DNA of 64,000 nt from Rhodothermales bacterium (GTDB lineage Bacteria; Bacteroidota; Rhodothermia; Rhodothermales; UBA10348): positions 207,775 to 271,774 of the forward strand of contig JANQQV010000006.1 of assembly GCA_028284865.1 (NCBI GenBank). Reading direction: 5' to 3'. Numbering within the stretch: the first letter of the stretch is position 1; every line of letters starts with the position of its first letter. A program made the translations under genes and the position numbers. Of this stretch, positions 1 through 64,000 are shown in pieces. The notes below the pieces were generated by a model, which saw only the letters and a list, made by a program, of their open reading frames with translations, was not told where the DNA came from and did not search any database.

Positions 1-922
1 GCTCGCTTCCTTCGGCAGGAGTCCACGTCATGTCCGGCTCGAACGATTCCCACAGGATGCGCGAGACGGCCCGAATCAGCATATAGCCGTCGTTGTCTGC
101 TTCCCAGCGGGTGTCCGCCTGATCAGCAGTAATAACGCAGAACAAATAGGGTCCCGAGGGCGCGTGTACCAGGACCACTTCGGACTTGGAAGCGCTGACC
201 GCACCATTCTTGGAGGCGACTTCGATGGAGGGAGGCATCTGGGAGAGCGCTTCGTCATCCCACCAGGGGCGTTGAAGCACGCGAAGCATCTCCTGACTGG
301 CAGCAGGACTCACGGCATCTCCGTTGTAGATCATCTCCATCAGCCGCGCCATTTCGCGCGGGGTCGTCTGACCCCATCCATATTGCTCCCAATCGCCACG
401 TCGACCGGGGGTCCGGGAATTCATGCGGGTCCCTTCAAATCCGTGTTCTTCCAGCCACTCATTGATGGCCACACCGGTACCCCCGAGCTCCTGCAGCCAG
501 AGGCTGGCCGTATTGTCACTTTTTGAGATCGATAGGAAAACCATTTCGGACAACGCCACGGTTGCATTCTCCCGGAGTTCGCCCGCGATGTCCGCATCCG
601 AGTAAAAGAGCGAATCGACGTAGGTGAGCTCTTGCTGGTAGTCCAGGTCTCCCTGCTCGATACGATCAAAAACGGACACCATGATCGGGACTTTGATCAT
701 GCTGGCTGTCGGATACAGGTCATTCGCGTTCATACCCAGCTCTTGACCCGTGACAAGGTCCTTCACGTAGACGCCAGCCCGACCGTCGAAAGCATCAATG
801 ATGGGCGCGATACGCTCGCCGACCGCGATCAGGTCGGGGCGTTCCTGGGCTGCAGGTTGGCAGCCGGCCAGGATCAACAGGGATACGGCGACGGAAAGGC
901 GTGTTATGGGGCGTTTGAGCAT
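1..922 (-). CDS. Class A beta-lactamase-like serine hydrolase (lipoprotein), 3' end cut by the window edge; absent from the supplied ORF track
   Basis: Reverse-complement reading from ATG (920-922) stays open to base 1. It starts MLKRPITRLSVAVSLLILAGCQ (lipobox LAGC), then shows SMIK (SxxK), SDN and KNG motifs in class-A order. The + strand ORFs 164-526 and 632-1123 are shadows of this frame. Confidence 0.75.
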   Translation of the reverse strand, partial: MLKRPITRLSVAVSLLILAGCQPAAQERPDLIAVGERIAPIIDAFDGRAGVYVKDLVTGQELGMNANDLYPTASMIKVPIMVSVFDRIEQGDLDYQQELTYVDSLFYSDADIAGELRENATVALSEMVFLSISKSDNTASLWLQELGGTGVAINEWLEEHGFEGTRMNSRTPGRRGDWEQYGWGQTTPREMARLMEMIYNGDAVSPAASQEMLRVLQRPWWDDEALSQMPPSIEVASKNGAVSASKSEVVLVHAPSGPYLFCVITADQADTRWEADNDGYMLIRAVSRILWESFEPDMTWTPAEGSE

Positions 923-961
923 GTTTATAATGTAACTCACAAGGTTACATTCAGAAGGTGG

Positions 962-3900
962 TTAGCGGACATAGACGAAGATGCCGGTACGCATCCGGGC
1001 ACCTGCTTGCAGCTGATAATAGTAATTCCCGGCGGGAAGACCGGTGGGTGGGACCCAGTCCAATCGATGGGACCCGGCTTGCATCGATCGATCGAAGACG
1101 CGCGCCACGTGGCGACCGAGTGAATCATGAATATCAAGACGCACGCGGGCGGGAGCCGGTAGCGTGAACGGCAGGGTCACCCGATGCCGGAAGGGTTGCG
1201 GAAACGAGGCAAGTGTCTCGAATCGCTCCGGAATGCGACCGTCTTCGGTTCGTACGACGGCGGCAGCATTGATCGTGATGGTGAGTTGTGCTGTAGAGAC
1301 CGCTTCGAAGACATCCGTGATGCGAACGGTGATGACGGGGTCACCTCCCTCGGACAGCCGAGCAAAAAGGGAGTCGTTCCGAACGACCGCATGATCCAGG
1401 CCTCCGGAAATGTCCATGACTTCAAGCGAGATGGCATCATCGTCCGGATCCGAGAAGTATATCGGCAGATACAGGGCTACCGAATCTCCAGGCAGATACT
1501 CAGGAAGGTCCACCAGAGGATTTCGTCCGGGGGCTGTATTCTCGCGAACGGAAAGTACCAGCGTATTCTGATCCTGCCCTCCGCGGCCGTCGCTTACCTG
1601 GACCGCAAGAAAGCTCTGGCCAGATGCGATCGCCTCGATGATCAGCTGTCCGGACTCAACGCGTCCTACTGCTATGTCCGGGTTCTCATTGAAGACCCAG
1701 TATCGCAGCGAGTCTCCATCGTTCTCATCGATCAGCGCATCCAGCAACCAGCTACGCGTCGTCCGCGGCGTCATGAACTGCGGATTGGTGGGCCATTCGG
1801 CAAACATCGGACGCGTATTCGCTGAAACGACCACGCTGATGGAGGCCTCGGCCATCAAGCCTTCCTCGTCCTCGGCGAACAGGCGGATCACGGTCTCGCC
1901 GGCTTGCTCCGGCGTCAGGAATAGGCCAATGGACTGGCCGTTGTCCTGGCGCAGCTCCTCAACGGATACGATCGAAGGATCAGAAACCGAATAGGTGACG
2001 GTGAGCCGATCGCCCGGCGAATCGGCAAAGAACTGCGAGTAACCGAAGTACGCCCGGCCCACACCTGTACCGGTTTCATGCTCCAGGTTGGCTATCAACA
2101 CTTGTGGTGCCAGATTGACGGGTCGAGCGTCGATGGCGCTGACTCGGCTCCAGGGACCATCACCAGCAGGATTCGAAGCGCGCACTCGCCAGAAGTAGCG
2201 CTCGCCCCGCACGAGTGGTTGCAGTGTGAACCGATCCGACTCAGTCTCTTGAACGAAGTCGACCTCTTCGAAGAGCGAATCGCGGGAGGCCTCTATCCGG
2301 TAAACGCCCCAGGGCTGTGTTTCCCAGACCACCTGAATGGAATCGGTCTGCGCCTGCAGCAGTGAGTCCGAACGTGGAATGACGGTAACCGGCCGGTCGA
2401 TTCCGGTCAATGTGCCCGACTCCTCGTGCAGGAATGCGGCGAGCAGCAGCCGGTGCGCCTCGTCAGACGTCAGTGAACCGACGCCCACAGACGAGATCAC
2501 GGTGTTTCCGGATCGGGCAGCGAGTATGCCATCAGTCGAAACGAGAAGGGGTTGGGCATCCGGAGGAAGCTCGAGCGTGCGCGGCGCGGATCCCTGATAA
2601 GGGAGATCGAGTCCAGCCAAGACGCCCGCGCCGCGCACGCGTGTGACGTTTGCCGTCGGCCCGAGAGTCAGACCCGTCGATGACGCCAGCCAGGCCTCGG
2701 CTTCTTCTCCCTGAACAGGCGTTCTGCCGAACAGATGAATGGCGCCTCCACGTTGTTGTACGGATTGTACCAACGCGATGTCTTCCGGACGTTGCAAGCC
2801 GCGATTCAACCGCGCGAGCCACAGTCTGTTGAAACTGGAAGCCCGTTCAGCCGGCATGCTTCCCCGTACCAGGGTCTCCCACCACGAGGGAGATTCGCCG
2901 AGCGCCCCGAGCATCTGAAGGTGGTCATTCGTTCGAGAGGTACCATCATCTTCGGCCAGCAAGAGGAGCGATCCCGAGTTGTCAAAGGGCGCCGAGCTGT
3001 AAAATGCCGGAAGCAGTCTTTGAGACACGTTGCCAGCTGCATCCTCGGCTTCCACTTTCAGCTGGTAGTCGGCCGGTTCTGTGGGGTAGTATCGAGCAGA
3101 GTAAACACCATCGCCTGCCACGTAGTCCAGATTTCCAACGAGGTCACCAGAATCACCCATGGGGAGGGCAGCCAGGACCGTTGTCGTATCAAATCGGTCG
3201 ACGAGCATGGCCTCGGCCCGCACGACGGGACTTCCGTCAATGAAGCTGGCCCGGATTTCCAGGTCCTCGCCAACCGGTGCGAAGGAGGCACCACCGATGC
3301 GCACCGAAGGCAGTGTCAGCGGTCCCCGAGTATCACGGCCCGAAACGAAGAGCGACAGGGTGTCCACGTGAACAAGCGCTCCTTCGACGGCATCCTTGCG
3401 GACTTCAAACGGTATGCGCACTTTAGCGCCTTCCGGGGCCAATCCGTCGATCCAGACAACCGGGATGCGGAAGCGCAGTCGCCCGTCCTCCGTTGGACTA
3501 AGTACGTTGGACAAGGACAAGTCTGCCAATCGCGAAGCCTCCATACCTGACCACGGAGACGCCAGAGGGTCGAAGGACGTGTCCAGGACGACACGGGACC
3601 CACTCAGATTCACATCCGGATGGGGCGTGAAGGTGAGCTCAACGCCCACCAGTCCGCCCGCCGGAACGGTGGTGACATCCGCGGCACGCCCCTGTTCGCC
3701 CGATTGCAGCAACCGCGACGATTCGAACACACGTATGTGATCGGTTTGCATTCGGGATGTGGCTTGCAGGTCGAATCGACCTGCCTGCTCGGGCAGCGCA
3801 ACCGTGATGCTGGCAGGCCGGATGTCGAATAAACTCGGATCGGCTGAGATGGTGTAGGTGCCGGTAGGAAGCTCATCCACCATGAATACGCCATCATCGC

Positions 3901-5848
3901 CGGTTCTCGAGCCTCTCACAACAGGCCCGCTGAGGCGGACATTGATTCCAGGGACCGGGGTGCTGCCCAATCGAACGGATCCCGAGACAGTGCTCAGTGC
4001 CGTTTGAGACGGCTGATCCAGGGGCGATCCGACGATGAGGGAGAAACGTTGGTCTCCTCGGGACATCGAAGCCGGAGCTTGCACGCGAACCGTTACGGTT
4101 CCTTGCTCGGCGTCGAAAACGACCTGCTCCACGTTGTCGCGTGTGTTCAGTCCACGTGTTGCAGGCAGACCGGGGCGGGCAGGATCAAGCACCCATGGAA
4201 GATGCTCTCCACCGTTTTGAACGACCGAGAGGTCGAGGTCGTGGACCAGATGGGATGAAGGATTGTCGAGAACCGGGTCAACGACCTCGCCAGTGGGATC
4301 CGTCCACGCCAGGGTGGAGCGCAGCGTCATGGCCTCGGAGATCGGAAGCTCGAAGGTGACCGATTCACCCGGACCGACCTGGCCTTCGAACATCCAGACG
4401 GGAAAGGGCCGGACCGGGGCAAATATGCGATCGGCATCGGCAGACTGTTTCAGGTGTTGTGCGGCGCGCTCAGCGTTGAGGTGCCCCCAGCCGAACTGAT
4501 AGTCGGGGCCCGGGGCCTGACCGGCCTCGTCCGCGGAGTGCAAGAGTAGTGCGCGGATGGTGGACGACAGAGGTACACTACCCGGGAATTCACGCTGCCA
4601 GAGTTCCTGAAGCAGCGCGACGGCGCCGGTCACGACCGGCGCCGCTTGCGACGTTCCGGACGAAGCCCCATAGGCGTCATCGGCACCCGACTTTGACGAT
4701 AGCAGAGCCGTTCCATTGGCCACCAGGTCCGGTTTGATCCGTCCGTCATCGACCGGTCCCCAACCAGAGAATGCCGTCATCACCACGTCAGCTGGTGCTT
4801 CGACGCCCCACGGGGCGTCTTCGACGGCGCCAACAGTTATGACGTTTTTAGCCACGCCAGCATCGCCGATCGAATCGTAGCCATCTGATCCACCATCCTG
4901 CTCCCTGACTTCCGTGGAGAGTCGCCATCCTTCATCGAATACATAATGCGGGGCACCGTCCGGTGGCCCTTGTCGCTCGCGTTCGTTACCGGCGGATTTG
5001 ACCACGACCAGATGCGCGGCCGCATCGATAACATCATCCCAGGCTGCTGCGTCTTCGCCGTAATACCCGAACGCAGCGTCTTCCCGCGGAGAAAGTCCCG
5101 GAAAACCCATCCATCCCCAGAATCCATCACCCAGAATGTTCGGTGTCCACCCAAGTGGATCGCCGTACGAGTGATTGGATACAAGAACGCCATCGAGCGC
5201 CGCCTGGGCCATTTCGACTACATCGTTGGTCCAATCATGGCTTCGGATCTGCGCCGCGGGCGCCATGCCCCTCGCTTCCCGCCAGACACCGGACGCCGCG
5301 ATCGTACCCGCTACGTGGGTAGCGTGAGTGGATTCGGTTGAAAATGCGTCCCGTCGCTGGACGCGACCACTCAACTCCACGTGCGACTCCCTTGGATGGC
5401 CATCGTCGAACACGGCGATGGTTTGCCCGGCTCCGCTTAGGTCAAATCCGGTTCGACCGCCAGTAAGCAGGGTCTGAATCCGTGCCGAGGCGGCTGCCTC
5501 CCGGTTGTGCGTGATGCGAATGACGGGCCGCTCGCCTCGCAATCCAATCCACTGCATGAACCGAAGCGTGGAGTCGGCGCTGTCAGTTGGGTCTTCGGGT
5601 TCGACCCTCTGGCGAATGCGGACCAGCCCGGAATCGCTGGCAATAGCCTCCAGAGCTGCCCTTTCCTGAATCGTTTTGGCGTTGAATCGCTCAACGATCC
5701 GCTCCAGGCGCTCCGTGTCGGTCTTCCGTTGGGCCTGCTTCTGCTGGACCGCCTCCTGCATCACAAAGACGGAGGCCGTGGCGGTGTCTGTCGTGACGGA
5801 TGTGGCCATGAAGATCGCCGCACCAACGAGCGCAGCGAGCACTTTCAT
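962..5848 (-). CDS. Very large secreted subtilisin-family (S8) serine peptidase with multiple Ig/FN3-like domains and a T9SS C-terminal sorting domain
   Basis: ORF 962-5932. Catalytic motifs are AVFDDGH (Asp), HATHVAGTIAA (His) and SGTSQAAPVVTGAVALL (Ser). The signal peptide starts at an internal Met (MKVLAALVGAAIFMATS, base 5848). The C-terminus (...LPAGNYYYQLQAGARMRTGIFVYVR) looks like a T9SS type-A CTD. Confidence 0.9.
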   Translation of the reverse strand: MKVLAALVGAAIFMATSVTTDTATASVFVMQEAVQQKQAQRKTDTERLERIVERFNAKTIQERAALEAIASDSGLVRIRQRVEPEDPTDSADSTLRFMQWIGLRGERPVIRITHNREAAASARIQTLLTGGRTGFDLSGAGQTIAVFDDGHPRESHVELSGRVQRRDAFSTESTHATHVAGTIAASGVWREARGMAPAAQIRSHDWTNDVVEMAQAALDGVLVSNHSYGDPLGWTPNILGDGFWGWMGFPGLSPREDAAFGYYGEDAAAWDDVIDAAAHLVVVKSAGNERERQGPPDGAPHYVFDEGWRLSTEVREQDGGSDGYDSIGDAGVAKNVITVGAVEDAPWGVEAPADVVMTAFSGWGPVDDGRIKPDLVANGTALLSSKSGADDAYGASSGTSQAAPVVTGAVALLQELWQREFPGSVPLSSTIRALLLHSADEAGQAPGPDYQFGWGHLNAERAAQHLKQSADADRIFAPVRPFPVWMFEGQVGPGESVTFELPISEAMTLRSTLAWTDPTGEVVDPVLDNPSSHLVHDLDLSVVQNGGEHLPWVLDPARPGLPATRGLNTRDNVEQVVFDAEQGTVTVRVQAPASMSRGDQRFSLIVGSPLDQPSQTALSTVSGSVRLGSTPVPGINVRLSGPVVRGSRTGDDGVFMVDELPTGTYTISADPSLFDIRPASITVALPEQAGRFDLQATSRMQTDHIRVFESSRLLQSGEQGRAADVTTVPAGGLVGVELTFTPHPDVNLSGSRVVLDTSFDPLASPWSGMEASRLADLSLSNVLSPTEDGRLRFRIPVVWIDGLAPEGAKVRIPFEVRKDAVEGALVHVDTLSLFVSGRDTRGPLTLPSVRIGGASFAPVGEDLEIRASFIDGSPVVRAEAMLVDRFDTTTVLAALPMGDSGDLVGNLDYVAGDGVYSARYYPTEPADYQLKVEAEDAAGNVSQRLLPAFYSSAPFDNSGSLLLLAEDDGTSRTNDHLQMLGALGESPSWWETLVRGSMPAERASSFNRLWLARLNRGLQRPEDIALVQSVQQRGGAIHLFGRTPVQGEEAEAWLASSTGLTLGPTANVTRVRGAGVLAGLDLPYQGSAPRTLELPPDAQPLLVSTDGILAARSGNTVISSVGVGSLTSDEAHRLLLAAFLHEESGTLTGIDRPVTVIPRSDSLLQAQTDSIQVVWETQPWGVYRIEASRDSLFEEVDFVQETESDRFTLQPLVRGERYFWRVRASNPAGDGPWSRVSAIDARPVNLAPQVLIANLEHETGTGVGRAYFGYSQFFADSPGDRLTVTYSVSDPSIVSVEELRQDNGQSIGLFLTPEQAGETVIRLFAEDEEGLMAEASISVVVSANTRPMFAEWPTNPQFMTPRTTRSWLLDALIDENDGDSLRYWVFNENPDIAVGRVESGQLIIEAIASGQSFLAVQVSDGRGGQDQNTLVLSVRENTAPGRNPLVDLPEYLPGDSVALYLPIYFSDPDDDAISLEVMDISGGLDHAVVRNDSLFARLSEGGDPVITVRITDVFEAVSTAQLTITINAAAVVRTEDGRIPERFETLASFPQPFRHRVTLPFTLPAPARVRLDIHDSLGRHVARVFDRSMQAGSHRLDWVPPTGLPAGNYYYQLQAGARMRTGIFVYVR

Positions 5849-6087
5849 GAAACGTCCGGCGAGTGACACGTGGCGGTAGAAGGAGGCTGATTGCAACAGA
5901 AAGGAAGGCATGCCGGCGGAAACCGCATTCATGGACCTTCAAGCCGGCGATTCACAACCGGCATCCCACCACCCGGATCCCGAAATGCACAGGAGAGCGG
6001 CTGGGAAAGGGGAAGTTAGCCGTCCACGATCGAGATTACCTTACCCCGTCCCGCCACCAATCCGGGCTTCTCCCAGTCCGCGTCATC

Positions 6088-7035
6088 ATGAGAGTGATCC
6101 GCCAACGGTCATTCGGACCACGGGCCATCATGCCCTGGGCTATGGTAGCCCTGTTCGTTGCCGCCATCAGTCTTTCAGGGTGCGATGATACCCTGATCGA
6201 TCCGTTCGACAACGAAGAGCGCTATTTCACCGTCTACGGTTTCCTCGACCTGCTTGAAACCGAACACACGCTTCGAGTCGTCCCCATCTCGCGATTTGCG
6301 GAATCAATCGAGTCAACGGAGGGGGGTAGCGCGGCCATTGATGCAGAAGTTTTTACCACCGACTTGGTGAGCGGGGTAAAGACGAAGTGGCAGCATAGCT
6401 ATGAGCTGCTCGATGATGGAACATGGGGTCACGTCTTCAAAGCCCGTTTTCTCGTCAGCCCGAATCGCTCTTATCGGCTGGAAGTGGTTCGCTCAGACGG
6501 TAAAATGAGCGTTGCCGAGACCACCGTGCCCAACATCGCCACGGCGACCTTGTTTGAGCGGGGACCCGTGGTATTCGAGCAGGACTCCACGGTGGCCTAC
6601 CAGGACCTGACGATCCCGGAGATCGCTTCCCCGTGGGATGTCAATCTGATCTACCTGTGGAGCTCGGGTCCAATCAATCGTCGGATTTTCGTGCCTTACG
6701 GCCGGCCCGGAAACCGTACGGATGACGGAGGATGGCAGATGCGGATCAACCTGTCCGATGACCAGGAGGACGTCAAAGAGAATGTTCAGTGGTCCATTGA
6801 TCAGGGAATGATCCCCAATGCCGACGCCTACAATGTCAACGCGATGGGTGTCCAGATCCGCATGCTGGACGCGAATTGGGATCCACCGAACGGCATTTTC
6901 GACCCAGAAATCCTGGCTCAACCCGGCGCCATGTCCAACGTGCAGAACGGCTACGGCTTCTTTGGCAGCGTAGGGCTCTACATCGAAGAGTGGAATATCG
7001 CAGAGCTGTCGAGGGATTTGGGTCACCCGTTCTAA
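6088..7035 (+). CDS. Hypothetical exported lipoprotein, function unknown
   Basis: ORF 5863-7035. The probable start is ATG 6088 (MRVIRQRSF...MVALFVAAISLSGCDD, lipobox). No catalytic motif recognised. Confidence 0.7.
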   Translation: MRVIRQRSFGPRAIMPWAMVALFVAAISLSGCDDTLIDPFDNEERYFTVYGFLDLLETEHTLRVVPISRFAESIESTEGGSAAIDAEVFTTDLVSGVKTKWQHSYELLDDGTWGHVFKARFLVSPNRSYRLEVVRSDGKMSVAETTVPNIATATLFERGPVVFEQDSTVAYQDLTIPEIASPWDVNLIYLWSSGPINRRIFVPYGRPGNRTDDGGWQMRINLSDDQEDVKENVQWSIDQGMIPNADAYNVNAMGVQIRMLDANWDPPNGIFDPEILAQPGAMSNVQNGYGFFGSVGLYIEEWNIAELSRDLGHPF

Positions 7036-7077
7036 GGCGTACGGTCCGGGAAATCCGGCTCAGAGAGCGAATGCGAA

Positions 7078-7146
7078 GGCCACCGCATCCACCATCGAAT
7101 CGACCATCGCAGCCGACATCCCATCCAACATCCCATCCAAAATCGT
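7078..7146 (+). repeat. C-rich, G-poor tract built from ~12-nt periodic units, including a perfect tandem duplication ACATCCCATCCA x2 (7116-7139)
   Basis: Direct reading: CCACCGCATCCA/CCATCGAATCGA/CCATCGCAGCCGA/CATCCCATCCAA/CATCCCATCCAA. Intergenic, between the lipoprotein gene and the TerC gene. Confidence 0.7.
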
Positions 7147-7330
7147 ATCTATGCGCGAATCGCTGCGTAGGCACGGGTTTCGTCACAGACTCCATTTGGC
7201 CATGACAGCTTTCAGACGATTCTGGAGAGCGATCACGACGCGACTCTTTTTCTGGCGCCGTTCTCCGTTCAGGTAGCCTCGCTATATTCAGCAAGCGTGA
7301 CAGCACCCCGCCAATCCGCCTTGTCGCATC

Positions 7331-8071
7331 ATGTTTGAATGGCTCGCCGACCCCAATGCCTGGGTGGCACTGGGTACCCTGACCGCCCTGGAAATCGTCC
7401 TGGGCGTGGACAACATCATCTTCATTTCCATTCTGGCCGGGAAGCTTCCCGAAGAGCAGCAGGCACGCGCTCGCACCATCGGGCTGGCGCTCGCGCTCAT
7501 CGGTCGGGTGGTCCTCCTGCTATCATTGGCATGGATGATGCAGCTGACCGCCCCGTTGATCGACATCCTGGGAATGGAGTTATCGGGTAGGGATCTCATC
7601 CTCATGATCGGCGGCTTGTTCTTGCTGGCCAAGGCCACCCGCGAGATCCACGACAAACTGGAGGGGGCTGAACATGGGCATGCCAATGTGGGCACTGCCA
7701 CGTTTCAAAGTGTCATCATCCAGATCCTGATCCTGGATATCGTCTTCTCCCTGGACTCGGTCATCACCGCCGTAGGGATGGTAGACCAGGTCCCTATCAT
7801 GATCACCGCCGTGGTGATTGCCATCGTGTTCATGATGTTCAGCGCGGGCGCGGTCTCACGATTCATCGAACAGCACCCGACCGTCAAGATGCTGGCCCTG
7901 GCATTCCTGCTCATGGTCGGCGTGGCATTGATTGCCGAGGGCTTCGAATTCCACATCCCGCGCGGATACATCTACTTCGCCATGGCCTTCTCGGTCTTCG
8001 TCGAGATGCTCAACATCAGGCTTCGCAAGCAAGGCCCGCCCGTTGAGCTGCGCACGCCCAAGATGCACTGA
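7331..8071 (+). CDS. TerC/Alx-family integral membrane protein
   Basis: 246 aa. TerC-type N-terminus MFEWLADPNAWVALGTLTALEIVLGVDNIIFISIL, with several hydrophobic helices. Confidence 0.9.
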   Translation: MFEWLADPNAWVALGTLTALEIVLGVDNIIFISILAGKLPEEQQARARTIGLALALIGRVVLLLSLAWMMQLTAPLIDILGMELSGRDLILMIGGLFLLAKATREIHDKLEGAEHGHANVGTATFQSVIIQILILDIVFSLDSVITAVGMVDQVPIMITAVVIAIVFMMFSAGAVSRFIEQHPTVKMLALAFLLMVGVALIAEGFEFHIPRGYIYFAMAFSVFVEMLNIRLRKQGPPVELRTPKMH

Positions 8072-8110
8072 CCGCCAGAGGGTGCACGCGCGGACCCATC
8101 CCAGGTCCGG

Positions 8111-9319
8111 TCAGGCCGACGCTGCGGCGCGTTTGAGAATGACGAGCGTCATGTCGTCCTCGAACATGTCGGACTCGTGTTCGAGCTTGCGCACATGGTC
8201 GAAGACCTGCCAGACGATTTCCGAGGCCGAACGACTCTTGTGCTTGCGGATTTGCGTAATCAAACCCTCCTCCTCGAATGGCGTACCGTCCGGATTCACG
8301 CGCTCCGTGATGCCGTCCGTGTAGAGAACTAGGATGGAGCCAGGCGGGATCTGGGCGTAGCCGCGCTCCAGAGGGATGTCTGGAAGGGGGCCCATGATGG
8401 GTCCGGTTGGATCGAGCTGGGAGACATCATCGTCGGTGATGATCAGTCCTGACGTGTGTCCAGCGTTTGCATACAGCAGTCCACCCCCACGGTGCAGCTC
8501 CCCGTAGAAGACCGAGACGAAACGCGTAGAGAAGGTGGTCCGGTTCAGCTCCCGGTTCAACTTCTTCATGGCGTAAATCATCTTCATGTTGGTGCCCACG
8601 CCCATGCGGATGCCCATGAGGACATCGCGCACCAGAAGCGCTGCCGAAAGGCCGTGGCCTGAGGCATCGCCCACGGCTAGGCCCATCAGGTCGTCTTCGA
8701 TCCGGATGAAGTCGTACAAGTCTCCGCCGACGGCCTCGGCCGCCTCGGAGCGCGCAGCGATATCCCACCCTTCGAATGTCGGCGGCTTCTTGGGCAGCAG
8801 ACTTCGCTGAATGGCGGCCGCAGTGGCCATCTCGTTCTCGGCGGCATCGTGCTTGAGCCGGTAGTTCAGCGCAAAGCGGGCCCCATTGAGACAGAAGGCC
8901 AGCTCGTCGCGGACCCAACCCTGGCCCAGCGTGAAGAGAACCAGATACCGGTGCCCCGGGGGGCCGTCGAGGATGAGTCCAACGAATTCATCAGCGCTGC
9001 CCTCTGGCTTGACGTACCAGCCGGGCATCTCCCATGGATTCTCGAAGACAAATGAGCCGTGCTCATTGAGCATCATCACCACAGGATCGTTTTCCTCCAG
9101 CCGTGCTGGGAAAATTGTGCCCTCGCAGGAAGTGTGCAGCAACTCGTAGACGCCGAACAGTTCGCGATACAGATGCGCATGGTCGAAACGCAGCTCTTCT
9201 CCGAACGAGCTGAGCAAGTCATCGAGGATCTGTTGGATTGAGGCACGCTCGTCCTCGTCGCTGGCGATGCGCGCCAGCATCCGATCCATTTTCCGGTAGA
9301 ATTGCTTCGGGTCGATCAT
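8111..9319 (-). CDS. PP2C-family (SpoIIE/RsbU-like) serine phosphatase with an N-terminal sensory domain
   Basis: 402 aa. SpoIIE-type motifs VGGDLYDF, GDASGHGLSAALL and LVLYTDGITE. Confidence 0.85.
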   Translation of the reverse strand: MIDPKQFYRKMDRMLARIASDEDERASIQQILDDLLSSFGEELRFDHAHLYRELFGVYELLHTSCEGTIFPARLEENDPVVMMLNEHGSFVFENPWEMPGWYVKPEGSADEFVGLILDGPPGHRYLVLFTLGQGWVRDELAFCLNGARFALNYRLKHDAAENEMATAAAIQRSLLPKKPPTFEGWDIAARSEAAEAVGGDLYDFIRIEDDLMGLAVGDASGHGLSAALLVRDVLMGIRMGVGTNMKMIYAMKKLNRELNRTTFSTRFVSVFYGELHRGGGLLYANAGHTSGLIITDDDVSQLDPTGPIMGPLPDIPLERGYAQIPPGSILVLYTDGITERVNPDGTPFEEEGLITQIRKHKSRSASEIVWQVFDHVRKLEHESDMFEDDMTLVILKRAAASA

Positions 9320-9376
9320 GACGGCGCCCGGGTGTATTCTACGGGCTTGATGGGAGCTTGGCCGCCAAAATACGCT

Positions 9377-10903
9377 CTAGAAGGGTGCCGTTTCGTCTCC
9401 TTCAGGAAGAGCGCCTGAATTAGAATCCTCGGGCAGATAGTCGCCTGGGCCGTAATACGTGGTCAGGTTCTCGAAGCGGGCGTGCTGGTGAACGAATGCG
9501 AGGGATACGTCTCCGATCGGGCCGTTTCGCTGCTTTCCGATGATCAGTTCGGCCAGGCCTTCCGTGGAGTTGCCGTTCTCGTCGACGGTGATGCCGTAGC
9601 GTTCCGCGCGGTAAATGAAAGCGACGACGTCGGCATCCTGCTCGATCGAGCCCGACTCACGGAGGTCAGACAGCTGCGGTCGCTTGTCCCCGCCACGCGT
9701 TTCGACGGCTCGCGAGAGCTGCGACAGGGCGATGACCGGCACGTTCATCTCCTTGGCCAGGCCCTTGAGGGAGCGGGAAATATGCGCGATCTCCTGCTCC
9801 CGGTTCGAGCTCTTGTTCAGCCCCGTGCCGTGCATCAGCTGCAAATAGTCCACGATGACCAGGCCGATATCGTGCTCCGCTTTCAGGCGACGGCACTTGG
9901 CGCGCAGCTCGAGCACCGTCAGTCCGGGCGTGTCGTCGATGAAGATCGGGGCCTCGCTCAGCTTGCCGGCTGCGCGGGCCAGCCGTGGCCAGTCGTCGTC
10001 GTTCATGCGACCGGTTCGGGCGGCCTGGGCGTCGACGCGAGCCTCGGAAGTGAGCAGTCGCTGGGCCAGCTGGCCCGCGCTCATCTCCAACGAGAAGATG
10101 GCCACGCCAGCCGGGTTTTCCGGATGCAGGGCAGCATTGCGTGCCATCGCCAGGGAAAAAGCGGTCTTTCCCATCGACGGTCGCGCGGCGATGATGATGA
10201 GGTCCGAAGGCTGCCAGCCACCGGTCATCTGGTCGACGCGCTTGAACCCGGAGGGCACACCCGTCACACCACCTTCCTGCCCGTGAATGGACTCCAGACG
10301 GGCCAGCGTTTCCTTCAGCACGTCGTGCATGGAAGTGGCCGACTTGCGCAGCTGGGAATCCGAGATGCGGAAGATTTCCGACTCGGCGTGATCAAGCAAC
10401 TCGAAGGCGTCGGCCGACGGGTCATAGGCCTGTCCGACCACATTCGTCAGGTTCTCGATCAGACCGCGCAGCAGTGATTTCTCAGCCACGATGCGCGCGT
10501 GATACTCCACATTGGCGGCCGTATCGACGGCAGCGGTCAGCTCGGACAGGTAGTAGGATCCACCAACAGAATCGAGCTGCTCGCGACGACGGAGCTCATC
10601 TCCCAACGTGATCAGGTCGACAGGATTACCCCGCTCGAACAGGCTCAGGATGCACTCATATATCGTGTTGTGCCGCTCGGTGTAGAACGCACCCGGCTGC
10701 AGGATTTCCACCGTCTTCGGAATAGCCTCCCGCTCGATGAGCATGGCTCCCAGAACGGTCTTCTCCACCTCTCCGGCCTGCGGAGGCACGCGTCCGGCTC
10801 GTGGCGACGAGGTCGTCTGAGGCGGGTAGCTAGGTGGGGGAATGTCTGGAAGATACTCGGACATGTGATCCAGTTCGGAGGGTTCCATACGGGAGAGGGC
10901 CAA
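9377..10903 (-). CDS. dnaB: Replicative DNA helicase DnaB
   Basis: 508 aa. Walker A is ARPSMGKTAF. DnaB-type blocks IIVDYLQLM, SRSLKGLAKEMNVPVIALSQLSR and IIGKQRNGP are present. The N-terminal extension allows alternative starts at 10888 or 10864. Confidence 0.95.
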   Translation of the reverse strand: MALSRMEPSELDHMSEYLPDIPPPSYPPQTTSSPRAGRVPPQAGEVEKTVLGAMLIEREAIPKTVEILQPGAFYTERHNTIYECILSLFERGNPVDLITLGDELRRREQLDSVGGSYYLSELTAAVDTAANVEYHARIVAEKSLLRGLIENLTNVVGQAYDPSADAFELLDHAESEIFRISDSQLRKSATSMHDVLKETLARLESIHGQEGGVTGVPSGFKRVDQMTGGWQPSDLIIIAARPSMGKTAFSLAMARNAALHPENPAGVAIFSLEMSAGQLAQRLLTSEARVDAQAARTGRMNDDDWPRLARAAGKLSEAPIFIDDTPGLTVLELRAKCRRLKAEHDIGLVIVDYLQLMHGTGLNKSSNREQEIAHISRSLKGLAKEMNVPVIALSQLSRAVETRGGDKRPQLSDLRESGSIEQDADVVAFIYRAERYGITVDENGNSTEGLAELIIGKQRNGPIGDVSLAFVHQHARFENLTTYYGPGDYLPEDSNSGALPEGDETAPF

Positions 10904-10936
10904 TCAGGACGTCAAGCCCTGGGATAATGGGTGGGT

Positions 10937-11725
10937 TCAGGTAGTCAGTTCGTCGTAGCGCTTTCGCAGGAGCTGGACGTCTTCCCAGGTGGGGCGTTTC
11001 CAATTCCCGTTCCGCAGCAATGCCGCAGGATGGTAGGTGACCAGTACCGGAATTCCGTGATAATCATGGAAGGTGCCGCGCATGTCCTTCAGGCTGGAAT
11101 CCTTGCCCAACAGGGACGTGCCCGAGGTGCGCCCGACACAAAGAATGAGTTTGGGCTGGATGAGGGCGATCTGCTTGTGCAGAATAGGGATGTGCGCAGC
11201 GATTTCGTCCGGTTTGGGGTCCCGGTTGTTCGGTGGGCGGCTTTTGAGAATGTTGGCGATGTAGACATCCGAACGCTCAAAGCCGATGGCCTGCAGAATC
11301 TTGGTGAGCAGTTGGCCCGCGCGGCCGACAAACGGCTCGCCTTGTTTGTCCTCGTCCGCGCCGGGAGCTTCTCCGATGACCATCAAATCGGCTTGGGGGT
11401 GTCCCACACCAAACACTGGGTTGAGGCGCGTACGATCCAGTTCAATCAGCTCGGTGGCTGCGACCCATGACTGGACATCCTCCAGCGACGTCATTCCGCG
11501 AAGCGGTGAGTCCTCGGGAATGAGCGCTTCAATTTGATCGTAGACGCTTGTAGTAGCTGAGGGCATGGGGTGAGAATCTTCTGATGGGACCGGGTCGGGT
11601 GTAGGCTCCGGTGCAGATTCATGTTCTGCTGTCAGTACGACCAGATCACCATAGAGAGCCATCTGATGCTCCAGTGCAGCACGTATGTCTTTCAGATCGT
11701 TGGACACGGAAGTTTTCCTGAGCAA
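10937..11725 (-). CDS. Uracil-DNA glycosylase, family 4
   Basis: 262 aa. Family-4 motifs [23 protein letters not shown] and HPAALLRN. Confidence 0.85.
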
Positions 11726-11846
11726 ATCACTCTGAACGGAAACGCAGAATCAGCAGAGGAAATCTACCAGCCAGCCAGCATTCTGCTCCGCCGACCTTTG
11801 CACGAGTTGCCCCCACCCTTTCAACAGCGATCGGGATGAATGGCGG

Positions 11847-13103
11847 TCAGGAGAGCGGGTCGATCGCGTCGGGGTCCGTGCCCAGCACAGCCAATTCGAT
11901 GATGGCATCCGCGACTTCGCTCTTGGGGAGCACCGGCAGATCGACTCGTTGGTCATCAGCGGCAAGCAACGTGACACGATTGGTGCCTGTCCCGAATCCG
12001 GCGCCAGCCTTCTTGGGATTGTTCAGGACGATCCAGTCCAGATTCTTGCGCTGCAGCTTGCCACGTGCATTTTCCAGACCGTTGTCCGTCTCAAGGGCGA
12101 ACCCAACGAGCAACTGGCCGTCACGCTTTCTGGACCCAAGGTCGGCCAGGATGTCGGCTGTCGGTTTCAGCGTCATGTCCGGCGAGCTGGCGTCCTTCTT
12201 GATCTTGCTCTCTGACGGACGAGCTGGCGTGAAGTCCGCGACAGCAGCCGACATGATGATGATGTCGGCGTCGGCCTGTCCATTCACGGCCGCGTGCATG
12301 TCAGCCGTGGACTCGACGTCGACGCGCCGCACGCCCTCGGGCGTCGACAGCGAAACGGGTCCGGCAATGAGGACCACATCCGCGCCGCGGCGAGCCGCGG
12401 CGCGAGCGAGCTCAAAGCCCATCGTTCCCGTCGAGTGATTCGAAATGAAACGCACCGGGTCTATGCGTTCGCGCGTGGGCCCGGCGGTAACCACGACGCG
12501 TTTACCGGCAAGTGGACCACTCGAAGAACCCGCAATGCGCGACAACAGCTCGGAAGCATGTTCGAAAATGGACTCCGGTTCGGGAAGACGCCCCTGGCCG
12601 ATCAGACCGCTAGCGAGTTCGCCATGCTCAGCTTCCATCACTTCGACACCACGCGATGAAAGGGTATCCAGGTTCGACCGAATGGCCGGATGGATATACA
12701 TGTCATGGTCCATGGCTGGACACACCATGATGGGGCAGCGAGCGGTAAGCGCGACCGCCGTCAACATGGAATCGCATGCCCCGTCGACCAGCTTTGACAG
12801 CGTCTGGGCCGTCAATGGGGCAACCAGGAACAGATCCGCCCACAGACCTAGAGCGACATGCTTGGTCCATGACCCCGCCTCGTTCTCCGGGAAGATCTCG
12901 ACATGCACTTCGTTCTCGGAGAGCGTACCCAGCGTGAGCGGCGTCACGAATCGGGATGCGTCCGGCGTCATGACGACGCGCACATCTGCTCCGGCCTTCT
13001 TGAACAGGCGCACCAGCCCTGCTGTCTTGTAGGCAGCGATCCCGCCCGTCACCCCGAGAAGGATCCGGCGTCCGGCCAGCGGTTTGTTTTCAGTCGCGGA
13101 CAT
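11847..13103 (-). CDS. coaBC: Bifunctional phosphopantothenoylcysteine decarboxylase / phosphopantothenate-cysteine ligase
   Basis: ORF 11847-13154. GVTGGIAAYK flavoprotein motif plus a C-terminal CoaB domain. Starting at Met-18 (13103) removes the overlap with gmk. Confidence 0.92.
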   Translation of the reverse strand: MSATENKPLAGRRILLGVTGGIAAYKTAGLVRLFKKAGADVRVVMTPDASRFVTPLTLGTLSENEVHVEIFPENEAGSWTKHVALGLWADLFLVAPLTAQTLSKLVDGACDSMLTAVALTARCPIMVCPAMDHDMYIHPAIRSNLDTLSSRGVEVMEAEHGELASGLIGQGRLPEPESIFEHASELLSRIAGSSSGPLAGKRVVVTAGPTRERIDPVRFISNHSTGTMGFELARAAARRGADVVLIAGPVSLSTPEGVRRVDVESTADMHAAVNGQADADIIIMSAAVADFTPARPSESKIKKDASSPDMTLKPTADILADLGSRKRDGQLLVGFALETDNGLENARGKLQRKNLDWIVLNNPKKAGAGFGTGTNRVTLLAADDQRVDLPVLPKSEVADAIIELAVLGTDPDAIDPLS

Positions 13104-13110
13104 GGGCGTG

Positions 13111-13716
13111 TCAGTGGTCAGAACAGGTGTCGATGAACGATCCGACGAGGGCAATCATCTCGTTAGCCGCCTCGTCCAGGTCATCATTGATCACGACGTG
13201 GTCAAAACGGTCTTCGAATGTCATTTCATACGCGGCTTTGTCCAGTCGTGTCCGAAGCGACGCGTCGTCCTCGGTGCCACGTGCACGCAGCCGCTCTTCG
13301 AGCACGGCCATGCTGGGCGCCTTGACGAATACCGCGAGGCACCGATCGCCAAACTGTTCTTTGACGTTGAGTGCGCCAACCACGTCGACATCGAGCAATA
13401 CCGGCGCATCCGCCGAGGATTGATCCACTTCAGAGCGCAACGTGCCGTAAAAGCGTCCCGGGTACACCTCTTCGTACTCCAGGAGCTGGTCAGCAGCGAT
13501 GGCCGCGCGAAACGCGTCTTCACTCAGAAAGTGATAGGCGACGCCATCTTTTTCCTGACCCCGTGGCGGACGTGTGGTAGCGGAAACCGAAAATCGGATC
13601 TGGGGACGGGCCGTCATCAAGCGGGCGGCCAGCGATGATTTGCCTGAGCCGCTGGGGGCAGCGACGATGATGATGCAGGGGTTGCCCGGATTGGTATGCC
13701 CGCCCGCCTCACTCAA
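13111..13716 (-). CDS. gmk: Guanylate kinase
   Basis: 201 aa. P-loop APSGSGKSSL and TTRPPRGQEKDGVAYHF. Confidence 0.93.
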   Translation of the reverse strand: MSEAGGHTNPGNPCIIIVAAPSGSGKSSLAARLMTARPQIRFSVSATTRPPRGQEKDGVAYHFLSEDAFRAAIAADQLLEYEEVYPGRFYGTLRSEVDQSSADAPVLLDVDVVGALNVKEQFGDRCLAVFVKAPSMAVLEERLRARGTEDDASLRTRLDKAAYEMTFEDRFDHVVINDDLDEAANEMIALVGSFIDTCSDH

Positions 13717-14587
13717 CGTTTTCGACCTGCTCCTTGATCTTCTCGAGCTCCTCCTTCATCCCGACAACCAGGTGCGCCATGTCGGCGTCATTGGACTTGG
13801 AGCCGATCGTGTTGATCTCGCGATTCATTTCCTGGGACAGGAAGTTCATCTTCCGGCCGACGGGTTCACCCGAGGCCATGGCTTCGCGAAACAGCTCCAG
13901 GTGCGAGTCCAATCGGACGACTTCCTCGCGCACATCGAGTTTGTCGGCCAGCATGGTCATCTCGAACTCAATGCGTTCGCTGTCGATGCGACCTTCCTCG
14001 ATGATCTCGGCAAGTCGTTCGCGCAGGCGTTCGCCCGAAGATGCCACCCGCAACGGTGCGAGGCGATCGACCTCTCGCAACTTGGTCTCGATGCCGCTCA
14101 AGCGCTCATCAAGTTCGGTGTGCAGCGCCTGTCCCTCGCGAAGCCTCATCTCCTGCATGGCCGAACACGCGGCGTCCAACGCCGCCCGTGTGGCTTCCCA
14201 GATGGCTTCGGCGTCTTCCTCGATATCGTCGGCCTCGAAGATGTCCGAGTATTTCAGCAGGTGCTCGAGGCGCAGCGGCTCATCGATGTCAGCTTTCGAG
14301 CGAACCTCGTCGAGCAACGAGCGATACGAAGAGAGCGCCTTGTCATTGACACGGATGGGGAGCTCATCCGGCGTGGGATCCGTGACCTGGATGTAGACGG
14401 AAATCCGTCCGCGAGAAAAGGCCGTCTTGATGATGCGCTGGATGTCGGCCTCATGCGCATTCAGGGATTTCGGGGAGCGGAGCGATATCTCGCAGTAGCG
14501 GCTATTGACCGACTTGAGTTCGACAACAGCCTCGTAACCGCGTTGCTCAGCTTCCCCCCGGCCATAGCCGGTCATGCTGGCAATCAT
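13709..14587 (-). CDS. yicC: YicC-family stress-induced protein
   Basis: ORF 13709-14665. The canonical YicC N-terminus MIASMTGYGRGE begins at 14587, and a DUF1732-like C-terminus follows. Confidence 0.88.
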   Translation of the reverse strand: MIASMTGYGRGEAEQRGYEAVVELKSVNSRYCEISLRSPKSLNAHEADIQRIIKTAFSRGRISVYIQVTDPTPDELPIRVNDKALSSYRSLLDEVRSKADIDEPLRLEHLLKYSDIFEADDIEEDAEAIWEATRAALDAACSAMQEMRLREGQALHTELDERLSGIETKLREVDRLAPLRVASSGERLRERLAEIIEEGRIDSERIEFEMTMLADKLDVREEVVRLDSHLELFREAMASGEPVGRKMNFLSQEMNREINTIGSKSNDADMAHLVVGMKEELEKIKEQVENVE

Positions 14588-14730
14588 AGTGTGGTGGTCC
14601 GGTGTGGTTTTCTGGTGAGGGCACCTTGTTGGTACCTGGTTTGGGCACCTGGACGCCACCGGCAATATACGAAGCCACCGGCCAGTCCTTACCTGCCGGA
14701 TGTACGCGACTGGTCGCGAGCGAAGATGGG

Positions 14731-17655
14731 TTATTCCGTGACAGGAACGGGCTCGGGGACCTGCTGATTGATGTAGAAGGTCGTATCGGTGTTGCCTTCC
14801 GCATCGATCCCGAACGTAATCAGGTCCAGATCGCCGTCTCCATTGTAGTCGCCGAACGCTGCCGTCGCATGGATGAACCCTTTTACATCGAGTTCGGCCA
14901 CGAATTGACCATCCACATTGCGATACAACCGGCCCACGGTGTCGCCCAATGGGGTTCGCGCGCCGACGACAAATACATCCTGGTCGCCGTCTTCTTCGTA
15001 GTCACCCCAGATGGCGCGACCTGCTACGACGCCGTCGAACGGGAAGGGATGCTTCGCAAAGGATCCGCTCTCATTCACATAGAGCTCAGTAATACCTCGC
15101 AGGAATTCGGGAGACATCACGCCGCCTGAGAGCAGCAGATCCGGATCGCCGTCCGCATCGACATCGCCCCAGGACACGGATCCACCACTTACGTCCACAA
15201 GTGGGGAGGGGATCAGCGTGAACTGCCCACCGTCACCCACCTCCTCGTTGCGGTAGAGGCCGGAGTGGAAATTACCTGCGCCCAGATCACCGGTGAGAGC
15301 CATGTCCAGGTCACCATCGCCATCGATATCGGCAAATGCGGCCTCTCCGAACATATGGGGAGGAATGCCCGCATTGGCAGGGATGAATCCTCCACGCTGG
15401 TCGTTGATCCAGACGTCGGAAATCGTCGTGTAAGGCGCTTCGGTGACGGTACTTCCGGAAAGCACCAGATCAGGCCACCCGTCTGCGTTGATGTCCTGGA
15501 TCTGGACGCTGCTGCCCCAGACGTTCACGAGTCCATCGACGGTGAGCGGAATGAATTGACCTACCAGGTTCATGTACAAGGTGGTCAGCGGCTCGCCCGT
15601 TTCACGGGACAGACCGGCAACCAGCAGGTCCGGATCGCCATCCCGATCGAAGTCACCCCAGGCGACGGAAGGATGGGAAACAGGCTCGAGGGAGACGCCA
15701 GCCTGACGCAGAGACTTGAAGATGAACTCACCCCCGTTGGCGTCCCGAACGACGGTGTCATCGTCCGCACGATACAGGCGGAGTACCGCTACGCCATTGG
15801 ACTCACCGCCTACGATCAAGTCCAGGTCACCATCGAGGTCGATGTCAGCAAAATCCGCGACCCCAGCCGAGAGCGCCGGTAGCCCGAAATCATACAACAC
15901 CGGCGCCTGCAGTGTCGAATTGGCTACGTCGGGTTGACCGAAGCTGAATGAGCGCTCTTCACCGCCTGCACGCAAGGAGAATCCGTCGGTGGCCAGGACG
16001 GACCACTCGTAAACCTGGTTGGCCGGAAGGATTTCCGTTGAGATCTCGATGTTGGTATCGGTCAGACCAGGGAAGGACAGCTTCAATCCACGACCGGTGA
16101 TGGTCATCGTGTATTCAACGTTGTCAGCGTCCACTGCCGCTCCCCATTCAAACCGGATTGTTTCCGTCGCGGTATCGATGAATCCGGCATTGACGGGCTC
16201 AATCAACTGGAATGCATCAGGGGCTTTGTTGAATCCGACCGACTGCACAATGGTGTGGTGCGTGTTTACCGGCACATCGTTGAAGGTATCGACGACGCCA
16301 TCCGGCCAGATGATCTGGACCTGATCGATCGACGTAGCCGAGCCGACGCCGAAATGCGCACGGAGCCCGTCGCTCTGGCTACCGGCACCCGTGCCTGCGG
16401 TGATGGTGCGCATCTGCTCCATGCCCCCGGTAGTCACATGCACCCGCGCACCAACGCCCAGGCGATTGCGTGTGGGGTCCCTGAGGGCAAAAGTCGCCCA
16501 GTTGTTGGCACCACCATCATTCATCATGATGGCTGTCCCGAACTGGTGGGGGATCACTAGATCGACCCATCCATCATTGTTGATGTCGCCAACGGCTGTG
16601 GCCAGACCGACGGAGTCGAGGCCAACCGTTGATTCAAAGACCTCCTCAAACGTGCCGTCTCCCAGGTTTCTGAACAGCTGGCCTCTGTTATTGATGGCAG
16701 CGTAGATATCCAGCCAGCCGTCATTGTCGAAGTCTGCGATGGCAGCAGGTCCTTGTGGGCGCAGAACGGCACCCGCCACGCCAGCTTCTACAGCAACATC
16801 CGTGAAGGTGCCACCGGAACCGAGGTCGTTGCGGTAAAGGTGCGATTCTGCCGTATTGAATTCTCCTTCCCGGTTGAGCACAAGGAGGTCTTCCCAGCCA
16901 TCATTGTTGTAGTCGAACCAGTGTCCATCCAGACTGATGCGGCTGCTTGCCAGTGCGGGGTTGCGAAAATTCGATTGGAAGCGATCCCGGAAGGAGTTGT
17001 TGATCATCAACTCATTGCCGGCTCCACATTTGGCAGCAAAGAAATCCGGGTCCAGATCGTTGTCGAAGTCGCTGTAAGCCAATCCACACGTTACCGGCTC
17101 GGTCTCTGCCTGCATGAGCGATCCGACGTTGGTGAAGCTGTTGGACCCACCACCAAGGAATACAGGGTTCTGGCCATTGGAGGAGCCCACAACCAGGTCA
17201 ACAAAATCGTCTTCATTCACATCCGCCCAGAATGCGCCGACCGGCGAGTGCTGGAAAATGAGATTCGTTGCACTGTTGCCCAGATCGAACTTCTCGCCTG
17301 AGCGGTTGAGATAGAATCGACTACCCGGCAGGCCATCCATGATCAACAGGTCCAGCAGGCCGTCCTGGTTGGCATCGCCAAAGATGCCGCCTTGCACGGC
17401 GTTGCCTTCCAAAGAGATGCCCGCGCGGTCCAGTACATCATCGAAGCTGCCGTCCGGATTCTGACGGTAGAGACGCCCATTGTGGTACATGTCCAGGCGT
17501 CCATCGGCATTGAAATCCGCAAGCGATACGTTCAGGATGGGGAGGTCGCTTGCAGGGTTCGAATTCAGGCGAAAGAACTCGTTGGTGAACGTCTGTGCAA
17601 CGGCGCCCGAGGCGAACAGGGATAGCAGAAGAAGGCCAGGCAGGATGCGCTTCAT
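14731..17655 (-). CDS. Secreted FG-GAP/VCBS repeat protein with a central ASPIC/UnbV domain (CRTAC1-like)
   Basis: ORF 14731-17709. The signal peptide starts at Met-19 (MKRILPGLLLLSLFASGAVAQ). Many DxDxDG / FG-GAP units (DFNADG, DFDNDGW, DINNDGW, DIDGDGDLD). UnbV-like block RLGVGARVHVTTGG...IIWPDG. Confidence 0.85.
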   Translation of the reverse strand: MKRILPGLLLLSLFASGAVAQTFTNEFFRLNSNPASDLPILNVSLADFNADGRLDMYHNGRLYRQNPDGSFDDVLDRAGISLEGNAVQGGIFGDANQDGLLDLLIMDGLPGSRFYLNRSGEKFDLGNSATNLIFQHSPVGAFWADVNEDDFVDLVVGSSNGQNPVFLGGGSNSFTNVGSLMQAETEPVTCGLAYSDFDNDLDPDFFAAKCGAGNELMINNSFRDRFQSNFRNPALASSRISLDGHWFDYNNDGWEDLLVLNREGEFNTAESHLYRNDLGSGGTFTDVAVEAGVAGAVLRPQGPAAIADFDNDGWLDIYAAINNRGQLFRNLGDGTFEEVFESTVGLDSVGLATAVGDINNDGWVDLVIPHQFGTAIMMNDGGANNWATFALRDPTRNRLGVGARVHVTTGGMEQMRTITAGTGAGSQSDGLRAHFGVGSATSIDQVQIIWPDGVVDTFNDVPVNTHHTIVQSVGFNKAPDAFQLIEPVNAGFIDTATETIRFEWGAAVDADNVEYTMTITGRGLKLSFPGLTDTNIEISTEILPANQVYEWSVLATDGFSLRAGGEERSFSFGQPDVANSTLQAPVLYDFGLPALSAGVADFADIDLDGDLDLIVGGESNGVAVLRLYRADDDTVVRDANGGEFIFKSLRQAGVSLEPVSHPSVAWGDFDRDGDPDLLVAGLSRETGEPLTTLYMNLVGQFIPLTVDGLVNVWGSSVQIQDINADGWPDLVLSGSTVTEAPYTTISDVWINDQRGGFIPANAGIPPHMFGEAAFADIDGDGDLDMALTGDLGAGNFHSGLYRNEEVGDGGQFTLIPSPLVDVSGGSVSWGDVDADGDPDLLLSGGVMSPEFLRGITELYVNESGSFAKHPFPFDGVVAGRAIWGDYEEDGDQDVFVVGARTPLGDTVGRLYRNVDGQFVAELDVKGFIHATAAFGDYNGDGDLDLITFGIDAEGNTDTTFYINQQVPEPVPVTE

Positions 17656-17946
17656 GCGAAGGGGACCTGAGTGCAGGGTGGGTTGGAAGCTGGGGAACGT
17701 ACGAAACAAATGACTCGCGTTAAATGACGATTCTCGCGGCCCAGAAGTGAGACGAAAGCGGGGGTGGTTTCATTCCGATCTCGGACTGCGCATGCACCAT
17801 ATGCCAGTCATTTCATCTCCGGATTACGCTCGCTGCGCTCGCGTGCATCCCTGGGTACTCCTTACCAAAGCATGCCCTGCCCACGACCGCTGCGCGGTCT
17901 CGGGCTTTTCGCTTCCGGTCCTTCCAGAGCTAGCTCTGTCCGGACC

Positions 17947-17990
17947 AAAAGCAAAAACCCCACTCACTTCGTTCGTGAGCAGGGCTTTTT
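17947..17990 (-). terminator. Bidirectional intrinsic terminator just downstream of tRNA-Ser
   Basis: Hairpin CCCCACTCAC/GTGAGCAGGG (17958-17984). It is flanked by an A-run on one side and a T-run on the other, so both strands read hairpin followed by a U-tract. Confidence 0.65.
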
Positions 17991-17995
17991 GGATG

Positions 17996-18085
17996 CGGAG
18001 AGGGAGGGATTCGAACCCTCGATACGGGGTCAACCCGCATACTCGCTTTCCAGGCGAGCCCCTTCAGCCACTCGGGCACCTCTCC
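17996..18085 (-). tRNA. tRNA-Ser, anticodon GGA
   Basis: The reverse complement folds as a class II tRNA: acceptor GGAGAGG/CCTCTCC, anticodon stem-loop CTCGC-CTGGAAA-GCGAG, a long variable arm, and T-arm GAGGGTTCGAATCCCTC. CCA is not encoded. Confidence 0.95.
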
Positions 18086-18202
18086 GTTCTGCAATGTGCC
18101 ACCTATGCATGCCTTCAAGCCTTGTTTCTGGGCCCTCGTGCAGGCTTGGTGAATCTTGGGGAGTGCAGCGGGACGCGAAATCCGATCGCCGCCGCGTCCC
18201 CA

Positions 18203-18772
18203 TCAGACTTCCATGATTTCCTTTTCCTTGTGATCGAGGAGCTTGTCGACCTTCTCTGTGTGCCGGTCGGTCATCTGCTGAAGCGTGTCCTCCGCTTCAT
18301 AACGCATGTCTTCCTGCAGATTTTCTGACTCCTGTGTCTTCTTGATGTCGTCTTTCGCGTGACGGCGCACGTTACGGATCGAGATCTTCGTCTCTTCGCC
18401 CAGCCCGCGGGCCGCCTTGACCAGGTCACGGCGTCGCTCCTCGGAGAGCGGTGGTACCGGTAGGCGAATCATCCCGCCGTCGTTGGATGGATTCAGCCCC
18501 AGATTTGAAGCCTGGATGGCCTTCTCGATGTCGTTGAGCGCGGAAGCGTCCCACGGTTGGACGATCAAAAGATCAGCCTGTGGCGCACTGATGCTGGCCA
18601 TCTGGTTGAGGGGAGTGATCGAGCCGTAGTAGTCGACCTTGATGTTTTCCAGCATGGTCGGTGTCGCGCGTCCCGCCCGGATGGAGACCAATTCATGGCG
18701 CAAGTGCTCGATGCTCTTGTCCATGTGCTCGTCAGCGTCTTCGAGAATGAGTTGCAGGTCTTCGTGTATCAT
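18203..18772 (-). CDS. frr: Ribosome recycling factor
   Basis: 189 aa, typical RRF sequence throughout (RAGRATPTMLENIKVDYYG..., IRNVRRHAKDD). Confidence 0.95.
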   Translation of the reverse strand: MIHEDLQLILEDADEHMDKSIEHLRHELVSIRAGRATPTMLENIKVDYYGSITPLNQMASISAPQADLLIVQPWDASALNDIEKAIQASNLGLNPSNDGGMIRLPVPPLSEERRRDLVKAARGLGEETKISIRNVRRHAKDDIKKTQESENLQEDMRYEAEDTLQQMTDRHTEKVDKLLDHKEKEIMEV

Positions 18773-18801
18773 GACGACTGTGGGGATTGAAGGTCAGGAT
18801 C

Positions 18802-19563
18802 TCAGGCGAGAACGGGCTCGGGTGCAGCATCTTCCCAATGGACCATGGTCCCGATGGAAGCACCCTGGACGAGACGCAGGAGATTTCCGCCTTCGTCCAT
18901 ATTGAATACGATGATCTTCATGTCCGACTCACGGCACAGCGTGAAGGCCGTCATGTCCATCACCTTCAGGTCCTTGGCAATGACATCGTTGCCATGGATT
19001 TCGGCGTACCGGACGGCATTGGCGTCCTTTTCCGGGTCGGCCGTGTACACACCATCAACGCGGGTACCCTTGAGGATGACGTCTGCGTCGATCTCGAGGG
19101 CGCGCAGCGCGGCCGCCGTATCGGTGGTGAAGTACGGATTTCCCGTACCCGCACCGAAAATCACGACCCTGCCTTTCTCCAGGTGCCGGATGGCCCGACG
19201 ACGAATGAAGGGTTCTGAGACTTCATCCATGTTGAGGGCCGATTGCAGTCGGGTGTAAACACCTTCCTGCTCAAGAGCGTCCTGGAGCGCCATCGCATTG
19301 ATCATCGTGGCCAGCATACCCATGTAGTCGGCGTGCGAGCGGGTCATTCCTTTCGTTGCGTTGTTCACGCCGCGAAAAATATTCCCTCCTCCAATCACGA
19401 TAGCCAACTCGATGTCTTCCGACACCACTTCCCGAATCTCGGCGGCATAGCGGCGAAGGACATTTTCATCAATGCCGAATGCCTTTTCGCCCATGAGCGA
19501 TTCACCACTCAGTTTGAGCAGGACACGACGTGTGTCGCCGTCGGTGGAGAAGAGAGTACTCAC
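18802..19563 (-). CDS. pyrH: UMP kinase
   Basis: 253 aa, GTG start. Motifs [19 protein letters not shown] and [19 protein letters not shown]. Confidence 0.95.
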
Positions 19564-19676
19564 GGAATCGGTGGTTTACGGGAGGCCGAAAAAGCACGCC
19601 AAACTACGCCCTTCCCGGCCGGTTTTCAACGCAAATGTGAGCTGAATCCGGTTCAAGAGGCCTTGGCAGGAGCGGT

Positions 19677-19718
19677 AAAACCAAAGAAAAGGGCGGGGCT
19701 GCCGATGCAGCCCCGCCC
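19677..19718 (-). terminator. Intrinsic terminator downstream of tsf
   Basis: Perfect GC hairpin GGGCGGGGCTGC-CGAT-GCAGCCCCGCCC (19691-19718), followed on the minus strand by TTTTCTTTGG. Confidence 0.7.
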
Positions 19719-19786
19719 TTCCAAGAGGAGTCGATCAGGGATCACTCCGAATGTTGCGTCGAGCGACTTCGCCCGGCACGTCCTGG

Positions 19787-20617
19787 TTATTCACCAAGAG
19801 CGAAGCGGACGAACGTCTTGACGTCAGCGCCAGAGGACTTCAGCATCTCGCCAACCGTCATGGAGGAGTCCTTGACGAAAGGCTGCTCGAGAAGCACGTG
19901 GTCCTTGAAGTAGCGCTCGAGCTTGCCGGTCGCGATGCGATCGACAATCTGCTCAGGCTTGCCTTCTTCGATGGCGGCCTGACGAGCGATCTCCATCTCC
20001 TTCTCCTGAACGTCCTGAGGGACGTCGTCACGGCTCGTGCCGATCGGATTCAGAGCAGCAACCTGCATGGCCACGTCGCGACCAGCAGCTTCGAGGTCGC
20101 CGTCGCCGGAGACATCAACCAACACGCCCAGACGCGCGCCAGGGTGGATGTAGGAAATCACCTGACCACCTTCGCTGGTCATGACAGCCGTACGGCGGAC
20201 ATCGATCTTCTCACCAATCTTGCCCGTCATGTCCGTGAGGGAGTCCTCAACGGTGCGGCCGCTTGCCATCGTGGTGCCCAGGAAGGCAGCACGGTCGGCA
20301 GGCTTGGTAGCCAGTACCAGCTCGGCGAGCTCAGCAGCGTAGGCCTGGAAGTCTTCGTTGCGTGCAACGAAGTCCGTCTCACAGTTTACCTCGACGAGGA
20401 TGGCCGTTGCGCCGCCATCGGTCGTACCGGTGGCAACAACGCCCTCTTTGGCATCGCGATCAGCACGCTTTGCAGCCACTTTCTGGCCTTTGGTGCGGAG
20501 CAGGTCGATGGCAGCATCGAAATCACCGTTCGCTTCCTGGAGTGCTTTTTTGCAATCCATCATGCCGACGCCAGTGGCTTCGCGCAGTTTCTTTACATCA
20601 GCAGCAGAAATCGACAT
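19787..20617 (-). CDS. tsf: Translation elongation factor Ts
   Basis: ORF 19787-20668. The canonical N-terminus MSISAADVKKLREATGVGMMDCKKAL begins at 20617. Confidence 0.95.
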   Translation of the reverse strand: MSISAADVKKLREATGVGMMDCKKALQEANGDFDAAIDLLRTKGQKVAAKRADRDAKEGVVATGTTDGGATAILVEVNCETDFVARNEDFQAYAAELAELVLATKPADRAAFLGTTMASGRTVEDSLTDMTGKIGEKIDVRRTAVMTSEGGQVISYIHPGARLGVLVDVSGDGDLEAAGRDVAMQVAALNPIGTSRDDVPQDVQEKEMEIARQAAIEEGKPEQIVDRIATGKLERYFKDHVLLEQPFVKDSSMTVGEMLKSSGADVKTFVRFALGE

Positions 20618-20724
20618 TTCTCTAATCAGTCTTTGATGATTATCAGCGGCATGAGAGTCCGCTGACAAAAGATTGTTACCGGGACGATGGGACGGGAATC
20701 ACACCCCGATCCACCAGGAAGGAT

Positions 20725-21510
20725 CTAGGCTTCCTCGGAAGCTTCCTTCTTGTCCTGGGCGCGCTTTTCCTTCTCCGCTTTCTGTGCGGCTTCGGCGATT
20801 TCGCGCTCTTTCTTGCCTTCGTTGACGGCGCCGGCAATGACGCTCGTGATCAGATCGATCGACTTGAGGGCATCGTCGTTGGCCGGGATCGGGAAGTCGA
20901 CCACGTCTGGATCACAGTTGGTGTCCACGATGGCGATGATCGGAATACCGAGACGCTGTGCTTCCTTGACGGCAATGTGCTCACGGTTGATGTCCACGAT
21001 GAACAGGGCGCCAGGCACACGGGCCATGTCCTTGATACCGGAGAGCGTCTTCTCAAGCTTCTCGCGCTCACGGGACTTCATGAGGCGCTCTTTCTTCTTG
21101 AGGACCTCCATCGTGCCATCTTCTTCCATCTTCGCCAGCTCTTCCATGCGACGGATGGAGCGACGGATGGTCTGGAAGTTGGTCAGCGTACCACCGAGCC
21201 AGCGCTCAACGACGTACGGCGAACCACACTCCGTAGCATGCTTGCGGATGATGTCGCGAGCCTGCTTCTTCGTGCCTGTGAAGAGGATTCGCTTGCCACG
21301 ACGCGTGAAGAGAGCAGCCGCTTCAGCTGCTTCGTCCAGGTAGGACTGCGTGTGGTTCAGGTTGATGATGTGGATCCCGTTGCGCTCCATGAAGATGTGG
21401 TTGCGCATTTTGGGGTTCCACCGGCTGGTCAGGTGACCGAAGTGGGTGCCTGCCTTCAGCAGGTCTTCGATCGACGCGCGATGCGCCGACTGTTCTTTGC
21501 TTTCGCTCAT
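20725..21510 (-). CDS. rpsB: 30S ribosomal protein S2
   Basis: 261 aa. LLKAGTHFGH and the rest are S2-typical, with an acidic/lysine-rich tail. Confidence 0.97.
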   Translation of the reverse strand: MSESKEQSAHRASIEDLLKAGTHFGHLTSRWNPKMRNHIFMERNGIHIINLNHTQSYLDEAAEAAALFTRRGKRILFTGTKKQARDIIRKHATECGSPYVVERWLGGTLTNFQTIRRSIRRMEELAKMEEDGTMEVLKKKERLMKSREREKLEKTLSGIKDMARVPGALFIVDINREHIAVKEAQRLGIPIIAIVDTNCDPDVVDFPIPANDDALKSIDLITSVIAGAVNEGKKEREIAEAAQKAEKEKRAQDKKEASEEA

Positions 21511-21605
21511 TGTTTTGATCGGGTTGATCCGCTACACCCTTCTCGCACCTGCCGAAATCACGATCGAAATCGTGATCACCCCGGCCGGTATCCGGATGTA
21601 TGTGT

Positions 21606-21642
21606 GATAAAGAAACCGGATGGCGCGGGTGCACCATCCGGT
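21606..21642 (-). terminator. Intrinsic terminator after rplM-rpsI
   Basis: Minus-strand hairpin ACCGGATGG-N10-CCATCCGGT followed by TTCTTTATC. Confidence 0.65.
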
Positions 21643-21655
21643 CGGAAGAAGTCGA

Positions 21656-22057
21656 TTAACGCTTCGAGAACTGGAAACGCTTGCGAGCCTTGGGCTGTCC
21701 GTACTTCTTACGCTCGACCATACGTGGGTCACGCGTCATGAAGCCGGCATCGCGCAGCGGTTTCTTCAGTTCGTCGTTGAAGGTGACCAGCGCACGGGAA
21801 ATGCCGAGGCGGATGGCCTCTGCCTGTCCCGTCATGCCGCCGCCGCGTGTATTGACGACTACATCAAACTGTCCTTCCGTCTCGGTGACTTTGAAAGGAG
21901 AGGTGACGGCCGTCTGGCGCCAAACGGTCGGGAAGTACTCGGTGTAGTCACGCTTGTTGACTACGATCTTGCCGGAGCCGTTCGGGCGCAGGTAGACGCG
22001 GGCGACCGCATTCTTGCGGCGACCTACTGCGTTGAACTGTGTGAGGGCTGTTGCCAT
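21656..22057 (-). CDS. rpsI: 30S ribosomal protein S9
   Basis: 133 aa. GGGMTGQAEAIRLGISRAL, ending in KRFQFSKR. Confidence 0.97.
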   Translation of the reverse strand: MATALTQFNAVGRRKNAVARVYLRPNGSGKIVVNKRDYTEYFPTVWRQTAVTSPFKVTETEGQFDVVVNTRGGGMTGQAEAIRLGISRALVTFNDELKKPLRDAGFMTRDPRMVERKKYGQPKARKRFQFSKR

Positions 22058-22094
22058 GACAGATGGTTATTTCGGTTACTCGGGGAGAGCGCGA

Positions 22095-22538
22095 TTAGAG
22101 CTCAAGCGGCTGAGGCTGCTGAGCTTCGTGAGGATGCTCGCTGCCGGCATAGACCTTGAGCTTGCGGAACATCTCGCGACCCAGAACTCCTTTCGGGAGC
22201 ATTCCTTTCACGGCATTCTGTACCATGAAGGTGGGCTTGCTTTCGCGCACCTCTTTCGGAGTGCGAACGCGACCACCACCCGGGTAACCGGTATGGCGGA
22301 AGTACTCTTTGTCAGTCTCTTTCTGACCGGTGAAGCGCACTTTGTCAGCATTGATGACAATCACGAAGTCACCACAATCCACGTGGGGCGTGAAGTTGGG
22401 CTTGTGCTTGCCACGAAGGATGCTGGCGATTTCGGAAGCGAGGCGACCGACAACCTTGTTGTCGGCATCGACCACGTACCAGGCACGCTCGATGTCGGCC
22501 GATTTGGCGCTGACTGTTTTGAAGCTGTTGATGTCCAT
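22095..22538 (-). CDS. rplM: 50S ribosomal protein L13
   Basis: 147 aa. ERAWYVVDA..., L13-typical throughout. Confidence 0.97.
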
Positions 22539-22821
22539 CGGGACTCGGGAAGCGTTATGGGGAGAAAACTCCCGTTATTCACTGTCCGGCGTGATGACAG
22601 TCTGCCATCGGTGGGGTGCCGGAAAAAAGACGCAGACCGCTAAAATACGACGATTGTCTGCGTTGGTCAATCACTCCTTGATTCAAAAGGCCCTCTCACA
22701 CGTCTCAGCGGCCTTTTTGTGTCCCATCCGCCCTCTCAAAGCGTCAAAACCCGCATTCTTCCACCAATCTTGAAATAACCCCCTGTACGCTCTGGGGGCA
22801 TTCAGATACCTATGGAGGCAA

Positions 22822-24117
22822 GTGAATGCACCCATCGAAACCATGAAACACGTCGTCATCATAGGAGGTGGCTTCGCCGGCCTCACCGCCGCCAAGAATC
22901 TTGGCTCGCAGGAAGGCATCCGCGTCACCCTCGTGGACAAGCAGAATCACCACCTGTTTCAGCCCCTGCTCTACCAGGTGGCGATGGCGGGTTTGTCGCC
23001 CGCCGACATTGCCGTGCCCATCCGAAGCCTGCTGGCCAAGTACCGGAACACGTCCGTATTGAAAGCCACGGTGACAAATGTCGAGTTCGATCGTCAGGTT
23101 GTCGTCACGGATACAGGCGAACTGGAATACGACTACCTGTTGATTGCTGCCGGCGCGATTCCAGCCTACTTCGGAAATGACGAATGGCAGGTGTATGCCC
23201 CCGGACTGAAAACCATTTCCCAGGCAACGGAGATCCGGCGTCGCATGCTCGATGCCTTCGAACGTGCCGAGCGTACGCAGGATGTCGAAGAGCAGAAACG
23301 ACTGTTGACCTTTGTCGTCATCGGAGGCGGGCCGACTGGTGTAGAGCTGGCTGGGGCGCTTGGAGAAATGAGCCGATACACGCTGGCGTGCGACTTTCGC
23401 AATGTCGACGTGCGGCTTGCTCGTGTGATCCTCATTGAAGGGGGTGATCGCATCCTTCCGTCGTTTGTCGACAAGCACACTGCACGCGCTGCCCGCGATC
23501 TGGAGCGCCTTGGCGTTCAGGTCTGGACCAACAGCATGGTCACCGGAATCGATGAGGATGGCGTCTCGCTCGGCTCCGAGCGACTCCGGACCGCCACGGT
23601 CATCTGGGCCGCCGGTGTACAGGGCGTTCGCATGGGATTTGATGCGGATGTCTCCACGGATCGAACGGGTCGCATTCTCGTGAATGACGAGCTGACCATC
23701 GAGGGGCGTCCCAACGTTTTTGTCGCCGGCGACCTTTCGCGACTGGACCGTGACGCCGAGCCTCTTCCCGGGACGGCCCCGGTTGCCATGCAGCAGGGGA
23801 AATACGTGGCAGCAGCCATCAAGGCAGATCGCGATGGCAAGCCCCGTTCAGCGTTCAAGTTCGTTGATCGCGGTCAGATGGCCACGATCGGGCGCAACAG
23901 TGCCGTTGTGGAGATGGGTCCCATCCACTTTTCAGGCTTCCTTGCCTGGTTGGCCTGGCTTGTCGTTCACATCTATTTCCTTGTCGGATTCAAGAACCGC
24001 CTGTTCGTGATTGCCGGCTGGGCCTGGTCCTGGTTCACCTTCCGTCGTGGCGCACGATTGATCGTCGACAGGAACTGGTTATTGGAGAATCCGGTGCCTG
24101 AAAAGGCATTGAACTGA
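22822..24117 (+). CDS. ndh: Type II NADH:quinone oxidoreductase (NDH-2)
   Basis: 431 aa. Two dinucleotide folds, VVIIGGGFAGL and VVIGGGPTGVELAG. GGAGG lies 7 nt upstream of ATG 22822. Confidence 0.88.
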   Translation: MNAPIETMKHVVIIGGGFAGLTAAKNLGSQEGIRVTLVDKQNHHLFQPLLYQVAMAGLSPADIAVPIRSLLAKYRNTSVLKATVTNVEFDRQVVVTDTGELEYDYLLIAAGAIPAYFGNDEWQVYAPGLKTISQATEIRRRMLDAFERAERTQDVEEQKRLLTFVVIGGGPTGVELAGALGEMSRYTLACDFRNVDVRLARVILIEGGDRILPSFVDKHTARAARDLERLGVQVWTNSMVTGIDEDGVSLGSERLRTATVIWAAGVQGVRMGFDADVSTDRTGRILVNDELTIEGRPNVFVAGDLSRLDRDAEPLPGTAPVAMQQGKYVAAAIKADRDGKPRSAFKFVDRGQMATIGRNSAVVEMGPIHFSGFLAWLAWLVVHIYFLVGFKNRLFVIAGWAWSWFTFRRGARLIVDRNWLLENPVPEKALN

Positions 24118-24227
24118 ATTCCTGTCGGAGAATCACCGATATTAGATGACATGTTCGCGCGGTGTTTTCAGGAGACTGTTCGCCGTAAGATGCACATTCG
24201 TTCTCTGCATCCAATCGACCTAATTCG

Positions 24228-24908
24228 ATGAAACATGTTATCGCCGTCGTGGCGCTGATGCTGCTTTTCACCGGCTCAGCTGACGGCCAGAACCTGGGTA
24301 TCGGCCTGCGGGCAGGTACAACCGGTGTCGGTGCCGACGTCGCATTCAATCTGACCCGCAAGCTGAACGTACGAGGTCACTTCTCGACGTTCTCCTACGG
24401 CTATACGGAGTCCACTACAAGCCAGGACCCCAATCTGTCCGTGGACGCCGAAGCCGGAATAGGAGCCATCGCCGGCATGATTGATTTCCACCCGTTCGGC
24501 AACTCGTTTCGCCTGACAGTGGGAGCGGGCCAGAACAACTTTGATGTCACGGGTACGGGCACGTCGCTCGACAGCGTCTGTATGGGTGATGAGGACGGGG
24601 CCGGCAACTGTTTGGGCAAAGAGTTTTCACCGGACAAGCTGGGCAGCCTGCGCGCCAACGTCTCCTATCCGTCTGCCATCCAGCCTTACATGGGTATTGG
24701 CTTCGGAAATCTAGCGCGTGGTCGTTCCGTGATCACCTTCTTGTTGGACATCGGGGCCTTTTACACCGGCGCTCCGGAAATCGACCTTCAGAATGATGGC
24801 CTTTTCCGTCCAACCACCGACCCCGACAACGTCCAGGTGCTCAATGACGGTCTCGAGTCATTTGTCTGGTACCCCGTGCTCACGCTTGGTGTTGGAATCC
24901 GGATCTGA
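24228..24908 (+). CDS. Putative outer-membrane beta-barrel protein
   Basis: 226 aa. Signal peptide MKHVIAVVALMLLFTGSADGQ, alternating amphipathic strands, and an aromatic/hydrophobic C-terminus (...LTLGVGIRI). Confidence 0.7.
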   Translation: MKHVIAVVALMLLFTGSADGQNLGIGLRAGTTGVGADVAFNLTRKLNVRGHFSTFSYGYTESTTSQDPNLSVDAEAGIGAIAGMIDFHPFGNSFRLTVGAGQNNFDVTGTGTSLDSVCMGDEDGAGNCLGKEFSPDKLGSLRANVSYPSAIQPYMGIGFGNLARGRSVITFLLDIGAFYTGAPEIDLQNDGLFRPTTDPDNVQVLNDGLESFVWYPVLTLGVGIRI

Positions 24909-24953
24909 TCCGGCTCCTGAACCCCGCACACATTCTCTTCAGCGCATTCCAAC

Positions 24954-26696
24954 ATGAATCGGTTCTCCATGCTCCGCTCAACACTATTCATGGCCGCCGC
25001 GTTTGCGATCCTGCTTTCAGGATGCGACTTCCAGGCTGCAGAAGATGCCTTTGACGACTTTCAGATCGTGATTGGTCTGGATCCGATCAACTCCCCGGTT
25101 TCGGGGGTCGTCTATGATCAGTCCAGTGGTCAGCCCATCGACGCAACGCTGACCTTTGGTGGCAGTGGGGCCTCGTCCCTTATCGACGCCTACTCTGACC
25201 CCCTTCGCTCTTCGGTCCAAGTAGAGAACGGCACCATCACGATGGGTCTGGCGAACTCCGTGACGCCGACCGAGGGTACTCCATTCACCTTCACCGTTAC
25301 GGCAGAGGCGCCGGGGTACTATTCCCGAACGCGAACCGTGACGGCTACCGAAGTCGGTTCCGTCGAATTCGAGGTGGTTATGGTTCGAGCCGCTGATGGC
25401 AATAGCACGATTCAGGGCACTTCTTCAGCACAGAGTTCGGTACAGACCAACAATTCGGGCGCTGTTCAGCAGACGACGACGGTCCAGACGCAGGCAGACG
25501 GCCAAAACAATGCGCAAGCGACTGCTACCGCTGTTTTCCCGATCGGAAGCGTGCCAGTCAGCGCCAATGGCACCCCAATCTCGGGCAACCTGCAAACACA
25601 GATTCGTGCCTACGATCCTGGCCAGGGAGCAAGCAGTCTTCCGCAAGGGGCGACGATGACCGGCTCCGGTTCCAATCAACCTGTGGTGGGCGGCGTGTTT
25701 TTCCTGATGTCGGCAGGTCCGGGCAACGTGGTAGCCAACTTCACGGGTTCCGGGTCGGGCAAAGGTGCTGGAGCCTGTACGGACGCGGGCGGCGTATTCG
25801 AACTGGCCATTGCGGTGACGGATGCGGCCACGGTAGCCGCCGTGCAGGCCCTCGGCTCAGTCAATGCACAGGTTTGGGGCTTCACGCCTGCGGACGGCGC
25901 CAACAACCAGTTGGGGTCAACCGTTCTGACCACCAATGGCGGCGTGGTTGAAGGCATCGTTTGCGTCGGCGGCACGCTGGGCAATGTGGATCTGAACAAT
26001 CTCGGAAACACGAATGAAGGTGTGTTCTTCACGCTCGTGCTGCCTCCGAGCGTCGGATCCCTGGCGGCGCTGAATCACTCTTTGACGGTATCCAATGCCT
26101 CGGCGGCTGCTGTCGCTGGCACCATTTCCCTGCAGGGTCCTGGTGTCTATGCCACGCGCAACCTGACCTTCCCTTCCAGCACCACGACCCGCTCATTGGC
26201 GAACTGGCTGGGAGTGAGTGGGGACTACTTCATCGTTTCTGGTGCTACGTACACGATCAGCATCCAGGTTGATGGAGGCAATCCGACAACGGCCACCACG
26301 GCCGACCCCTCATCGGGTTCATCCACGATCAATCTGAGCGTTCCATCCACTGCGACGACCTATACGGTCAACGCTTCATTCGAGTGTGCCTCAGGAACGT
26401 TCGACGTGGCTGTTTCCGAAAGTAGTCTGGATGGCGTGAGCGTCTTTTACAGACGATTGCCGAACGGTCAGCCGCGTGTCATTCCCAACGATGACAGCGT
26501 GACCAAGGAGACCGATCAGAGCACCTACATCCGCGTGTCCACACAGCTGTCGGCCATCGCAGGCGAGACCTATCTCGTCACCGGTGTCCTCGACAATGAA
26601 AGCGCGGACGTTGAGGTGACAGCTCCCGTTGGTACCACAACATGGGAAATCTCACTCGATTCAGACGATGTCGGAGTTGGGTGCTCGGTTGACTGA
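24954..26696 (+). CDS. Large Thr/Ser/Gly/Ala-rich lipoprotein, function unknown
   Basis: 580 aa. Lipobox AILLSGCDF. The N-terminal segment resembles a CarboxypepD_reg/Ig-like fold (GVVYDQSSGQPIDATLTF...). No catalytic motif recognised. Confidence 0.7.
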   Translation: MNRFSMLRSTLFMAAAFAILLSGCDFQAAEDAFDDFQIVIGLDPINSPVSGVVYDQSSGQPIDATLTFGGSGASSLIDAYSDPLRSSVQVENGTITMGLANSVTPTEGTPFTFTVTAEAPGYYSRTRTVTATEVGSVEFEVVMVRAADGNSTIQGTSSAQSSVQTNNSGAVQQTTTVQTQADGQNNAQATATAVFPIGSVPVSANGTPISGNLQTQIRAYDPGQGASSLPQGATMTGSGSNQPVVGGVFFLMSAGPGNVVANFTGSGSGKGAGACTDAGGVFELAIAVTDAATVAAVQALGSVNAQVWGFTPADGANNQLGSTVLTTNGGVVEGIVCVGGTLGNVDLNNLGNTNEGVFFTLVLPPSVGSLAALNHSLTVSNASAAAVAGTISLQGPGVYATRNLTFPSSTTTRSLANWLGVSGDYFIVSGATYTISIQVDGGNPTTATTADPSSGSSTINLSVPSTATTYTVNASFECASGTFDVAVSESSLDGVSVFYRRLPNGQPRVIPNDDSVTKETDQSTYIRVSTQLSAIAGETYLVTGVLDNESADVEVTAPVGTTTWEISLDSDDVGVGCSVD

Positions 26697-26828
26697 TCGG
26701 CAACGACAAACAACAAAGTTTTCCACAATGAGGATGTAGCGGCGTTCGATTCTGGACCCTCACGTTTCTGTACATGAGCAGCCCACGGACACTTCCGTGG
26801 ACCCAATCACCCCGGCCCACGCCTGCTC

Positions 26829-27476
26829 ATGTCCTACAAAATCGAACTCACCTCGCTGGAGTCCCTGGCTGCGAAGCTGCCGTTCTCGATGGATGAAGCC
26901 CATCGTGTGAACGAGACCTTCGCGGCGTACATGCTCTCGAACCAGGCTGATGACAAACGTCTCATCGACCTGTGGACCTATTGCTTCGTCAGGCGCTATT
27001 TCCTGATCAAGTTCATCCGGGACCCTCGGTTTCGCGCCAGTGAGCTGGACCATCTCGTCGAGGCGACCTATCGGAAGGTGGAGCGGGCCCGGACTTCGAT
27101 TACCCATCACCATCGCTACGCCCAATGGGTGAGCGTAGTGTGTAGAAACACGTTCGTCAACTTCATTGCACGGCGCAAGTCCGTGACAGGTTTGCAGCGT
27201 CATCATGATGTAGCGCTGCCACCCGCAATCGAAGACGACATGGAGGTGAACGCAGCTGCGATTCATGCCTCTCTGCTCCATGCCATCGCACAGCTTCCGC
27301 CTTTCCTTCAGGCGACCGCCCGCATGCGATTCGTCGAGAACCTCTCCAATGAGGAAATCGGTCGCATCATTGGAAAAAGGGCGGCAACTGTCCGGGCATA
27401 TGTCCACAAGATCTGCAAACGCTTTCGCCGTGATCCCGGGTTGCGTGCGTGGGCCGATCACCTGCTAAGGCCATGA
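26829..27476 (+). CDS. Divergent sigma-70-family (ECF-like) RNA polymerase sigma factor
   Basis: 215 aa. Region-2-like YAQWVSVVCRNTFVNFIARRK and region-4 HTH LSNEEIGRIIGKRAATVRAYVHKICKRF. The N-terminal part is unusually long. Confidence 0.75.
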   Translation: MSYKIELTSLESLAAKLPFSMDEAHRVNETFAAYMLSNQADDKRLIDLWTYCFVRRYFLIKFIRDPRFRASELDHLVEATYRKVERARTSITHHHRYAQWVSVVCRNTFVNFIARRKSVTGLQRHHDVALPPAIEDDMEVNAAAIHASLLHAIAQLPPFLQATARMRFVENLSNEEIGRIIGKRAATVRAYVHKICKRFRRDPGLRAWADHLLRP

Positions 27477-28444
27477 CACACACCATAAACAGGTTACGAT
27501 CAATGATGTCCTGGGTCTTTACAGAGGAGCGCTCCTCGACTTTCAAGAACACGTCCACAGGTCGCAATGCCCGTATGATTCATTCTCTTATTCAACTGGT
27601 CCTCAGGGTTACCGGACAGAGTCGACCAACCGTCTCGCATCAAGACAGAGTTCTTCAGGCGACAAGATTCTTTGCTGACCCGGAGATGGACGACGAATTG
27701 ATGGCCTTGCGGGCCAGCATGCGAGGTCAACGAACATCCGTCCCTGCTGTCTTGCGCAATGAGCTGGATCGATTCGAAAACCGATTGGATCGCGATGAAG
27801 GGCGGAAAGAGCATCTTCGGAGAGTCGAATTGAGGATGCTGGAATTGGATTCGGGCGACGCTGCTGCTCACTTCGAACGCCTCAGTGGCCATTCACTGGA
27901 TGACTTTCCGGTTGATCACTCCTTTGACAGCGCAAAGAGAAGAAAACGGACCAGGAAGCGTTCCGCGCCGTTGCGCTCAGCCGCGGCCCGAGAGCACTCC
28001 CGCTCGATGGTCACCGCATTGGTGGTGCTGTTCTGCGTTCTCGTAGTGGGGTCGTATCAATCCGACTCCTTGTCAGGAGTCGCGGCCAAGACTGCCGAGT
28101 CCGAATCCATTCTGTTTGGCAATCTGGGCGAGACCTCGAGAGGATACATGGATCCCGAAGTCGAGCGTCGCAGGGTGGAGATCCGAGAGGCACTACGCTG
28201 GATCGATGCTTCCCGGACGACGGTGCTTGGTTTTCACACGGGATATGATCCGACCAAGCTGGCTCGCGCTGAGGAACTGATCGGCAAGGCCATACGCGAA
28301 TGGACGCCCGTCGAACCCGTGCCGCCCATTCTGAGGCAACTTCAGGCGGACATACACACGGTTCTCAACCCGCGTTTGTCACGGGACGATACGCGGCTGC
28401 TTGTCATGTCGCCTGCAGAGTTTCTGGGCGAAATCGACTTCTAA
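27473..28444 (+). CDS. Putative single-pass membrane anti-sigma factor (non-canonical)
   Basis: ORF 27449-28444. ATG 27473 overlaps the sigma stop as ATGA. One TM helix (MVTALVVLFCVLVVGSY). No zf-HC2 Cys/His motif. The role is inferred from position only. Confidence 0.5.
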   Translation: MTHTINRLRSMMSWVFTEERSSTFKNTSTGRNARMIHSLIQLVLRVTGQSRPTVSHQDRVLQATRFFADPEMDDELMALRASMRGQRTSVPAVLRNELDRFENRLDRDEGRKEHLRRVELRMLELDSGDAAAHFERLSGHSLDDFPVDHSFDSAKRRKRTRKRSAPLRSAAAREHSRSMVTALVVLFCVLVVGSYQSDSLSGVAAKTAESESILFGNLGETSRGYMDPEVERRRVEIREALRWIDASRTTVLGFHTGYDPTKLARAEELIGKAIREWTPVEPVPPILRQLQADIHTVLNPRLSRDDTRLLVMSPAEFLGEIDF

Positions 28445-28475
28445 GACGCACAATACCGAGAGAAACGTCCGCAGA

Positions 28476-29597
28476 TCAGGCGTACGTATTGAGCATCACC
28501 GGCATGATGAGCATCATCATCGTTTCGCCTTCCTTCTGGTTGGCGGGCGTGACGACACCAGCACGGTTGGGAGAGGAGAATTCGAAGAGGACATCTTCCG
28601 CGTCCACATTCGAGAGGACTTCCGTCAGGTACGTCGCATTGAATCCAATGACGAGCGCATCACCATCGTAGTCGCAAGAGACTGTTTCGTTGGCCGCGCT
28701 GGCACGCTCGAGGTCCTCGGCAGAAATGACCACCTTGTCGGACTCGACCGAAAGACGGATCTGATTCGTCATCGTCGATGAGTAGAGGGCCACGCGCTTG
28801 ACCGCGGCGAGCATCGTGTCCTTGTTGGCTGTCATCTTCTTGTCGTTGTCGACCGGGATGACTGCCTGGTAATTCGGATACGGCTCATCGATGAGGCGGG
28901 CGAGTACGCGCGAGTCGCCGAAGTCGAATCCGGCGTATCCACTGTCTACAGTCAGCGTGCACTCATCGTCCGTGGCCACCTTGGCAGCCAAGGAAACAGC
29001 TTTTTCGGGGACGATGAAGTCCATGTCCTCGGTGGCGCCCAGGTTTTCAAGCTGCAGCTTGACAAGGCGATGACCGTCTGTGGCCACGGCTTTGCCGGAC
29101 TCGCGACCGATCTGGAAATAGATCCCCATCATGGCCGGGCGCAGGGCATCTCGGCTCACGGCGAAGCTCGTCTTCGTGATGGCCCGCTTGAGCAGCGCAC
29201 CATCGGTCTGGACCGAGACGGATTCGCTGAGCTCGGGAAGCGCCGGATAATCGGCCCCATCGTGGCCCACCATCTTGTAGTGACCCTTGTCGGTGTCGAG
29301 CGCTACGTTGAACTCGGTATCAGCGGCAAAACGAACCGGTACGTTCGGAAGGGCTCGCAACGTGTCGACCAGGCGCTTGGCCGGAACGGCCACACGCGAA
29401 GGACCATCCACCTCGACGGCAACGTCGATCTTCTGGACGATGGAGATTTCCAGATCCGTTGCGCTCAAGCGCAGACGGCCGGCTTCTTCCTCGAAAAGGA
29501 TGCACTCCAGGATCGGAAGCGTGCTTTTCGTGGGGACAGCCCCGGAAACAGTTTGAAGAGCCTTGAGAAGTTCAGCGCTTGAAGCGGCGAATTTCAT
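28476..29597 (-). CDS. dnaN: DNA polymerase III beta sliding clamp
   Basis: 373 aa. MKFAASSAELLKALQTVSGAVPTKSTLPILECILFE... is typical DnaN, and the gene lies directly downstream of dnaA. Confidence 0.95.
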   Translation of the reverse strand: MKFAASSAELLKALQTVSGAVPTKSTLPILECILFEEEAGRLRLSATDLEISIVQKIDVAVEVDGPSRVAVPAKRLVDTLRALPNVPVRFAADTEFNVALDTDKGHYKMVGHDGADYPALPELSESVSVQTDGALLKRAITKTSFAVSRDALRPAMMGIYFQIGRESGKAVATDGHRLVKLQLENLGATEDMDFIVPEKAVSLAAKVATDDECTLTVDSGYAGFDFGDSRVLARLIDEPYPNYQAVIPVDNDKKMTANKDTMLAAVKRVALYSSTMTNQIRLSVESDKVVISAEDLERASAANETVSCDYDGDALVIGFNATYLTEVLSNVDAEDVLFEFSSPNRAGVVTPANQKEGETMMMLIMPVMLNTYA

Positions 29598-29674
29598 GAT
29601 GGTTACCGACGGTTTATCAGGATTCTCGAAGATACCAAACCGGGGGTACCGATTGCCACCGCCCGAAGCCCTTT

Positions 29675-31219
29675 TTACCGGCTTCTCAGGTCGATTTTGT
29701 TGGAGATCTCTTCGATGATCTCGGCAAACTTCGGATCGGTGTCCATCTGGTTCTCCACGCTCATGTTGGCGTGGATCACAGTGGAATGGTCGCGCCCACC
29801 GAAATGGAGCCCGATAGTCTTCAAGGAGTGCTGCGTGAGGCGCTTGCAGAAGTACATGGCCACCTGACGCGCCTGCACGACCTCGCGCTTGCGGGTCTTG
29901 GCTCGGACCAGGTCCTCTTCAATACCGAAATACTCACACACGAGCCGTTGAATCTGCTCGATGGTCAGCGTGACGCGGGTATCTGTTATCAGATCGCGCA
30001 GGACATCCTTTGCCAGCGAAAGATCGACCTCGCGCTTGTGCAGCGTGCCGTGCGCCAGAAGTCGGATCAAGGCGCCTTCGAGCTCGCGAATGTTCGACTT
30101 GATGTTGTGTGCGATGAACTCAAAAATGTCATCGGAGATATCGATCCCATCCTCGACCGCCTTGCGGCGAAGGATCGCCATCCGGGTTTCGAAGTCGGGC
30201 GGCTGCAAGTCCGCAGAGAGGCCCCACTGGAATCGGGAGAGCAATCGCTCTTCGATTCCTTTGATGTCGCGTGGCGGGCGATCGGCCGAAAGCACGATCT
30301 GCTTGCCGCTCTGGTGGAGCGCATTGAAGATGTGGAAGAACTCTTCCTGTGTCTTCTCTTTGCCACTGAAGAATTGGACGTCGTCGATGACCAGCAGGTC
30401 GATCTGGCGATAGAACAGCGAGAAGTCGCTTACCCGGTTGTTCTGGATAGCCTGGACGAACTCATTGGTGAAGCGCTCACTCGAAACATACAGGACCGAT
30501 GCATCCGGTCGATTGGCCAGCAAGTAGTTGCCGATGGCCTGGATCAGGTGGGTCTTGCCGAGTCCAACGCCTCCATAAAGCAGGAATGGATTGAAGCTCG
30601 TGCCGCCGGGCTGCTGGGAGATGGCAAGTGAGGCGGAGCGGGCCAGGCGATTGCAATCGCCTTCGATGAAGCGATCGAAGGTGTAATTCGGATTCAGATG
30701 TGACTCGACCTGGACCTTCTGGATACCTGGAATCACAAAAGGATTCGAGATCCCCGCATGGTTGGTGGCCGCGGGCTGGGCGACGAAACCACCTGCGACG
30801 GCATGACCGTTTCCGAAACCGGTTCGTGAAAATCCGGAGCTGGCAGGGGACTGGGCACTGCGACCGGCGGCCGGTGTCGGTTGGGGTTCATTGGCCGGCT
30901 GGCGAGCGGGCAACTTCATCACCGTACCGTCGAATCCGCTCTCCTCATCGTCCTGTTCAATCACGACGTCGTAAAAAAGTCGGCCGTTCGGACCGAGTAC
31001 GTTCGTGATCGTCTTTCGCAGCAGTCCGAAATAGTGCTCTTCCAGCCACTCGAAGTAGAATCGGCTCGGGAGCTGAACCGTCAATTTGACCGTCTCGCCG
31101 TCCTCTTCCAGGCGCAGTGCCTTAAGGGGAGAAAACCACGTGCGAAAGCTCTGCCCACTGACATTGTCTCGAATGATTTCGAGGCACTCTTTCCAGACCG
31201 ATTCGGCTGTCTGTGTCAT
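29675..31219 (-). CDS. dnaA: Chromosomal replication initiator DnaA
   Basis: 514 aa. Walker A GGVGLGKTHL, box VII SADRPP, and the C-terminal DNA-binding signature IGLHFGGRDHSTVIHA. Confidence 0.97.
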   Translation of the reverse strand: MTQTAESVWKECLEIIRDNVSGQSFRTWFSPLKALRLEEDGETVKLTVQLPSRFYFEWLEEHYFGLLRKTITNVLGPNGRLFYDVVIEQDDEESGFDGTVMKLPARQPANEPQPTPAAGRSAQSPASSGFSRTGFGNGHAVAGGFVAQPAATNHAGISNPFVIPGIQKVQVESHLNPNYTFDRFIEGDCNRLARSASLAISQQPGGTSFNPFLLYGGVGLGKTHLIQAIGNYLLANRPDASVLYVSSERFTNEFVQAIQNNRVSDFSLFYRQIDLLVIDDVQFFSGKEKTQEEFFHIFNALHQSGKQIVLSADRPPRDIKGIEERLLSRFQWGLSADLQPPDFETRMAILRRKAVEDGIDISDDIFEFIAHNIKSNIRELEGALIRLLAHGTLHKREVDLSLAKDVLRDLITDTRVTLTIEQIQRLVCEYFGIEEDLVRAKTRKREVVQARQVAMYFCKRLTQHSLKTIGLHFGGRDHSTVIHANMSVENQMDTDPKFAEIIEEISNKIDLRSR

Positions 31220-31954
31220 GCGGGTTCAGGAGAAAGGGCGATTCCGAGGTCAGGCGGCGTTTTCGCCGGGCGAAAGGGCGGTTATGAACGGGTTTTTCAC
31301 ATCTTGACAAGGACGTCGCAGACGGGGTGTTGGGTCGCCACCAACTTGACCCAGAACCCAGCTGCTGCATCGCATTGCGAGGCCGGCTATGCCTAAGATG
31401 TTGTTATGTATCGACTTGTGGTCCGTGATGTGCGCACAAAATATCCAGAGACAGAAAAGGCTCCGGTCGCATTGAGCGAGATCAGAGCCCCGGCCGCCGA
31501 CTGGCTGGAGTAATACACATGTTGTCCACAACTGAACACGGTAGATCCGGGGACGGGGAAATACTGTCGTGAGGGGCCAAAAAAGCGGCACTGGACGAAG
31601 CCTGATGCCTTTATCGGCGAGGGTGGGATGACAGCGTCTCGATTTACCCGAAAGACCGGCTTCGATGGTAACGATCGACCCTGCAAGATTCAAGGACGAA
31701 GCGGGGGATTTCACAGAAGGATCAGGCGCCAGGGAGCGTTCCTGCCTCCACCACGCCGGTCATGTCGAACACCGCTTTTAGTCAGTCATTTCGAGCACGC
31801 CGCTTCGGCCGTCCTTCACACGCTTTTCGGCAATTTCGGGCCGGTCAAATCATTGCGTTGAGTCGGGTTAGGGCCGTATCTTAACCAGTCTGTATCCGAA
31901 TCTGAATCGGCGCAGACTTTGACATCAGACTGAGAGCATCACTCGCGAGCCGCC
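31220..31954. other. Candidate chromosomal replication origin (oriC) region
   Basis: 735-bp gene-free gap directly upstream of dnaA. Gene orientation flips here: mostly minus to the left, then 21 consecutive plus-strand genes to the right. One near-consensus DnaA box TTGTCCACA (31522-31530) plus weaker ATATCCAGA (31441-31449) and TTTTTCACA, and locally AT-richer stretches (about 31393-31540). The box evidence alone is weak. Confidence 0.4.
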
Positions 31955-32452
31955 ATGGTCTCTATCGACATTCGTTCCCTCAAGGAAGGATTCCAGGAGC
32001 TGGAATTCACGCCAACGGCTGAGGAGCTGGGTGTTGAGAATCCTGCATTCCGGGATATTCGAACAGAGATCCAGGTGACCGTGGATGGTGAGCAGATTGT
32101 AGTCAGGGTCTACGCAGAGGCCATTGCACGGTTGACGTGTGACAGGACTCTTGAGGACTTCGACAAGCGGATCAAGGGCATCTACACGGTGGTCTTTATG
32201 CCGGAGTCGGACATAGATGACGATGCAAAGGGCGATGGCATCCAACCGCTTCCGGGCAAACGTGATGACCTCGACCTGACTGACATAGTGAGGGATACGC
32301 TCATGCTTGCCGTGCCCATTCGCAAGATTGCGCCCGGTGCCGAGGAAATGGACATTCCCACCAGCTTCGGAGAGTCTTCCGAGTCGGATATCGATCCGCG
32401 ATGGAAGGAGCTCGAGAAACTGCGTTCATCTTCGGAAGAGTCTCCCGAGTAA
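31955..32452 (+). CDS. yceD: YceD/DUF177-family protein (ribosome-associated, usually precedes rpmF)
   Basis: 165 aa, acidic. It has the conserved position immediately upstream of rpmF-plsX. Confidence 0.85.
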   Translation: MVSIDIRSLKEGFQELEFTPTAEELGVENPAFRDIRTEIQVTVDGEQIVVRVYAEAIARLTCDRTLEDFDKRIKGIYTVVFMPESDIDDDAKGDGIQPLPGKRDDLDLTDIVRDTLMLAVPIRKIAPGAEEMDIPTSFGESSESDIDPRWKELEKLRSSSEESPE

Positions 32453-32495
32453 CCCAAGCCCCGAGTAACGAACTCGATATCGTACAGGTAGCATC

Positions 32496-32687
32496 ATGGC
32501 TAACCCTAGACGTAAACATTCGAAAGCCCGCACGCGCCAGCGCCGTTCGGTGTACTACAACCGCCTCAGCGCGCCCACGACGATGGAGTGCCCGAATTGC
32601 GGCGAAACGAAGCTGATGCACCGCGCATGCCCAACGTGTGGCTACTACCGTGGTCGCGCTGTGGTAGATCGCGAGAACGCGGGCTAG
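32496..32687 (+). CDS. rpmF: 50S ribosomal protein L32
   Basis: 63 aa. MANPRRKHSKARTRQRRS and a Cys4 knuckle CPNCG...CPTCG. Confidence 0.95.
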   Translation: MANPRRKHSKARTRQRRSVYYNRLSAPTTMECPNCGETKLMHRACPTCGYYRGRAVVDRENAG

Positions 32688-32870
32688 CCCGCTACGGGAG
32701 GGCACGGCCGAAAAGGGCAGAGCTCGTGCTTTGCAATTGTTGACCAGACGATAATCAGTCTGCGAACACCCTTCGGTCGAAGTCTGCACCTCCCATTGTA
32801 TCTTCTGTGCCAGGAGAGCCCGCTCTCCTGACTCCGCACACGTACCCGCGAACGAAGCCCCCTATTCCGT

Positions 32871-33875
32871 ATGCCTACCCGAATCGCCGTCGATGCCATG
32901 GGTGGAGACGATGCCCCACAGGTAGTCGTCGATGGAGCCGCGATGGCTCTGGCAGCGGAAGATCGGGACCTGGCATTGCTCCTGACGGGGCCGCGGGACG
33001 TGGTGGCTCCTCTGGTTGAGGAGCTGGACGAAGCCTACAAGGCGCGCATTACCGTTGTCGATGCTCCGGATGTCATCGGAATGGATGAATCCCCGGCAAC
33101 GGCCATCAAGACCAAGCAGAAGTCATCCATTCATATCGGAATGGGACTCTGCAAAGCCGGTCAGGCAGACGGATTCGTTTCTGCTGGTAACACCGGCGCG
33201 GTCATGGCTGGCGGCCTCTTTATCCTTGGTCGCCTCCCCGGAATCTCCCGACCCAGTGTCATTGGTTATTTCCCCACGCTGAAAGGCACCTGCATCCTGC
33301 TGGATGTGGGCACCAATGTGGATTGCAAGGCCGAACACCTGGTACAGTTTGCCAGAATGGGCGCCATTTACGCGGAGGAAGTTCTCGGAGTGGAAACCGC
33401 TTCGGTGGGTCTTCTCAACGTTGGCGAAGAGCCTGGCAAAGGAGACGAGCTGGCAAAAGAGGCCTTCGCAGCACTGAGTGAATCAGACGGTATCTCGTTT
33501 GTAGGCAATGTGGAAGGGCGCGATGTCATGGCACATGCGGCCGACGTGATTGTCTGTGACGGTTTCACGGGTAACGTCCTGCTGAAATTCGGCGAGAGCG
33601 TGGCCGGAATCCTGCCCAAGATGATCGGCGCTGAAATGATGCGGCTTGCCATGCCAGCTGAAGAGCAGGCTATCGTCGGCAAAGCCCTTCAGGGCGTTCG
33701 CGCCCGTTTCGACTACAAGGAATTCGGCGGTATGCCCCTGCTGGGTGTAGACGGCTCGGTGCTTATCGGCCACGGCGGCTCGGACGCCACGGCCATCAAA
33801 AACATGATCCTCGCCGCCGACACGATGATTTCCCACAAGGTATCAGAGCGAATCGCCGCATCTGTGAGCCCGTGA
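32871..33875 (+). CDS. plsX: Phosphate acyltransferase PlsX
   Basis: 334 aa. RIAVDAMGGDDAP N-terminus and PlsX-typical blocks. Confidence 0.95.
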   Translation: MPTRIAVDAMGGDDAPQVVVDGAAMALAAEDRDLALLLTGPRDVVAPLVEELDEAYKARITVVDAPDVIGMDESPATAIKTKQKSSIHIGMGLCKAGQADGFVSAGNTGAVMAGGLFILGRLPGISRPSVIGYFPTLKGTCILLDVGTNVDCKAEHLVQFARMGAIYAEEVLGVETASVGLLNVGEEPGKGDELAKEAFAALSESDGISFVGNVEGRDVMAHAADVIVCDGFTGNVLLKFGESVAGILPKMIGAEMMRLAMPAEEQAIVGKALQGVRARFDYKEFGGMPLLGVDGSVLIGHGGSDATAIKNMILAADTMISHKVSERIAASVSP

Positions 33876-33965
33876 TGTGACGCTGTTGCGCATTGCGGTC
33901 TGCCCGGCAACGGTCTGCTGCTGGATCTGACCCGAACCCCAGGACGACACACACCCGCACCCCCC

Positions 33966-34970
33966 ATGGAACAACGACGTGCCGCGATTACGGCTGTAGG
34001 GCACTACCTGCCCGAAGACCGATTGACGAATGCCGACCTGGAGAAGATGGTCGACACGTCTGACGAGTGGATCCGGACCCGAACCGGCATCAGCGAGCGC
34101 AGAATCCTGAAGGATCCCGAGAAGGCGACCTCCTACATGGCCGCCAATGCCGCCAAGGAGCTGCTCGAAAAACGTAATCTGGACCCCGCGGAAATCGATC
34201 TGGTCATTGTGGCCACGGTCACGCCAGACATGTTCTTCCCCGCCACGGCCTGTCTGGTTGCCGCCGAGATCGGCGCCGTCAATGCGTGGGGTTATGACAT
34301 TTCCGCTGCCTGCTCAGGCTTTCTGTTTGCTCTCTCGACGGGCGCTCGATTCATCGAATCAGGCAAGCACAAGAAGGTGCTGGTCATTGGCGCCGACAAA
34401 ATGAGCTCGATCGTCGACTACACCGATCGCACGACGTGTGTGCTGTTCGGCGACGGTGCGGCCTGCGCGTTGCTCGAGCCCGACACGGACGGCTATGGAG
34501 TGATGGACTCGATCGAGCACACCGATGGCAGCCAGTGGTCATTCCTCTGCATGTTGGGCGGCGGAAGCCTCAACCCACCGTCCCCGGTGACCATCGAAAA
34601 GAAATGGCACTTCCTCCATCAGGAAGGCGCGCCTGTGTTCAAGGCGGCAGTCAAAGGAATGGCGGATGTCGCGGCCGACCTGGTCGAGAAGAACGGCCTT
34701 TCGGGCGATGACATCCGATTCCTCGTGCCGCATCAGGCCAACCTTCGCATCATCGACGCCACGGCGCGCCGGATGGGCATCACGATGGAGAAGGTGATGC
34801 TCAACATCGAGCGCTACGGCAACACGACGGCAGCGACGATTCCGCTCTGTCTCTCGGACTGGGAGCCGCAGCTTCGAAAAGGCGACAATCTCGTGCTGGC
34901 CGCTTTCGGGGGTGGTTTTACATGGGGCGCATCGTGGGTCAAATGGGCTTATGATGGCTCAAGTGACTGA
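33966..34970 (+). CDS. fabH: 3-oxoacyl-ACP synthase III
   Basis: 334 aa. Active-site Cys (AACSGF), HQAN and GNTTAATIP motifs. Confidence 0.95.
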
Positions 34971-35055
34971 TTCCGGGCGAGGAATTGATCCCATGGGTGT
35001 TGGCCCCGTTGCTTGACCCCAATGGTTTGATTGCATAGCTGAACCAGATGACATC

Positions 35056-35994
35056 ATGAACGCATTCGTATTTCCAGGACAGGGATCCCAGTTCGTCGGT
35101 ATGGCGAAGGATCTCTATGACGAAAATGACGCGGCCCGCAGTGTCCTCGAGCGCGCCAACACGGTTCTCGACATGGACCTGACTGGCATCATGTTCGGCT
35201 CAGGGGACGAAGCACGAGCCGACGAGGACAAGCATCGCCTGACCCAAACGGAGAACACGCAGCCGGCACTTTTCGCGCATTCCATGGCTGTCATGTCGGC
35301 CTTGCCGTCATCGGCATCCACGCCAGCGATGGTGGCTGGCCACAGTCTTGGTGAGTACAGCGCCCTGGCCGCAGCGGGAGCGATTTCCTTCGAGGAAGGA
35401 CTGCGCATCGTTCGATTGCGTGGCGAGCTGATGGCCAAAGCCGGCGACATCCGCCCAGGTGCCATGGCGGCCATCCTTGGCATGGAAGATGCTGACGTGG
35501 AAGCACTGTGCTCCGAGGCCAGTGGCGATCAGATCGTTCAGCCAGCCAACTTCAATTCGCCTGGACAGATTGTTATTTCTGGCGATGTGGAAGCCGTCGA
35601 TCGAGCCGTAGAGCTGGCTCAGGATCGCGGTGCCCGCCGCGCATTGAAACTGCCCGTCTCTGGCGCCTTTCATTCACCGCTGATGGATTTTGCCCGGGAA
35701 GGTCTGGCTGAAGGCTTGGCGGCCCTGGATGTTCGCAAACCATCCTGCCCCGTCTACTTGAATGTGACGGCCGCACCCAGCACGGACCCCGCTGAAATTC
35801 GCCAGCGGCTCGTCGAGCAGCTCACCGCGCCTGTGCGCTGGGCCCAAGGACTCGCTGCCATGCAACGGGACGGAGCGTCCAAGTTTGTAGAAATCGGAGC
35901 TGGCAAGGTGCTTTCCGGTCTTGTAAAACGGTCACTTGGTCGCGATGTGGAAACCATGGCCTTCTCTTCGGTTGCCGACCTTTCGCAGGTCTGA
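35056..35994 (+). CDS. fabD: Malonyl-CoA:ACP transacylase
   Basis: 312 aa. FPGQGSQ and GHSLGEYSAL motifs. Confidence 0.95.
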   Translation: MNAFVFPGQGSQFVGMAKDLYDENDAARSVLERANTVLDMDLTGIMFGSGDEARADEDKHRLTQTENTQPALFAHSMAVMSALPSSASTPAMVAGHSLGEYSALAAAGAISFEEGLRIVRLRGELMAKAGDIRPGAMAAILGMEDADVEALCSEASGDQIVQPANFNSPGQIVISGDVEAVDRAVELAQDRGARRALKLPVSGAFHSPLMDFAREGLAEGLAALDVRKPSCPVYLNVTAAPSTDPAEIRQRLVEQLTAPVRWAQGLAAMQRDGASKFVEIGAGKVLSGLVKRSLGRDVETMAFSSVADLSQV

Positions 35995-36050
35995 ATGCCG
36001 CCGATCACCGCCCAATACCTTTTCATCCCATCCAATCTGAATCCATCGTC

Positions 36051-36800
36051 ATGAGCACTCGATTCAACGACAAGAATGTCCTCGTCACGGGCGGTACCCG
36101 TGGCATTGGTCGTGCCATTGTGGAGCGTTTTGCTGCCGAAGGCGCTAACGTGGCCTTCACGTATCGCAGCTCTTCGGAAGAAGCGGATGCACTGGTAAAG
36201 CAGCTCGAAGCAGATGGTCATTCGGCAAAGGCCTTCCAGGCCGACGCGTCGGATTTCTCGGCTGCCGAATCGGCTGTGAACGAGGTCATCAGTGAGTGGG
36301 GATCGATCGATGTGATCGTGAACAACGCAGGCGTCACGCGCGACAATCTGATGCTGCGCATGAGTGAAGACGACTTCGACGCTGTGGTGGGGACGAACCT
36401 CAAGAGCGTGTTCAACTACTCGAAAGCCGCTTATCGCCAAATGATGCGTCAGCGTGGCGGACGTATCGTGAACCTCTCGTCCGTCGTTGGCGTGATGGGC
36501 AATGCCGGCCAGACCAACTACGCCGCATCGAAAGCTGGAATCATTGGATTCTCGAAGAGCCTCGCCAAAGAGCTCGGTGCGCGCGGCGTGACAGTGAACG
36601 TCGTGGCCCCCGGCTATGTCGAAACCGACATGACCAGCTCCCTGCCCGAAGCGGCTCGCGAAGCCATGCTTGGCTCCGTGCCCGCTGGTCGCCCAGCGAA
36701 TCCGGATGACATTGCGGCCGCCGTGCTTTTCCTCGCCTCCGATGAGGCCTCGTATATTACCGGCCACGTCCTGCACGTGGATGGCGGGCTGGCCATGTAG
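36051..36800 (+). CDS. fabG: 3-oxoacyl-ACP reductase
   Basis: 249 aa. TGGTRGIGRAI, NNAG and YAASKAG (SDR catalytic YxxxK). Confidence 0.95.
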   Translation: MSTRFNDKNVLVTGGTRGIGRAIVERFAAEGANVAFTYRSSSEEADALVKQLEADGHSAKAFQADASDFSAAESAVNEVISEWGSIDVIVNNAGVTRDNLMLRMSEDDFDAVVGTNLKSVFNYSKAAYRQMMRQRGGRIVNLSSVVGVMGNAGQTNYAASKAGIIGFSKSLAKELGARGVTVNVVAPGYVETDMTSSLPEAAREAMLGSVPAGRPANPDDIAAAVLFLASDEASYITGHVLHVDGGLAM

Positions 36801-36833
36801 GCCCCGCTACTGAATCTGATCCACACACATTGT

Positions 36834-38366
36834 ATGTCTGAAGGCCCCAGAAGGAGCTACATCACCGGAATCGATCTGACCTCGCGCGCGCAAGCGGAGC
36901 GAGCAGAGGCCCACACCAAGAAATCGTTTACCGAGCCTGACCCTCCGCTACCAGCAGCAACGGTTGACACGTTGCCCGACAAGGTGCGCGAGGCCGTCCG
37001 CTCCATCGGCTGGACCAAGTTGATGCCGGTCCAGGAAAAGGCCGTTCCGTACCTGCTTGAAGGACGGGACATGATTGTCCAGTCACGGACGGGATCCGGT
37101 AAAACCGGAGGCTTCCTGCTGCCGCTGTTCAATCTGCTTGATGAGGATCTGATGGCCGCGCAGGCGCTGGTGCTTTCGCCGACGCGCGAACTGGCCCGGC
37201 AGATCCATGAGGAGTTTGACAAGCTGCGTGGAGACCACCCGTTTTCGAGTGTGGTCATCTACGGTGGGGTCAAATACGAGCCCCAGATCCGCGCCCTGAA
37301 GAACGGAGCGCAGGTCATCATCGGTACGCCTGGTCGCATCCTGGACCATATTCAGCAGGGCCGATTGGTGCTGGATGATCTCAAGATGCTCGTTTTCGAC
37401 GAGGCCGATGAGATGCTCTCGATGGGTTTCTATCCGGACATGCTCAAGCTGGAGCGCTACTTGCCGCGCGATCGTCAGTCGTGCATGTTCAGCGCGACGA
37501 TGCCGAAGCGGGTTCGCTACCTGTCCAAGAAATTTCTGGATGATCCCGGTTTCCTGTCACTGAGCAGTGGAAACGTGAGTGTCGATGCCATTGAGCACCG
37601 CTACTACCGGGTCGATCGCATGGCCAAGGATCGCATACTGGCCCGTCTGATCGAAATGGAGAATCCGGACTCGGCCATCATCTTCGCCAATACCAAGCGG
37701 GATGTGGAGTACCTAGGCCAGTTCCTCCAGAATTTCGGCTACGACGCTGACAGCATCTCGGGCGACCTCTCCCAGCGGGCGCGCGAGAAGGTGATGAAGA
37801 AGATTCGCGATGGTCGACTCCGCTTCCTGGTTGCCACGGACGTGGCGGCCCGCGGCATCGACATCACCGATCTGAGTCACGTGATCCAGTATGACATTCC
37901 CCAGGACCCAGAGTACTATGTACACCGGGCCGGGCGGACAGCGCGTGCCGGCAAGACCGGGACGGCCATCACGCTGATCACGATTGAAGAACAACGTAAC
38001 CTGCTGGCGCTCGGTCAGCGCTATTCGATTCCCATGACGCAACACGATGTGCCCGATGAAAAAGACGTTGAACAACGCGTAACGGAGCGATTGACGGTCG
38101 TCCTGGAATCCGCCTTCCGCGACAAATCGAATATGGAAAAGGAGCGCCTCCAGCGCTTCAAAGGATTGGTCAGCGAGCTGGCCAATGAAGAACCTGAGCT
38201 GCTGGCCATGCTGCTGGACAATCTCTATCACGAGACCCTGCATAAGGTGCAGCAGGTCGATGACGTGTCCGATGCTTCGGACGATGCGCATCACCACGAC
38301 GGAGATGGCTCCAGACCTCGACGCAATAAGGGAGGTCGGGGACGCAACCACAATCGCCGTAGGTAA
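36834..38366 (+). CDS. DEAD-box ATP-dependent RNA helicase with a basic RG-rich tail
   Basis: 510 aa. Motif I SRTGSGKT, then DEAD, SAT and HRAGRTARAG. C-terminal tail is RPRRNKGGRGRNHNRRR. Confidence 0.92.
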   Translation: MSEGPRRSYITGIDLTSRAQAERAEAHTKKSFTEPDPPLPAATVDTLPDKVREAVRSIGWTKLMPVQEKAVPYLLEGRDMIVQSRTGSGKTGGFLLPLFNLLDEDLMAAQALVLSPTRELARQIHEEFDKLRGDHPFSSVVIYGGVKYEPQIRALKNGAQVIIGTPGRILDHIQQGRLVLDDLKMLVFDEADEMLSMGFYPDMLKLERYLPRDRQSCMFSATMPKRVRYLSKKFLDDPGFLSLSSGNVSVDAIEHRYYRVDRMAKDRILARLIEMENPDSAIIFANTKRDVEYLGQFLQNFGYDADSISGDLSQRAREKVMKKIRDGRLRFLVATDVAARGIDITDLSHVIQYDIPQDPEYYVHRAGRTARAGKTGTAITLITIEEQRNLLALGQRYSIPMTQHDVPDEKDVEQRVTERLTVVLESAFRDKSNMEKERLQRFKGLVSELANEEPELLAMLLDNLYHETLHKVQQVDDVSDASDDAHHHDGDGSRPRRNKGGRGRNHNRRR

Positions 38367-38430
38367 TTGCCCCGTCCGACAGCGGGCAGGTGCATCCTAC
38401 ATTACCGGACTTCAACCAACCACCGGAATC

Positions 38431-40068
38431 ATGAAACGCCTGTTCGCCATCGCCCTTCTTGCGGCGATGTTGCCTGTAGCCACTGTCCACGCTCAGCTGG
38501 CTACGGCTGATGATGTCACCACGGAAGACTATCGCATCTACCGCAGCGATGGCACACCCGCCACCTGGCAGGATGTCTTTGATTCGCTCGGTGGTGCCGA
38601 TGTGGTTTTTGTCGGGGAATTGCACAATGACCCCGTTTCCCACTACGTCGAAGAAAGAGTGTTTGAAGGGTGGTTTGAGGCCCACGGTCATGCTGCCGCG
38701 CTCAGTCTCGAGATGTTTGCCCGCGATGTGCAGTACATCGTCGACGAATACCTGGCCGGTCACATCACGGAAAACCATTTCCAGCAGTCCAGCAGCCCCT
38801 GGTCGAATTATGAAACGGACTATCGCCCGTTGGTGGAGTTCGCTCGCGAGAATGGGCTGGCGGTGATTGCGGCCAATGCGCCGCGTCGCTATGCCAACAT
38901 GGTTTCGAGAAATGGTCGGATGGCGCTTCGCTCCCTGTCTGATCAGGCACGGAGTTACCTGGCCCCGCTTCCGTTTGCTGCGGCATCGGAGCGGTATGAA
39001 GAGCAGTGGGATCAGGTGATGGCCGAGGCAATGGCGGCGATGCGTGCTGATGCGGAAGAGGAAAGTGGACCGGCCCCTGAGATCGACAATCGGCACCACG
39101 GTGAGAGCGAAGAGATGGACCACTCGGAGATGGACCATGGAAGTATGGACCACGGCGATATGAGTCATGGCGATATGAATCATGGCGATATGAGTCATGG
39201 CGAGATGGACCACTCCGAAATGAACCACGAGGAAATGGATCATGGCGAAATGGACCATTCCGGGATGGATCACTCGGGCATGAACCACGGCGACGGTCAC
39301 GAGATGGGCGAAGGCGGCCATTCCTGCCCCAAGATGGAAGAAGGCGGCGAGTGCAAGATGATGGAAGGCGGCATGGAAGGCATGGAGCACGGTGAAGGCG
39401 GCCATTCCTGTGCGATGATGGAAGAGGGAGGCGAATGCAAGATGATGGAGGGCATGGAGGGCATGGACCACTCGGGTATGGATCACGGCGATGGCCACGA
39501 GATGGGCGAAGAAGAGATGGATCACTCAAGCATGGACCATGAGGCGATGCGCGAGATGCATCATCCTGACATGACCGACGAGGAGTACGCCAAAATGAAG
39601 GCTGAGAAGAAGGAAGGCATGAGCCACGAGGGAATGGATCACGGTGACATGGACCATGGCGACATGGACCACTCTGACATGGATCACGGCGAAATGGACC
39701 ACGGCGATATGGATCATTCGGAGATGAACCATGCTGCGCCGGCCACCCAGCCCCAACACGGCGGTGGCTCCATGCTCGACGCTCAGTCCCTGTGGGATGC
39801 CACGATGGCCTGGTCGATTGCTGAGCATATGACCCGCAATCCAGGTGCAAAGGTGGCGCACATGGTCGGCGGGTTTCACGTTGAAACCGGCACCGGCACG
39901 CCTGAGCACCTCATGCAGTACCGTCCCGGAACGCGCATGCTGATCATCTCCGTTCAGAGCGTGGACGACCCAACATCCTTTGACCTCGAAGAGCACACCG
40001 GCCTCGGCGATTTCGTCGTGCTTGGTGATGCCGCCTTACCCAGGACCTACGAGACACGGACCCGCTGA
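38431..40068 (+). CDS. Periplasmic ChaN/Tiki-fold (haem-binding-uptake family-like) protein carrying a large Met/His-rich insertion
   Basis: ORF 38185-40068. The signal peptide starts at ATG 38431 (MKRLFAIALLAAMLPVATVHAQ). ChaN-like blocks are VVFVGELHNDPVSH, LSLEMF and AANAPRR, with the C-terminal block DATMAWSIAEH...GGFHVE. The two halves are separated by ~240 aa of repeats. Confidence 0.75.
   Translation: MKRLFAIALLAAMLPVATVHAQLATADDVTTEDYRIYRSDGTPATWQDVFDSLGGADVVFVGELHNDPVSHYVEERVFEGWFEAHGHAAALSLEMFARDVQYIVDEYLAGHITENHFQQSSSPWSNYETDYRPLVEFARENGLAVIAANAPRRYANMVSRNGRMALRSLSDQARSYLAPLPFAAASERYEEQWDQVMAEAMAAMRADAEEESGPAPEIDNRHHGESEEMDHSEMDHGSMDHGDMSHGDMNHGDMSHGEMDHSEMNHEEMDHGEMDHSGMDHSGMNHGDGHEMGEGGHSCPKMEEGGECKMMEGGMEGMEHGEGGHSCAMMEEGGECKMMEGMEGMDHSGMDHGDGHEMGEEEMDHSSMDHEAMREMHHPDMTDEEYAKMKAEKKEGMSHEGMDHGDMDHGDMDHSDMDHGEMDHGDMDHSEMNHAAPATQPQHGGGSMLDAQSLWDATMAWSIAEHMTRNPGAKVAHMVGGFHVETGTGTPEHLMQYRPGTRMLIISVQSVDDPTSFDLEEHTGLGDFVVLGDAALPRTYETRTR
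39046..39771 (+). repeat. In-frame coding repeat region: about two dozen M-[DNS]-H-[GSE]-x pentapeptide units and two duplicated CX8C cassettes
   Basis: Translation: EEMDHSEMDHGSMDHGDMSHGDMNHGDMSHGEMDHSEMNH...GGHSCPKMEEGGECKMMEG...GGHSCAMMEEGGECKMMEG...MDHGDMDHGDMDHSDMDHGEMDHGDMDHSEMNH. Imperfect DNA-level duplications lie around 39268-39372 and 39391-39511. Confidence 0.85.
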
Positions 40069-40089
40069 TCAACCTAGGAGACCCGTCCC

Positions 40090-41793
40090 ATGCAACGTAT
40101 TGCAACACTCCTGACCGTCCTGGCTGCCATTCTCATCATCAATGGATGCGGCAGCTCATCTACCGAATTCGAATGTGCCGCATTCCTGGCCGAAGAGGGA
40201 TCCATGATTCAGATTGATGTCGATATGACGGAAGGAAGCGACTACGGTCGCGAACTGCTGTCTCAGTACACGTCTTTTGAGCTGACAACGGACCTCAGCG
40301 TGCTCAGCGAGAACGAGTGCCGGATGCTGCCACACCTGTTTGCTGCTGGAGATCAGATGGAATCCATCTTCTGGAAGCAGGCCTATGGCGACCGGGATGC
40401 GCTGCTCGCATCGATCGATGATCCAGCGCTGCGCGAGTATGCCAAGATCAACTACGGACCATGGGATCGCATTGGTGGAAACGCCCCGTTCATTGATGGC
40501 GTCGGCGACAAGCCGGCGGGCGCCAACATGTATCCGCGTGACATGACGCGCGAAGAGTTTGAAGCAGCAGCGGCTGCGGATCCGACGCTTGCCGACCTCT
40601 ACACCGTGGTAGTGCGCGATGCGGATGAAACGCTGAAGGCTATTCCGTACCACGAAGCGTTCGCCGAGGAAATGCAGCGGGCCTCTGAAGAGCTGCTGGC
40701 CGCTGCCGAGTATGCCGATGACCCCGGTTTGAAGGAGTACCTGACGCTTCGAGCAGAAGCCCTGCTGACGTCGGACTACCAGGCCAGCGACATGGCTTGG
40801 ATGGACATGAAGAACAACCGGATCGAAGTCGTGGTCGGTCCAATCGAGACGTACGAAGACGCTCTGTTCGGCTACAAGGCCGCTGCGGAAACGTTTGTGC
40901 TCGTCAAGGACATGTCCTGGAGCGAACGCCTTTCCCGCTACGCTCAGCTGCTTCCTGCTCTCCAGGAAGGATTGCCCGTTCCGGACGAATACAAGCAGGA
41001 AACACCAGGCACAGACTCTGACCTGAACGCCTACGACGCCATTTACTATGCCGGCGATACAAACGCGGGCTCCAAGACTATCGCGATCAACCTGCCCAAC
41101 GATGAGGAAGTCCAGCTGGCCAAGGGCACGCGCCGCCTTCAGCTGAAGAATTCGATGCAGGCCAAGTTCGACAAGATCCTGGTGCCGATTTCCGAGGTAC
41201 TGATTGCTGAGGACCAGCGTGAGTTCATCACGTTTGACGCCTTCTTCGGCAACACGATGTTCCACGAGGTCGCGCATGGATTGGGCATCAAGAACACGCT
41301 CGATGGGTCCAATACGGTCCGCGGCGCCCTGAAAGAGCATGCTTCAGCCCTTGAAGAAGGGAAAGCCGACATCCTGGGGCTCTACATGGTTTCCGAGCTG
41401 ATGGATTCTGGCGAACTGGAAGGAGACATCCGCGACAACATGGTGACCTTCCTGGCGGGCATCTTCCGAAGCGTTCGGTTCGGGGCTTCGAGCGCGCATG
41501 GCCGCGCCAACATGATCCGCTTCAACTACTTCCTGGAGATGGGCGCTTTCACCCGCGATGAGGCGACCGGTACGTACAGCGCTGACTACGACAAGATGAT
41601 CGAAGCCATGAATGCGCTCACGGAGAAGATTCTTCGCTTCCAGGGTGATGGGGACTACGAAGGAGTCGCAGCATTCGTGGAAGAGTATGCGCGCGTACCG
41701 CAGCAGCTTCAGACCGATCTGGATCGACTCGCTGATGCCGGGATACCCGTCGATATCGTGTTCGAACAAGGTCTTGCCGTCGTAGGACGATGA
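40090..41793 (+). CDS. Zinc metallopeptidase-like lipoprotein (DPP3/M49-like)
   Basis: 567 aa. Lipobox ILIINGCGS. HExxH (FHEVAHGLG) followed by EEGKADILG, reminiscent of the second M49 motif. Family assignment is tentative. Confidence 0.65.
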   Translation: MQRIATLLTVLAAILIINGCGSSSTEFECAAFLAEEGSMIQIDVDMTEGSDYGRELLSQYTSFELTTDLSVLSENECRMLPHLFAAGDQMESIFWKQAYGDRDALLASIDDPALREYAKINYGPWDRIGGNAPFIDGVGDKPAGANMYPRDMTREEFEAAAAADPTLADLYTVVVRDADETLKAIPYHEAFAEEMQRASEELLAAAEYADDPGLKEYLTLRAEALLTSDYQASDMAWMDMKNNRIEVVVGPIETYEDALFGYKAAAETFVLVKDMSWSERLSRYAQLLPALQEGLPVPDEYKQETPGTDSDLNAYDAIYYAGDTNAGSKTIAINLPNDEEVQLAKGTRRLQLKNSMQAKFDKILVPISEVLIAEDQREFITFDAFFGNTMFHEVAHGLGIKNTLDGSNTVRGALKEHASALEEGKADILGLYMVSELMDSGELEGDIRDNMVTFLAGIFRSVRFGASSAHGRANMIRFNYFLEMGAFTRDEATGTYSADYDKMIEAMNALTEKILRFQGDGDYEGVAAFVEEYARVPQQLQTDLDRLADAGIPVDIVFEQGLAVVGR

Positions 41794-42347
41794 ATCGTGG
41801 TCTCACAGCTGCGCTGATACTCTTCGTTATCTTTGCGACGGGTTGTCAGTCGCAGACCGAACAGGTTGATACGGGGCCGGCCGGAACGGCCGGCCCCGAC
41901 CCCGTTTGGACATCAACGCATGATGTGGCTTGGGACATCGTTGCGGCGTCTGATTTCGTGACGCTGATCACCCTCGACGCAGCGGGCCAACCGCAAGCGC
42001 GCATGCTGGAAGCCATCCCGCCTGATTCGGGTCAGTTCAACGTGTGGATGGGGACGAACGTGAACAGCGCCAAGGTGCAGGAAATCAATAACGACCCGCG
42101 CGCCACACTCTACTACCAAAGACGCGACAACTCCGGGTATGTCACGTTACGCGGCCGCGCGGACATCGTGGATGATCCTGTGCTGAAGGAGAAGTACTGG
42201 CGGCCTCACTGGACCGCATTCTACCCGGATCCCGAGACCATGTACGTCCTGATCCACTTCACACCCGAGAACGGAGAAGTAGTGAGTCTCTCTCAGGGGA
42301 TTCGGGGCGACTCACTGACCTGGGCCGCCCCCGAATTTGGGTTCTGA
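41790..42347 (+). CDS. Pyridoxamine 5'-phosphate oxidase-fold (split-barrel, general stress protein 26-like) lipoprotein
   Basis: 185 aa. Its ATG overlaps the upstream stop (ATGA). Lipobox IFATGCQS. PNPOx-family pattern ...ATLYYQRRDNSGYVTLRGRADIVDDPVLKEKYW. Confidence 0.75.
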   Translation: MNRGLTAALILFVIFATGCQSQTEQVDTGPAGTAGPDPVWTSTHDVAWDIVAASDFVTLITLDAAGQPQARMLEAIPPDSGQFNVWMGTNVNSAKVQEINNDPRATLYYQRRDNSGYVTLRGRADIVDDPVLKEKYWRPHWTAFYPDPETMYVLIHFTPENGEVVSLSQGIRGDSLTWAAPEFGF

Positions 42348-42499
42348 CCTGCCCAAGACGCGCGCCTGACGATCGATCGAGTCTGCTGAAAGCACCGGTA
42401 TTCCACAGGGCTTTCACAGGATCTGCTGCAACGGAAATCGACCCTGATCAACTGAAAAAGGAGATCTAGAGACAACAGCACGAACGACTGAACGCAGAC

Positions 42500-42925
42500 A
42501 TGGATAAGCAGACGCTGATCGATAACCTCAATGACGACCTTGCCGGTGAACTGGGAGCCATCATCCAGTACATCACCTATGCGGCCAAAGCGACTGGACC
42601 GTTTCGCCCGCAACTCGCTGCCTTTTTTCTGGAAGAAGTAGCCGACGAGCAGGGCCATGCCCAGTATCTGGCCAACAAGATTGTTGCCCTGGGTGGTGAG
42701 CCAACAACCGTTCCGCGTCCCGTTCCAGAGGCCAACACCAATCGTGAGATGCTGGAGCGTGTACTGGATGCCGAGCGCCAAGCATTGGCAGCTTATGCCG
42801 AGCGCGCGCAGCAAGCAGATGCCTATGGCGATAAAGGGCTCGCCGTTCAGCTGGAGGACATGGTCCGTGACGAAAGTGGTCACGCTGAAGAGACGGAGCG
42901 CATTCTTACCGACTGGCCGCTTTAG
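42500..42925 (+). CDS. Ferritin-like di-iron four-helix-bundle protein (bacterioferritin-related)
   Basis: 141 aa. Two E...ExxH pairs (GELGAI / EQGHAQ and ERQAL / ESGHAEE). Confidence 0.8.
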   Translation: MDKQTLIDNLNDDLAGELGAIIQYITYAAKATGPFRPQLAAFFLEEVADEQGHAQYLANKIVALGGEPTTVPRPVPEANTNREMLERVLDAERQALAAYAERAQQADAYGDKGLAVQLEDMVRDESGHAEETERILTDWPL

Positions 42926-43038
42926 GCCCATGATGCCACCGGCTGATCGAGGGGATAATTTCTGAAGGCCTTGAGTAGGGGCTTTCGTGGGTCGGGTGGT
43001 TGTAGATTCCACGCACCTCGAATTCAGCCCCACGAAAG

Positions 43039-43941
43039 ATGTCCATCCGATTGCTAGTCGCGGCCGTGCTTGCCGCCGTACTTCTGGCCCCGACCGCTGA
43101 AGCGCAATTCCTGGGTCCAGCCGACTTCGACTTCCCGGAAATTGAGGAGTCCGAGCGCATTCCATACGGAGAGGATCCTTTGCAATGGGGCGTACTGCGC
43201 ATCCCTGACGGTGAAGGTCCTCATCCGGTCGTGGTGATGATGCACGGTGGCTGTTGGGTGGGATTGCATCGTCCTCGGAATGTAGAACCACTTATGGATG
43301 CCCTAACCGAGCGTGGGTGGGCTACCTGGAGTATTTCTCATCGGCAGGCCGTGGACGAGGGAGGAGGTTGGACGGGCACGTTTGAGGATGTTGGTCTCGG
43401 TGTTGATTTCGTTCGTGATCTTGCGGAGTTCTTCGACCTGGACCCCTCGCGGGTCGTGACCATGGGTCACTCGGCCGGCGCGCACCTGGCTCTCTGGGCA
43501 GCGGGACGGAGAGGATATACTCCTGAGGACGAGCTGTTCATGGCCGACCCGCTACCCCTGGCTGGTGCCGTCAGTCTCGGTGGCATTGCGGATTTGCGCG
43601 CCCACGTGGCACAGGAGGTCAACCCATGCGGAGAAGCAGTTTTTCAATTGATGGATGAGCGACCGGAGCAGCTGCCCGCTCGGTATGCCGAAGCTTCTCC
43701 TGCAGAACGATTGCCGCTTGGCGTCCCGCAACTGTTTCTGCACGGGAGGCAGGACTATGTCATCCCATGGGAGCAGATCACGGACTACGCAGAAACTGCC
43801 ACCGCCTCAGGCGACGAAGTGCAGGTGCACTTTTTTGAGGAAGCCAGCCATTTCGAGGTGATCGCTCCCACATCAGAGGCCTGGCAGAATGAAATCGGGC
43901 CGGCGCTGATGGCCTGGTTGGAGAGTGTCGGGGAGAACTAG
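43039..43941 (+). CDS. Secreted alpha/beta hydrolase (esterase/lipase-type)
   Basis: 300 aa. Signal peptide, oxyanion HGGCW, and nucleophile elbow GHSAGAHLA. Confidence 0.85.
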   Translation: MSIRLLVAAVLAAVLLAPTAEAQFLGPADFDFPEIEESERIPYGEDPLQWGVLRIPDGEGPHPVVVMMHGGCWVGLHRPRNVEPLMDALTERGWATWSISHRQAVDEGGGWTGTFEDVGLGVDFVRDLAEFFDLDPSRVVTMGHSAGAHLALWAAGRRGYTPEDELFMADPLPLAGAVSLGGIADLRAHVAQEVNPCGEAVFQLMDERPEQLPARYAEASPAERLPLGVPQLFLHGRQDYVIPWEQITDYAETATASGDEVQVHFFEEASHFEVIAPTSEAWQNEIGPALMAWLESVGEN

Positions 43942-44105
43942 GTGGCGCTTCGCGTCCACTATGATGTTGGGTCCCAGGCGAATCTGGGACCTCCATGAAA
44001 ATGTGAATCCGAAGGCTTAAGGTTTGCATCGGACGGTCGATACCTGACGGGCGAGGTGTCCCCTTTGAGGGGCATCACCCTCATTCTGCAGCCCTCAGAA
44101 CGACC

Positions 44106-44375
44106 ATGAGAATTGACGAACACGCTCTTGCCGGATATCTCTCCGGTGAATTGAACGAAGCACAGCGCTCTGAAGTCACGAGCGCCCTGATCCGTGACCG
44201 CAGCATGCGTGATTGGTTGGCCATGGCCACCGAAGCATTGGCTGCAGCCAAAGCCGGCGAGTCCGAAGGCATCATGTCGCGCTTCGTGGACCGCATGGAG
44301 CCGTCCCGTCCGGGCGTTCGTCGCGAAGACCGTCGCGCAGTCCCGAACCCGTTTCGTACGCGCCGCGTCGGCTGA
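44106..44375 (+). CDS. Small protein resembling the N-terminus of an anti-sigma factor (orphan)
   Basis: 89 aa. LAGYLSGELNEAQRSEV is the usual anti-sigma opening, but there is no TM segment and no adjacent sigma gene. The overlapping 216-aa minus ORF is Arg-rich and looks like a shadow ORF. Confidence 0.4.
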   Translation: MRIDEHALAGYLSGELNEAQRSEVTSALIRDRSMRDWLAMATEALAAAKAGESEGIMSRFVDRMEPSRPGVRREDRRAVPNPFRTRRVG

Positions 44376-44443
44376 CACACTTTTGTAATCCCAGCGCGTT
44401 GGCGGTGATTCACCGCTGATGCAGACCCATTGGGGGCTTGCAC

Positions 44444-44490
44444 GGGCGCGGGGTCGTGAGAAATCACGACTCCGCGCCCGCTTGCGTTTC
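44444..44490 (+). terminator. Strong hairpin (16 bp with one G.U) downstream of the small ORF
   Basis: GGGCGCGGGGTCGTGA-GAAA-TCACGACTCCGCGCCC followed by GCTTGCGTTTC. Confidence 0.5.
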
Positions 44491-44494
44491 AGGA

Positions 44495-44598
44495 GACGTC
44501 GAAGGACAAAGGGGGAAGACGTCGGGAGAATGATGTTGGGCGAATGACGTGGGCGACTGATGTCGGGCAAAAGCGTCGGTCGAAAGACGCGGAATGGC
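44495..44598. repeat. Degenerate 13-14-nt tandem array (about 6 units, consensus GAYGTYGGGCGAAT) upstream of htpG
   Basis: Direct reading: GACGTCGGGAGAAT/GATGTTGGGCGAAT/GACGTGGGCGACT/GATGTCGGGCAAAA/GCGTCGGTCGAAA/GACGCGGAATGG, preceded by a looser GACGTCGAAGG unit. Confidence 0.7.
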
Positions 44599-44735
44599 GC
44601 CCAGCGCACTTGGACTTAGAGGCTTGTTCACGGAACAAACACCCCGGAAAAGCCAAAAAACGGGCATGATGGCGCTACCGCTCATGAGAGCGCGAAGGCG
44701 CGTCCACCTGTTTCAACCGAATCCACCCGCTGACC

Positions 44736-46622
44736 ATGGCTGACGAAACCACTCCACAGGCCGCCCCAGAGGTTCACGAGTTCAAGGCAGAGATGAAGCA
44801 GCTGCTTCATCTGATCATCCACTCGCTCTACACCCACGAGGAGATCTTCCTGCGCGAGCTGATCTCGAACGCAAGCGATGCCCTCAACAAGATCCGATTC
44901 CGCATGCTGACGGATCGGGACGTGGTCGATGCTGATGCCGAACAGCGCATCACCATAAAGCTGGACAAGAATGAGAATACCCTGACGCTGACCGACACCG
45001 GCGTTGGGATGACGAAGGACGACTTACTCAAGCGCATCGGGACCGTGGCGTCGTCCGGTACGCTCGAATTCGTACAGGAGCTCAAGAAACAGGACGGCCC
45101 GGTTGACGCGAGCATGATCGGCCAATTCGGTGTGGGTTTCTACTCGGCTTTCATGGTGGCCGACACTATCACCATCGACACGCGCCACGCCGACCAGGAC
45201 TCAACGGGACTGCGTTGGACCAGTGACGGAGGAGCATCTTTCTCGATCGAAGAGACGGATCGAACGGAGCGTGGAACGACCATCACCCTTCACCTCAAGG
45301 AGGACAAAGGCGAGTTTGCCGAGGAGTGGCGCGTCAAAAGCATCATCCGCAAGTACTCCAACTTCGTCGACTTCCCGGTTTTCGTCGAGGACGAGCGGGT
45401 GAACACGGTCGATGCGCTCTGGCACAAGAGCAAGTCGGAGATCACGGACGAACAGCTGACCGAGTTCTACAAGTTCGTCTCCAACGACATGGAGGAGCCG
45501 CTCGGGCACTTGCAGCTGAGCCTCGAAGGGGTTGTCAGCTTCAAGGCGCTGCTCTTCATTCCGAAGAAGGCGCCTCGCGGCATGTTCCAGGACGATTACA
45601 AGTACGGCGTGCATCTGTACTCGACGAAGGTCTTCATCCAGGATGACGCCAAGAACCTGTTGCCCGAGTGGTGCCGGTTCGTGAAAGGCGTCGTGGATAC
45701 GGAGGATCTCCCTCTCAACGTCTCCCGCGAGGTGACGCAGAATAGCCCCGTTCTGGCCAAGATCCGAAAGATCCTGACCAGCAAGATCCTGGGAATGCTC
45801 GAGAGCTGGGCGGAGAGCGAAGCCGAGAAGTTCGCCACATTCTCGAAGGAGTTCGGCCCTTTGTTCAAGTCGGGCATTCAGTTCGAATTTGAGCATCGCG
45901 ACCAGATGATCGACCTCTTCCGGTTTGGGTCCTCTATCAAAGAATCGGGTGAATGGACCGGTTTTGGTGCGTATGCCGATCGCATGCCCTCAGACCAGGA
46001 GAAGATCTACTACGTCCTGGCTGACGGCCGGGACGCGGCACTCCGCAACCCCAACATGGAGTACTTCCGGGCGAATGACATCGAGGTCCTATTGATGACC
46101 GAACCCGTCGATGCCTTCATCATGCCGTCGATCCCCAAGTACAAGGACTACGATCTCGTCAGCATCGAATCGTCCGATCTGAAGCTGGACAAGAAGAAGG
46201 GCGGGCTGAAGAAAGGGGAGACCAAGAAGCTGATCGCCCGCTTCAAGGATGTTCTGGGCGATCGGGTCGAAGACGTGCGAGCCTCGGATCGTCTGGTGGA
46301 CTCGGCCGTGACCCTGGTCACCGGCTCATCGGGAATGGATGCTCAGATGGAGCGGATGATGAAGATGATGGATGAGTCCTTCGCGGGCAGCAAGAAAGTG
46401 CTCGAAGTGAACACGGCCCATCCGCTCGTCAAGAACCTCTCTGTTTTGGGCGAACAGGCCGAGGCAGACGGTCGCATCAGCGACGCCATTGAACAGCTCT
46501 ACGAAGGAGCGCTTCTGCTCGAAGGTTCGCTGGAAAACCCAGCTGACTTTGTGCGTCGCATGACGGCGTTCATGGAGCAGTCCACGGCCACACCGGAGTA
46601 TTCGACGGGAGACGAGGACTGA
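44736..46622 (+). CDS. htpG: Molecular chaperone HtpG (Hsp90)
   Basis: 628 aa. FLRELISNASDALNKIR and GQFGVGFYS motifs. Confidence 0.97.
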   Translation: MADETTPQAAPEVHEFKAEMKQLLHLIIHSLYTHEEIFLRELISNASDALNKIRFRMLTDRDVVDADAEQRITIKLDKNENTLTLTDTGVGMTKDDLLKRIGTVASSGTLEFVQELKKQDGPVDASMIGQFGVGFYSAFMVADTITIDTRHADQDSTGLRWTSDGGASFSIEETDRTERGTTITLHLKEDKGEFAEEWRVKSIIRKYSNFVDFPVFVEDERVNTVDALWHKSKSEITDEQLTEFYKFVSNDMEEPLGHLQLSLEGVVSFKALLFIPKKAPRGMFQDDYKYGVHLYSTKVFIQDDAKNLLPEWCRFVKGVVDTEDLPLNVSREVTQNSPVLAKIRKILTSKILGMLESWAESEAEKFATFSKEFGPLFKSGIQFEFEHRDQMIDLFRFGSSIKESGEWTGFGAYADRMPSDQEKIYYVLADGRDAALRNPNMEYFRANDIEVLLMTEPVDAFIMPSIPKYKDYDLVSIESSDLKLDKKKGGLKKGETKKLIARFKDVLGDRVEDVRASDRLVDSAVTLVTGSSGMDAQMERMMKMMDESFAGSKKVLEVNTAHPLVKNLSVLGEQAEADGRISDAIEQLYEGALLLEGSLENPADFVRRMTAFMEQSTATPEYSTGDED

Positions 46623-46842
46623 CGCACATTGCCATGGGTTTTCTCCCTACCTCGAACAGGGTGTTGGAAGGGCAGGAGTCTTTACAAAACCGTAATCCGA
46701 TCCTCGACGCAGGCGCCAACTGAATAACACTGACGTAACACGATAGCTCTACCCTGGCGGCACTTGAGCGGTTGAAGTGATTCATGGCTGATCCAGCTGT
46801 GTTCACAAGGCCAACATCCCATCCCGCAACTGGAGAGCTATT

Positions 46843-49842
46843 GTGATTCAAGGACCACGCTGGCGCGTCGTGTGCGCAGCACTGTTCTGCTTTCTTCTCG
46901 CCCCCGCCGCATTCGCCCAGACGGGATCCTTTGCAGGGATCGTCATCGATGGCGATTTCGGAGATCCCCTCATTGGAGCCAACGTCGCTCTGAAAGGCAC
47001 CCTCCAAGGAACGTCGACTGATCTGGAAGGCCGCTTCCGCATCAACGACGTGCCAGTCGGCATGCAGACGTTCGAAGTCTCGTACATCGGCTTCCAGACG
47101 ATGACGATTGAAGGCGTCGAAATCATCGAAGGCGAAGTCACCCGACTGGATATCACCCTGCTCAGCGAAGCTTTTGAGCTTGAAGGTGAGGTCGTCGTCG
47201 AGGCGCGCGCCATCCGAAACAACGAGTCGGTCCTTCTCAAGGATCGCCAGAAAGCGGACGGCGTCTCGGACGCCATATCCGCCGAAGCCATCAGCCGTTC
47301 TGGTTCAGGCGATGCCGCCGCCGCGATGTCCAAAGTGACCGGCGCCTCCGTCATGGGTGGCAAGTATGTCTACATCCGTGGCCTCGGCGATCGCTACACC
47401 AACACGACGCTGAACGGCTCCACGTTGCCGTCGGCTGATCCGGACCGCAAGTCGTTCCAGCTCGACCTCTTCCCGACGGCGCTGCTCGACAACATCGTAA
47501 CGCTGAAGACCTTCACGCCTGATAAGCCAGGTGATTTCTCGGGCGGTCTCGTGGATGTTGCCACGAAAGCATTCCCGGACAACTTCACGTTCTCGCTTTC
47601 GGCTTCATTGACGTATGACGATCTGGCCACCGGGAGCTCGGACTTTTTGACCTACGCCCGATCCTCGACGGATTGGTTGGGCTGGGATGACGGTCAGCGC
47701 GGCCTGCCGTCGATCTTCGAGGACAAGGATCCCGAGGCCGATCTTCCCACTGAGCAGGATCTACGCGATCTGCGCTCGGGCGTGACCAATGAGATTCGAT
47801 CGGCGCGTGCCGACTCGCTGAACGCATTTTCGCGTGCCTTCAACGGACAGATGGTCCCGGTTCAGGACTCAGCGCCGATCAACTACAGCTTCTCGACTGC
47901 CATCGGCGGCCAGTCCACACTGAAAGGAATGAAGGTCGGCTACACAGGTAGCGTGACCTACGGCCGGACGTACTCCCTGTACGAAGATGGCGTCTTCAGC
48001 CAGTGGAATCTGACGGGAGGCACAGTCGAAGGCGTCGACAACCTTGTTTCGAACACCTATTTCGGTGCCGATCCGAATCTGGAGTTGATCTCGCGTGCAG
48101 ATCCGCTAGAAGCACCTTCCTTCGTCAACATGCGCGGAAGTGAAGAGGCCAACTGGGGAACGAGTGGATCGTTTTCGATCCGTCCTTCGAACAACCACGA
48201 GATGACGCTCACGGCGCTGCGCACGCAAAGCGGTCGCAGCGAAGCGACCATGCTTGCCGGTTTCCGGGATCAGAACGCTACCTCGACGTTCTTTACCCGC
48301 GCGTTGGACTACGAAGAACGTTCGCTGACCTCCCTTCAGCTACGTGGCAAGAGCCTTTTTGGCCCAATGACCGCAGAGTGGGCCGTTTCGGGTGGACAGA
48401 ATACCCAGGAAGAGCCTGATCTGCGCTTCTTCTCCTCGGTCCAGAACATCTTTGAGCGCTCGGCTGGTGTCGATACGACGTTCAGCCTTGGAGGCGGGAA
48501 CGCTCCTCCACCGCAGCGCTTTTTCCGCAACCTGAGTGAAGACACGCGTAGTGCGAAACTCGACCTCACCTTGCCGATCGACCTGGGCGCTGCCCGTCGA
48601 CTGGAGCTCAAGGTTGGCGGCGCCATCGAGGCTACTGAGCGCACATTCCGCCAGCGTCGCTTCGAATACCGCGAAGGCCGTGAAATTCGCTACCGTGACT
48701 TCGAAGGCGATGTTGCTGCCTACTTTGCACCGGAAAACTTCGGAGTTCTCGACACCCTGAATGTCGGTGCCATCACGGCATACAACGCCGGTCTCTACAT
48801 CCTGGAGAACTCGCCGAAGCGAGGCAATTACGATGCCGACCGCGACGTGCAGGCTGCCTATTTCATGGCAAAGGTCCCCGTCACGCGTTCATTCAACGCT
48901 ATCGTGGGCGCTCGGATGGAAACGACTACGATCCTGACCGAGAGCTTCGACGATACGCTTCCTGATGAACTTCGAATGGCCGAGCTGGATCAGACGGACA
49001 TCCTTCCGTCGGTCAATGTTGTCTACGAGCTGACGGATCGCATGAATCTTCGGGCTGCTGCTACCCGCACGCTGGCGCGCCCGACGTTCCGCGAGCTGGC
49101 ACCATTCCAGAGTTTCGACTTTGTGGGTGGGGACGTGCAGGAAGGAAACCCGCTGCTGAATCGCACGCTGATCACCAACTATGATCTGCGTTGGGAATGG
49201 TTTGTCCGTCCTGGTGAGATTTTTGCCATCTCCGGGTTCTACAAGGACTTCACGGATCCCATCGAGCGGGTACTCCGCAACGTGGGTGAAGGTCGATTTG
49301 TAGGATTCCAGAATGTGGAGTCTGCCACGGTCTACGGAGCAGAGTTTGAGGCCCGCAAGCGCCTCGACGCATTCACCAGCAACCCGATCCTCGGTCGGAT
49401 CTCGCTCGGTGGCAACCTGTCGCTGGTTCAATCTCAGGTAGACATTCCACAGGAAGAGATGGTCATCATTCTGGCTTCTGACCGCGATGCCGATGATACC
49501 CGTCAGCTGGTAGGACAGTCTCCGTACATCGTGAACCTTAACGCTGTGTATGAGAACATCGAAACGGGAACGGCCATCGGCCTCTACTACACGGTCTTTG
49601 GTGATCGCCTGTTGGCCGTGACCGAGGGCGCAACCCCGGATGTATTTGAGGAAGCCCGTGCAGATCTCGATCTCACGGTATCTCGCAAAGTCTCGCGGGA
49701 CTTCCGCATGAAGCTCTCAGCAAAGAACCTGCTGGGCACCGATATGCGGCAGATCCAGAGTTTCAAGGGCACAGATTACGAGTACCTCTCGCATTCCCGT
49801 TCCCGTACCTTTTCGCTTGGTCTGACCTACGAAATCAACTAG
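46843..49842 (+). CDS. TonB-dependent outer-membrane receptor with an N-terminal CarboxypepD_reg domain
   Basis: 999 aa, GTG start. Signal peptide, then GIVIDGDFGDPLIGANVAL (carboxypeptidase-regulatory fold), a plug (YVYIRGLGDRYTNTTLNG) and a long beta-barrel. Confidence 0.92.
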   Translation: MIQGPRWRVVCAALFCFLLAPAAFAQTGSFAGIVIDGDFGDPLIGANVALKGTLQGTSTDLEGRFRINDVPVGMQTFEVSYIGFQTMTIEGVEIIEGEVTRLDITLLSEAFELEGEVVVEARAIRNNESVLLKDRQKADGVSDAISAEAISRSGSGDAAAAMSKVTGASVMGGKYVYIRGLGDRYTNTTLNGSTLPSADPDRKSFQLDLFPTALLDNIVTLKTFTPDKPGDFSGGLVDVATKAFPDNFTFSLSASLTYDDLATGSSDFLTYARSSTDWLGWDDGQRGLPSIFEDKDPEADLPTEQDLRDLRSGVTNEIRSARADSLNAFSRAFNGQMVPVQDSAPINYSFSTAIGGQSTLKGMKVGYTGSVTYGRTYSLYEDGVFSQWNLTGGTVEGVDNLVSNTYFGADPNLELISRADPLEAPSFVNMRGSEEANWGTSGSFSIRPSNNHEMTLTALRTQSGRSEATMLAGFRDQNATSTFFTRALDYEERSLTSLQLRGKSLFGPMTAEWAVSGGQNTQEEPDLRFFSSVQNIFERSAGVDTTFSLGGGNAPPPQRFFRNLSEDTRSAKLDLTLPIDLGAARRLELKVGGAIEATERTFRQRRFEYREGREIRYRDFEGDVAAYFAPENFGVLDTLNVGAITAYNAGLYILENSPKRGNYDADRDVQAAYFMAKVPVTRSFNAIVGARMETTTILTESFDDTLPDELRMAELDQTDILPSVNVVYELTDRMNLRAAATRTLARPTFRELAPFQSFDFVGGDVQEGNPLLNRTLITNYDLRWEWFVRPGEIFAISGFYKDFTDPIERVLRNVGEGRFVGFQNVESATVYGAEFEARKRLDAFTSNPILGRISLGGNLSLVQSQVDIPQEEMVIILASDRDADDTRQLVGQSPYIVNLNAVYENIETGTAIGLYYTVFGDRLLAVTEGATPDVFEEARADLDLTVSRKVSRDFRMKLSAKNLLGTDMRQIQSFKGTDYEYLSHSRSRTFSLGLTYEIN

Positions 49843-49900
49843 GGAAGCCAAGCGTGATTACCTGACATAGGAGTTCGGATCGCCCGGACTTCAGCCCGCG

Positions 49901-49937
49901 ACAGAAGGCAGCCACCAGGCTGCCTTCTGTGGTTTCC
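49901..49937 (+). terminator. Intrinsic terminator after the TonB-dependent receptor gene
   Basis: ACAGAAGGCAGCC-ACCA-GGCTGCCTTCTGT followed by GGTTTCC. Confidence 0.6.
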
Positions 49938-50009
49938 GGCCTGCATTAAGAAATCGTTAGCTCACTGTTAGCGGACTGTTACCCACCCCCAAATACCACA
50001 ACTGATACC

Positions 50010-51773
50010 ATGCAACGAGCGCTACCAACCCTGTTTGCTTTGCTGCTGATTGTTGGATTCACTGCTGGCACCTCGCTGGCCCAGTCTGATGATGTAGAAG
50101 CCCGCCCAACGGTCACCGTGACCGATTCTGACATCAATGCCGGTGACACGGTCTCTTGGACGAAGGGCAACGTATATATCCTCGATGGCCTCGTCATCGT
50201 TGAAGATCGTGCTACCCTGAACATCGAAGCCGGTACAGTCATCAAGGCCAACGACGAGCAGAGCGTGAACGCATCGGCTCTCGTGGTTGCTCGTGGAGCA
50301 CGGATCGTGGCTGAGGGCACGGCGGATGAGCCCATCATTTTCACCTCCATCCAAGACAACATTTCCAGCGCTGATTTCCTGACCTATCAGGACCGCGGTC
50401 TTTGGGGGGGAATCATCCTGCTCGGTGCCGCCCGGACGAACAATGCCGGGGATGCTGCGAGCGACTGGAAGGAAATTGAAGGGGTCAACGAAATCCTTCC
50501 CGATGGCGATACGCGCGCCGAGTACGGCGGTACGGATGACAACGACTCATCTGGCATCATGCGCTACGTCTCTATCCGTCATACTGGGATCAACATCGGT
50601 GAGTCTGATGGAAATGAGATCCAGGGTCTCACTCTCGGCGGCGTTGGCGCGGGCACGACGCTCGAGTATATCGAGTCGTATGCCTCAGGTGACGACGGTG
50701 TTGAATTCTTCGGTGGAACGGTAAACCTGAAGTACTTCGTATCCGCCTTCAACTCGGATGACGCTGTCGATTGGGATCAGGGCTACCGCGGTAAAGGTCA
50801 GTTCTGGTTCGTCATCCAGGGTGAGGACGCAGCCGGTGCGGCAGCTGAAATGGATGGCGCTGGTGGTGATGAAAACACTGAGCCCTATGCCAAACCAATC
50901 GTATTCAATGCTACTTATATCGGTGGTGGTGTAAGCAACACCCCCGACGGTGATCGCGGTGAGATGCTCATGTTCCGGGATAACACAGGTGGGGAATATC
51001 GGAATTCCATCTTCACCGACTACAATTCCACTGCCGGTGGCCTGGCTCTCACCATTGAGGATATCGACAACACAGGCGACCGTCCACTCGATTCGCGCCA
51101 GCGTTTTGAAGTAGGCGATTTGCAGCTGACAAATAACCTGTGGTACGGATTTGCTGCGGGCAACAATCCCTCCCAGTTCGTCAACCCCGGCCTGGAGAAC
51201 CAGCAGGCCATCATCGATTACCTCGTTGCCAACGGCAACGTCGTCGAGGATCCCATGATTGCTGGAGTGGATCGTTCTCCAACGCCTTCAAACGGCCTGG
51301 ACCCACGCCCAACAGGAAATAGCCCCGCATTTACCATGGCACGGGCCACCTATCCTTCAGACGGCTTCTTTACCGATGTACCGTTCGTCGGCGCTTTTGG
51401 AAGTGAGAACTGGGCGCTGGGCTGGACCGCTCTTGATGCCGTCGGTTTCTTCGGCGATATCGCGACGGGCCAGACGGTTGATGTTGAGGATGGTTTTGCT
51501 GAGCTGCCGCAGCAGGTTGAGCTGGCTCAGAACTTCCCCAATCCATTCAACCCGACCACGAATATTTCCGTCAGGCTTCAGCAGACCCAGCAAGTTCGGC
51601 TGTCCGTTCACGATGTGCTTGGTCGCGAAATCGCCGTCCTCGTCGACGGTGTTCAGCCCGCAGGAACGATCGAGGCCCGCTTCGATGCGAGTGGTCTGAC
51701 CTCTGGTATGTACATCTACCGCTTGCAGACCGTTGCTGGTACGGTATCGAAAACAATGACGCTGCTCAAGTAA
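50010..51773 (+). CDS. Secreted protein of unknown function with a T9SS type-A C-terminal sorting domain
   Basis: 587 aa. Signal peptide. The central region has beta-helix-like repeats (my impression only). The CTD is NFPNPFNPTTNISV...GMYIYRLQTVAGTVSKTMTLLK. Confidence 0.85.
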   Translation: MQRALPTLFALLLIVGFTAGTSLAQSDDVEARPTVTVTDSDINAGDTVSWTKGNVYILDGLVIVEDRATLNIEAGTVIKANDEQSVNASALVVARGARIVAEGTADEPIIFTSIQDNISSADFLTYQDRGLWGGIILLGAARTNNAGDAASDWKEIEGVNEILPDGDTRAEYGGTDDNDSSGIMRYVSIRHTGINIGESDGNEIQGLTLGGVGAGTTLEYIESYASGDDGVEFFGGTVNLKYFVSAFNSDDAVDWDQGYRGKGQFWFVIQGEDAAGAAAEMDGAGGDENTEPYAKPIVFNATYIGGGVSNTPDGDRGEMLMFRDNTGGEYRNSIFTDYNSTAGGLALTIEDIDNTGDRPLDSRQRFEVGDLQLTNNLWYGFAAGNNPSQFVNPGLENQQAIIDYLVANGNVVEDPMIAGVDRSPTPSNGLDPRPTGNSPAFTMARATYPSDGFFTDVPFVGAFGSENWALGWTALDAVGFFGDIATGQTVDVEDGFAELPQQVELAQNFPNPFNPTTNISVRLQQTQQVRLSVHDVLGREIAVLVDGVQPAGTIEARFDASGLTSGMYIYRLQTVAGTVSKTMTLLK

Positions 51774-51851
51774 TCGGGAAGGACGGTCCCAAGGGATGAC
51801 GGGACCCGTCCGCACCACCCGTAGCGTCTTGTTACCCGCTCAGCGGGCCAC

Positions 51852-51879
51852 GGGGCGGCCACCGAAAGGTGGCCGCCCC
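51852..51879 (+). terminator. Perfect 12-bp GC hairpin downstream of the T9SS cargo gene, no U-tract
   Basis: GGGGCGGCCACC-GAAA-GGTGGCCGCCCC. Confidence 0.4.
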
Positions 51880-52062
51880 GCATTGGTTCAGGTAGTCCTC
51901 GCAGACAAGAGGGGCATGAACCCGTCGCGGCTCGCATCCGGCCGGTCGGAGAGCCCCTATACTGGCTATACATTGCGTATACTGTCGCGCCCTCCGATAC
52001 GCTTGCTTCCGGGCTGCGGACGGGCCGATTGATTCTGTAGTAGACCGCACCCGCGCGCCCGC

Positions 52063-53313
52063 ATGGCCCGGAGAGACAATTCTCACCCGTATCTGGTCCT
52101 GTTTGCCCTGTGGCTGATGGTGTTTTCCGCCAGCGCCCAGGTGATCATTGTATCTCCCATTTTGCCGAGAATTGGGGAAGCGCTGAATGTTGCCGAAGCC
52201 CATCAAGGCTGGCTCATCACCTCGTACGCTGTATTCTTAAGCCTTTTCGCGCTCATCATCGGTCCGATTTCCGACAAGTTTGGGCGGCGACTGGTGATTC
52301 TGTTGGGATGTGGATCGATGGCAGCGGCGCTGTGGATGCATGCCGTCGTCGACACGTTTTCCCAGTTGCTCATAATGCGTGCCGCTGCCGGTGCGGCGGG
52401 CGGTATGCTGAGCGGTGCGGCCGTCTCGTATGTCGGGGATTACTTCCCGTACAACAAGCGGGGGTGGGCCAATGGTTGGGTAATGAGTGGAATAGCCGTA
52501 GGCCAAATCATCGGTATTCCCATAGGGACGATTCTGGCCGATTGGTTCGGGTTCAAAGGTGCCTTCCTCATGTTCGCCGGAACGATGACGCTGACCACGA
52601 TTCTGATCTGGTTCTATGTCCCTCAGCCCGATGTGCAGCGCAATCAGAACCGGTTGACGTTGAAGTCGGCCATCGCAGGATATCGTGAACTCTTGGGTCG
52701 CCGGGTGGTCGTCGCTGCCAGTGCGACCTACTTCCTGATGTTCTTCAGCATCGGACTCTACGTGATCTACCTGCCGACATGGCTTGAGCAACACCTGAAT
52801 GTGGAAGCGACAGCCATTGCGTCGTTGTTCTTCGTTGGCGGGATCGCAAACGTCATCGCCGGGCCCTACGCAGGGAAGCTTTCAGATCGCACAGGGCGCA
52901 AGCCCCTGATCATCGTGTCGTGTATTGGATTGGCGCTGGTCATGGTCGTCACCACATACTGGACGACCTCCATGTTCATTGCCTACATCCTGTTCGGATT
53001 CGCGATGATCATGTTTGCTCTGCGCATCAGTCCGTTGCAGTCCTTGATGACGGCCATCGTTGAAGAGCAGCGCCGTGGCGCGCTGCTGGCGCTTGCCGTA
53101 GCCATTGGACAGGTAGGTATCGGGCTGGGCGGCGCCGCAGCAGGGATTGCCTATGTGCGCTATGGGTATGTGTCAAACACGATCACCGGTGCCGTTGCCA
53201 TTATTGGCATGGCCATCCTGGTGCACATGACTCTTCCTGAGCCAAAAGATGACAAGAAGCGCGAGGCGGAAATCGAGGACACCTTTGACCCGGTGATCGA
53301 GCCCTCGAAGTAA
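52063..53313 (+). CDS. MFS transporter
   Basis: 416 aa, about 12 predicted TM helices. MFS loop motif [10 protein letters not shown] and a second [10 protein letters not shown]. Confidence 0.9.
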
Positions 53314-53344
53314 TAGACTGGGTTCTGCCGGGCACAAGTACGAG

Positions 53345-53380
53345 AAAGGGCCGCCGACCATGGGTCGGCGCCCCTTTTCA
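53345..53380. terminator. Bidirectional intrinsic terminator between the convergent MFS and rho genes
   Basis: AAAGGGCCGCCGACC-ATG-GGTCGGCGCCCCTTTTC. U-tracts are available on both strands. Confidence 0.65.
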
Positions 53381-53458
53381 TGTCAGAACACATTCTGCAT
53401 GTCAGGACACGTTGGTTATCGGTCAGTCCGACAGCGGAAGATCTAGGAGTTCCCAGTT

Positions 53459-55438
53459 CTATGAGTTCATTGTGACCAGGAACTCGTCGTTCTTCTTCGT
53501 GCCACGCATCTTGTCGAGCAGGAAGTTCATCGCATCAATCGGATTCATGTCTGCAAGCAGCTTTCGCAGGATCCAGATGCGCTTGAGCTTCGCCTCGGGG
53601 ATGAGCAGCTCTTCGCGACGCGTTCCGGACTTCACGATGTGAATGGCCGGGAAGATGCGACGGTCAGCGAGCTCGCGATCGAGAACGATCTCCGAGTTAC
53701 CCGTTCCTTTGAACTCTTCGAAGATGACCTCATCCATGCGGCTTCCCGTGTCGATGAGGGCCGTACCGATGATGGTCAGCGAACCACCCTCTTCGATGTT
53801 GCGGGCCGCACCGAAGAAGCGTTTCGGGCCACGGAGGGCGCCAGCTTCCATACCACCGGAAAGCGTTTTACCGGTCGACGTGGTCACGGCGTTGTGGGCA
53901 CGAGCCAGACGCGTGATCGAGTCGAGCAGGATGACGACATCCTGACCGGCCTCAACAAGGCGCTTAGCCTTCTGCAGAACGATGTCTGCGACTTCGACGT
54001 GTTTCTCCGGGTCCTGGTCGAACGTGGAGGCGATGACTTCACCTTGCACATGGCGACGCATGTCGGTGACCTCTTCCGGACGTTCGTCCACAAGGAGGAT
54101 CAGGAGATGACACTCCGGATGGTTGGTCGTGACGGCGTTGGCAATCTTCTGGAGAAGAATGGTCTTACCCGTCTTGGGCTGCGCCACGATCAGGGCACGC
54201 TGTCCCTTACCGACCGGTGAGAACAGGTCCATCACACGAGTCGAGTACTCGCCGCCGAGTGTTTGCAGCACAAGCTGCTCCTCGGGGTAGTAGGGCGTCA
54301 GGTAGTCAAAGCTTGGACGCTCGTCGATTTCACCAGGGGCACGACCATTGATCGAGTTCACCTGGATGAGCGCGAAGTAGCGCTCACCTTCTTTCGGAGG
54401 GCGAATCTCACCGTCCACCGTGTCGCCTCCCTTGAGCGCAAAACGTTTGATCTGCGAAGGAGAGACGTAGATGTCGTCCGGGCTTGGCAAATAGTTGAAT
54501 TCGGCGCTGCGCAGGAATCCGTAGCCATCGGGCAGGATCTGAAGAACGCCGATCTTGCGGATCATGCCGTCGAGCTCAACCTCTTTCGGGTTGTACTCCT
54601 GCATGTATTCCGGCTGGTCCGCGTACACCTGTTTACGGCGCTCTTCGCGGGCCTCGCGGTTGCGATCCCGGCGGCTGCGACGTCCGCCGTCCCGATCGTC
54701 ATTGCGGTTGCCATCACGATTACCGTCCCGGTTGCGGTCGCGATTCCGATCACGACTGCGGTCGCGTCCTCGTTCGTTTCCGTCCTCGCGATCGTCGCGA
54801 CGGTTGTCCCGGCGATTGTCGTCACGACCTTCTTTGCCGCGGGAATCATTGCCGCGAGAGTCATTGTCCCGACCACGACGGCGATTGTCTCCGTCCCGAT
54901 CGTCCTGGCGACCCCGTCCGCGACCACGACCGCGTCCACGGTTGTCGCTACGACCATCACCGCGGCTATCGTCATCGCGCTGGCGCTGACGATCGTCTCC
55001 GCCGTCACCATCACGCCCACGACGGGAGCGACGGCCATCGGCCTCCTGGCCTTCGTCCCGAGAATCACGATCACCACGATCATTTCTGTCCCGGCGTCCG
55101 CGGCCTTTGTTGTCGTCTGACTCCTCGGTTTTTTCGTCGCTCTTGCGAGAACCACGACGCGGACGGGAGCCGTCGGCGTCATCCGACTTGCTGCGGCGAC
55201 GTTTGTCCTCGGTGGCATCGCCATCTGAGGATTTGGCCGAGCCGTTCGAAGAGTCGTTTCCTGCCGCCTTGTCATCACGACGGCGGCGATTGGAGCCCGC
55301 AGCGGCTTCCGCCTTGGCCTCCAAAATGAGATAAATGAGATCCTGTTTGCGCATGGCAGAGAACCCACCAAGGTTCATCTGCTTCGCAATCTGTTTGAGT
55401 TCAGGAAGCTTCTTGTCCTGAAGGTCAGCAATTTTCAT
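53459..55438 (-). CDS. rho: Transcription termination factor Rho with a ~240-aa Arg/Asp/Gly/Asn-rich N-terminal insertion
   Basis: ORF 53459-55552 (TTG). The conserved N-terminus [23 protein letters not shown] starts at 55438. CSD-like block [14 protein letters not shown], Walker [15 protein letters not shown]. The C-terminal two-thirds is canonical Rho. Confidence 0.95.
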
Positions 55439-55777
55439 GGATTGGAAGGGTGGCCCACTGATATCGCTGCGCAGGAAAGCGCGAGGAAGGGAATCGGGGT
55501 GGCAGATCCGGGATGGGGTTCCTGGCTGTTTGTGCCAAGCGGAATCCCTCAATCAGTTCAGAGCCGTTCGATGGAAGAAAGCAATGGAAAGAAAGACAGC
55601 GATGGCGGAGGGTCCGCCGAACTGGGGAGACCGAAGCCCGGAAAGGAGTTGGGTCGGTCTACATCCGCCTGCGGACGTGAGTCAGGGGTCAACGCAGGCG
55701 AGGCAATGCCTCAAGATAGCCCATTTACGGCGGAAAGCAATACGGGTTCAGTCTCCGGGCGGAAGTTTGCGTGAACC

Positions 55778-57085
55778 TCAGATCGTCCCGGAAAGCACCT
55801 CAAGGGCAACCGAAGCCGTTCTGTATGACCCTCCTACCAGCGTCCGGCCGCCTCGAGCGACGACGCTGGCAATGGTATCGGCCACATTCCCTGCACATTC
55901 AATCGGTCCCGTCCACCCACTCGTCCGAAGGACATCAGCCGCTCGCTCCGCCGATTGCCCCCGGGAGCCATCGATATCAACAGTGATCACGTGGAAGGAG
56001 GTCAGGTCGGCATCAGAAACACGATCGTGCAACCACGACCCGAGTGCCCCCAGGGTCTTGTCAGCCAGGAATCCGAGCACCACATGGCGTTCGAATCCTT
56101 CCGTGGAGCCGATGAAGGCATCAAACGTGCTGCGAAGCGCGTCTTCATTGTGACCCACATCGACCATCACGGATGGATTGACCCACTCCTGTCGGGCTCG
56201 TAACCCGCTTAGTGCGGCCGTATGAGCGAAGCCCTCGCGAACGCGACTATCACCGATAGGGGTGGGCGATAGCTGGTCGATGGCTTCGAGCGCCAGAAGC
56301 GCATTGATGCGTTGGTGCGGCCCCGTGAGTTCGAGCATGATATCGGATACCGCACGCGCGCCGGTCGTCAAGGTCAGAGACCGATCTGGAGCCTCAATGA
56401 TTTGCCGATCGGGTTGGATTTCGATGACCTGCGCGCCGCGATCGGCGAGCACATCCAGAGCCGCTATTCGAGCCTCAGGAATCAGTGGCCCCAGTACGAA
56501 GGGCCGATCGCGGCGTGCGATGGCCGCTTTTTCCCTAGCCACATCGGCCAGAGTCGGTCCTAGAAGCTCCATGTGATCGCGCCCGACCGAGGTCAGGATG
56601 CCCAACGTGGCATCAAGGACATTCGCAGCGTCGAGCCGGCCTCCGAGGCCGATTTCAACGACCCATCTGCTGGCATCGCATTCAGCGAACCAGTGCAGGG
56701 ACAACGCCAGTGTCGCCTCGAAAAAGCTTGGCTGCACGGATTCAAACAGGGGCTCCCATCGCTCAACCGCCTCAGATAGCCAGCTCACGTCAGGCGCGAC
56801 GCCATCGACCCGCATACGCTCGCCTACATAGAGGAGGTGGGGAGACGTGTGCAATCCTGTCCGGACGCCAGCTGCGGTCGAAAGCGCAGCCAGCATCGAA
56901 GCCGTAGAGCCTTTTCCGTTCGTACCAGCTACCAGGACGATCTCGCGACCCTTCTCAGGATGCCCCATTCCAGCCAGCAACGCCTCGATCCGGTCAAATC
57001 CAGGCTTGAGGGCCACCTTGCCCGAAGTGGCGAAAGCGGGCATGGCCAGAAGGCGCTCAAGGGATGTCGATGCCTGATCAGTCAT
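55778..57085 (-). CDS. folC: Folylpolyglutamate synthase / dihydrofolate synthase
   Basis: 435 aa. Mur-ligase P-loop VAGTNGKGST. Confidence 0.9.
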   Translation of the reverse strand: MTDQASTSLERLLAMPAFATSGKVALKPGFDRIEALLAGMGHPEKGREIVLVAGTNGKGSTASMLAALSTAAGVRTGLHTSPHLLYVGERMRVDGVAPDVSWLSEAVERWEPLFESVQPSFFEATLALSLHWFAECDASRWVVEIGLGGRLDAANVLDATLGILTSVGRDHMELLGPTLADVAREKAAIARRDRPFVLGPLIPEARIAALDVLADRGAQVIEIQPDRQIIEAPDRSLTLTTGARAVSDIMLELTGPHQRINALLALEAIDQLSPTPIGDSRVREGFAHTAALSGLRARQEWVNPSVMVDVGHNEDALRSTFDAFIGSTEGFERHVVLGFLADKTLGALGSWLHDRVSDADLTSFHVITVDIDGSRGQSAERAADVLRTSGWTGPIECAGNVADTIASVVARGGRTLVGGSYRTASVALEVLSGTI

Positions 57086-57543
57086 GCAGAGTCGCTGTCT
57101 GCAGGCTCAGGAGGCAGGATCTGGATGCGGCGCACGCCTTCTTCGGCGTGGCGAATAGAGACCAGGATGGTGTCGACCGGCAGGAGGGACTCAATTCGTT
57201 GCGGCCACTCGATCAGGCAGACGCCATCGCCCCCGATATACTCGTCCGCTCCAGTGCGGGCCAGTTCGGCGGCGTCTTCGAGGCGGTAGCAATCGATATG
57301 GTACACGGTTGCTTTCGGCCCTCTGTACTCATGCGCGATCGTGAACGTTGGACTCGAGACTTCTTCGCGCGAAACACCCTGAGATTCGGCAATGCCTTTT
57401 ACAAAATGCGTCTTGCCGGCTCCCAGGTCACCAACGAGGGCCACAACCTGTCCTGCCCGAAGCTGACGACCAAGTTCGTCGCCTGCGGCAATGGTTTCAG
57501 CCACAGATGTGCTGGTCAATTCACGTCGCTCGATCGCAGCCAT
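57082..57543 (-). CDS. tsaE: tRNA t6A37 biosynthesis ATPase TsaE
   Basis: 153 aa. GDLGAGKTHFVKG. Its stop overlaps the folC start (ATGA). Confidence 0.92.
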   Translation of the reverse strand: MAAIERRELTSTSVAETIAAGDELGRQLRAGQVVALVGDLGAGKTHFVKGIAESQGVSREEVSSPTFTIAHEYRGPKATVYHIDCYRLEDAAELARTGADEYIGGDGVCLIEWPQRIESLLPVDTILVSIRHAEEGVRRIQILPPEPADSDSA

Positions 57544-57552
57544 GGGATCAGA

Positions 57553-59124
57553 TCAAGCTCCAGCGCGCGGGCGCAACGTCATCACCGGGAGAATCATTTC
57601 CTCCATCGAAATCCCGCCATGTTGCATGGTATCCCGGTACTTGTTCTGATACCGGTTGTAGTTGGTCGGGTAGACGAAGTAATAGTCTTCCTTGGCGATG
57701 ATGAAGTTGGTATTGCGGTGATCAGCAGGAAGTCCATATGTGGCTGGATCCTTGACGAACACAGCATGGCGCTCGTCGCACTTCAGGCTTTTGCCGTACT
57801 TGTACCGCAGCGCCGTGGACGTTTCGCGATCGCCGACTACCTTCGTGTCCTTCAGACTGCGGATGGCACCATGGTCGGTCGTGATGACGATCGTGCAATC
57901 GGTCTCCGCCAGCTGCTGCATGGCCTGGAACAGCCAGGAATGCTCGAACCAGGTTCGGGTCAATGCACGATAGGCCCGTTCGTCGGGAGCGATTTCTTTA
58001 AGCACGGCCGAATCCGAACGGCTGTGCGCCAGGATGTCCACGAAGTTGACGACCACTGCGCTCAGATCGCTCTGAAGCAGGTCATGGACCGAGGCCTGGA
58101 ATTCGCGTCCATCCTTCGTTCCAATCAGCTTGTCGTAGCGAACCCGCGCCGAGATATGTCGGCGTCCCAGCAAGTCATTGAGGAACTGCTCTTCGTTGCG
58201 GTTGCGACTGTGCTCATCGTCTTCGCCCTGTGCCCAGATGCGCGGATAACGCTCAGCCAGATCAGCCGGCAAGAGCCCCGAGAAGATGGAGTTTCTGGAA
58301 TAGGGCGTCGCCGTGGGCAGGATGGAGTAGTGGTAGTCCCGCTCTACGGTGAAAAGCGGAGCAAGCAAGCGTTCGAGCTCAAGCCACTGGTCCCAGCGCA
58401 TGCAGTCGATCACGAAGAAAATGACCGGCTTCTTCTGTTCCAGGGCAGGGATCACCCATCGCGGGATGACTTCATGCGAAAGCGCTGGTCGGTCTTCGTC
58501 AGGGGCACTGTCCACACGTGCGATCCAGTCGGGATACTCGGATTCGACGTATTTGCAGAAGGCGCGGTTCGCTTCTTGGGCCTGGTCTTCAAACACCTGC
58601 CGAACGCCTTCGTCCGAGTCCAGTCCCACGTCATACCGGATCAGTCTCTGATACAGCTCGACCCATTCACGGTGATCCATGGGGTTCATGAGCGAGGCCG
58701 TGATCTCGCCAAAGGACTGGAGGTAGTTCTCCGAGGCTTTCTCGGCTTCGATACGGCGCCCGTCCAAAATGCGCTTGCACGTGAGCAGCACCTGGCTTGG
58801 ATTGACGGGCTTGGTCAGGTAGTCGCTGATCTTCCCGCCAAGCGCTTCTTCCATGATGCGCTCTTCCTCGCTCTTGGTGATCATCACCACGGGGATTTCG
58901 GCGCTGAAATCCTTGATGGCTGTCAGCGTTTCTAGTCCGCCCATGCCGGGCATCTGTTCGTCCAGAAGAACCAGGTCACAAGCCCCGGCGCGGACCTGCT
59001 CCAGCGCGTCTGTTCCATTCGTCACACTCGTGACTTGATACCCACGCGATTCCAGGAAAAGGATGTGGGGCTTGAGCAGATCGATCTCGTCGTCGGCCCA
59101 GAGTATGCGGGAGTGTGTTGCCAT
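57553..59124 (-). CDS. porX: PorX-type response regulator: receiver domain fused to a PglZ/alkaline-phosphatase-like domain
   Basis: ORF 57553-59208. The receiver domain (ILWADDEIDLL...LVLLDEQMPGMGG) begins just after Met-29 (59124). The rest is PglZ-like (FFVIDCMRWDQW..., ITTDHG). Confidence 0.85.
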   Translation of the reverse strand: MATHSRILWADDEIDLLKPHILFLESRGYQVTSVTNGTDALEQVRAGACDLVLLDEQMPGMGGLETLTAIKDFSAEIPVVMITKSEEERIMEEALGGKISDYLTKPVNPSQVLLTCKRILDGRRIEAEKASENYLQSFGEITASLMNPMDHREWVELYQRLIRYDVGLDSDEGVRQVFEDQAQEANRAFCKYVESEYPDWIARVDSAPDEDRPALSHEVIPRWVIPALEQKKPVIFFVIDCMRWDQWLELERLLAPLFTVERDYHYSILPTATPYSRNSIFSGLLPADLAERYPRIWAQGEDDEHSRNRNEEQFLNDLLGRRHISARVRYDKLIGTKDGREFQASVHDLLQSDLSAVVVNFVDILAHSRSDSAVLKEIAPDERAYRALTRTWFEHSWLFQAMQQLAETDCTIVITTDHGAIRSLKDTKVVGDRETSTALRYKYGKSLKCDERHAVFVKDPATYGLPADHRNTNFIIAKEDYYFVYPTNYNRYQNKYRDTMQHGGISMEEMILPVMTLRPRAGA

Positions 59125-59356
59125 TCGATTCCGGATTTCGTCCTCAGGTTGGGAAGATGTGGTAGCGAGGGTCGGAATGTCGGATGGGCTGGTGGAAAGG
59201 AAGCCCATATACCGTTGCTTGGTGTGTTTTGTTCAAGTCGCGACGCAAGGGTTTGGCGTGAGGGTTATGCCTGAGTCATTCCGTTGCTGCAGACGGAACG
59301 ACTCATTGCGTCGTCGGGTAGTATCTGACCGTTTCATTTCACTCCACGCCGCTGCC

Positions 59357-59863
59357 ATGAAGTCTCGCACGCTCGACGCCGTCAACAATCAGATCCAGGC
59401 TGAATTCCAGTCCGCGTACATCTATTTGGCCATGTCGGCACGCTTTGAGGACATGAAGATGAGCGGCGCCGCGAACTGGATGCGGATCCAGTGGCAAGAA
59501 GAGACGGCGCATGCCATGAAGCTGTATGACCATCTCATTCGCCGCGGAGAATCGCCTGTTCTGCAGACGATCGACAAACCAGAAGTCTCTTTCGAGTCGG
59601 CTTTGGATGCGTTCGAGCGGGTCCTCGAACACGAGCGCCATGTAACGCACCTCATCCATTCGCTCTACGAAGTCGCCGTCGAAGAGAAGGACTACGCGCT
59701 GCAGACGCTGCTGCACTGGTTCATCGATGAACAGGTGGAAGAAGAGGAGAACGCCGAGGCGATCATCGACAGTCTTCGACTGGCTGGCGAGTCGGGTCAG
59801 GGCCTTTTCCTGGTCGACCGCGAGCTTGGTCAGCGTGCGCCCGAGGAAGAAGAGGACGAATAG
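59357..59863 (+). CDS. ftn: Non-haem ferritin
   Basis: ORF 59063-59863. The ferritin sequence starts at ATG 59357: MKSRTLDAVNNQIQAEFQSAYIYLAMSARF...EETAHAMKLYDH. Confidence 0.9.
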   Translation: MKSRTLDAVNNQIQAEFQSAYIYLAMSARFEDMKMSGAANWMRIQWQEETAHAMKLYDHLIRRGESPVLQTIDKPEVSFESALDAFERVLEHERHVTHLIHSLYEVAVEEKDYALQTLLHWFIDEQVEEEENAEAIIDSLRLAGESGQGLFLVDRELGQRAPEEEEDE

Positions 59864-59916
59864 TCCCTGAAAGCCGTTTATAGCCATTCTGATGATGGTT
59901 TGCCGAGCGATTAACT

Positions 59917-59946
59917 AAATGGTTGAAACAAATGGTTGAACCATTT
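59917..59946. promoter_or_regulatory. Candidate TetR operator: perfect 8-1-8 palindrome plus an upstream direct half-repeat
   Basis: AAATGGTTGAA (59917-59927) is repeated at 59930-59940. The second copy is part of the palindrome AAATGGTT-G-AACCATTT (59930-59946), about 40 nt upstream of the tetR start. Confidence 0.5.
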
Positions 59947-59985
59947 GGTAGAGGGGCGTGATCTGATTCTTTCGCCCCTCGCTCC

Positions 59986-60633
59986 ATGACGCCCCCTTCC
60001 GACCTGATTCCCTCATTCGATCTTGCCAGCGAGACCGAAAAGGCCATTTTTCAGGCCGCCCTGGAGGTGTTCTCGCGCAAAGGCAAAGACGGAGCGCGCA
60101 TGCAGGAGATCGCCGACCAAGCAGGCATCAACAAGGCCATGTTGCACTACTACTTTCGCAGCAAGGACCTCCTGTACACATCGGTCTTCGCCCACGTCAT
60201 GAGCAGTTTCTTCTCCAAGCTGGAGAGCGTCATGGCCAAGCCCGGACCCTTTCTAGACCGACTGGAGGAAATGGTCGGGGTCTACATCGACATGCATGCC
60301 GCCCAGCCTGAAGTGGCTCGACTCTGGGTTCAGGAGAATCTGAATGGCGCGCCTGTGGCGCGCCAGATTCTGCAGCAGGGATTGCAGACAGGTGCAGGTC
60401 CGGGACCGCACATTCTGCTGGAGCGAGTTCGAAAGGCTGTTGACGACGGGGAGCTCCAACCGGTAGAGCCCATCCAGCTGATGATCAGCATTCTCGGCAT
60501 GACCGTCATGTTCTTCATCAGTCAGCCAACCATGACCGCGTTGGATCCGGCCATCTCCGCGGATACAGCAGCCTTCCTGAATCGTCGCAAACAACACATC
60601 ATCCAGGTACTCAGACATGGGATCTCGCAGTAG
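59986..60633 (+). CDS. TetR/AcrR-family transcriptional regulator
   Basis: 215 aa. N-terminal HTH AALEVFSRKGKDGARMQEIADQAGINKAMLHYYFRSKDLLY. Confidence 0.9.
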   Translation: MTPPSDLIPSFDLASETEKAIFQAALEVFSRKGKDGARMQEIADQAGINKAMLHYYFRSKDLLYTSVFAHVMSSFFSKLESVMAKPGPFLDRLEEMVGVYIDMHAAQPEVARLWVQENLNGAPVARQILQQGLQTGAGPGPHILLERVRKAVDDGELQPVEPIQLMISILGMTVMFFISQPTMTALDPAISADTAAFLNRRKQHIIQVLRHGISQ

Positions 60634-60634
60634 C

Positions 60635-62149
60635 ATGGTTTCTCGTTCGCGGTGGATCGACATCGGGGCGATGGTCCTGGTGATGCTGGGACTTCAGGCG
60701 TGCAGCATGACGCCTTCCATCACCCATCCCGATACGGCCGAAACGCTGCCTGAGCAGTTCGATGGGAATCACATCGAGCCTGAAGGTGCATCGATGGGGG
60801 TAACCATTGTCGCCTCGGATGAAAGCGTGGCGCAGTGGTGGCAGGAATGGGGAGATGATCGATTGAATCGGTTGGTCGACTCCGTACTCGCGGCCAATCT
60901 CGACCTGCGCATGGCGGCCAGTCGTGTGCTGGAAGTGCAGGCCAACCACCGGATCACGCGCTCGGCGCAGCTTCCCGCTGTGCAAGCTTCGGTTGACGGA
61001 TCCCGGCAAAGCACACCGACAAATGCCGGCGCTACCGGAGGGTTTTCAAAATCCATCCCGGGCTTTCCCGAACGATTCGACGTGGAGACGTATTCGGCGT
61101 CGCTGGGTCTGGCCTGGGAGCTTGACTTCTGGGGCAAGGCACGCGCCGGATCACGCGCCGCACTGGCGCAGGTGTTGGCTACGGAAGCGGACTTCGAGGC
61201 CGCGCGGATAGGCATCATTTCCGAGACCATATCGGCCTGGTTCGAATTGATGGACCTCCAGGAGCAGACGGACCTGGCTGACGACCAGATCGACCTGCTC
61301 GAAGAGCGCCTTGAAGTGACGCGCGATCGGTACCGACGAGGACTGGTCACGTCCTTTGAATGGTATGCCTTGCAGCAGCAAGTCGACGAAGCGCGAGCCA
61401 CGCGTCCGTTGCTCGATGCGCAGATCGTGGCGGCGCGAGGTCGGTTGGCGGTCCTACTGGGAGGCACGGCGTCAACCGTAGCAGACTTCACGGGGCCGGA
61501 GGGCGCGCCGCTGGCCTCTGGAGCGCATATCCCCGATGAGCTGCCTTCCGAGCTGATCAAGGCCCGACCGGATGTCATGGCGGCAGCGGCGCGCCTGGAG
61601 GCCGCTCGTCAAGCCATCGGTGTACGCCGCGCCGAACAGTTTCCATCGTTCTCCCTGACGGCTTCAGGAGGTACGCAGAGTTCTCAGTTGGCTGACCTGG
61701 TCAACACATCGACCCAGCGATTCTGGTTGTTCGGTGGCGCCCTGACCGCGCCCGTTTTCGCCTCTGGTGCTCGCCGGGCTGCCGTTCGAGCAGCCTGGGC
61801 TCAGTACGAACAGGCTGCTGCTGCCTACGAAAAAACCGTTCTATCTGCCTTCCAGGATGTCTCGGCCTCGCTGGCTGTCTTTTCCGCAGAAGAGCAGCGC
61901 GTCCAGGCCGTCGTCAGCGCCTATCAGACAGCGCGTGCTTCGCATGTGACGGCACGTGACCGCTACCTGCGTGGCGTCGGCACCTATGTGATCCTGGTCG
62001 ATGCTCGACTCAATGAACTTCGAACCCGGAATGCACTCTCTTCCGCCATTCGATCGGCCGCGCTGGCCCGTCTGAATGTGTATCGCTCCATAGGAGGAGC
62101 CTGGGCCTCCAGCCCGGACACTCCCTCTTCCACCGCCATCAACTCCTGA
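60635..62149 (+). CDS. Efflux outer-membrane factor lipoprotein (NodT/TolC family)
   Basis: ORF 60617-62149. Lipobox MLGLQACS. Two tandem OEP repeats. The start could be 60617 or 60635. Confidence 0.88.
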   Translation: MVSRSRWIDIGAMVLVMLGLQACSMTPSITHPDTAETLPEQFDGNHIEPEGASMGVTIVASDESVAQWWQEWGDDRLNRLVDSVLAANLDLRMAASRVLEVQANHRITRSAQLPAVQASVDGSRQSTPTNAGATGGFSKSIPGFPERFDVETYSASLGLAWELDFWGKARAGSRAALAQVLATEADFEAARIGIISETISAWFELMDLQEQTDLADDQIDLLEERLEVTRDRYRRGLVTSFEWYALQQQVDEARATRPLLDAQIVAARGRLAVLLGGTASTVADFTGPEGAPLASGAHIPDELPSELIKARPDVMAAAARLEAARQAIGVRRAEQFPSFSLTASGGTQSSQLADLVNTSTQRFWLFGGALTAPVFASGARRAAVRAAWAQYEQAAAAYEKTVLSAFQDVSASLAVFSAEEQRVQAVVSAYQTARASHVTARDRYLRGVGTYVILVDARLNELRTRNALSSAIRSAALARLNVYRSIGGAWASSPDTPSSTAINS

Positions 62150-62154
62150 TCGAA

Positions 62155-63324
62155 ATGTCCCGATTCTCAAGATTCAAACCCTTCCTGATCGGTCTGGGCA
62201 TTCTGGCCATAGGCGTTGTCGGACTGATCATCCTGGTGTCGATGCGTCCCGAGCCTCCTCGTGAGGAACGGGTCACCCTGGCCCCGATTGTCCAGATAGA
62301 GCAATCACAGGCTGCCACGGGTCCGCTTATCGTTTCCGGATCAGGAAACGTCGCTTCTGATAGACAGGTGCTTCTGTCCGCCGAGGTTGCAGGCCGCATC
62401 GCTTGGGTATCGCCTCGATTTGTCACCGGAGGAACGTTTGCCGCGGGCGAAGTGATAGCCCGGATCGACAGCACGGATTACGCCAATGCCGTAGCCATGG
62501 CGCGGGCCGAGTGGACCGCCCGGAAAGTGGACGCACTGATGGCCCGAGAGGAATCAACCGTTGCCCGTGATGAATGGGCACGCCTGCGCGCTCGGGATGC
62601 GGATCTGGATCCACCTGAGGCCGGCGAGCTTGGCGTCATGCTCTTCAGGGAACCGCAAGTCCGCATGGCAGACGCCGCGGTGGAAGCGGCCAAAGCTCGA
62701 CTCGATGATGCACAGGCCCGGCTGGATCGCACAGCTATCCGTGCACCTTTCTCCGGTCAGATCCTCACGAAACAGGCTGAGTTGGGGCAAGTCATGGCTC
62801 CCGGGGTTGGGCTGGCAGCATTCCAGTCGACGGCAGCGGCAGAAGTCGCCGTCCCGCTTCGTCTGGACCAGATCAGCCTTCTGGAAGGAGTGGAGCGTCT
62901 TGGAAACGGACGCAGCCTGAACGCCACCATTCGTTCGGCTTCTCAGAACAGCGAGACGACCTGGGCTGCCCGCATCGTCCGCAGCGAAGGATCTCTCGAT
63001 CCGGCAACGCGCACGCTGCGCGTTGTAGCTCGAGTCGCCAATCCGATGGCTCTGGATCCCCCGCTTTTGATGGGCTCGTTTGTGACGGTTCATATCGAGG
63101 GCCAGTCTTTGGAAGGCACGACTCGGATTCCGCGCGAGGCCTTGCGTGATGATGACAAGGTCTGGGTCGTCCAGGATGATGTCTTGAGTATCCGCGACGT
63201 CCAGGTCCTGGCCGAAGACGAGGGAGTCGTCTATGTCTCGGAAGGGCTGACGCCCGGAGAGCATGTGGTGACATCCGCTCTGTCGGTCGTGACCGAAGGC
63301 ATGACCATCCGGCGACCTGAATAA
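62155..63324 (+). CDS. Efflux RND periplasmic adaptor (membrane fusion protein)
   Basis: 389 aa. N-terminal TM anchor, coiled-coil hairpin, and HlyD/AcrA-like barrel segments. Confidence 0.9.
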   Translation: MSRFSRFKPFLIGLGILAIGVVGLIILVSMRPEPPREERVTLAPIVQIEQSQAATGPLIVSGSGNVASDRQVLLSAEVAGRIAWVSPRFVTGGTFAAGEVIARIDSTDYANAVAMARAEWTARKVDALMAREESTVARDEWARLRARDADLDPPEAGELGVMLFREPQVRMADAAVEAAKARLDDAQARLDRTAIRAPFSGQILTKQAELGQVMAPGVGLAAFQSTAAAEVAVPLRLDQISLLEGVERLGNGRSLNATIRSASQNSETTWAARIVRSEGSLDPATRTLRVVARVANPMALDPPLLMGSFVTVHIEGQSLEGTTRIPREALRDDDKVWVVQDDVLSIRDVQVLAEDEGVVYVSEGLTPGEHVVTSALSVVTEGMTIRRPE

Positions 63325-63356
63325 GCCCACCCCAACCGATTATCGGAGCTGAACCT

Positions 63357-64000
63357 ATGAAAGGAGCCATTGCCTGGATGGCGCGCAACAGCGTCGCAGC
63401 CAATCTCTTGATGCTCTTCCTGGTCCTGGTGGGATTCGTCAGTGTCTCATCGATCGTGCAAGAGGTATTTCCCGAAGCCAGTCTCGACTCGATCCAGATC
63501 CAGGTGGCTTATCCCGGCGCTTCACCGGAGGAAGTGGAGGAGTCGATTGTCCAGAAGATTGAGGAGCAGATTGAAGCCGTGGACGGCATTCGCCGCATTG
63601 CCTCGGTCGCTGCAGAGAACGTTGGTGTCGTGACGGCGCAACTGCGCTTCGGCGAGAATGTGACCCGTGTGCTGGATGACATCAAATCCGAGGTCGACCG
63701 CATCACCACCTTCCCCGAGGATGCCGAAGAACCCGAGATCGGAGAAATCACCACGCGTCGCCAGGCCATTCAGCTTGCCATCCATGGGGACGTCCCCGAG
63801 CACAGTTTGAAAGAGCTGGCCAATCGCATGAAGGATGAGCTGACGGCGACCGAGGGTATCTCGTACGTCTCGGTTTCCGGCGTTCGGGCCTATGAAATCG
63901 CGATTGAAGTCAGCGAAGACGTGATGAGCGCCTACGGGCTTTCACTCGACGCAATCACGATGGCTGTCCGCCGGGGAAGCCTCGACCTTCCGGGTGGTTC
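63357..64000 (+). CDS. RND efflux permease (AcrB/CzcA superfamily), 5' part only, cut by the window edge; absent from the ORF track
   Basis: Reading from ATG 63357: MKGAIAWMARNSVAANLLMLFLVLVGFVSVSSIVQEVFPEASLDSIQIQVAYPGASPEEVEESIVQKIEEQ... This is the typical RND N-terminus. GGAG lies 9-10 nt upstream. Confidence 0.9.
   Translation, partial: MKGAIAWMARNSVAANLLMLFLVLVGFVSVSSIVQEVFPEASLDSIQIQVAYPGASPEEVEESIVQKIEEQIEAVDGIRRIASVAAENVGVVTAQLRFGENVTRVLDDIKSEVDRITTFPEDAEEPEIGEITTRRQAIQLAIHGDVPEHSLKELANRMKDELTATEGISYVSVSGVRAYEIAIEVSEDVMSAYGLSLDAITMAVRRGSLDLPGG

Follow-up and report, generated by a model that had tools for sequence, protein, structure and literature searches.

In ChaN, a cofacial pair of haem molecules is bound at the dimer interface. 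In ZnuA, a flexible, acidic and His-rich loop binds zinc; this loop is tens of residues long, varies in length between lineages and contains neither Met nor Cys. Disordered His/Met regions with experimental precedent for binding Cu or Ag are those of SilE (PMC5008109), of the N-terminal domain of PcoB (PMC12509749) and of CopI (PMC13308877). [quoted passage not shown] Together with the corresponding region of CueO, they represent an emerging theme of periplasmic copper handling that has so far been found on dedicated copper proteins. Here we describe copper-type ligand chemistry inside a family that is linked to haem and iron uptake, in an array of 26 units plus Cys cassettes that is one of the largest seen.

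The gene lies on the forward strand (38431-40068) of the analyzed stretch of 64,000 nucleotides of a Rhodothermales bacterium (the window) and encodes a protein of 545 aa, whose translation agrees exactly with the sequence quoted in the original prediction. An ATG further upstream, at position 38185, is disfavoured as the start; the homologues begin at the same MKRLF. The signal peptide (Table 1) has an SPase I-type end, VHA followed by Q, without a lipobox Cys, and the protein is therefore not a lipoprotein. The Pfam family PF04187 (Cofac_haem_bdg) matches in two stretches on either side of the insertion (E 1.8e-51, 175.6 bits against a gathering cut-off of 27.7), the first of which covers aa 50-206 and profile positions 2-161, so that the assignment of both flanks to the ChaN/Tiki models holds. 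No other family was found in the protein by a Pfam scan at E ≤ 0.01, and none by an NCBIfam search. Invariant among 107 homologues are G62-E63-x-H65, E94 and N149-x-P151-R152-R153 in the N-terminal part, and Q452, W455-D456, H477 and G480-x-F482-H483 in the C-terminal part. These positions include the 2His/2Glu motif defined for TIKI superfamily hydrolases (PMC6254334), which consists of an ExH on the first strand, a Glu about 30 residues further on and a C-terminal GxxH, and which is represented here by E63-x-H65, E94 and H483. The motif is no proof of catalysis, because ChaN itself keeps the same residues. Judged from sequence and model, the protein belongs to the ChaN family (PF04187), has a TIKI-superfamily fold and is exported by Sec as a soluble protein of the periplasm.

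Table 1. Features of the ChaN-family gene and its downstream neighbours (positions refer to the window)
Feature	Position	Strand	Basis
Sec signal peptide, aa 1-21, MKRLFAIALLAAMLPVATVHA followed by Q	38431..38493	+	read from translation
ChaN/TIKI-fold domain, N-terminal part, aa 22-212	38494..39066	+	PF04187, model and conservation
Disordered Met/His/Asp/Glu-rich insertion (predicted), aa 213-443	39067..39759	+	model pLDDT, composition and orthologues
First run, 12 consecutive M-[D/N/S]-H-[G/S/E]-x pentapeptides, aa 229-288	39115..39294	+	TRF and motif count
Central A-B-B'-A' block	39265..39510	+	translation and motif reading
Helical-hairpin module within the insertion, aa 363-399, ..AMREMHHPDMTDEEYAKMKAEKKEG..	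39517..39627	+	model and homologue alignment
Second run, 8 consecutive MxHxx pentapeptides, aa 397-436	39619..39738	+	TRF and motif count
ChaN/TIKI-fold domain, C-terminal part, aa 444-545 and stop codon	39760..40068	+	second PF04187 stretch, pLDDT >90
M49 (DPP III)-like metallopeptidase, 21 nt downstream of the ChaN gene	40090..41793	+	PF03571, E 3e-15
PNPOx-like split-barrel protein, candidate lipobox	41790..42347	+	PF16242 and PF01243

In the AlphaFold2 model the flanks rebuild a single domain with pLDDT above 90, as the original prediction had envisaged, and the repeats form an excursion of low confidence (below 50 save for one hairpin) from a surface loop between the long helices 187-211 and 445-469. 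By this model the insertion is an intrinsically disordered excursion of about 230 residues from the ChaN domain. The hairpin consists of helices 370-377 and 383-398 (pLDDT 80-88), and its motif was found in 27 of the 82 homologues parsed. The best PDB match of the core in a Foldseek search is ChaN (2G5G; probability 1.00, TM-score 0.75 on the target), with 9% identity in the alignment, followed by RRSP, EreC, BcR135 and HopBA1, which are other TIKI-superfamily folds. A profile of the family also retrieves 2G5G from the PDB sequences (E 8.6e-14); phmmer with the single protein gave no match in the same sequences.

The segment delimited earlier (39046-39771, aa 206-447) corresponds to the insert. 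It contains 26 M-x-H units and 22 H-x-x-M motifs, neither of which occurs elsewhere in the protein, and 24 MxxxxM and two C-x8-C motifs were counted. The previous figure of roughly 24 units was thus slightly low, whereas the 12 consecutive units at the start stand and the "7-8" at the end are exactly 8. Met and His make up 30% of the insert (41 Met and 34 His in 251 aa) versus 8% of the rest of the mature protein, of which the insert accounts for 46%. Acidic residues (72 Asp and Glu) far exceed basic ones (9 Lys and Arg), and aromatic or hydrophobic residues amount to 1 Tyr, 1 Trp, 2 Leu and 1 Ile. The module order of the central block had been read correctly: the sequence MDHSGM(N/D)HGDGHEMGE is common to A and A', and GGHSC(PK/AM)MEEGGECKMMEG to B and B', each of which holds a Met-flanked CX8C. 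A (39265-39312) and A' (39463-39510) share 94% of their amino acids and 88% of their nucleotides; B (aa 295-313) and B' (aa 323-341), of the form GGHSCxxMEEGGECKMMEG, are about 85% identical in nucleotides by direct reading. TRF reports a period of 15 nt with units that are only 75-82% identical in DNA, and the His codons within the units alternate between CAC and CAT. The units are therefore ancient, maintained by selection at the protein level, namely on the Met and His residues, and derive neither from recent slippage nor from assembly collapse. A mobile metal-resistance island as the source was rejected, because the gene order near oriC is conserved and the GC content of the insert (57.5%) matches both the 58.7% of the window and the 59.2% of the flanks. 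When only the central 115 aa of the insert served as the query, a homology search gave no match, for which composition filtering is the probable cause.

A DNA-pattern scan of metagenomes for the double unit M[DN]HG[DE]M[DN]HG, a single motif already known from copper proteins and used without a control motif, returned 78 host ORFs, at least 27 of which encode copper proteins according to Pfam. These comprise PCuAC (10), multicopper oxidases (7), CusB-type HlyD+HMBD proteins (5), CopB (2), CusF (2) and a P-type ATPase (1). Approximately half of the 78 ORFs have no Pfam match, a few encode cytochrome or EB_dh haem proteins, and ChaN homologues are not among them. In this motif-association test the double unit thus occurs mainly on periplasmic copper proteins, which adds support to the copper binding proposed originally. 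On balance we regard the insertion, with moderate confidence, as a periplasmic loop that binds Cu(I)/Cu(II) at many sites and is carried by a ChaN scaffold. In this lineage the loop has grown at its original site, through duplicated units of 5 residues, to a disordered polymer of about 230 residues, made up of M-x-H-x-x pentapeptides, the two CX8C cassettes with their flanking Met and a small helical hairpin that is conserved. Met thioethers, His imidazoles and Cys pairs, spaced as MxH, HxxM and MxxxxM, could offer some 20 or more sites of low to moderate affinity for Cu(I), and the abundant Asp and Glu might assist in binding Cu(II). The protein would then be a periplasmic buffer or capture antenna with many copper sites, attached to the scaffold of a family that is linked to TonB-dependent haem/iron uptake. 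We infer metal binding as such, the choice of copper, the stoichiometry, and the role of the loop in buffering copper or in protecting or feeding the ChaN domain. The richness in Asp, Glu and His is likewise compatible with Zn(II), Ni(II), Co(II) or Fe.

The M49-like protein encoded downstream has a candidate lipobox (INGC) and the motifs HEVAH and EEGKAD, and its adjacency to ChaN is conserved among the orthologous loci. The PNPOx-like gene is present in three of the compared loci (L002, L082, L083) and absent in a fourth (L084). Because its start overlaps the M49 stop codon, the ChaN, M49 and PNPOx-like genes probably form one operon; a terminator scan between the ChaN and M49 genes found none. 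No obvious Fur-type or CueR-type palindrome was seen in the 64-nt upstream spacer, and a promoter scan was uninformative, as the sigma-70 consensus is not applicable to this phylum. Pfam also identifies a ferritin-like protein downstream of the ChaN gene, and an Rfam scan of the window found one tRNA only.

The loop could instead capture divalent metals (Zn, Ni, Co or Mn) and supply them to the protein's own 2His/2Glu site or to the co-transcribed M49 zinc peptidase, and a disordered periplasmic loop of variable length would indeed follow the design logic of ZnuA. The 34 His and 72 Asp/Glu of the insert are suited to this task, none of the 107 homologues deviates at the four residues E63, H65, E94 and H483, Tiki is metal-dependent (PMC6254334), and the HEXXH-containing M49-like peptidase, whose gene is a conserved neighbour and probably part of the operon, is in keeping with it. 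However, Met is at least as frequent as His (41 versus 34) and present without exception in every unit. Met is a poor ligand for Zn and Ni and a hallmark of periplasmic Cu(I) sites. Moreover, the identified metagenomic hosts of the motif are copper proteins and not zinc or nickel proteins, the loops of sister clades contain CxxC and MM motifs, and the CopI study reports that the His/Met peptide binds Zn far more weakly than Cu (PMC13308877). A divalent-metal loop is therefore rather unlikely.

The nearest TonB receptor at the locus is 6.8 kb away. Distant insert-less relatives with 46-49% identity adjoin a haem oxygenase and a TonB receptor (L050, L057, L070) or directly follow a TonB receptor (L034, L048, L060), and another relative (P0156) is fused to Peripla_BP_2, which supports the proposed link of the scaffold to haem and iron. 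Both the haem oxygenase and TonB receptor neighbours and the Peripla_BP_2 fusion were seen in relatives from Acidobacteria, and fusions in the ChaN family also include LolA-like proteins. The TonB receptor of the window was rejected as an orthologue of the haem-locus receptors, their similarity being only generic. His/Met is a common axial pair in bacterial haem carriers. An extension for haem or iron capture, in which such pairs act as axial ligands and pass haem on to the haem site of the ChaN domain, thereby raising its scavenging capacity, would fit the haem binding by C. jejuni ChaN (PMC3417520; title of PDB 2G5G), these gene neighbourhoods and the P0156 fusion, and the PNPOx-like and ferritin-like proteins downstream. 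However, the few hydrophobic and aromatic residues of the insert could hardly shield a porphyrin, and in this lineage the gene lies neither beside a haem oxygenase nor beside a haem-type receptor, the nearby TonB receptor being non-orthologous to those of the haem loci. The identified motif hosts are overwhelmingly copper proteins as well, and the CxxC-rich loops of sister clades do not suggest haem, all of which makes haem capture quite improbable.

Among the orthologues the loop is found at the same site between conserved flanks, but its length ranges from 12 to 264 residues, in line with the earlier expectation of a lineage-specific insertion of variable length. The contents differ as well and include acidic linkers, MxH arrays, and MM-rich or CxxC-rich sequences. 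Some loops are plain acidic linkers without Met or His (P0052, P0064), some consist of PPGHPRP repeats (P0079, P0084), one combines MMHHGEGGMM repeats with CCTCDC (P0095), one has four M-C-P-x-C cassettes (P0124) and another contains CKC, CANC and CPHC (P0110). The indels that separate two orthologues, P0008 and P0015, are 5 and 10 aa long, which corresponds to whole units. Insert-less and insert-bearing orthologues occupy one block, dnaA-yceD-rpmF-plsX-fabHDG-DEAD helicase-ChaN-M49. Because orthologues of the same block vary at the loop in both length and content, the loop was expanded in place, starting from an acidic loop that already existed and gaining or losing units of 5 aa, and was not grafted onto the fold as had been supposed. 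From the sequences, soft-ligand-rich stretches arose repeatedly and independently at the same loop in other ChaN subclades. Inserts of 100 aa or more are present in at least 49 clusters at 90% identity, and the database names of the relatives are only 'ChaN family lipoprotein' or 'uncharacterized iron-regulated protein'. A search of the ChaN-family literature (PF04187, ChaN-like, PhuW, COG3016) found no description of a Met/His insertion, and the fusion is new to that extent; the architecture, however, is common in Rhodothermales metagenomes.

Such variability might indicate that the loop has no specific ligand and is a tolerated low-complexity expansion, a sacrificial Met-rich antioxidant or an entropic spacer, subject to slippage-driven drift. 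The range of loop lengths between conserved flanks, the acidic and PPGHPRP-type loops and the disorder in the AlphaFold2 model are compatible with this view, as is the lack of a dedicated metal gene context: the ChaN gene lies in a conserved housekeeping block near oriC and not in a copper operon, and neither the 64-kb window nor the surroundings of the orthologues contain cop, cus, pco, sil or cueR-type genes. In contrast, all 26 units keep Met at position 1 and His at position 3 despite synonymous divergence, many orthologues retain the hairpin module and the Cys cassettes, soft-ligand enrichment recurred independently at this loop, and an insert amounting to nearly half of the mature protein has been kept in at least 49 clusters. 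Part of the length variation could be neutral drift of a low-complexity loop, but we give little chance to a loop without any ligand. It is next to impossible that the repeat block was produced by faulty assembly, through chimerism or mis-sizing of the repeat, even though tandem repeats mis-assemble easily and the genome is a metagenome-type assembly, since an independent Logan contig (run SRR20820731) that includes the whole gene is 100% identical over 7472 bp and so excludes the mis-assembly considered in the original prediction, k-mers are mostly unique owing to the divergence of the units, the reading frame is unbroken across 726 nt, and comparable inserts occur in dozens of related assemblies.

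If the loop binds copper, as we predict, the orthologues would offer a tractable natural series of 12 to 264 residues for relating capacity and affinity to repeat number, and copper would have a so far unrecognised connection with haem/iron handling in an abundant bacterial order of marine and saline habitats. The array is encoded in a core chromosomal block and not in a resistance island. A more far-reaching version, which we consider unlikely, is that the ChaN domain is a working haem-handling or hydrolytic module whose access or activity is controlled or protected by copper loading of the loop. The protein would then amount to a copper-responsive switch, or to a periplasmic 'metallothionein' that is poor in Cys and holds 20 or more Cu, and the independently reinvented Met/His, MM and CxxC loops would reflect selection for a general copper-haem crosstalk device. 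In that case, copper status would be coupled to haem/iron acquisition or peptide processing in Rhodothermales. In any event, the annotation 'ChaN family lipoprotein' masks an architectural diversity that includes Met/His loops and Peripla_BP_2 and LolA-like fusions.

Compared with the known systems, the protein is most similar to C. jejuni ChaN (Cj0178, 2G5G), with which it shares PF04187, the best structural match and the motifs GExH, E, R and GxxH; some of its relatives are linked to TonB and haem genes. However, C. jejuni ChaN is a lipoprotein, whereas the present protein lacks a lipobox; the disordered Met/His insertion of 230 aa is missing from C. jejuni ChaN; and the gene of the present lineage is located beside an M49-like peptidase, outside of a haem/iron uptake cluster. 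ZnuA resembles it in having a flexible, acidic, His-rich and variable loop inside a folded periplasmic metal-related protein, but its scaffold is a cluster A-1 substrate-binding protein and its metal is zinc, whereas the present loop reaches hundreds of residues and contains Met and Cys. With the 'molecular sponge' SilE/PcoE the loop has in common a disordered His/Met-rich chain; sequence homology to SilE/PcoE was found neither in the Pfam scan (E ≤ 0.01) nor in the insert-alone search, the latter probably being composition-filtered. Unlike the loop, SilE is a free-standing protein of 143 aa encoded in a resistance operon, and its motifs are 15 residues in length, as opposed to units of 5 residues here. 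The ligand chemistry (MDHSxM, MxHxxM) is the same as in CopA/CopB of P. syringae, PcoA/PcoB of E. coli, the Met-rich insert of CueO, CopI and the tails of PCuAC, CusB and CusF, and the periplasmic location, disorder and variable length of these regions are shared too; in metagenomes, M[DN]HG[DE]M[DN]HG is carried by the copper-protein families PCuAC, CusB, CopB and CusF. In those systems, however, the scaffold is a cupredoxin, a beta-barrel or a membrane-fusion protein and the Met/His region is mostly a terminal tail, whereas here it is an internal loop of a ChaN/TIKI fold, located outside of any cop/pco/cus operon and, with its 26 units, far larger than the Met/His regions of the copper proteins.

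Translation of 38431-40068 on the forward strand reproduced the originally predicted protein of 545 aa. Its N-terminus forms a typical Sec signal peptide without cysteine (MKRLFAIALLAAMLPVATVHA/Q), so it is exported without being a lipoprotein. A longer reading frame beginning at 38185 is probably spurious, as the MKRLF start is shared by homologues. Two long antisense ORFs crossing the repeat region (Table) are translations of the complement of the repeats, rich in His/Val or Pro/Ser/Arg, and almost certainly are not genes. A Pfam scan matched PF04187 (Cofac_haem_bdg/ChaN; E 1.8e-51) in two stretches bracketing the Met/His-rich insert, and in an AlphaFold2 model based on 107 homologues pLDDT exceeds 90 for residues 30-212 and 444-540 but stays below 50 over most of 213-443. 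As anticipated by the original prediction, the flanks are modelled as one ChaN/TIKI domain, from which the repeats emerge as an excursion between the long helices 187-211 and 445-469. The top PDB structural match in Foldseek is ChaN (2G5G; probability 1.00, TM 0.75 on target), whose sequence is matched by the family profile at 8.6e-14, followed by other TIKI-superfamily folds (RRSP, the erythromycin esterase EreC, BcR135, HopBA1, and PMT). Active TIKI enzymes possess a 2His/2Glu motif consisting of E-x-H, a Glu about 30 residues on, and a C-terminal His (PMC6254334). All four counterparts in the window protein (E63-L-H65, E94, H483) are invariant among the 107 homologues, as are R153, D456, H477, and others. 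Since ChaN itself likewise retains the 2His/2Glu residues, the core could have hydrolase activity, bind haem, or do both.

Residues 206-456 contain 26 M-x-H, 22 H-x-x-M, and 24 M-x-x-x-x-M motifs and two C-x8-C; the remainder of the protein contains no MxH, HxxM, or CX8C. The predicted central module order A-B-B'-A', in which B and B' each carry one CX8C cassette, matches the sequence. The estimate of about 24 units was slightly below the M-x-H count, and of the strictly consecutive pentapeptides the run of twelve (residues 229-288) was correct, while the final run, put at 7-8, comprises eight (397-436). Met and His make up 30% of the insert, with 72 Asp/Glu, 9 Lys/Arg, and almost no hydrophobic residues. 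One segment within it, a helical hairpin at 370-398, is confidently predicted (pLDDT 80-88) and coincides with the conserved module ..AMRExHHPDMSDEEYxKMKAEK...

A homology search with the insert alone gave no match. A metagenome scan for strict matches to the double unit M[DN]HG[DE]M[DN]HG, a single motif used without a control motif, retrieved 78 host ORFs, none of them a ChaN homologue. In line with the predicted link to copper motifs, the Pfam-assigned hosts mostly belong to copper families: PCuAC copper chaperones (10), multicopper oxidases (7), CusB-type membrane-fusion proteins with HMBD (5), CopB (2), CusF (2), and one P-type ATPase. DUF305 (3) was also among the hosts, and few families were non-copper. 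The unit occurs in N-terminal, internal, or C-terminal tails. Other ChaN subclades have the same loop with different sequences and the same ligand types, such as MMHHGEGGMM repeats and CCTCDC in the homologue P0095, four M-C-P-x-C cassettes, MCP(H/R)C, in P0124, and CKC, CANC, and CPHC in P0110. This convergence on Met, His, and Cys points to a thiophilic ion, and in a periplasm the evident choice is Cu(I). We lean, with restrained confidence, toward a ChaN-family protein of the periplasm that would bind Cu(I)/Cu(II) multivalently through its loop, which offers about 20 or more potential sites. The loop would serve as a buffer or an antenna for capture, and may either buffer copper in bulk or protect or feed the ChaN domain. 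Genes of cop, cus, pco, and sil are all absent from the 64-kb window. MMHHGEGG and MMQQGEGG repeats fill the loop in some of P0124, P0110, P0095, and P0073.

Downstream of ChaN, after a spacing of 21 nt, follows an M49 (DPP III)-like peptidase, an adjacency retained even in a relative of 39% identity (L086). Its zinc motif is the pentapeptide HEVAH instead of the classical HEXXGH. A loop capturing Zn, Ni, or Co for the TIKI site or this neighbor is an unlikely alternative to copper binding. The start of the next gene, encoding a PNPOx-like protein, overlaps the M49 stop codon; it is present in contigs L002, L082, and L083 and replaced by a sulfatase in L084. Predicted export is unusual for this normally cytoplasmic flavin/haem-degrading fold family. 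Farther away, an RND efflux operon begins at the window edge, and the second ferritin-like ORF is probably over-extended, the real start likely being the Met near codon 99 (MKSRTLDAV..).

Features of the window and of contigs carrying relatives or the motif
Feature	Position	Strand	Details
Very large S8 subtilase	962-5932	-	1656 aa; CarboxypepD_reg domain
dnaN, dnaA, dnaB	28479-31219 and 9380-10903	-	
Antisense ORF	38170-39525	-	451 aa
Antisense ORF	38765-39850	-	361 aa
M49 (DPP III)-like peptidase	40090-41793	+	HEVAH, EEGKAD, candidate lipobox ..IINGC..
PNPOx-like split-barrel protein	41790-42347	+	signal peptide, candidate lipobox FATGC
Second ferritin-like gene	59063-59863	+	266-aa ORF
TetR regulator, outer-membrane efflux protein, HlyD/CusB-type membrane-fusion protein	59986-63324	+	
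Insert-less ChaN + haem oxygenase + TonB receptor	L050, L057, L070 ~7900-12150		CarboxypepD_reg-type receptor
Insert-less ChaN preceded by TonB receptor	L034, L048, L060 ~5460-8900		CarboxypepD_reg-type receptor
170-aa ORF	L114:119-628	+	Cys cassettes (..GCSCMSGEGDGEMSCKMHGEG..), MDHGE repeats

Among 1.84 billion cluster representatives, 3973 relatives were found, mostly of 290-390 aa and lacking a large loop. Acidobacteria relatives with 46-49% identity to the flanks are located either directly upstream of a haem oxygenase and a TonB receptor or immediately after a TonB receptor, an arrangement resembling a compact putative haem-uptake module. These neighbors and the fusion of ChaN to a C-terminal Peripla_BP_2 (haem/siderophore-type binding protein) in P0156 support the haem/iron label of the family and, with it, the originally suggested haem- or iron-linked scaffold. 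C-terminal extensions also occur in P0134 (LolA-like) and, similarly, in P0179. The window gene has different neighbors (M49-like peptidase, PNPOx-like candidate lipoprotein, ferritin-like protein, esterase, HtpG, and a TonB receptor that is no orthologue of those at the haem loci), and a loop extending haem or iron capture appears improbable.

The loop varies in length, as suspected: in the 82 best parseable matches of 2630 relatives it spans 12-264 aa (median 118) and reaches at least 100 aa in 49. Cys cassettes occur in 10 and the hairpin motif in 27 of these 82, among which the window protein has the highest MxH unit count. Genes with and without the insert share a block of dnaA (reverse strand), yceD, rpmF, plsX, fabH, fabD, fabG, a DEAD-box helicase, ChaN, and the M49-like peptidase, so they are orthologues occupying a core position close to oriC and not a mobile island. 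The window contains dnaN, dnaA, and dnaB, and with dnaA divergent from yceD-rpmF-plsX-fabHDG it spans the chromosomal origin region. Indels of 5 aa and 10 aa, corresponding to whole units, distinguish the closely related P0008 and P0015, and the short-loop orthologues P0052 and P0064 have an acidic Ala/Asp/Glu linker free of Met/His. Given this and the orthologous locus, the module is more aptly described not as grafted, as first proposed, but as expanded in place from a pre-existing disordered loop. PPGHPRP repeats occupy the loop in other orthologues.

The 15-nt period of the insert is only 75-82% identical between units (TRF), and CAC and CAT alternate as His codons while Met and His are retained in every unit, so the units are old and have been kept by selection at the protein level. 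A loop without a ligand, of low complexity or with an antioxidant role, seems as improbable as haem or iron capture. The repeat block is not an artefact: a Logan contig independently assembled from run SRR20820731 is 100% identical across 7472 bp, including the whole gene, which answers the initial concern about mis-assembly and leaves that explanation with practically no weight. Insert, flanks, and window have the same GC content.

No description of a Met/His-rich insertion was found in the literature on ChaN/PF04187. The architecture, initially not recognized as described, is common in Rhodothermales-type metagenomes; database names of the relatives are generic. A 100-aa Met/His-rich ORF (..SEMDHGDMGHGSMDHGEMDHGKMDHD..SHHDH) without Pfam match, identical or nearly so (99-100% in alignment) in seven unrelated metagenome contigs (L091, L100, L102, L109, L118, L131, L151), may encode a small SilE/PcoE-like periplasmic protein. 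The combination in the L114 ORF resembles the B module beside MxH units in the window protein, but is found in a free-standing small protein. The chemistry of the loop is that of an established class of disordered regions that bind copper, with experimental precedents for disordered His/Met regions binding Cu or Ag in SilE, which binds six Ag+ and folds upon binding (PMC5008109), in the N-terminal domain of PcoB, whose His/Met are required for efflux (PMC12509749), and in CopI, whose peptides favor Cu over Zn (PMC13308877).
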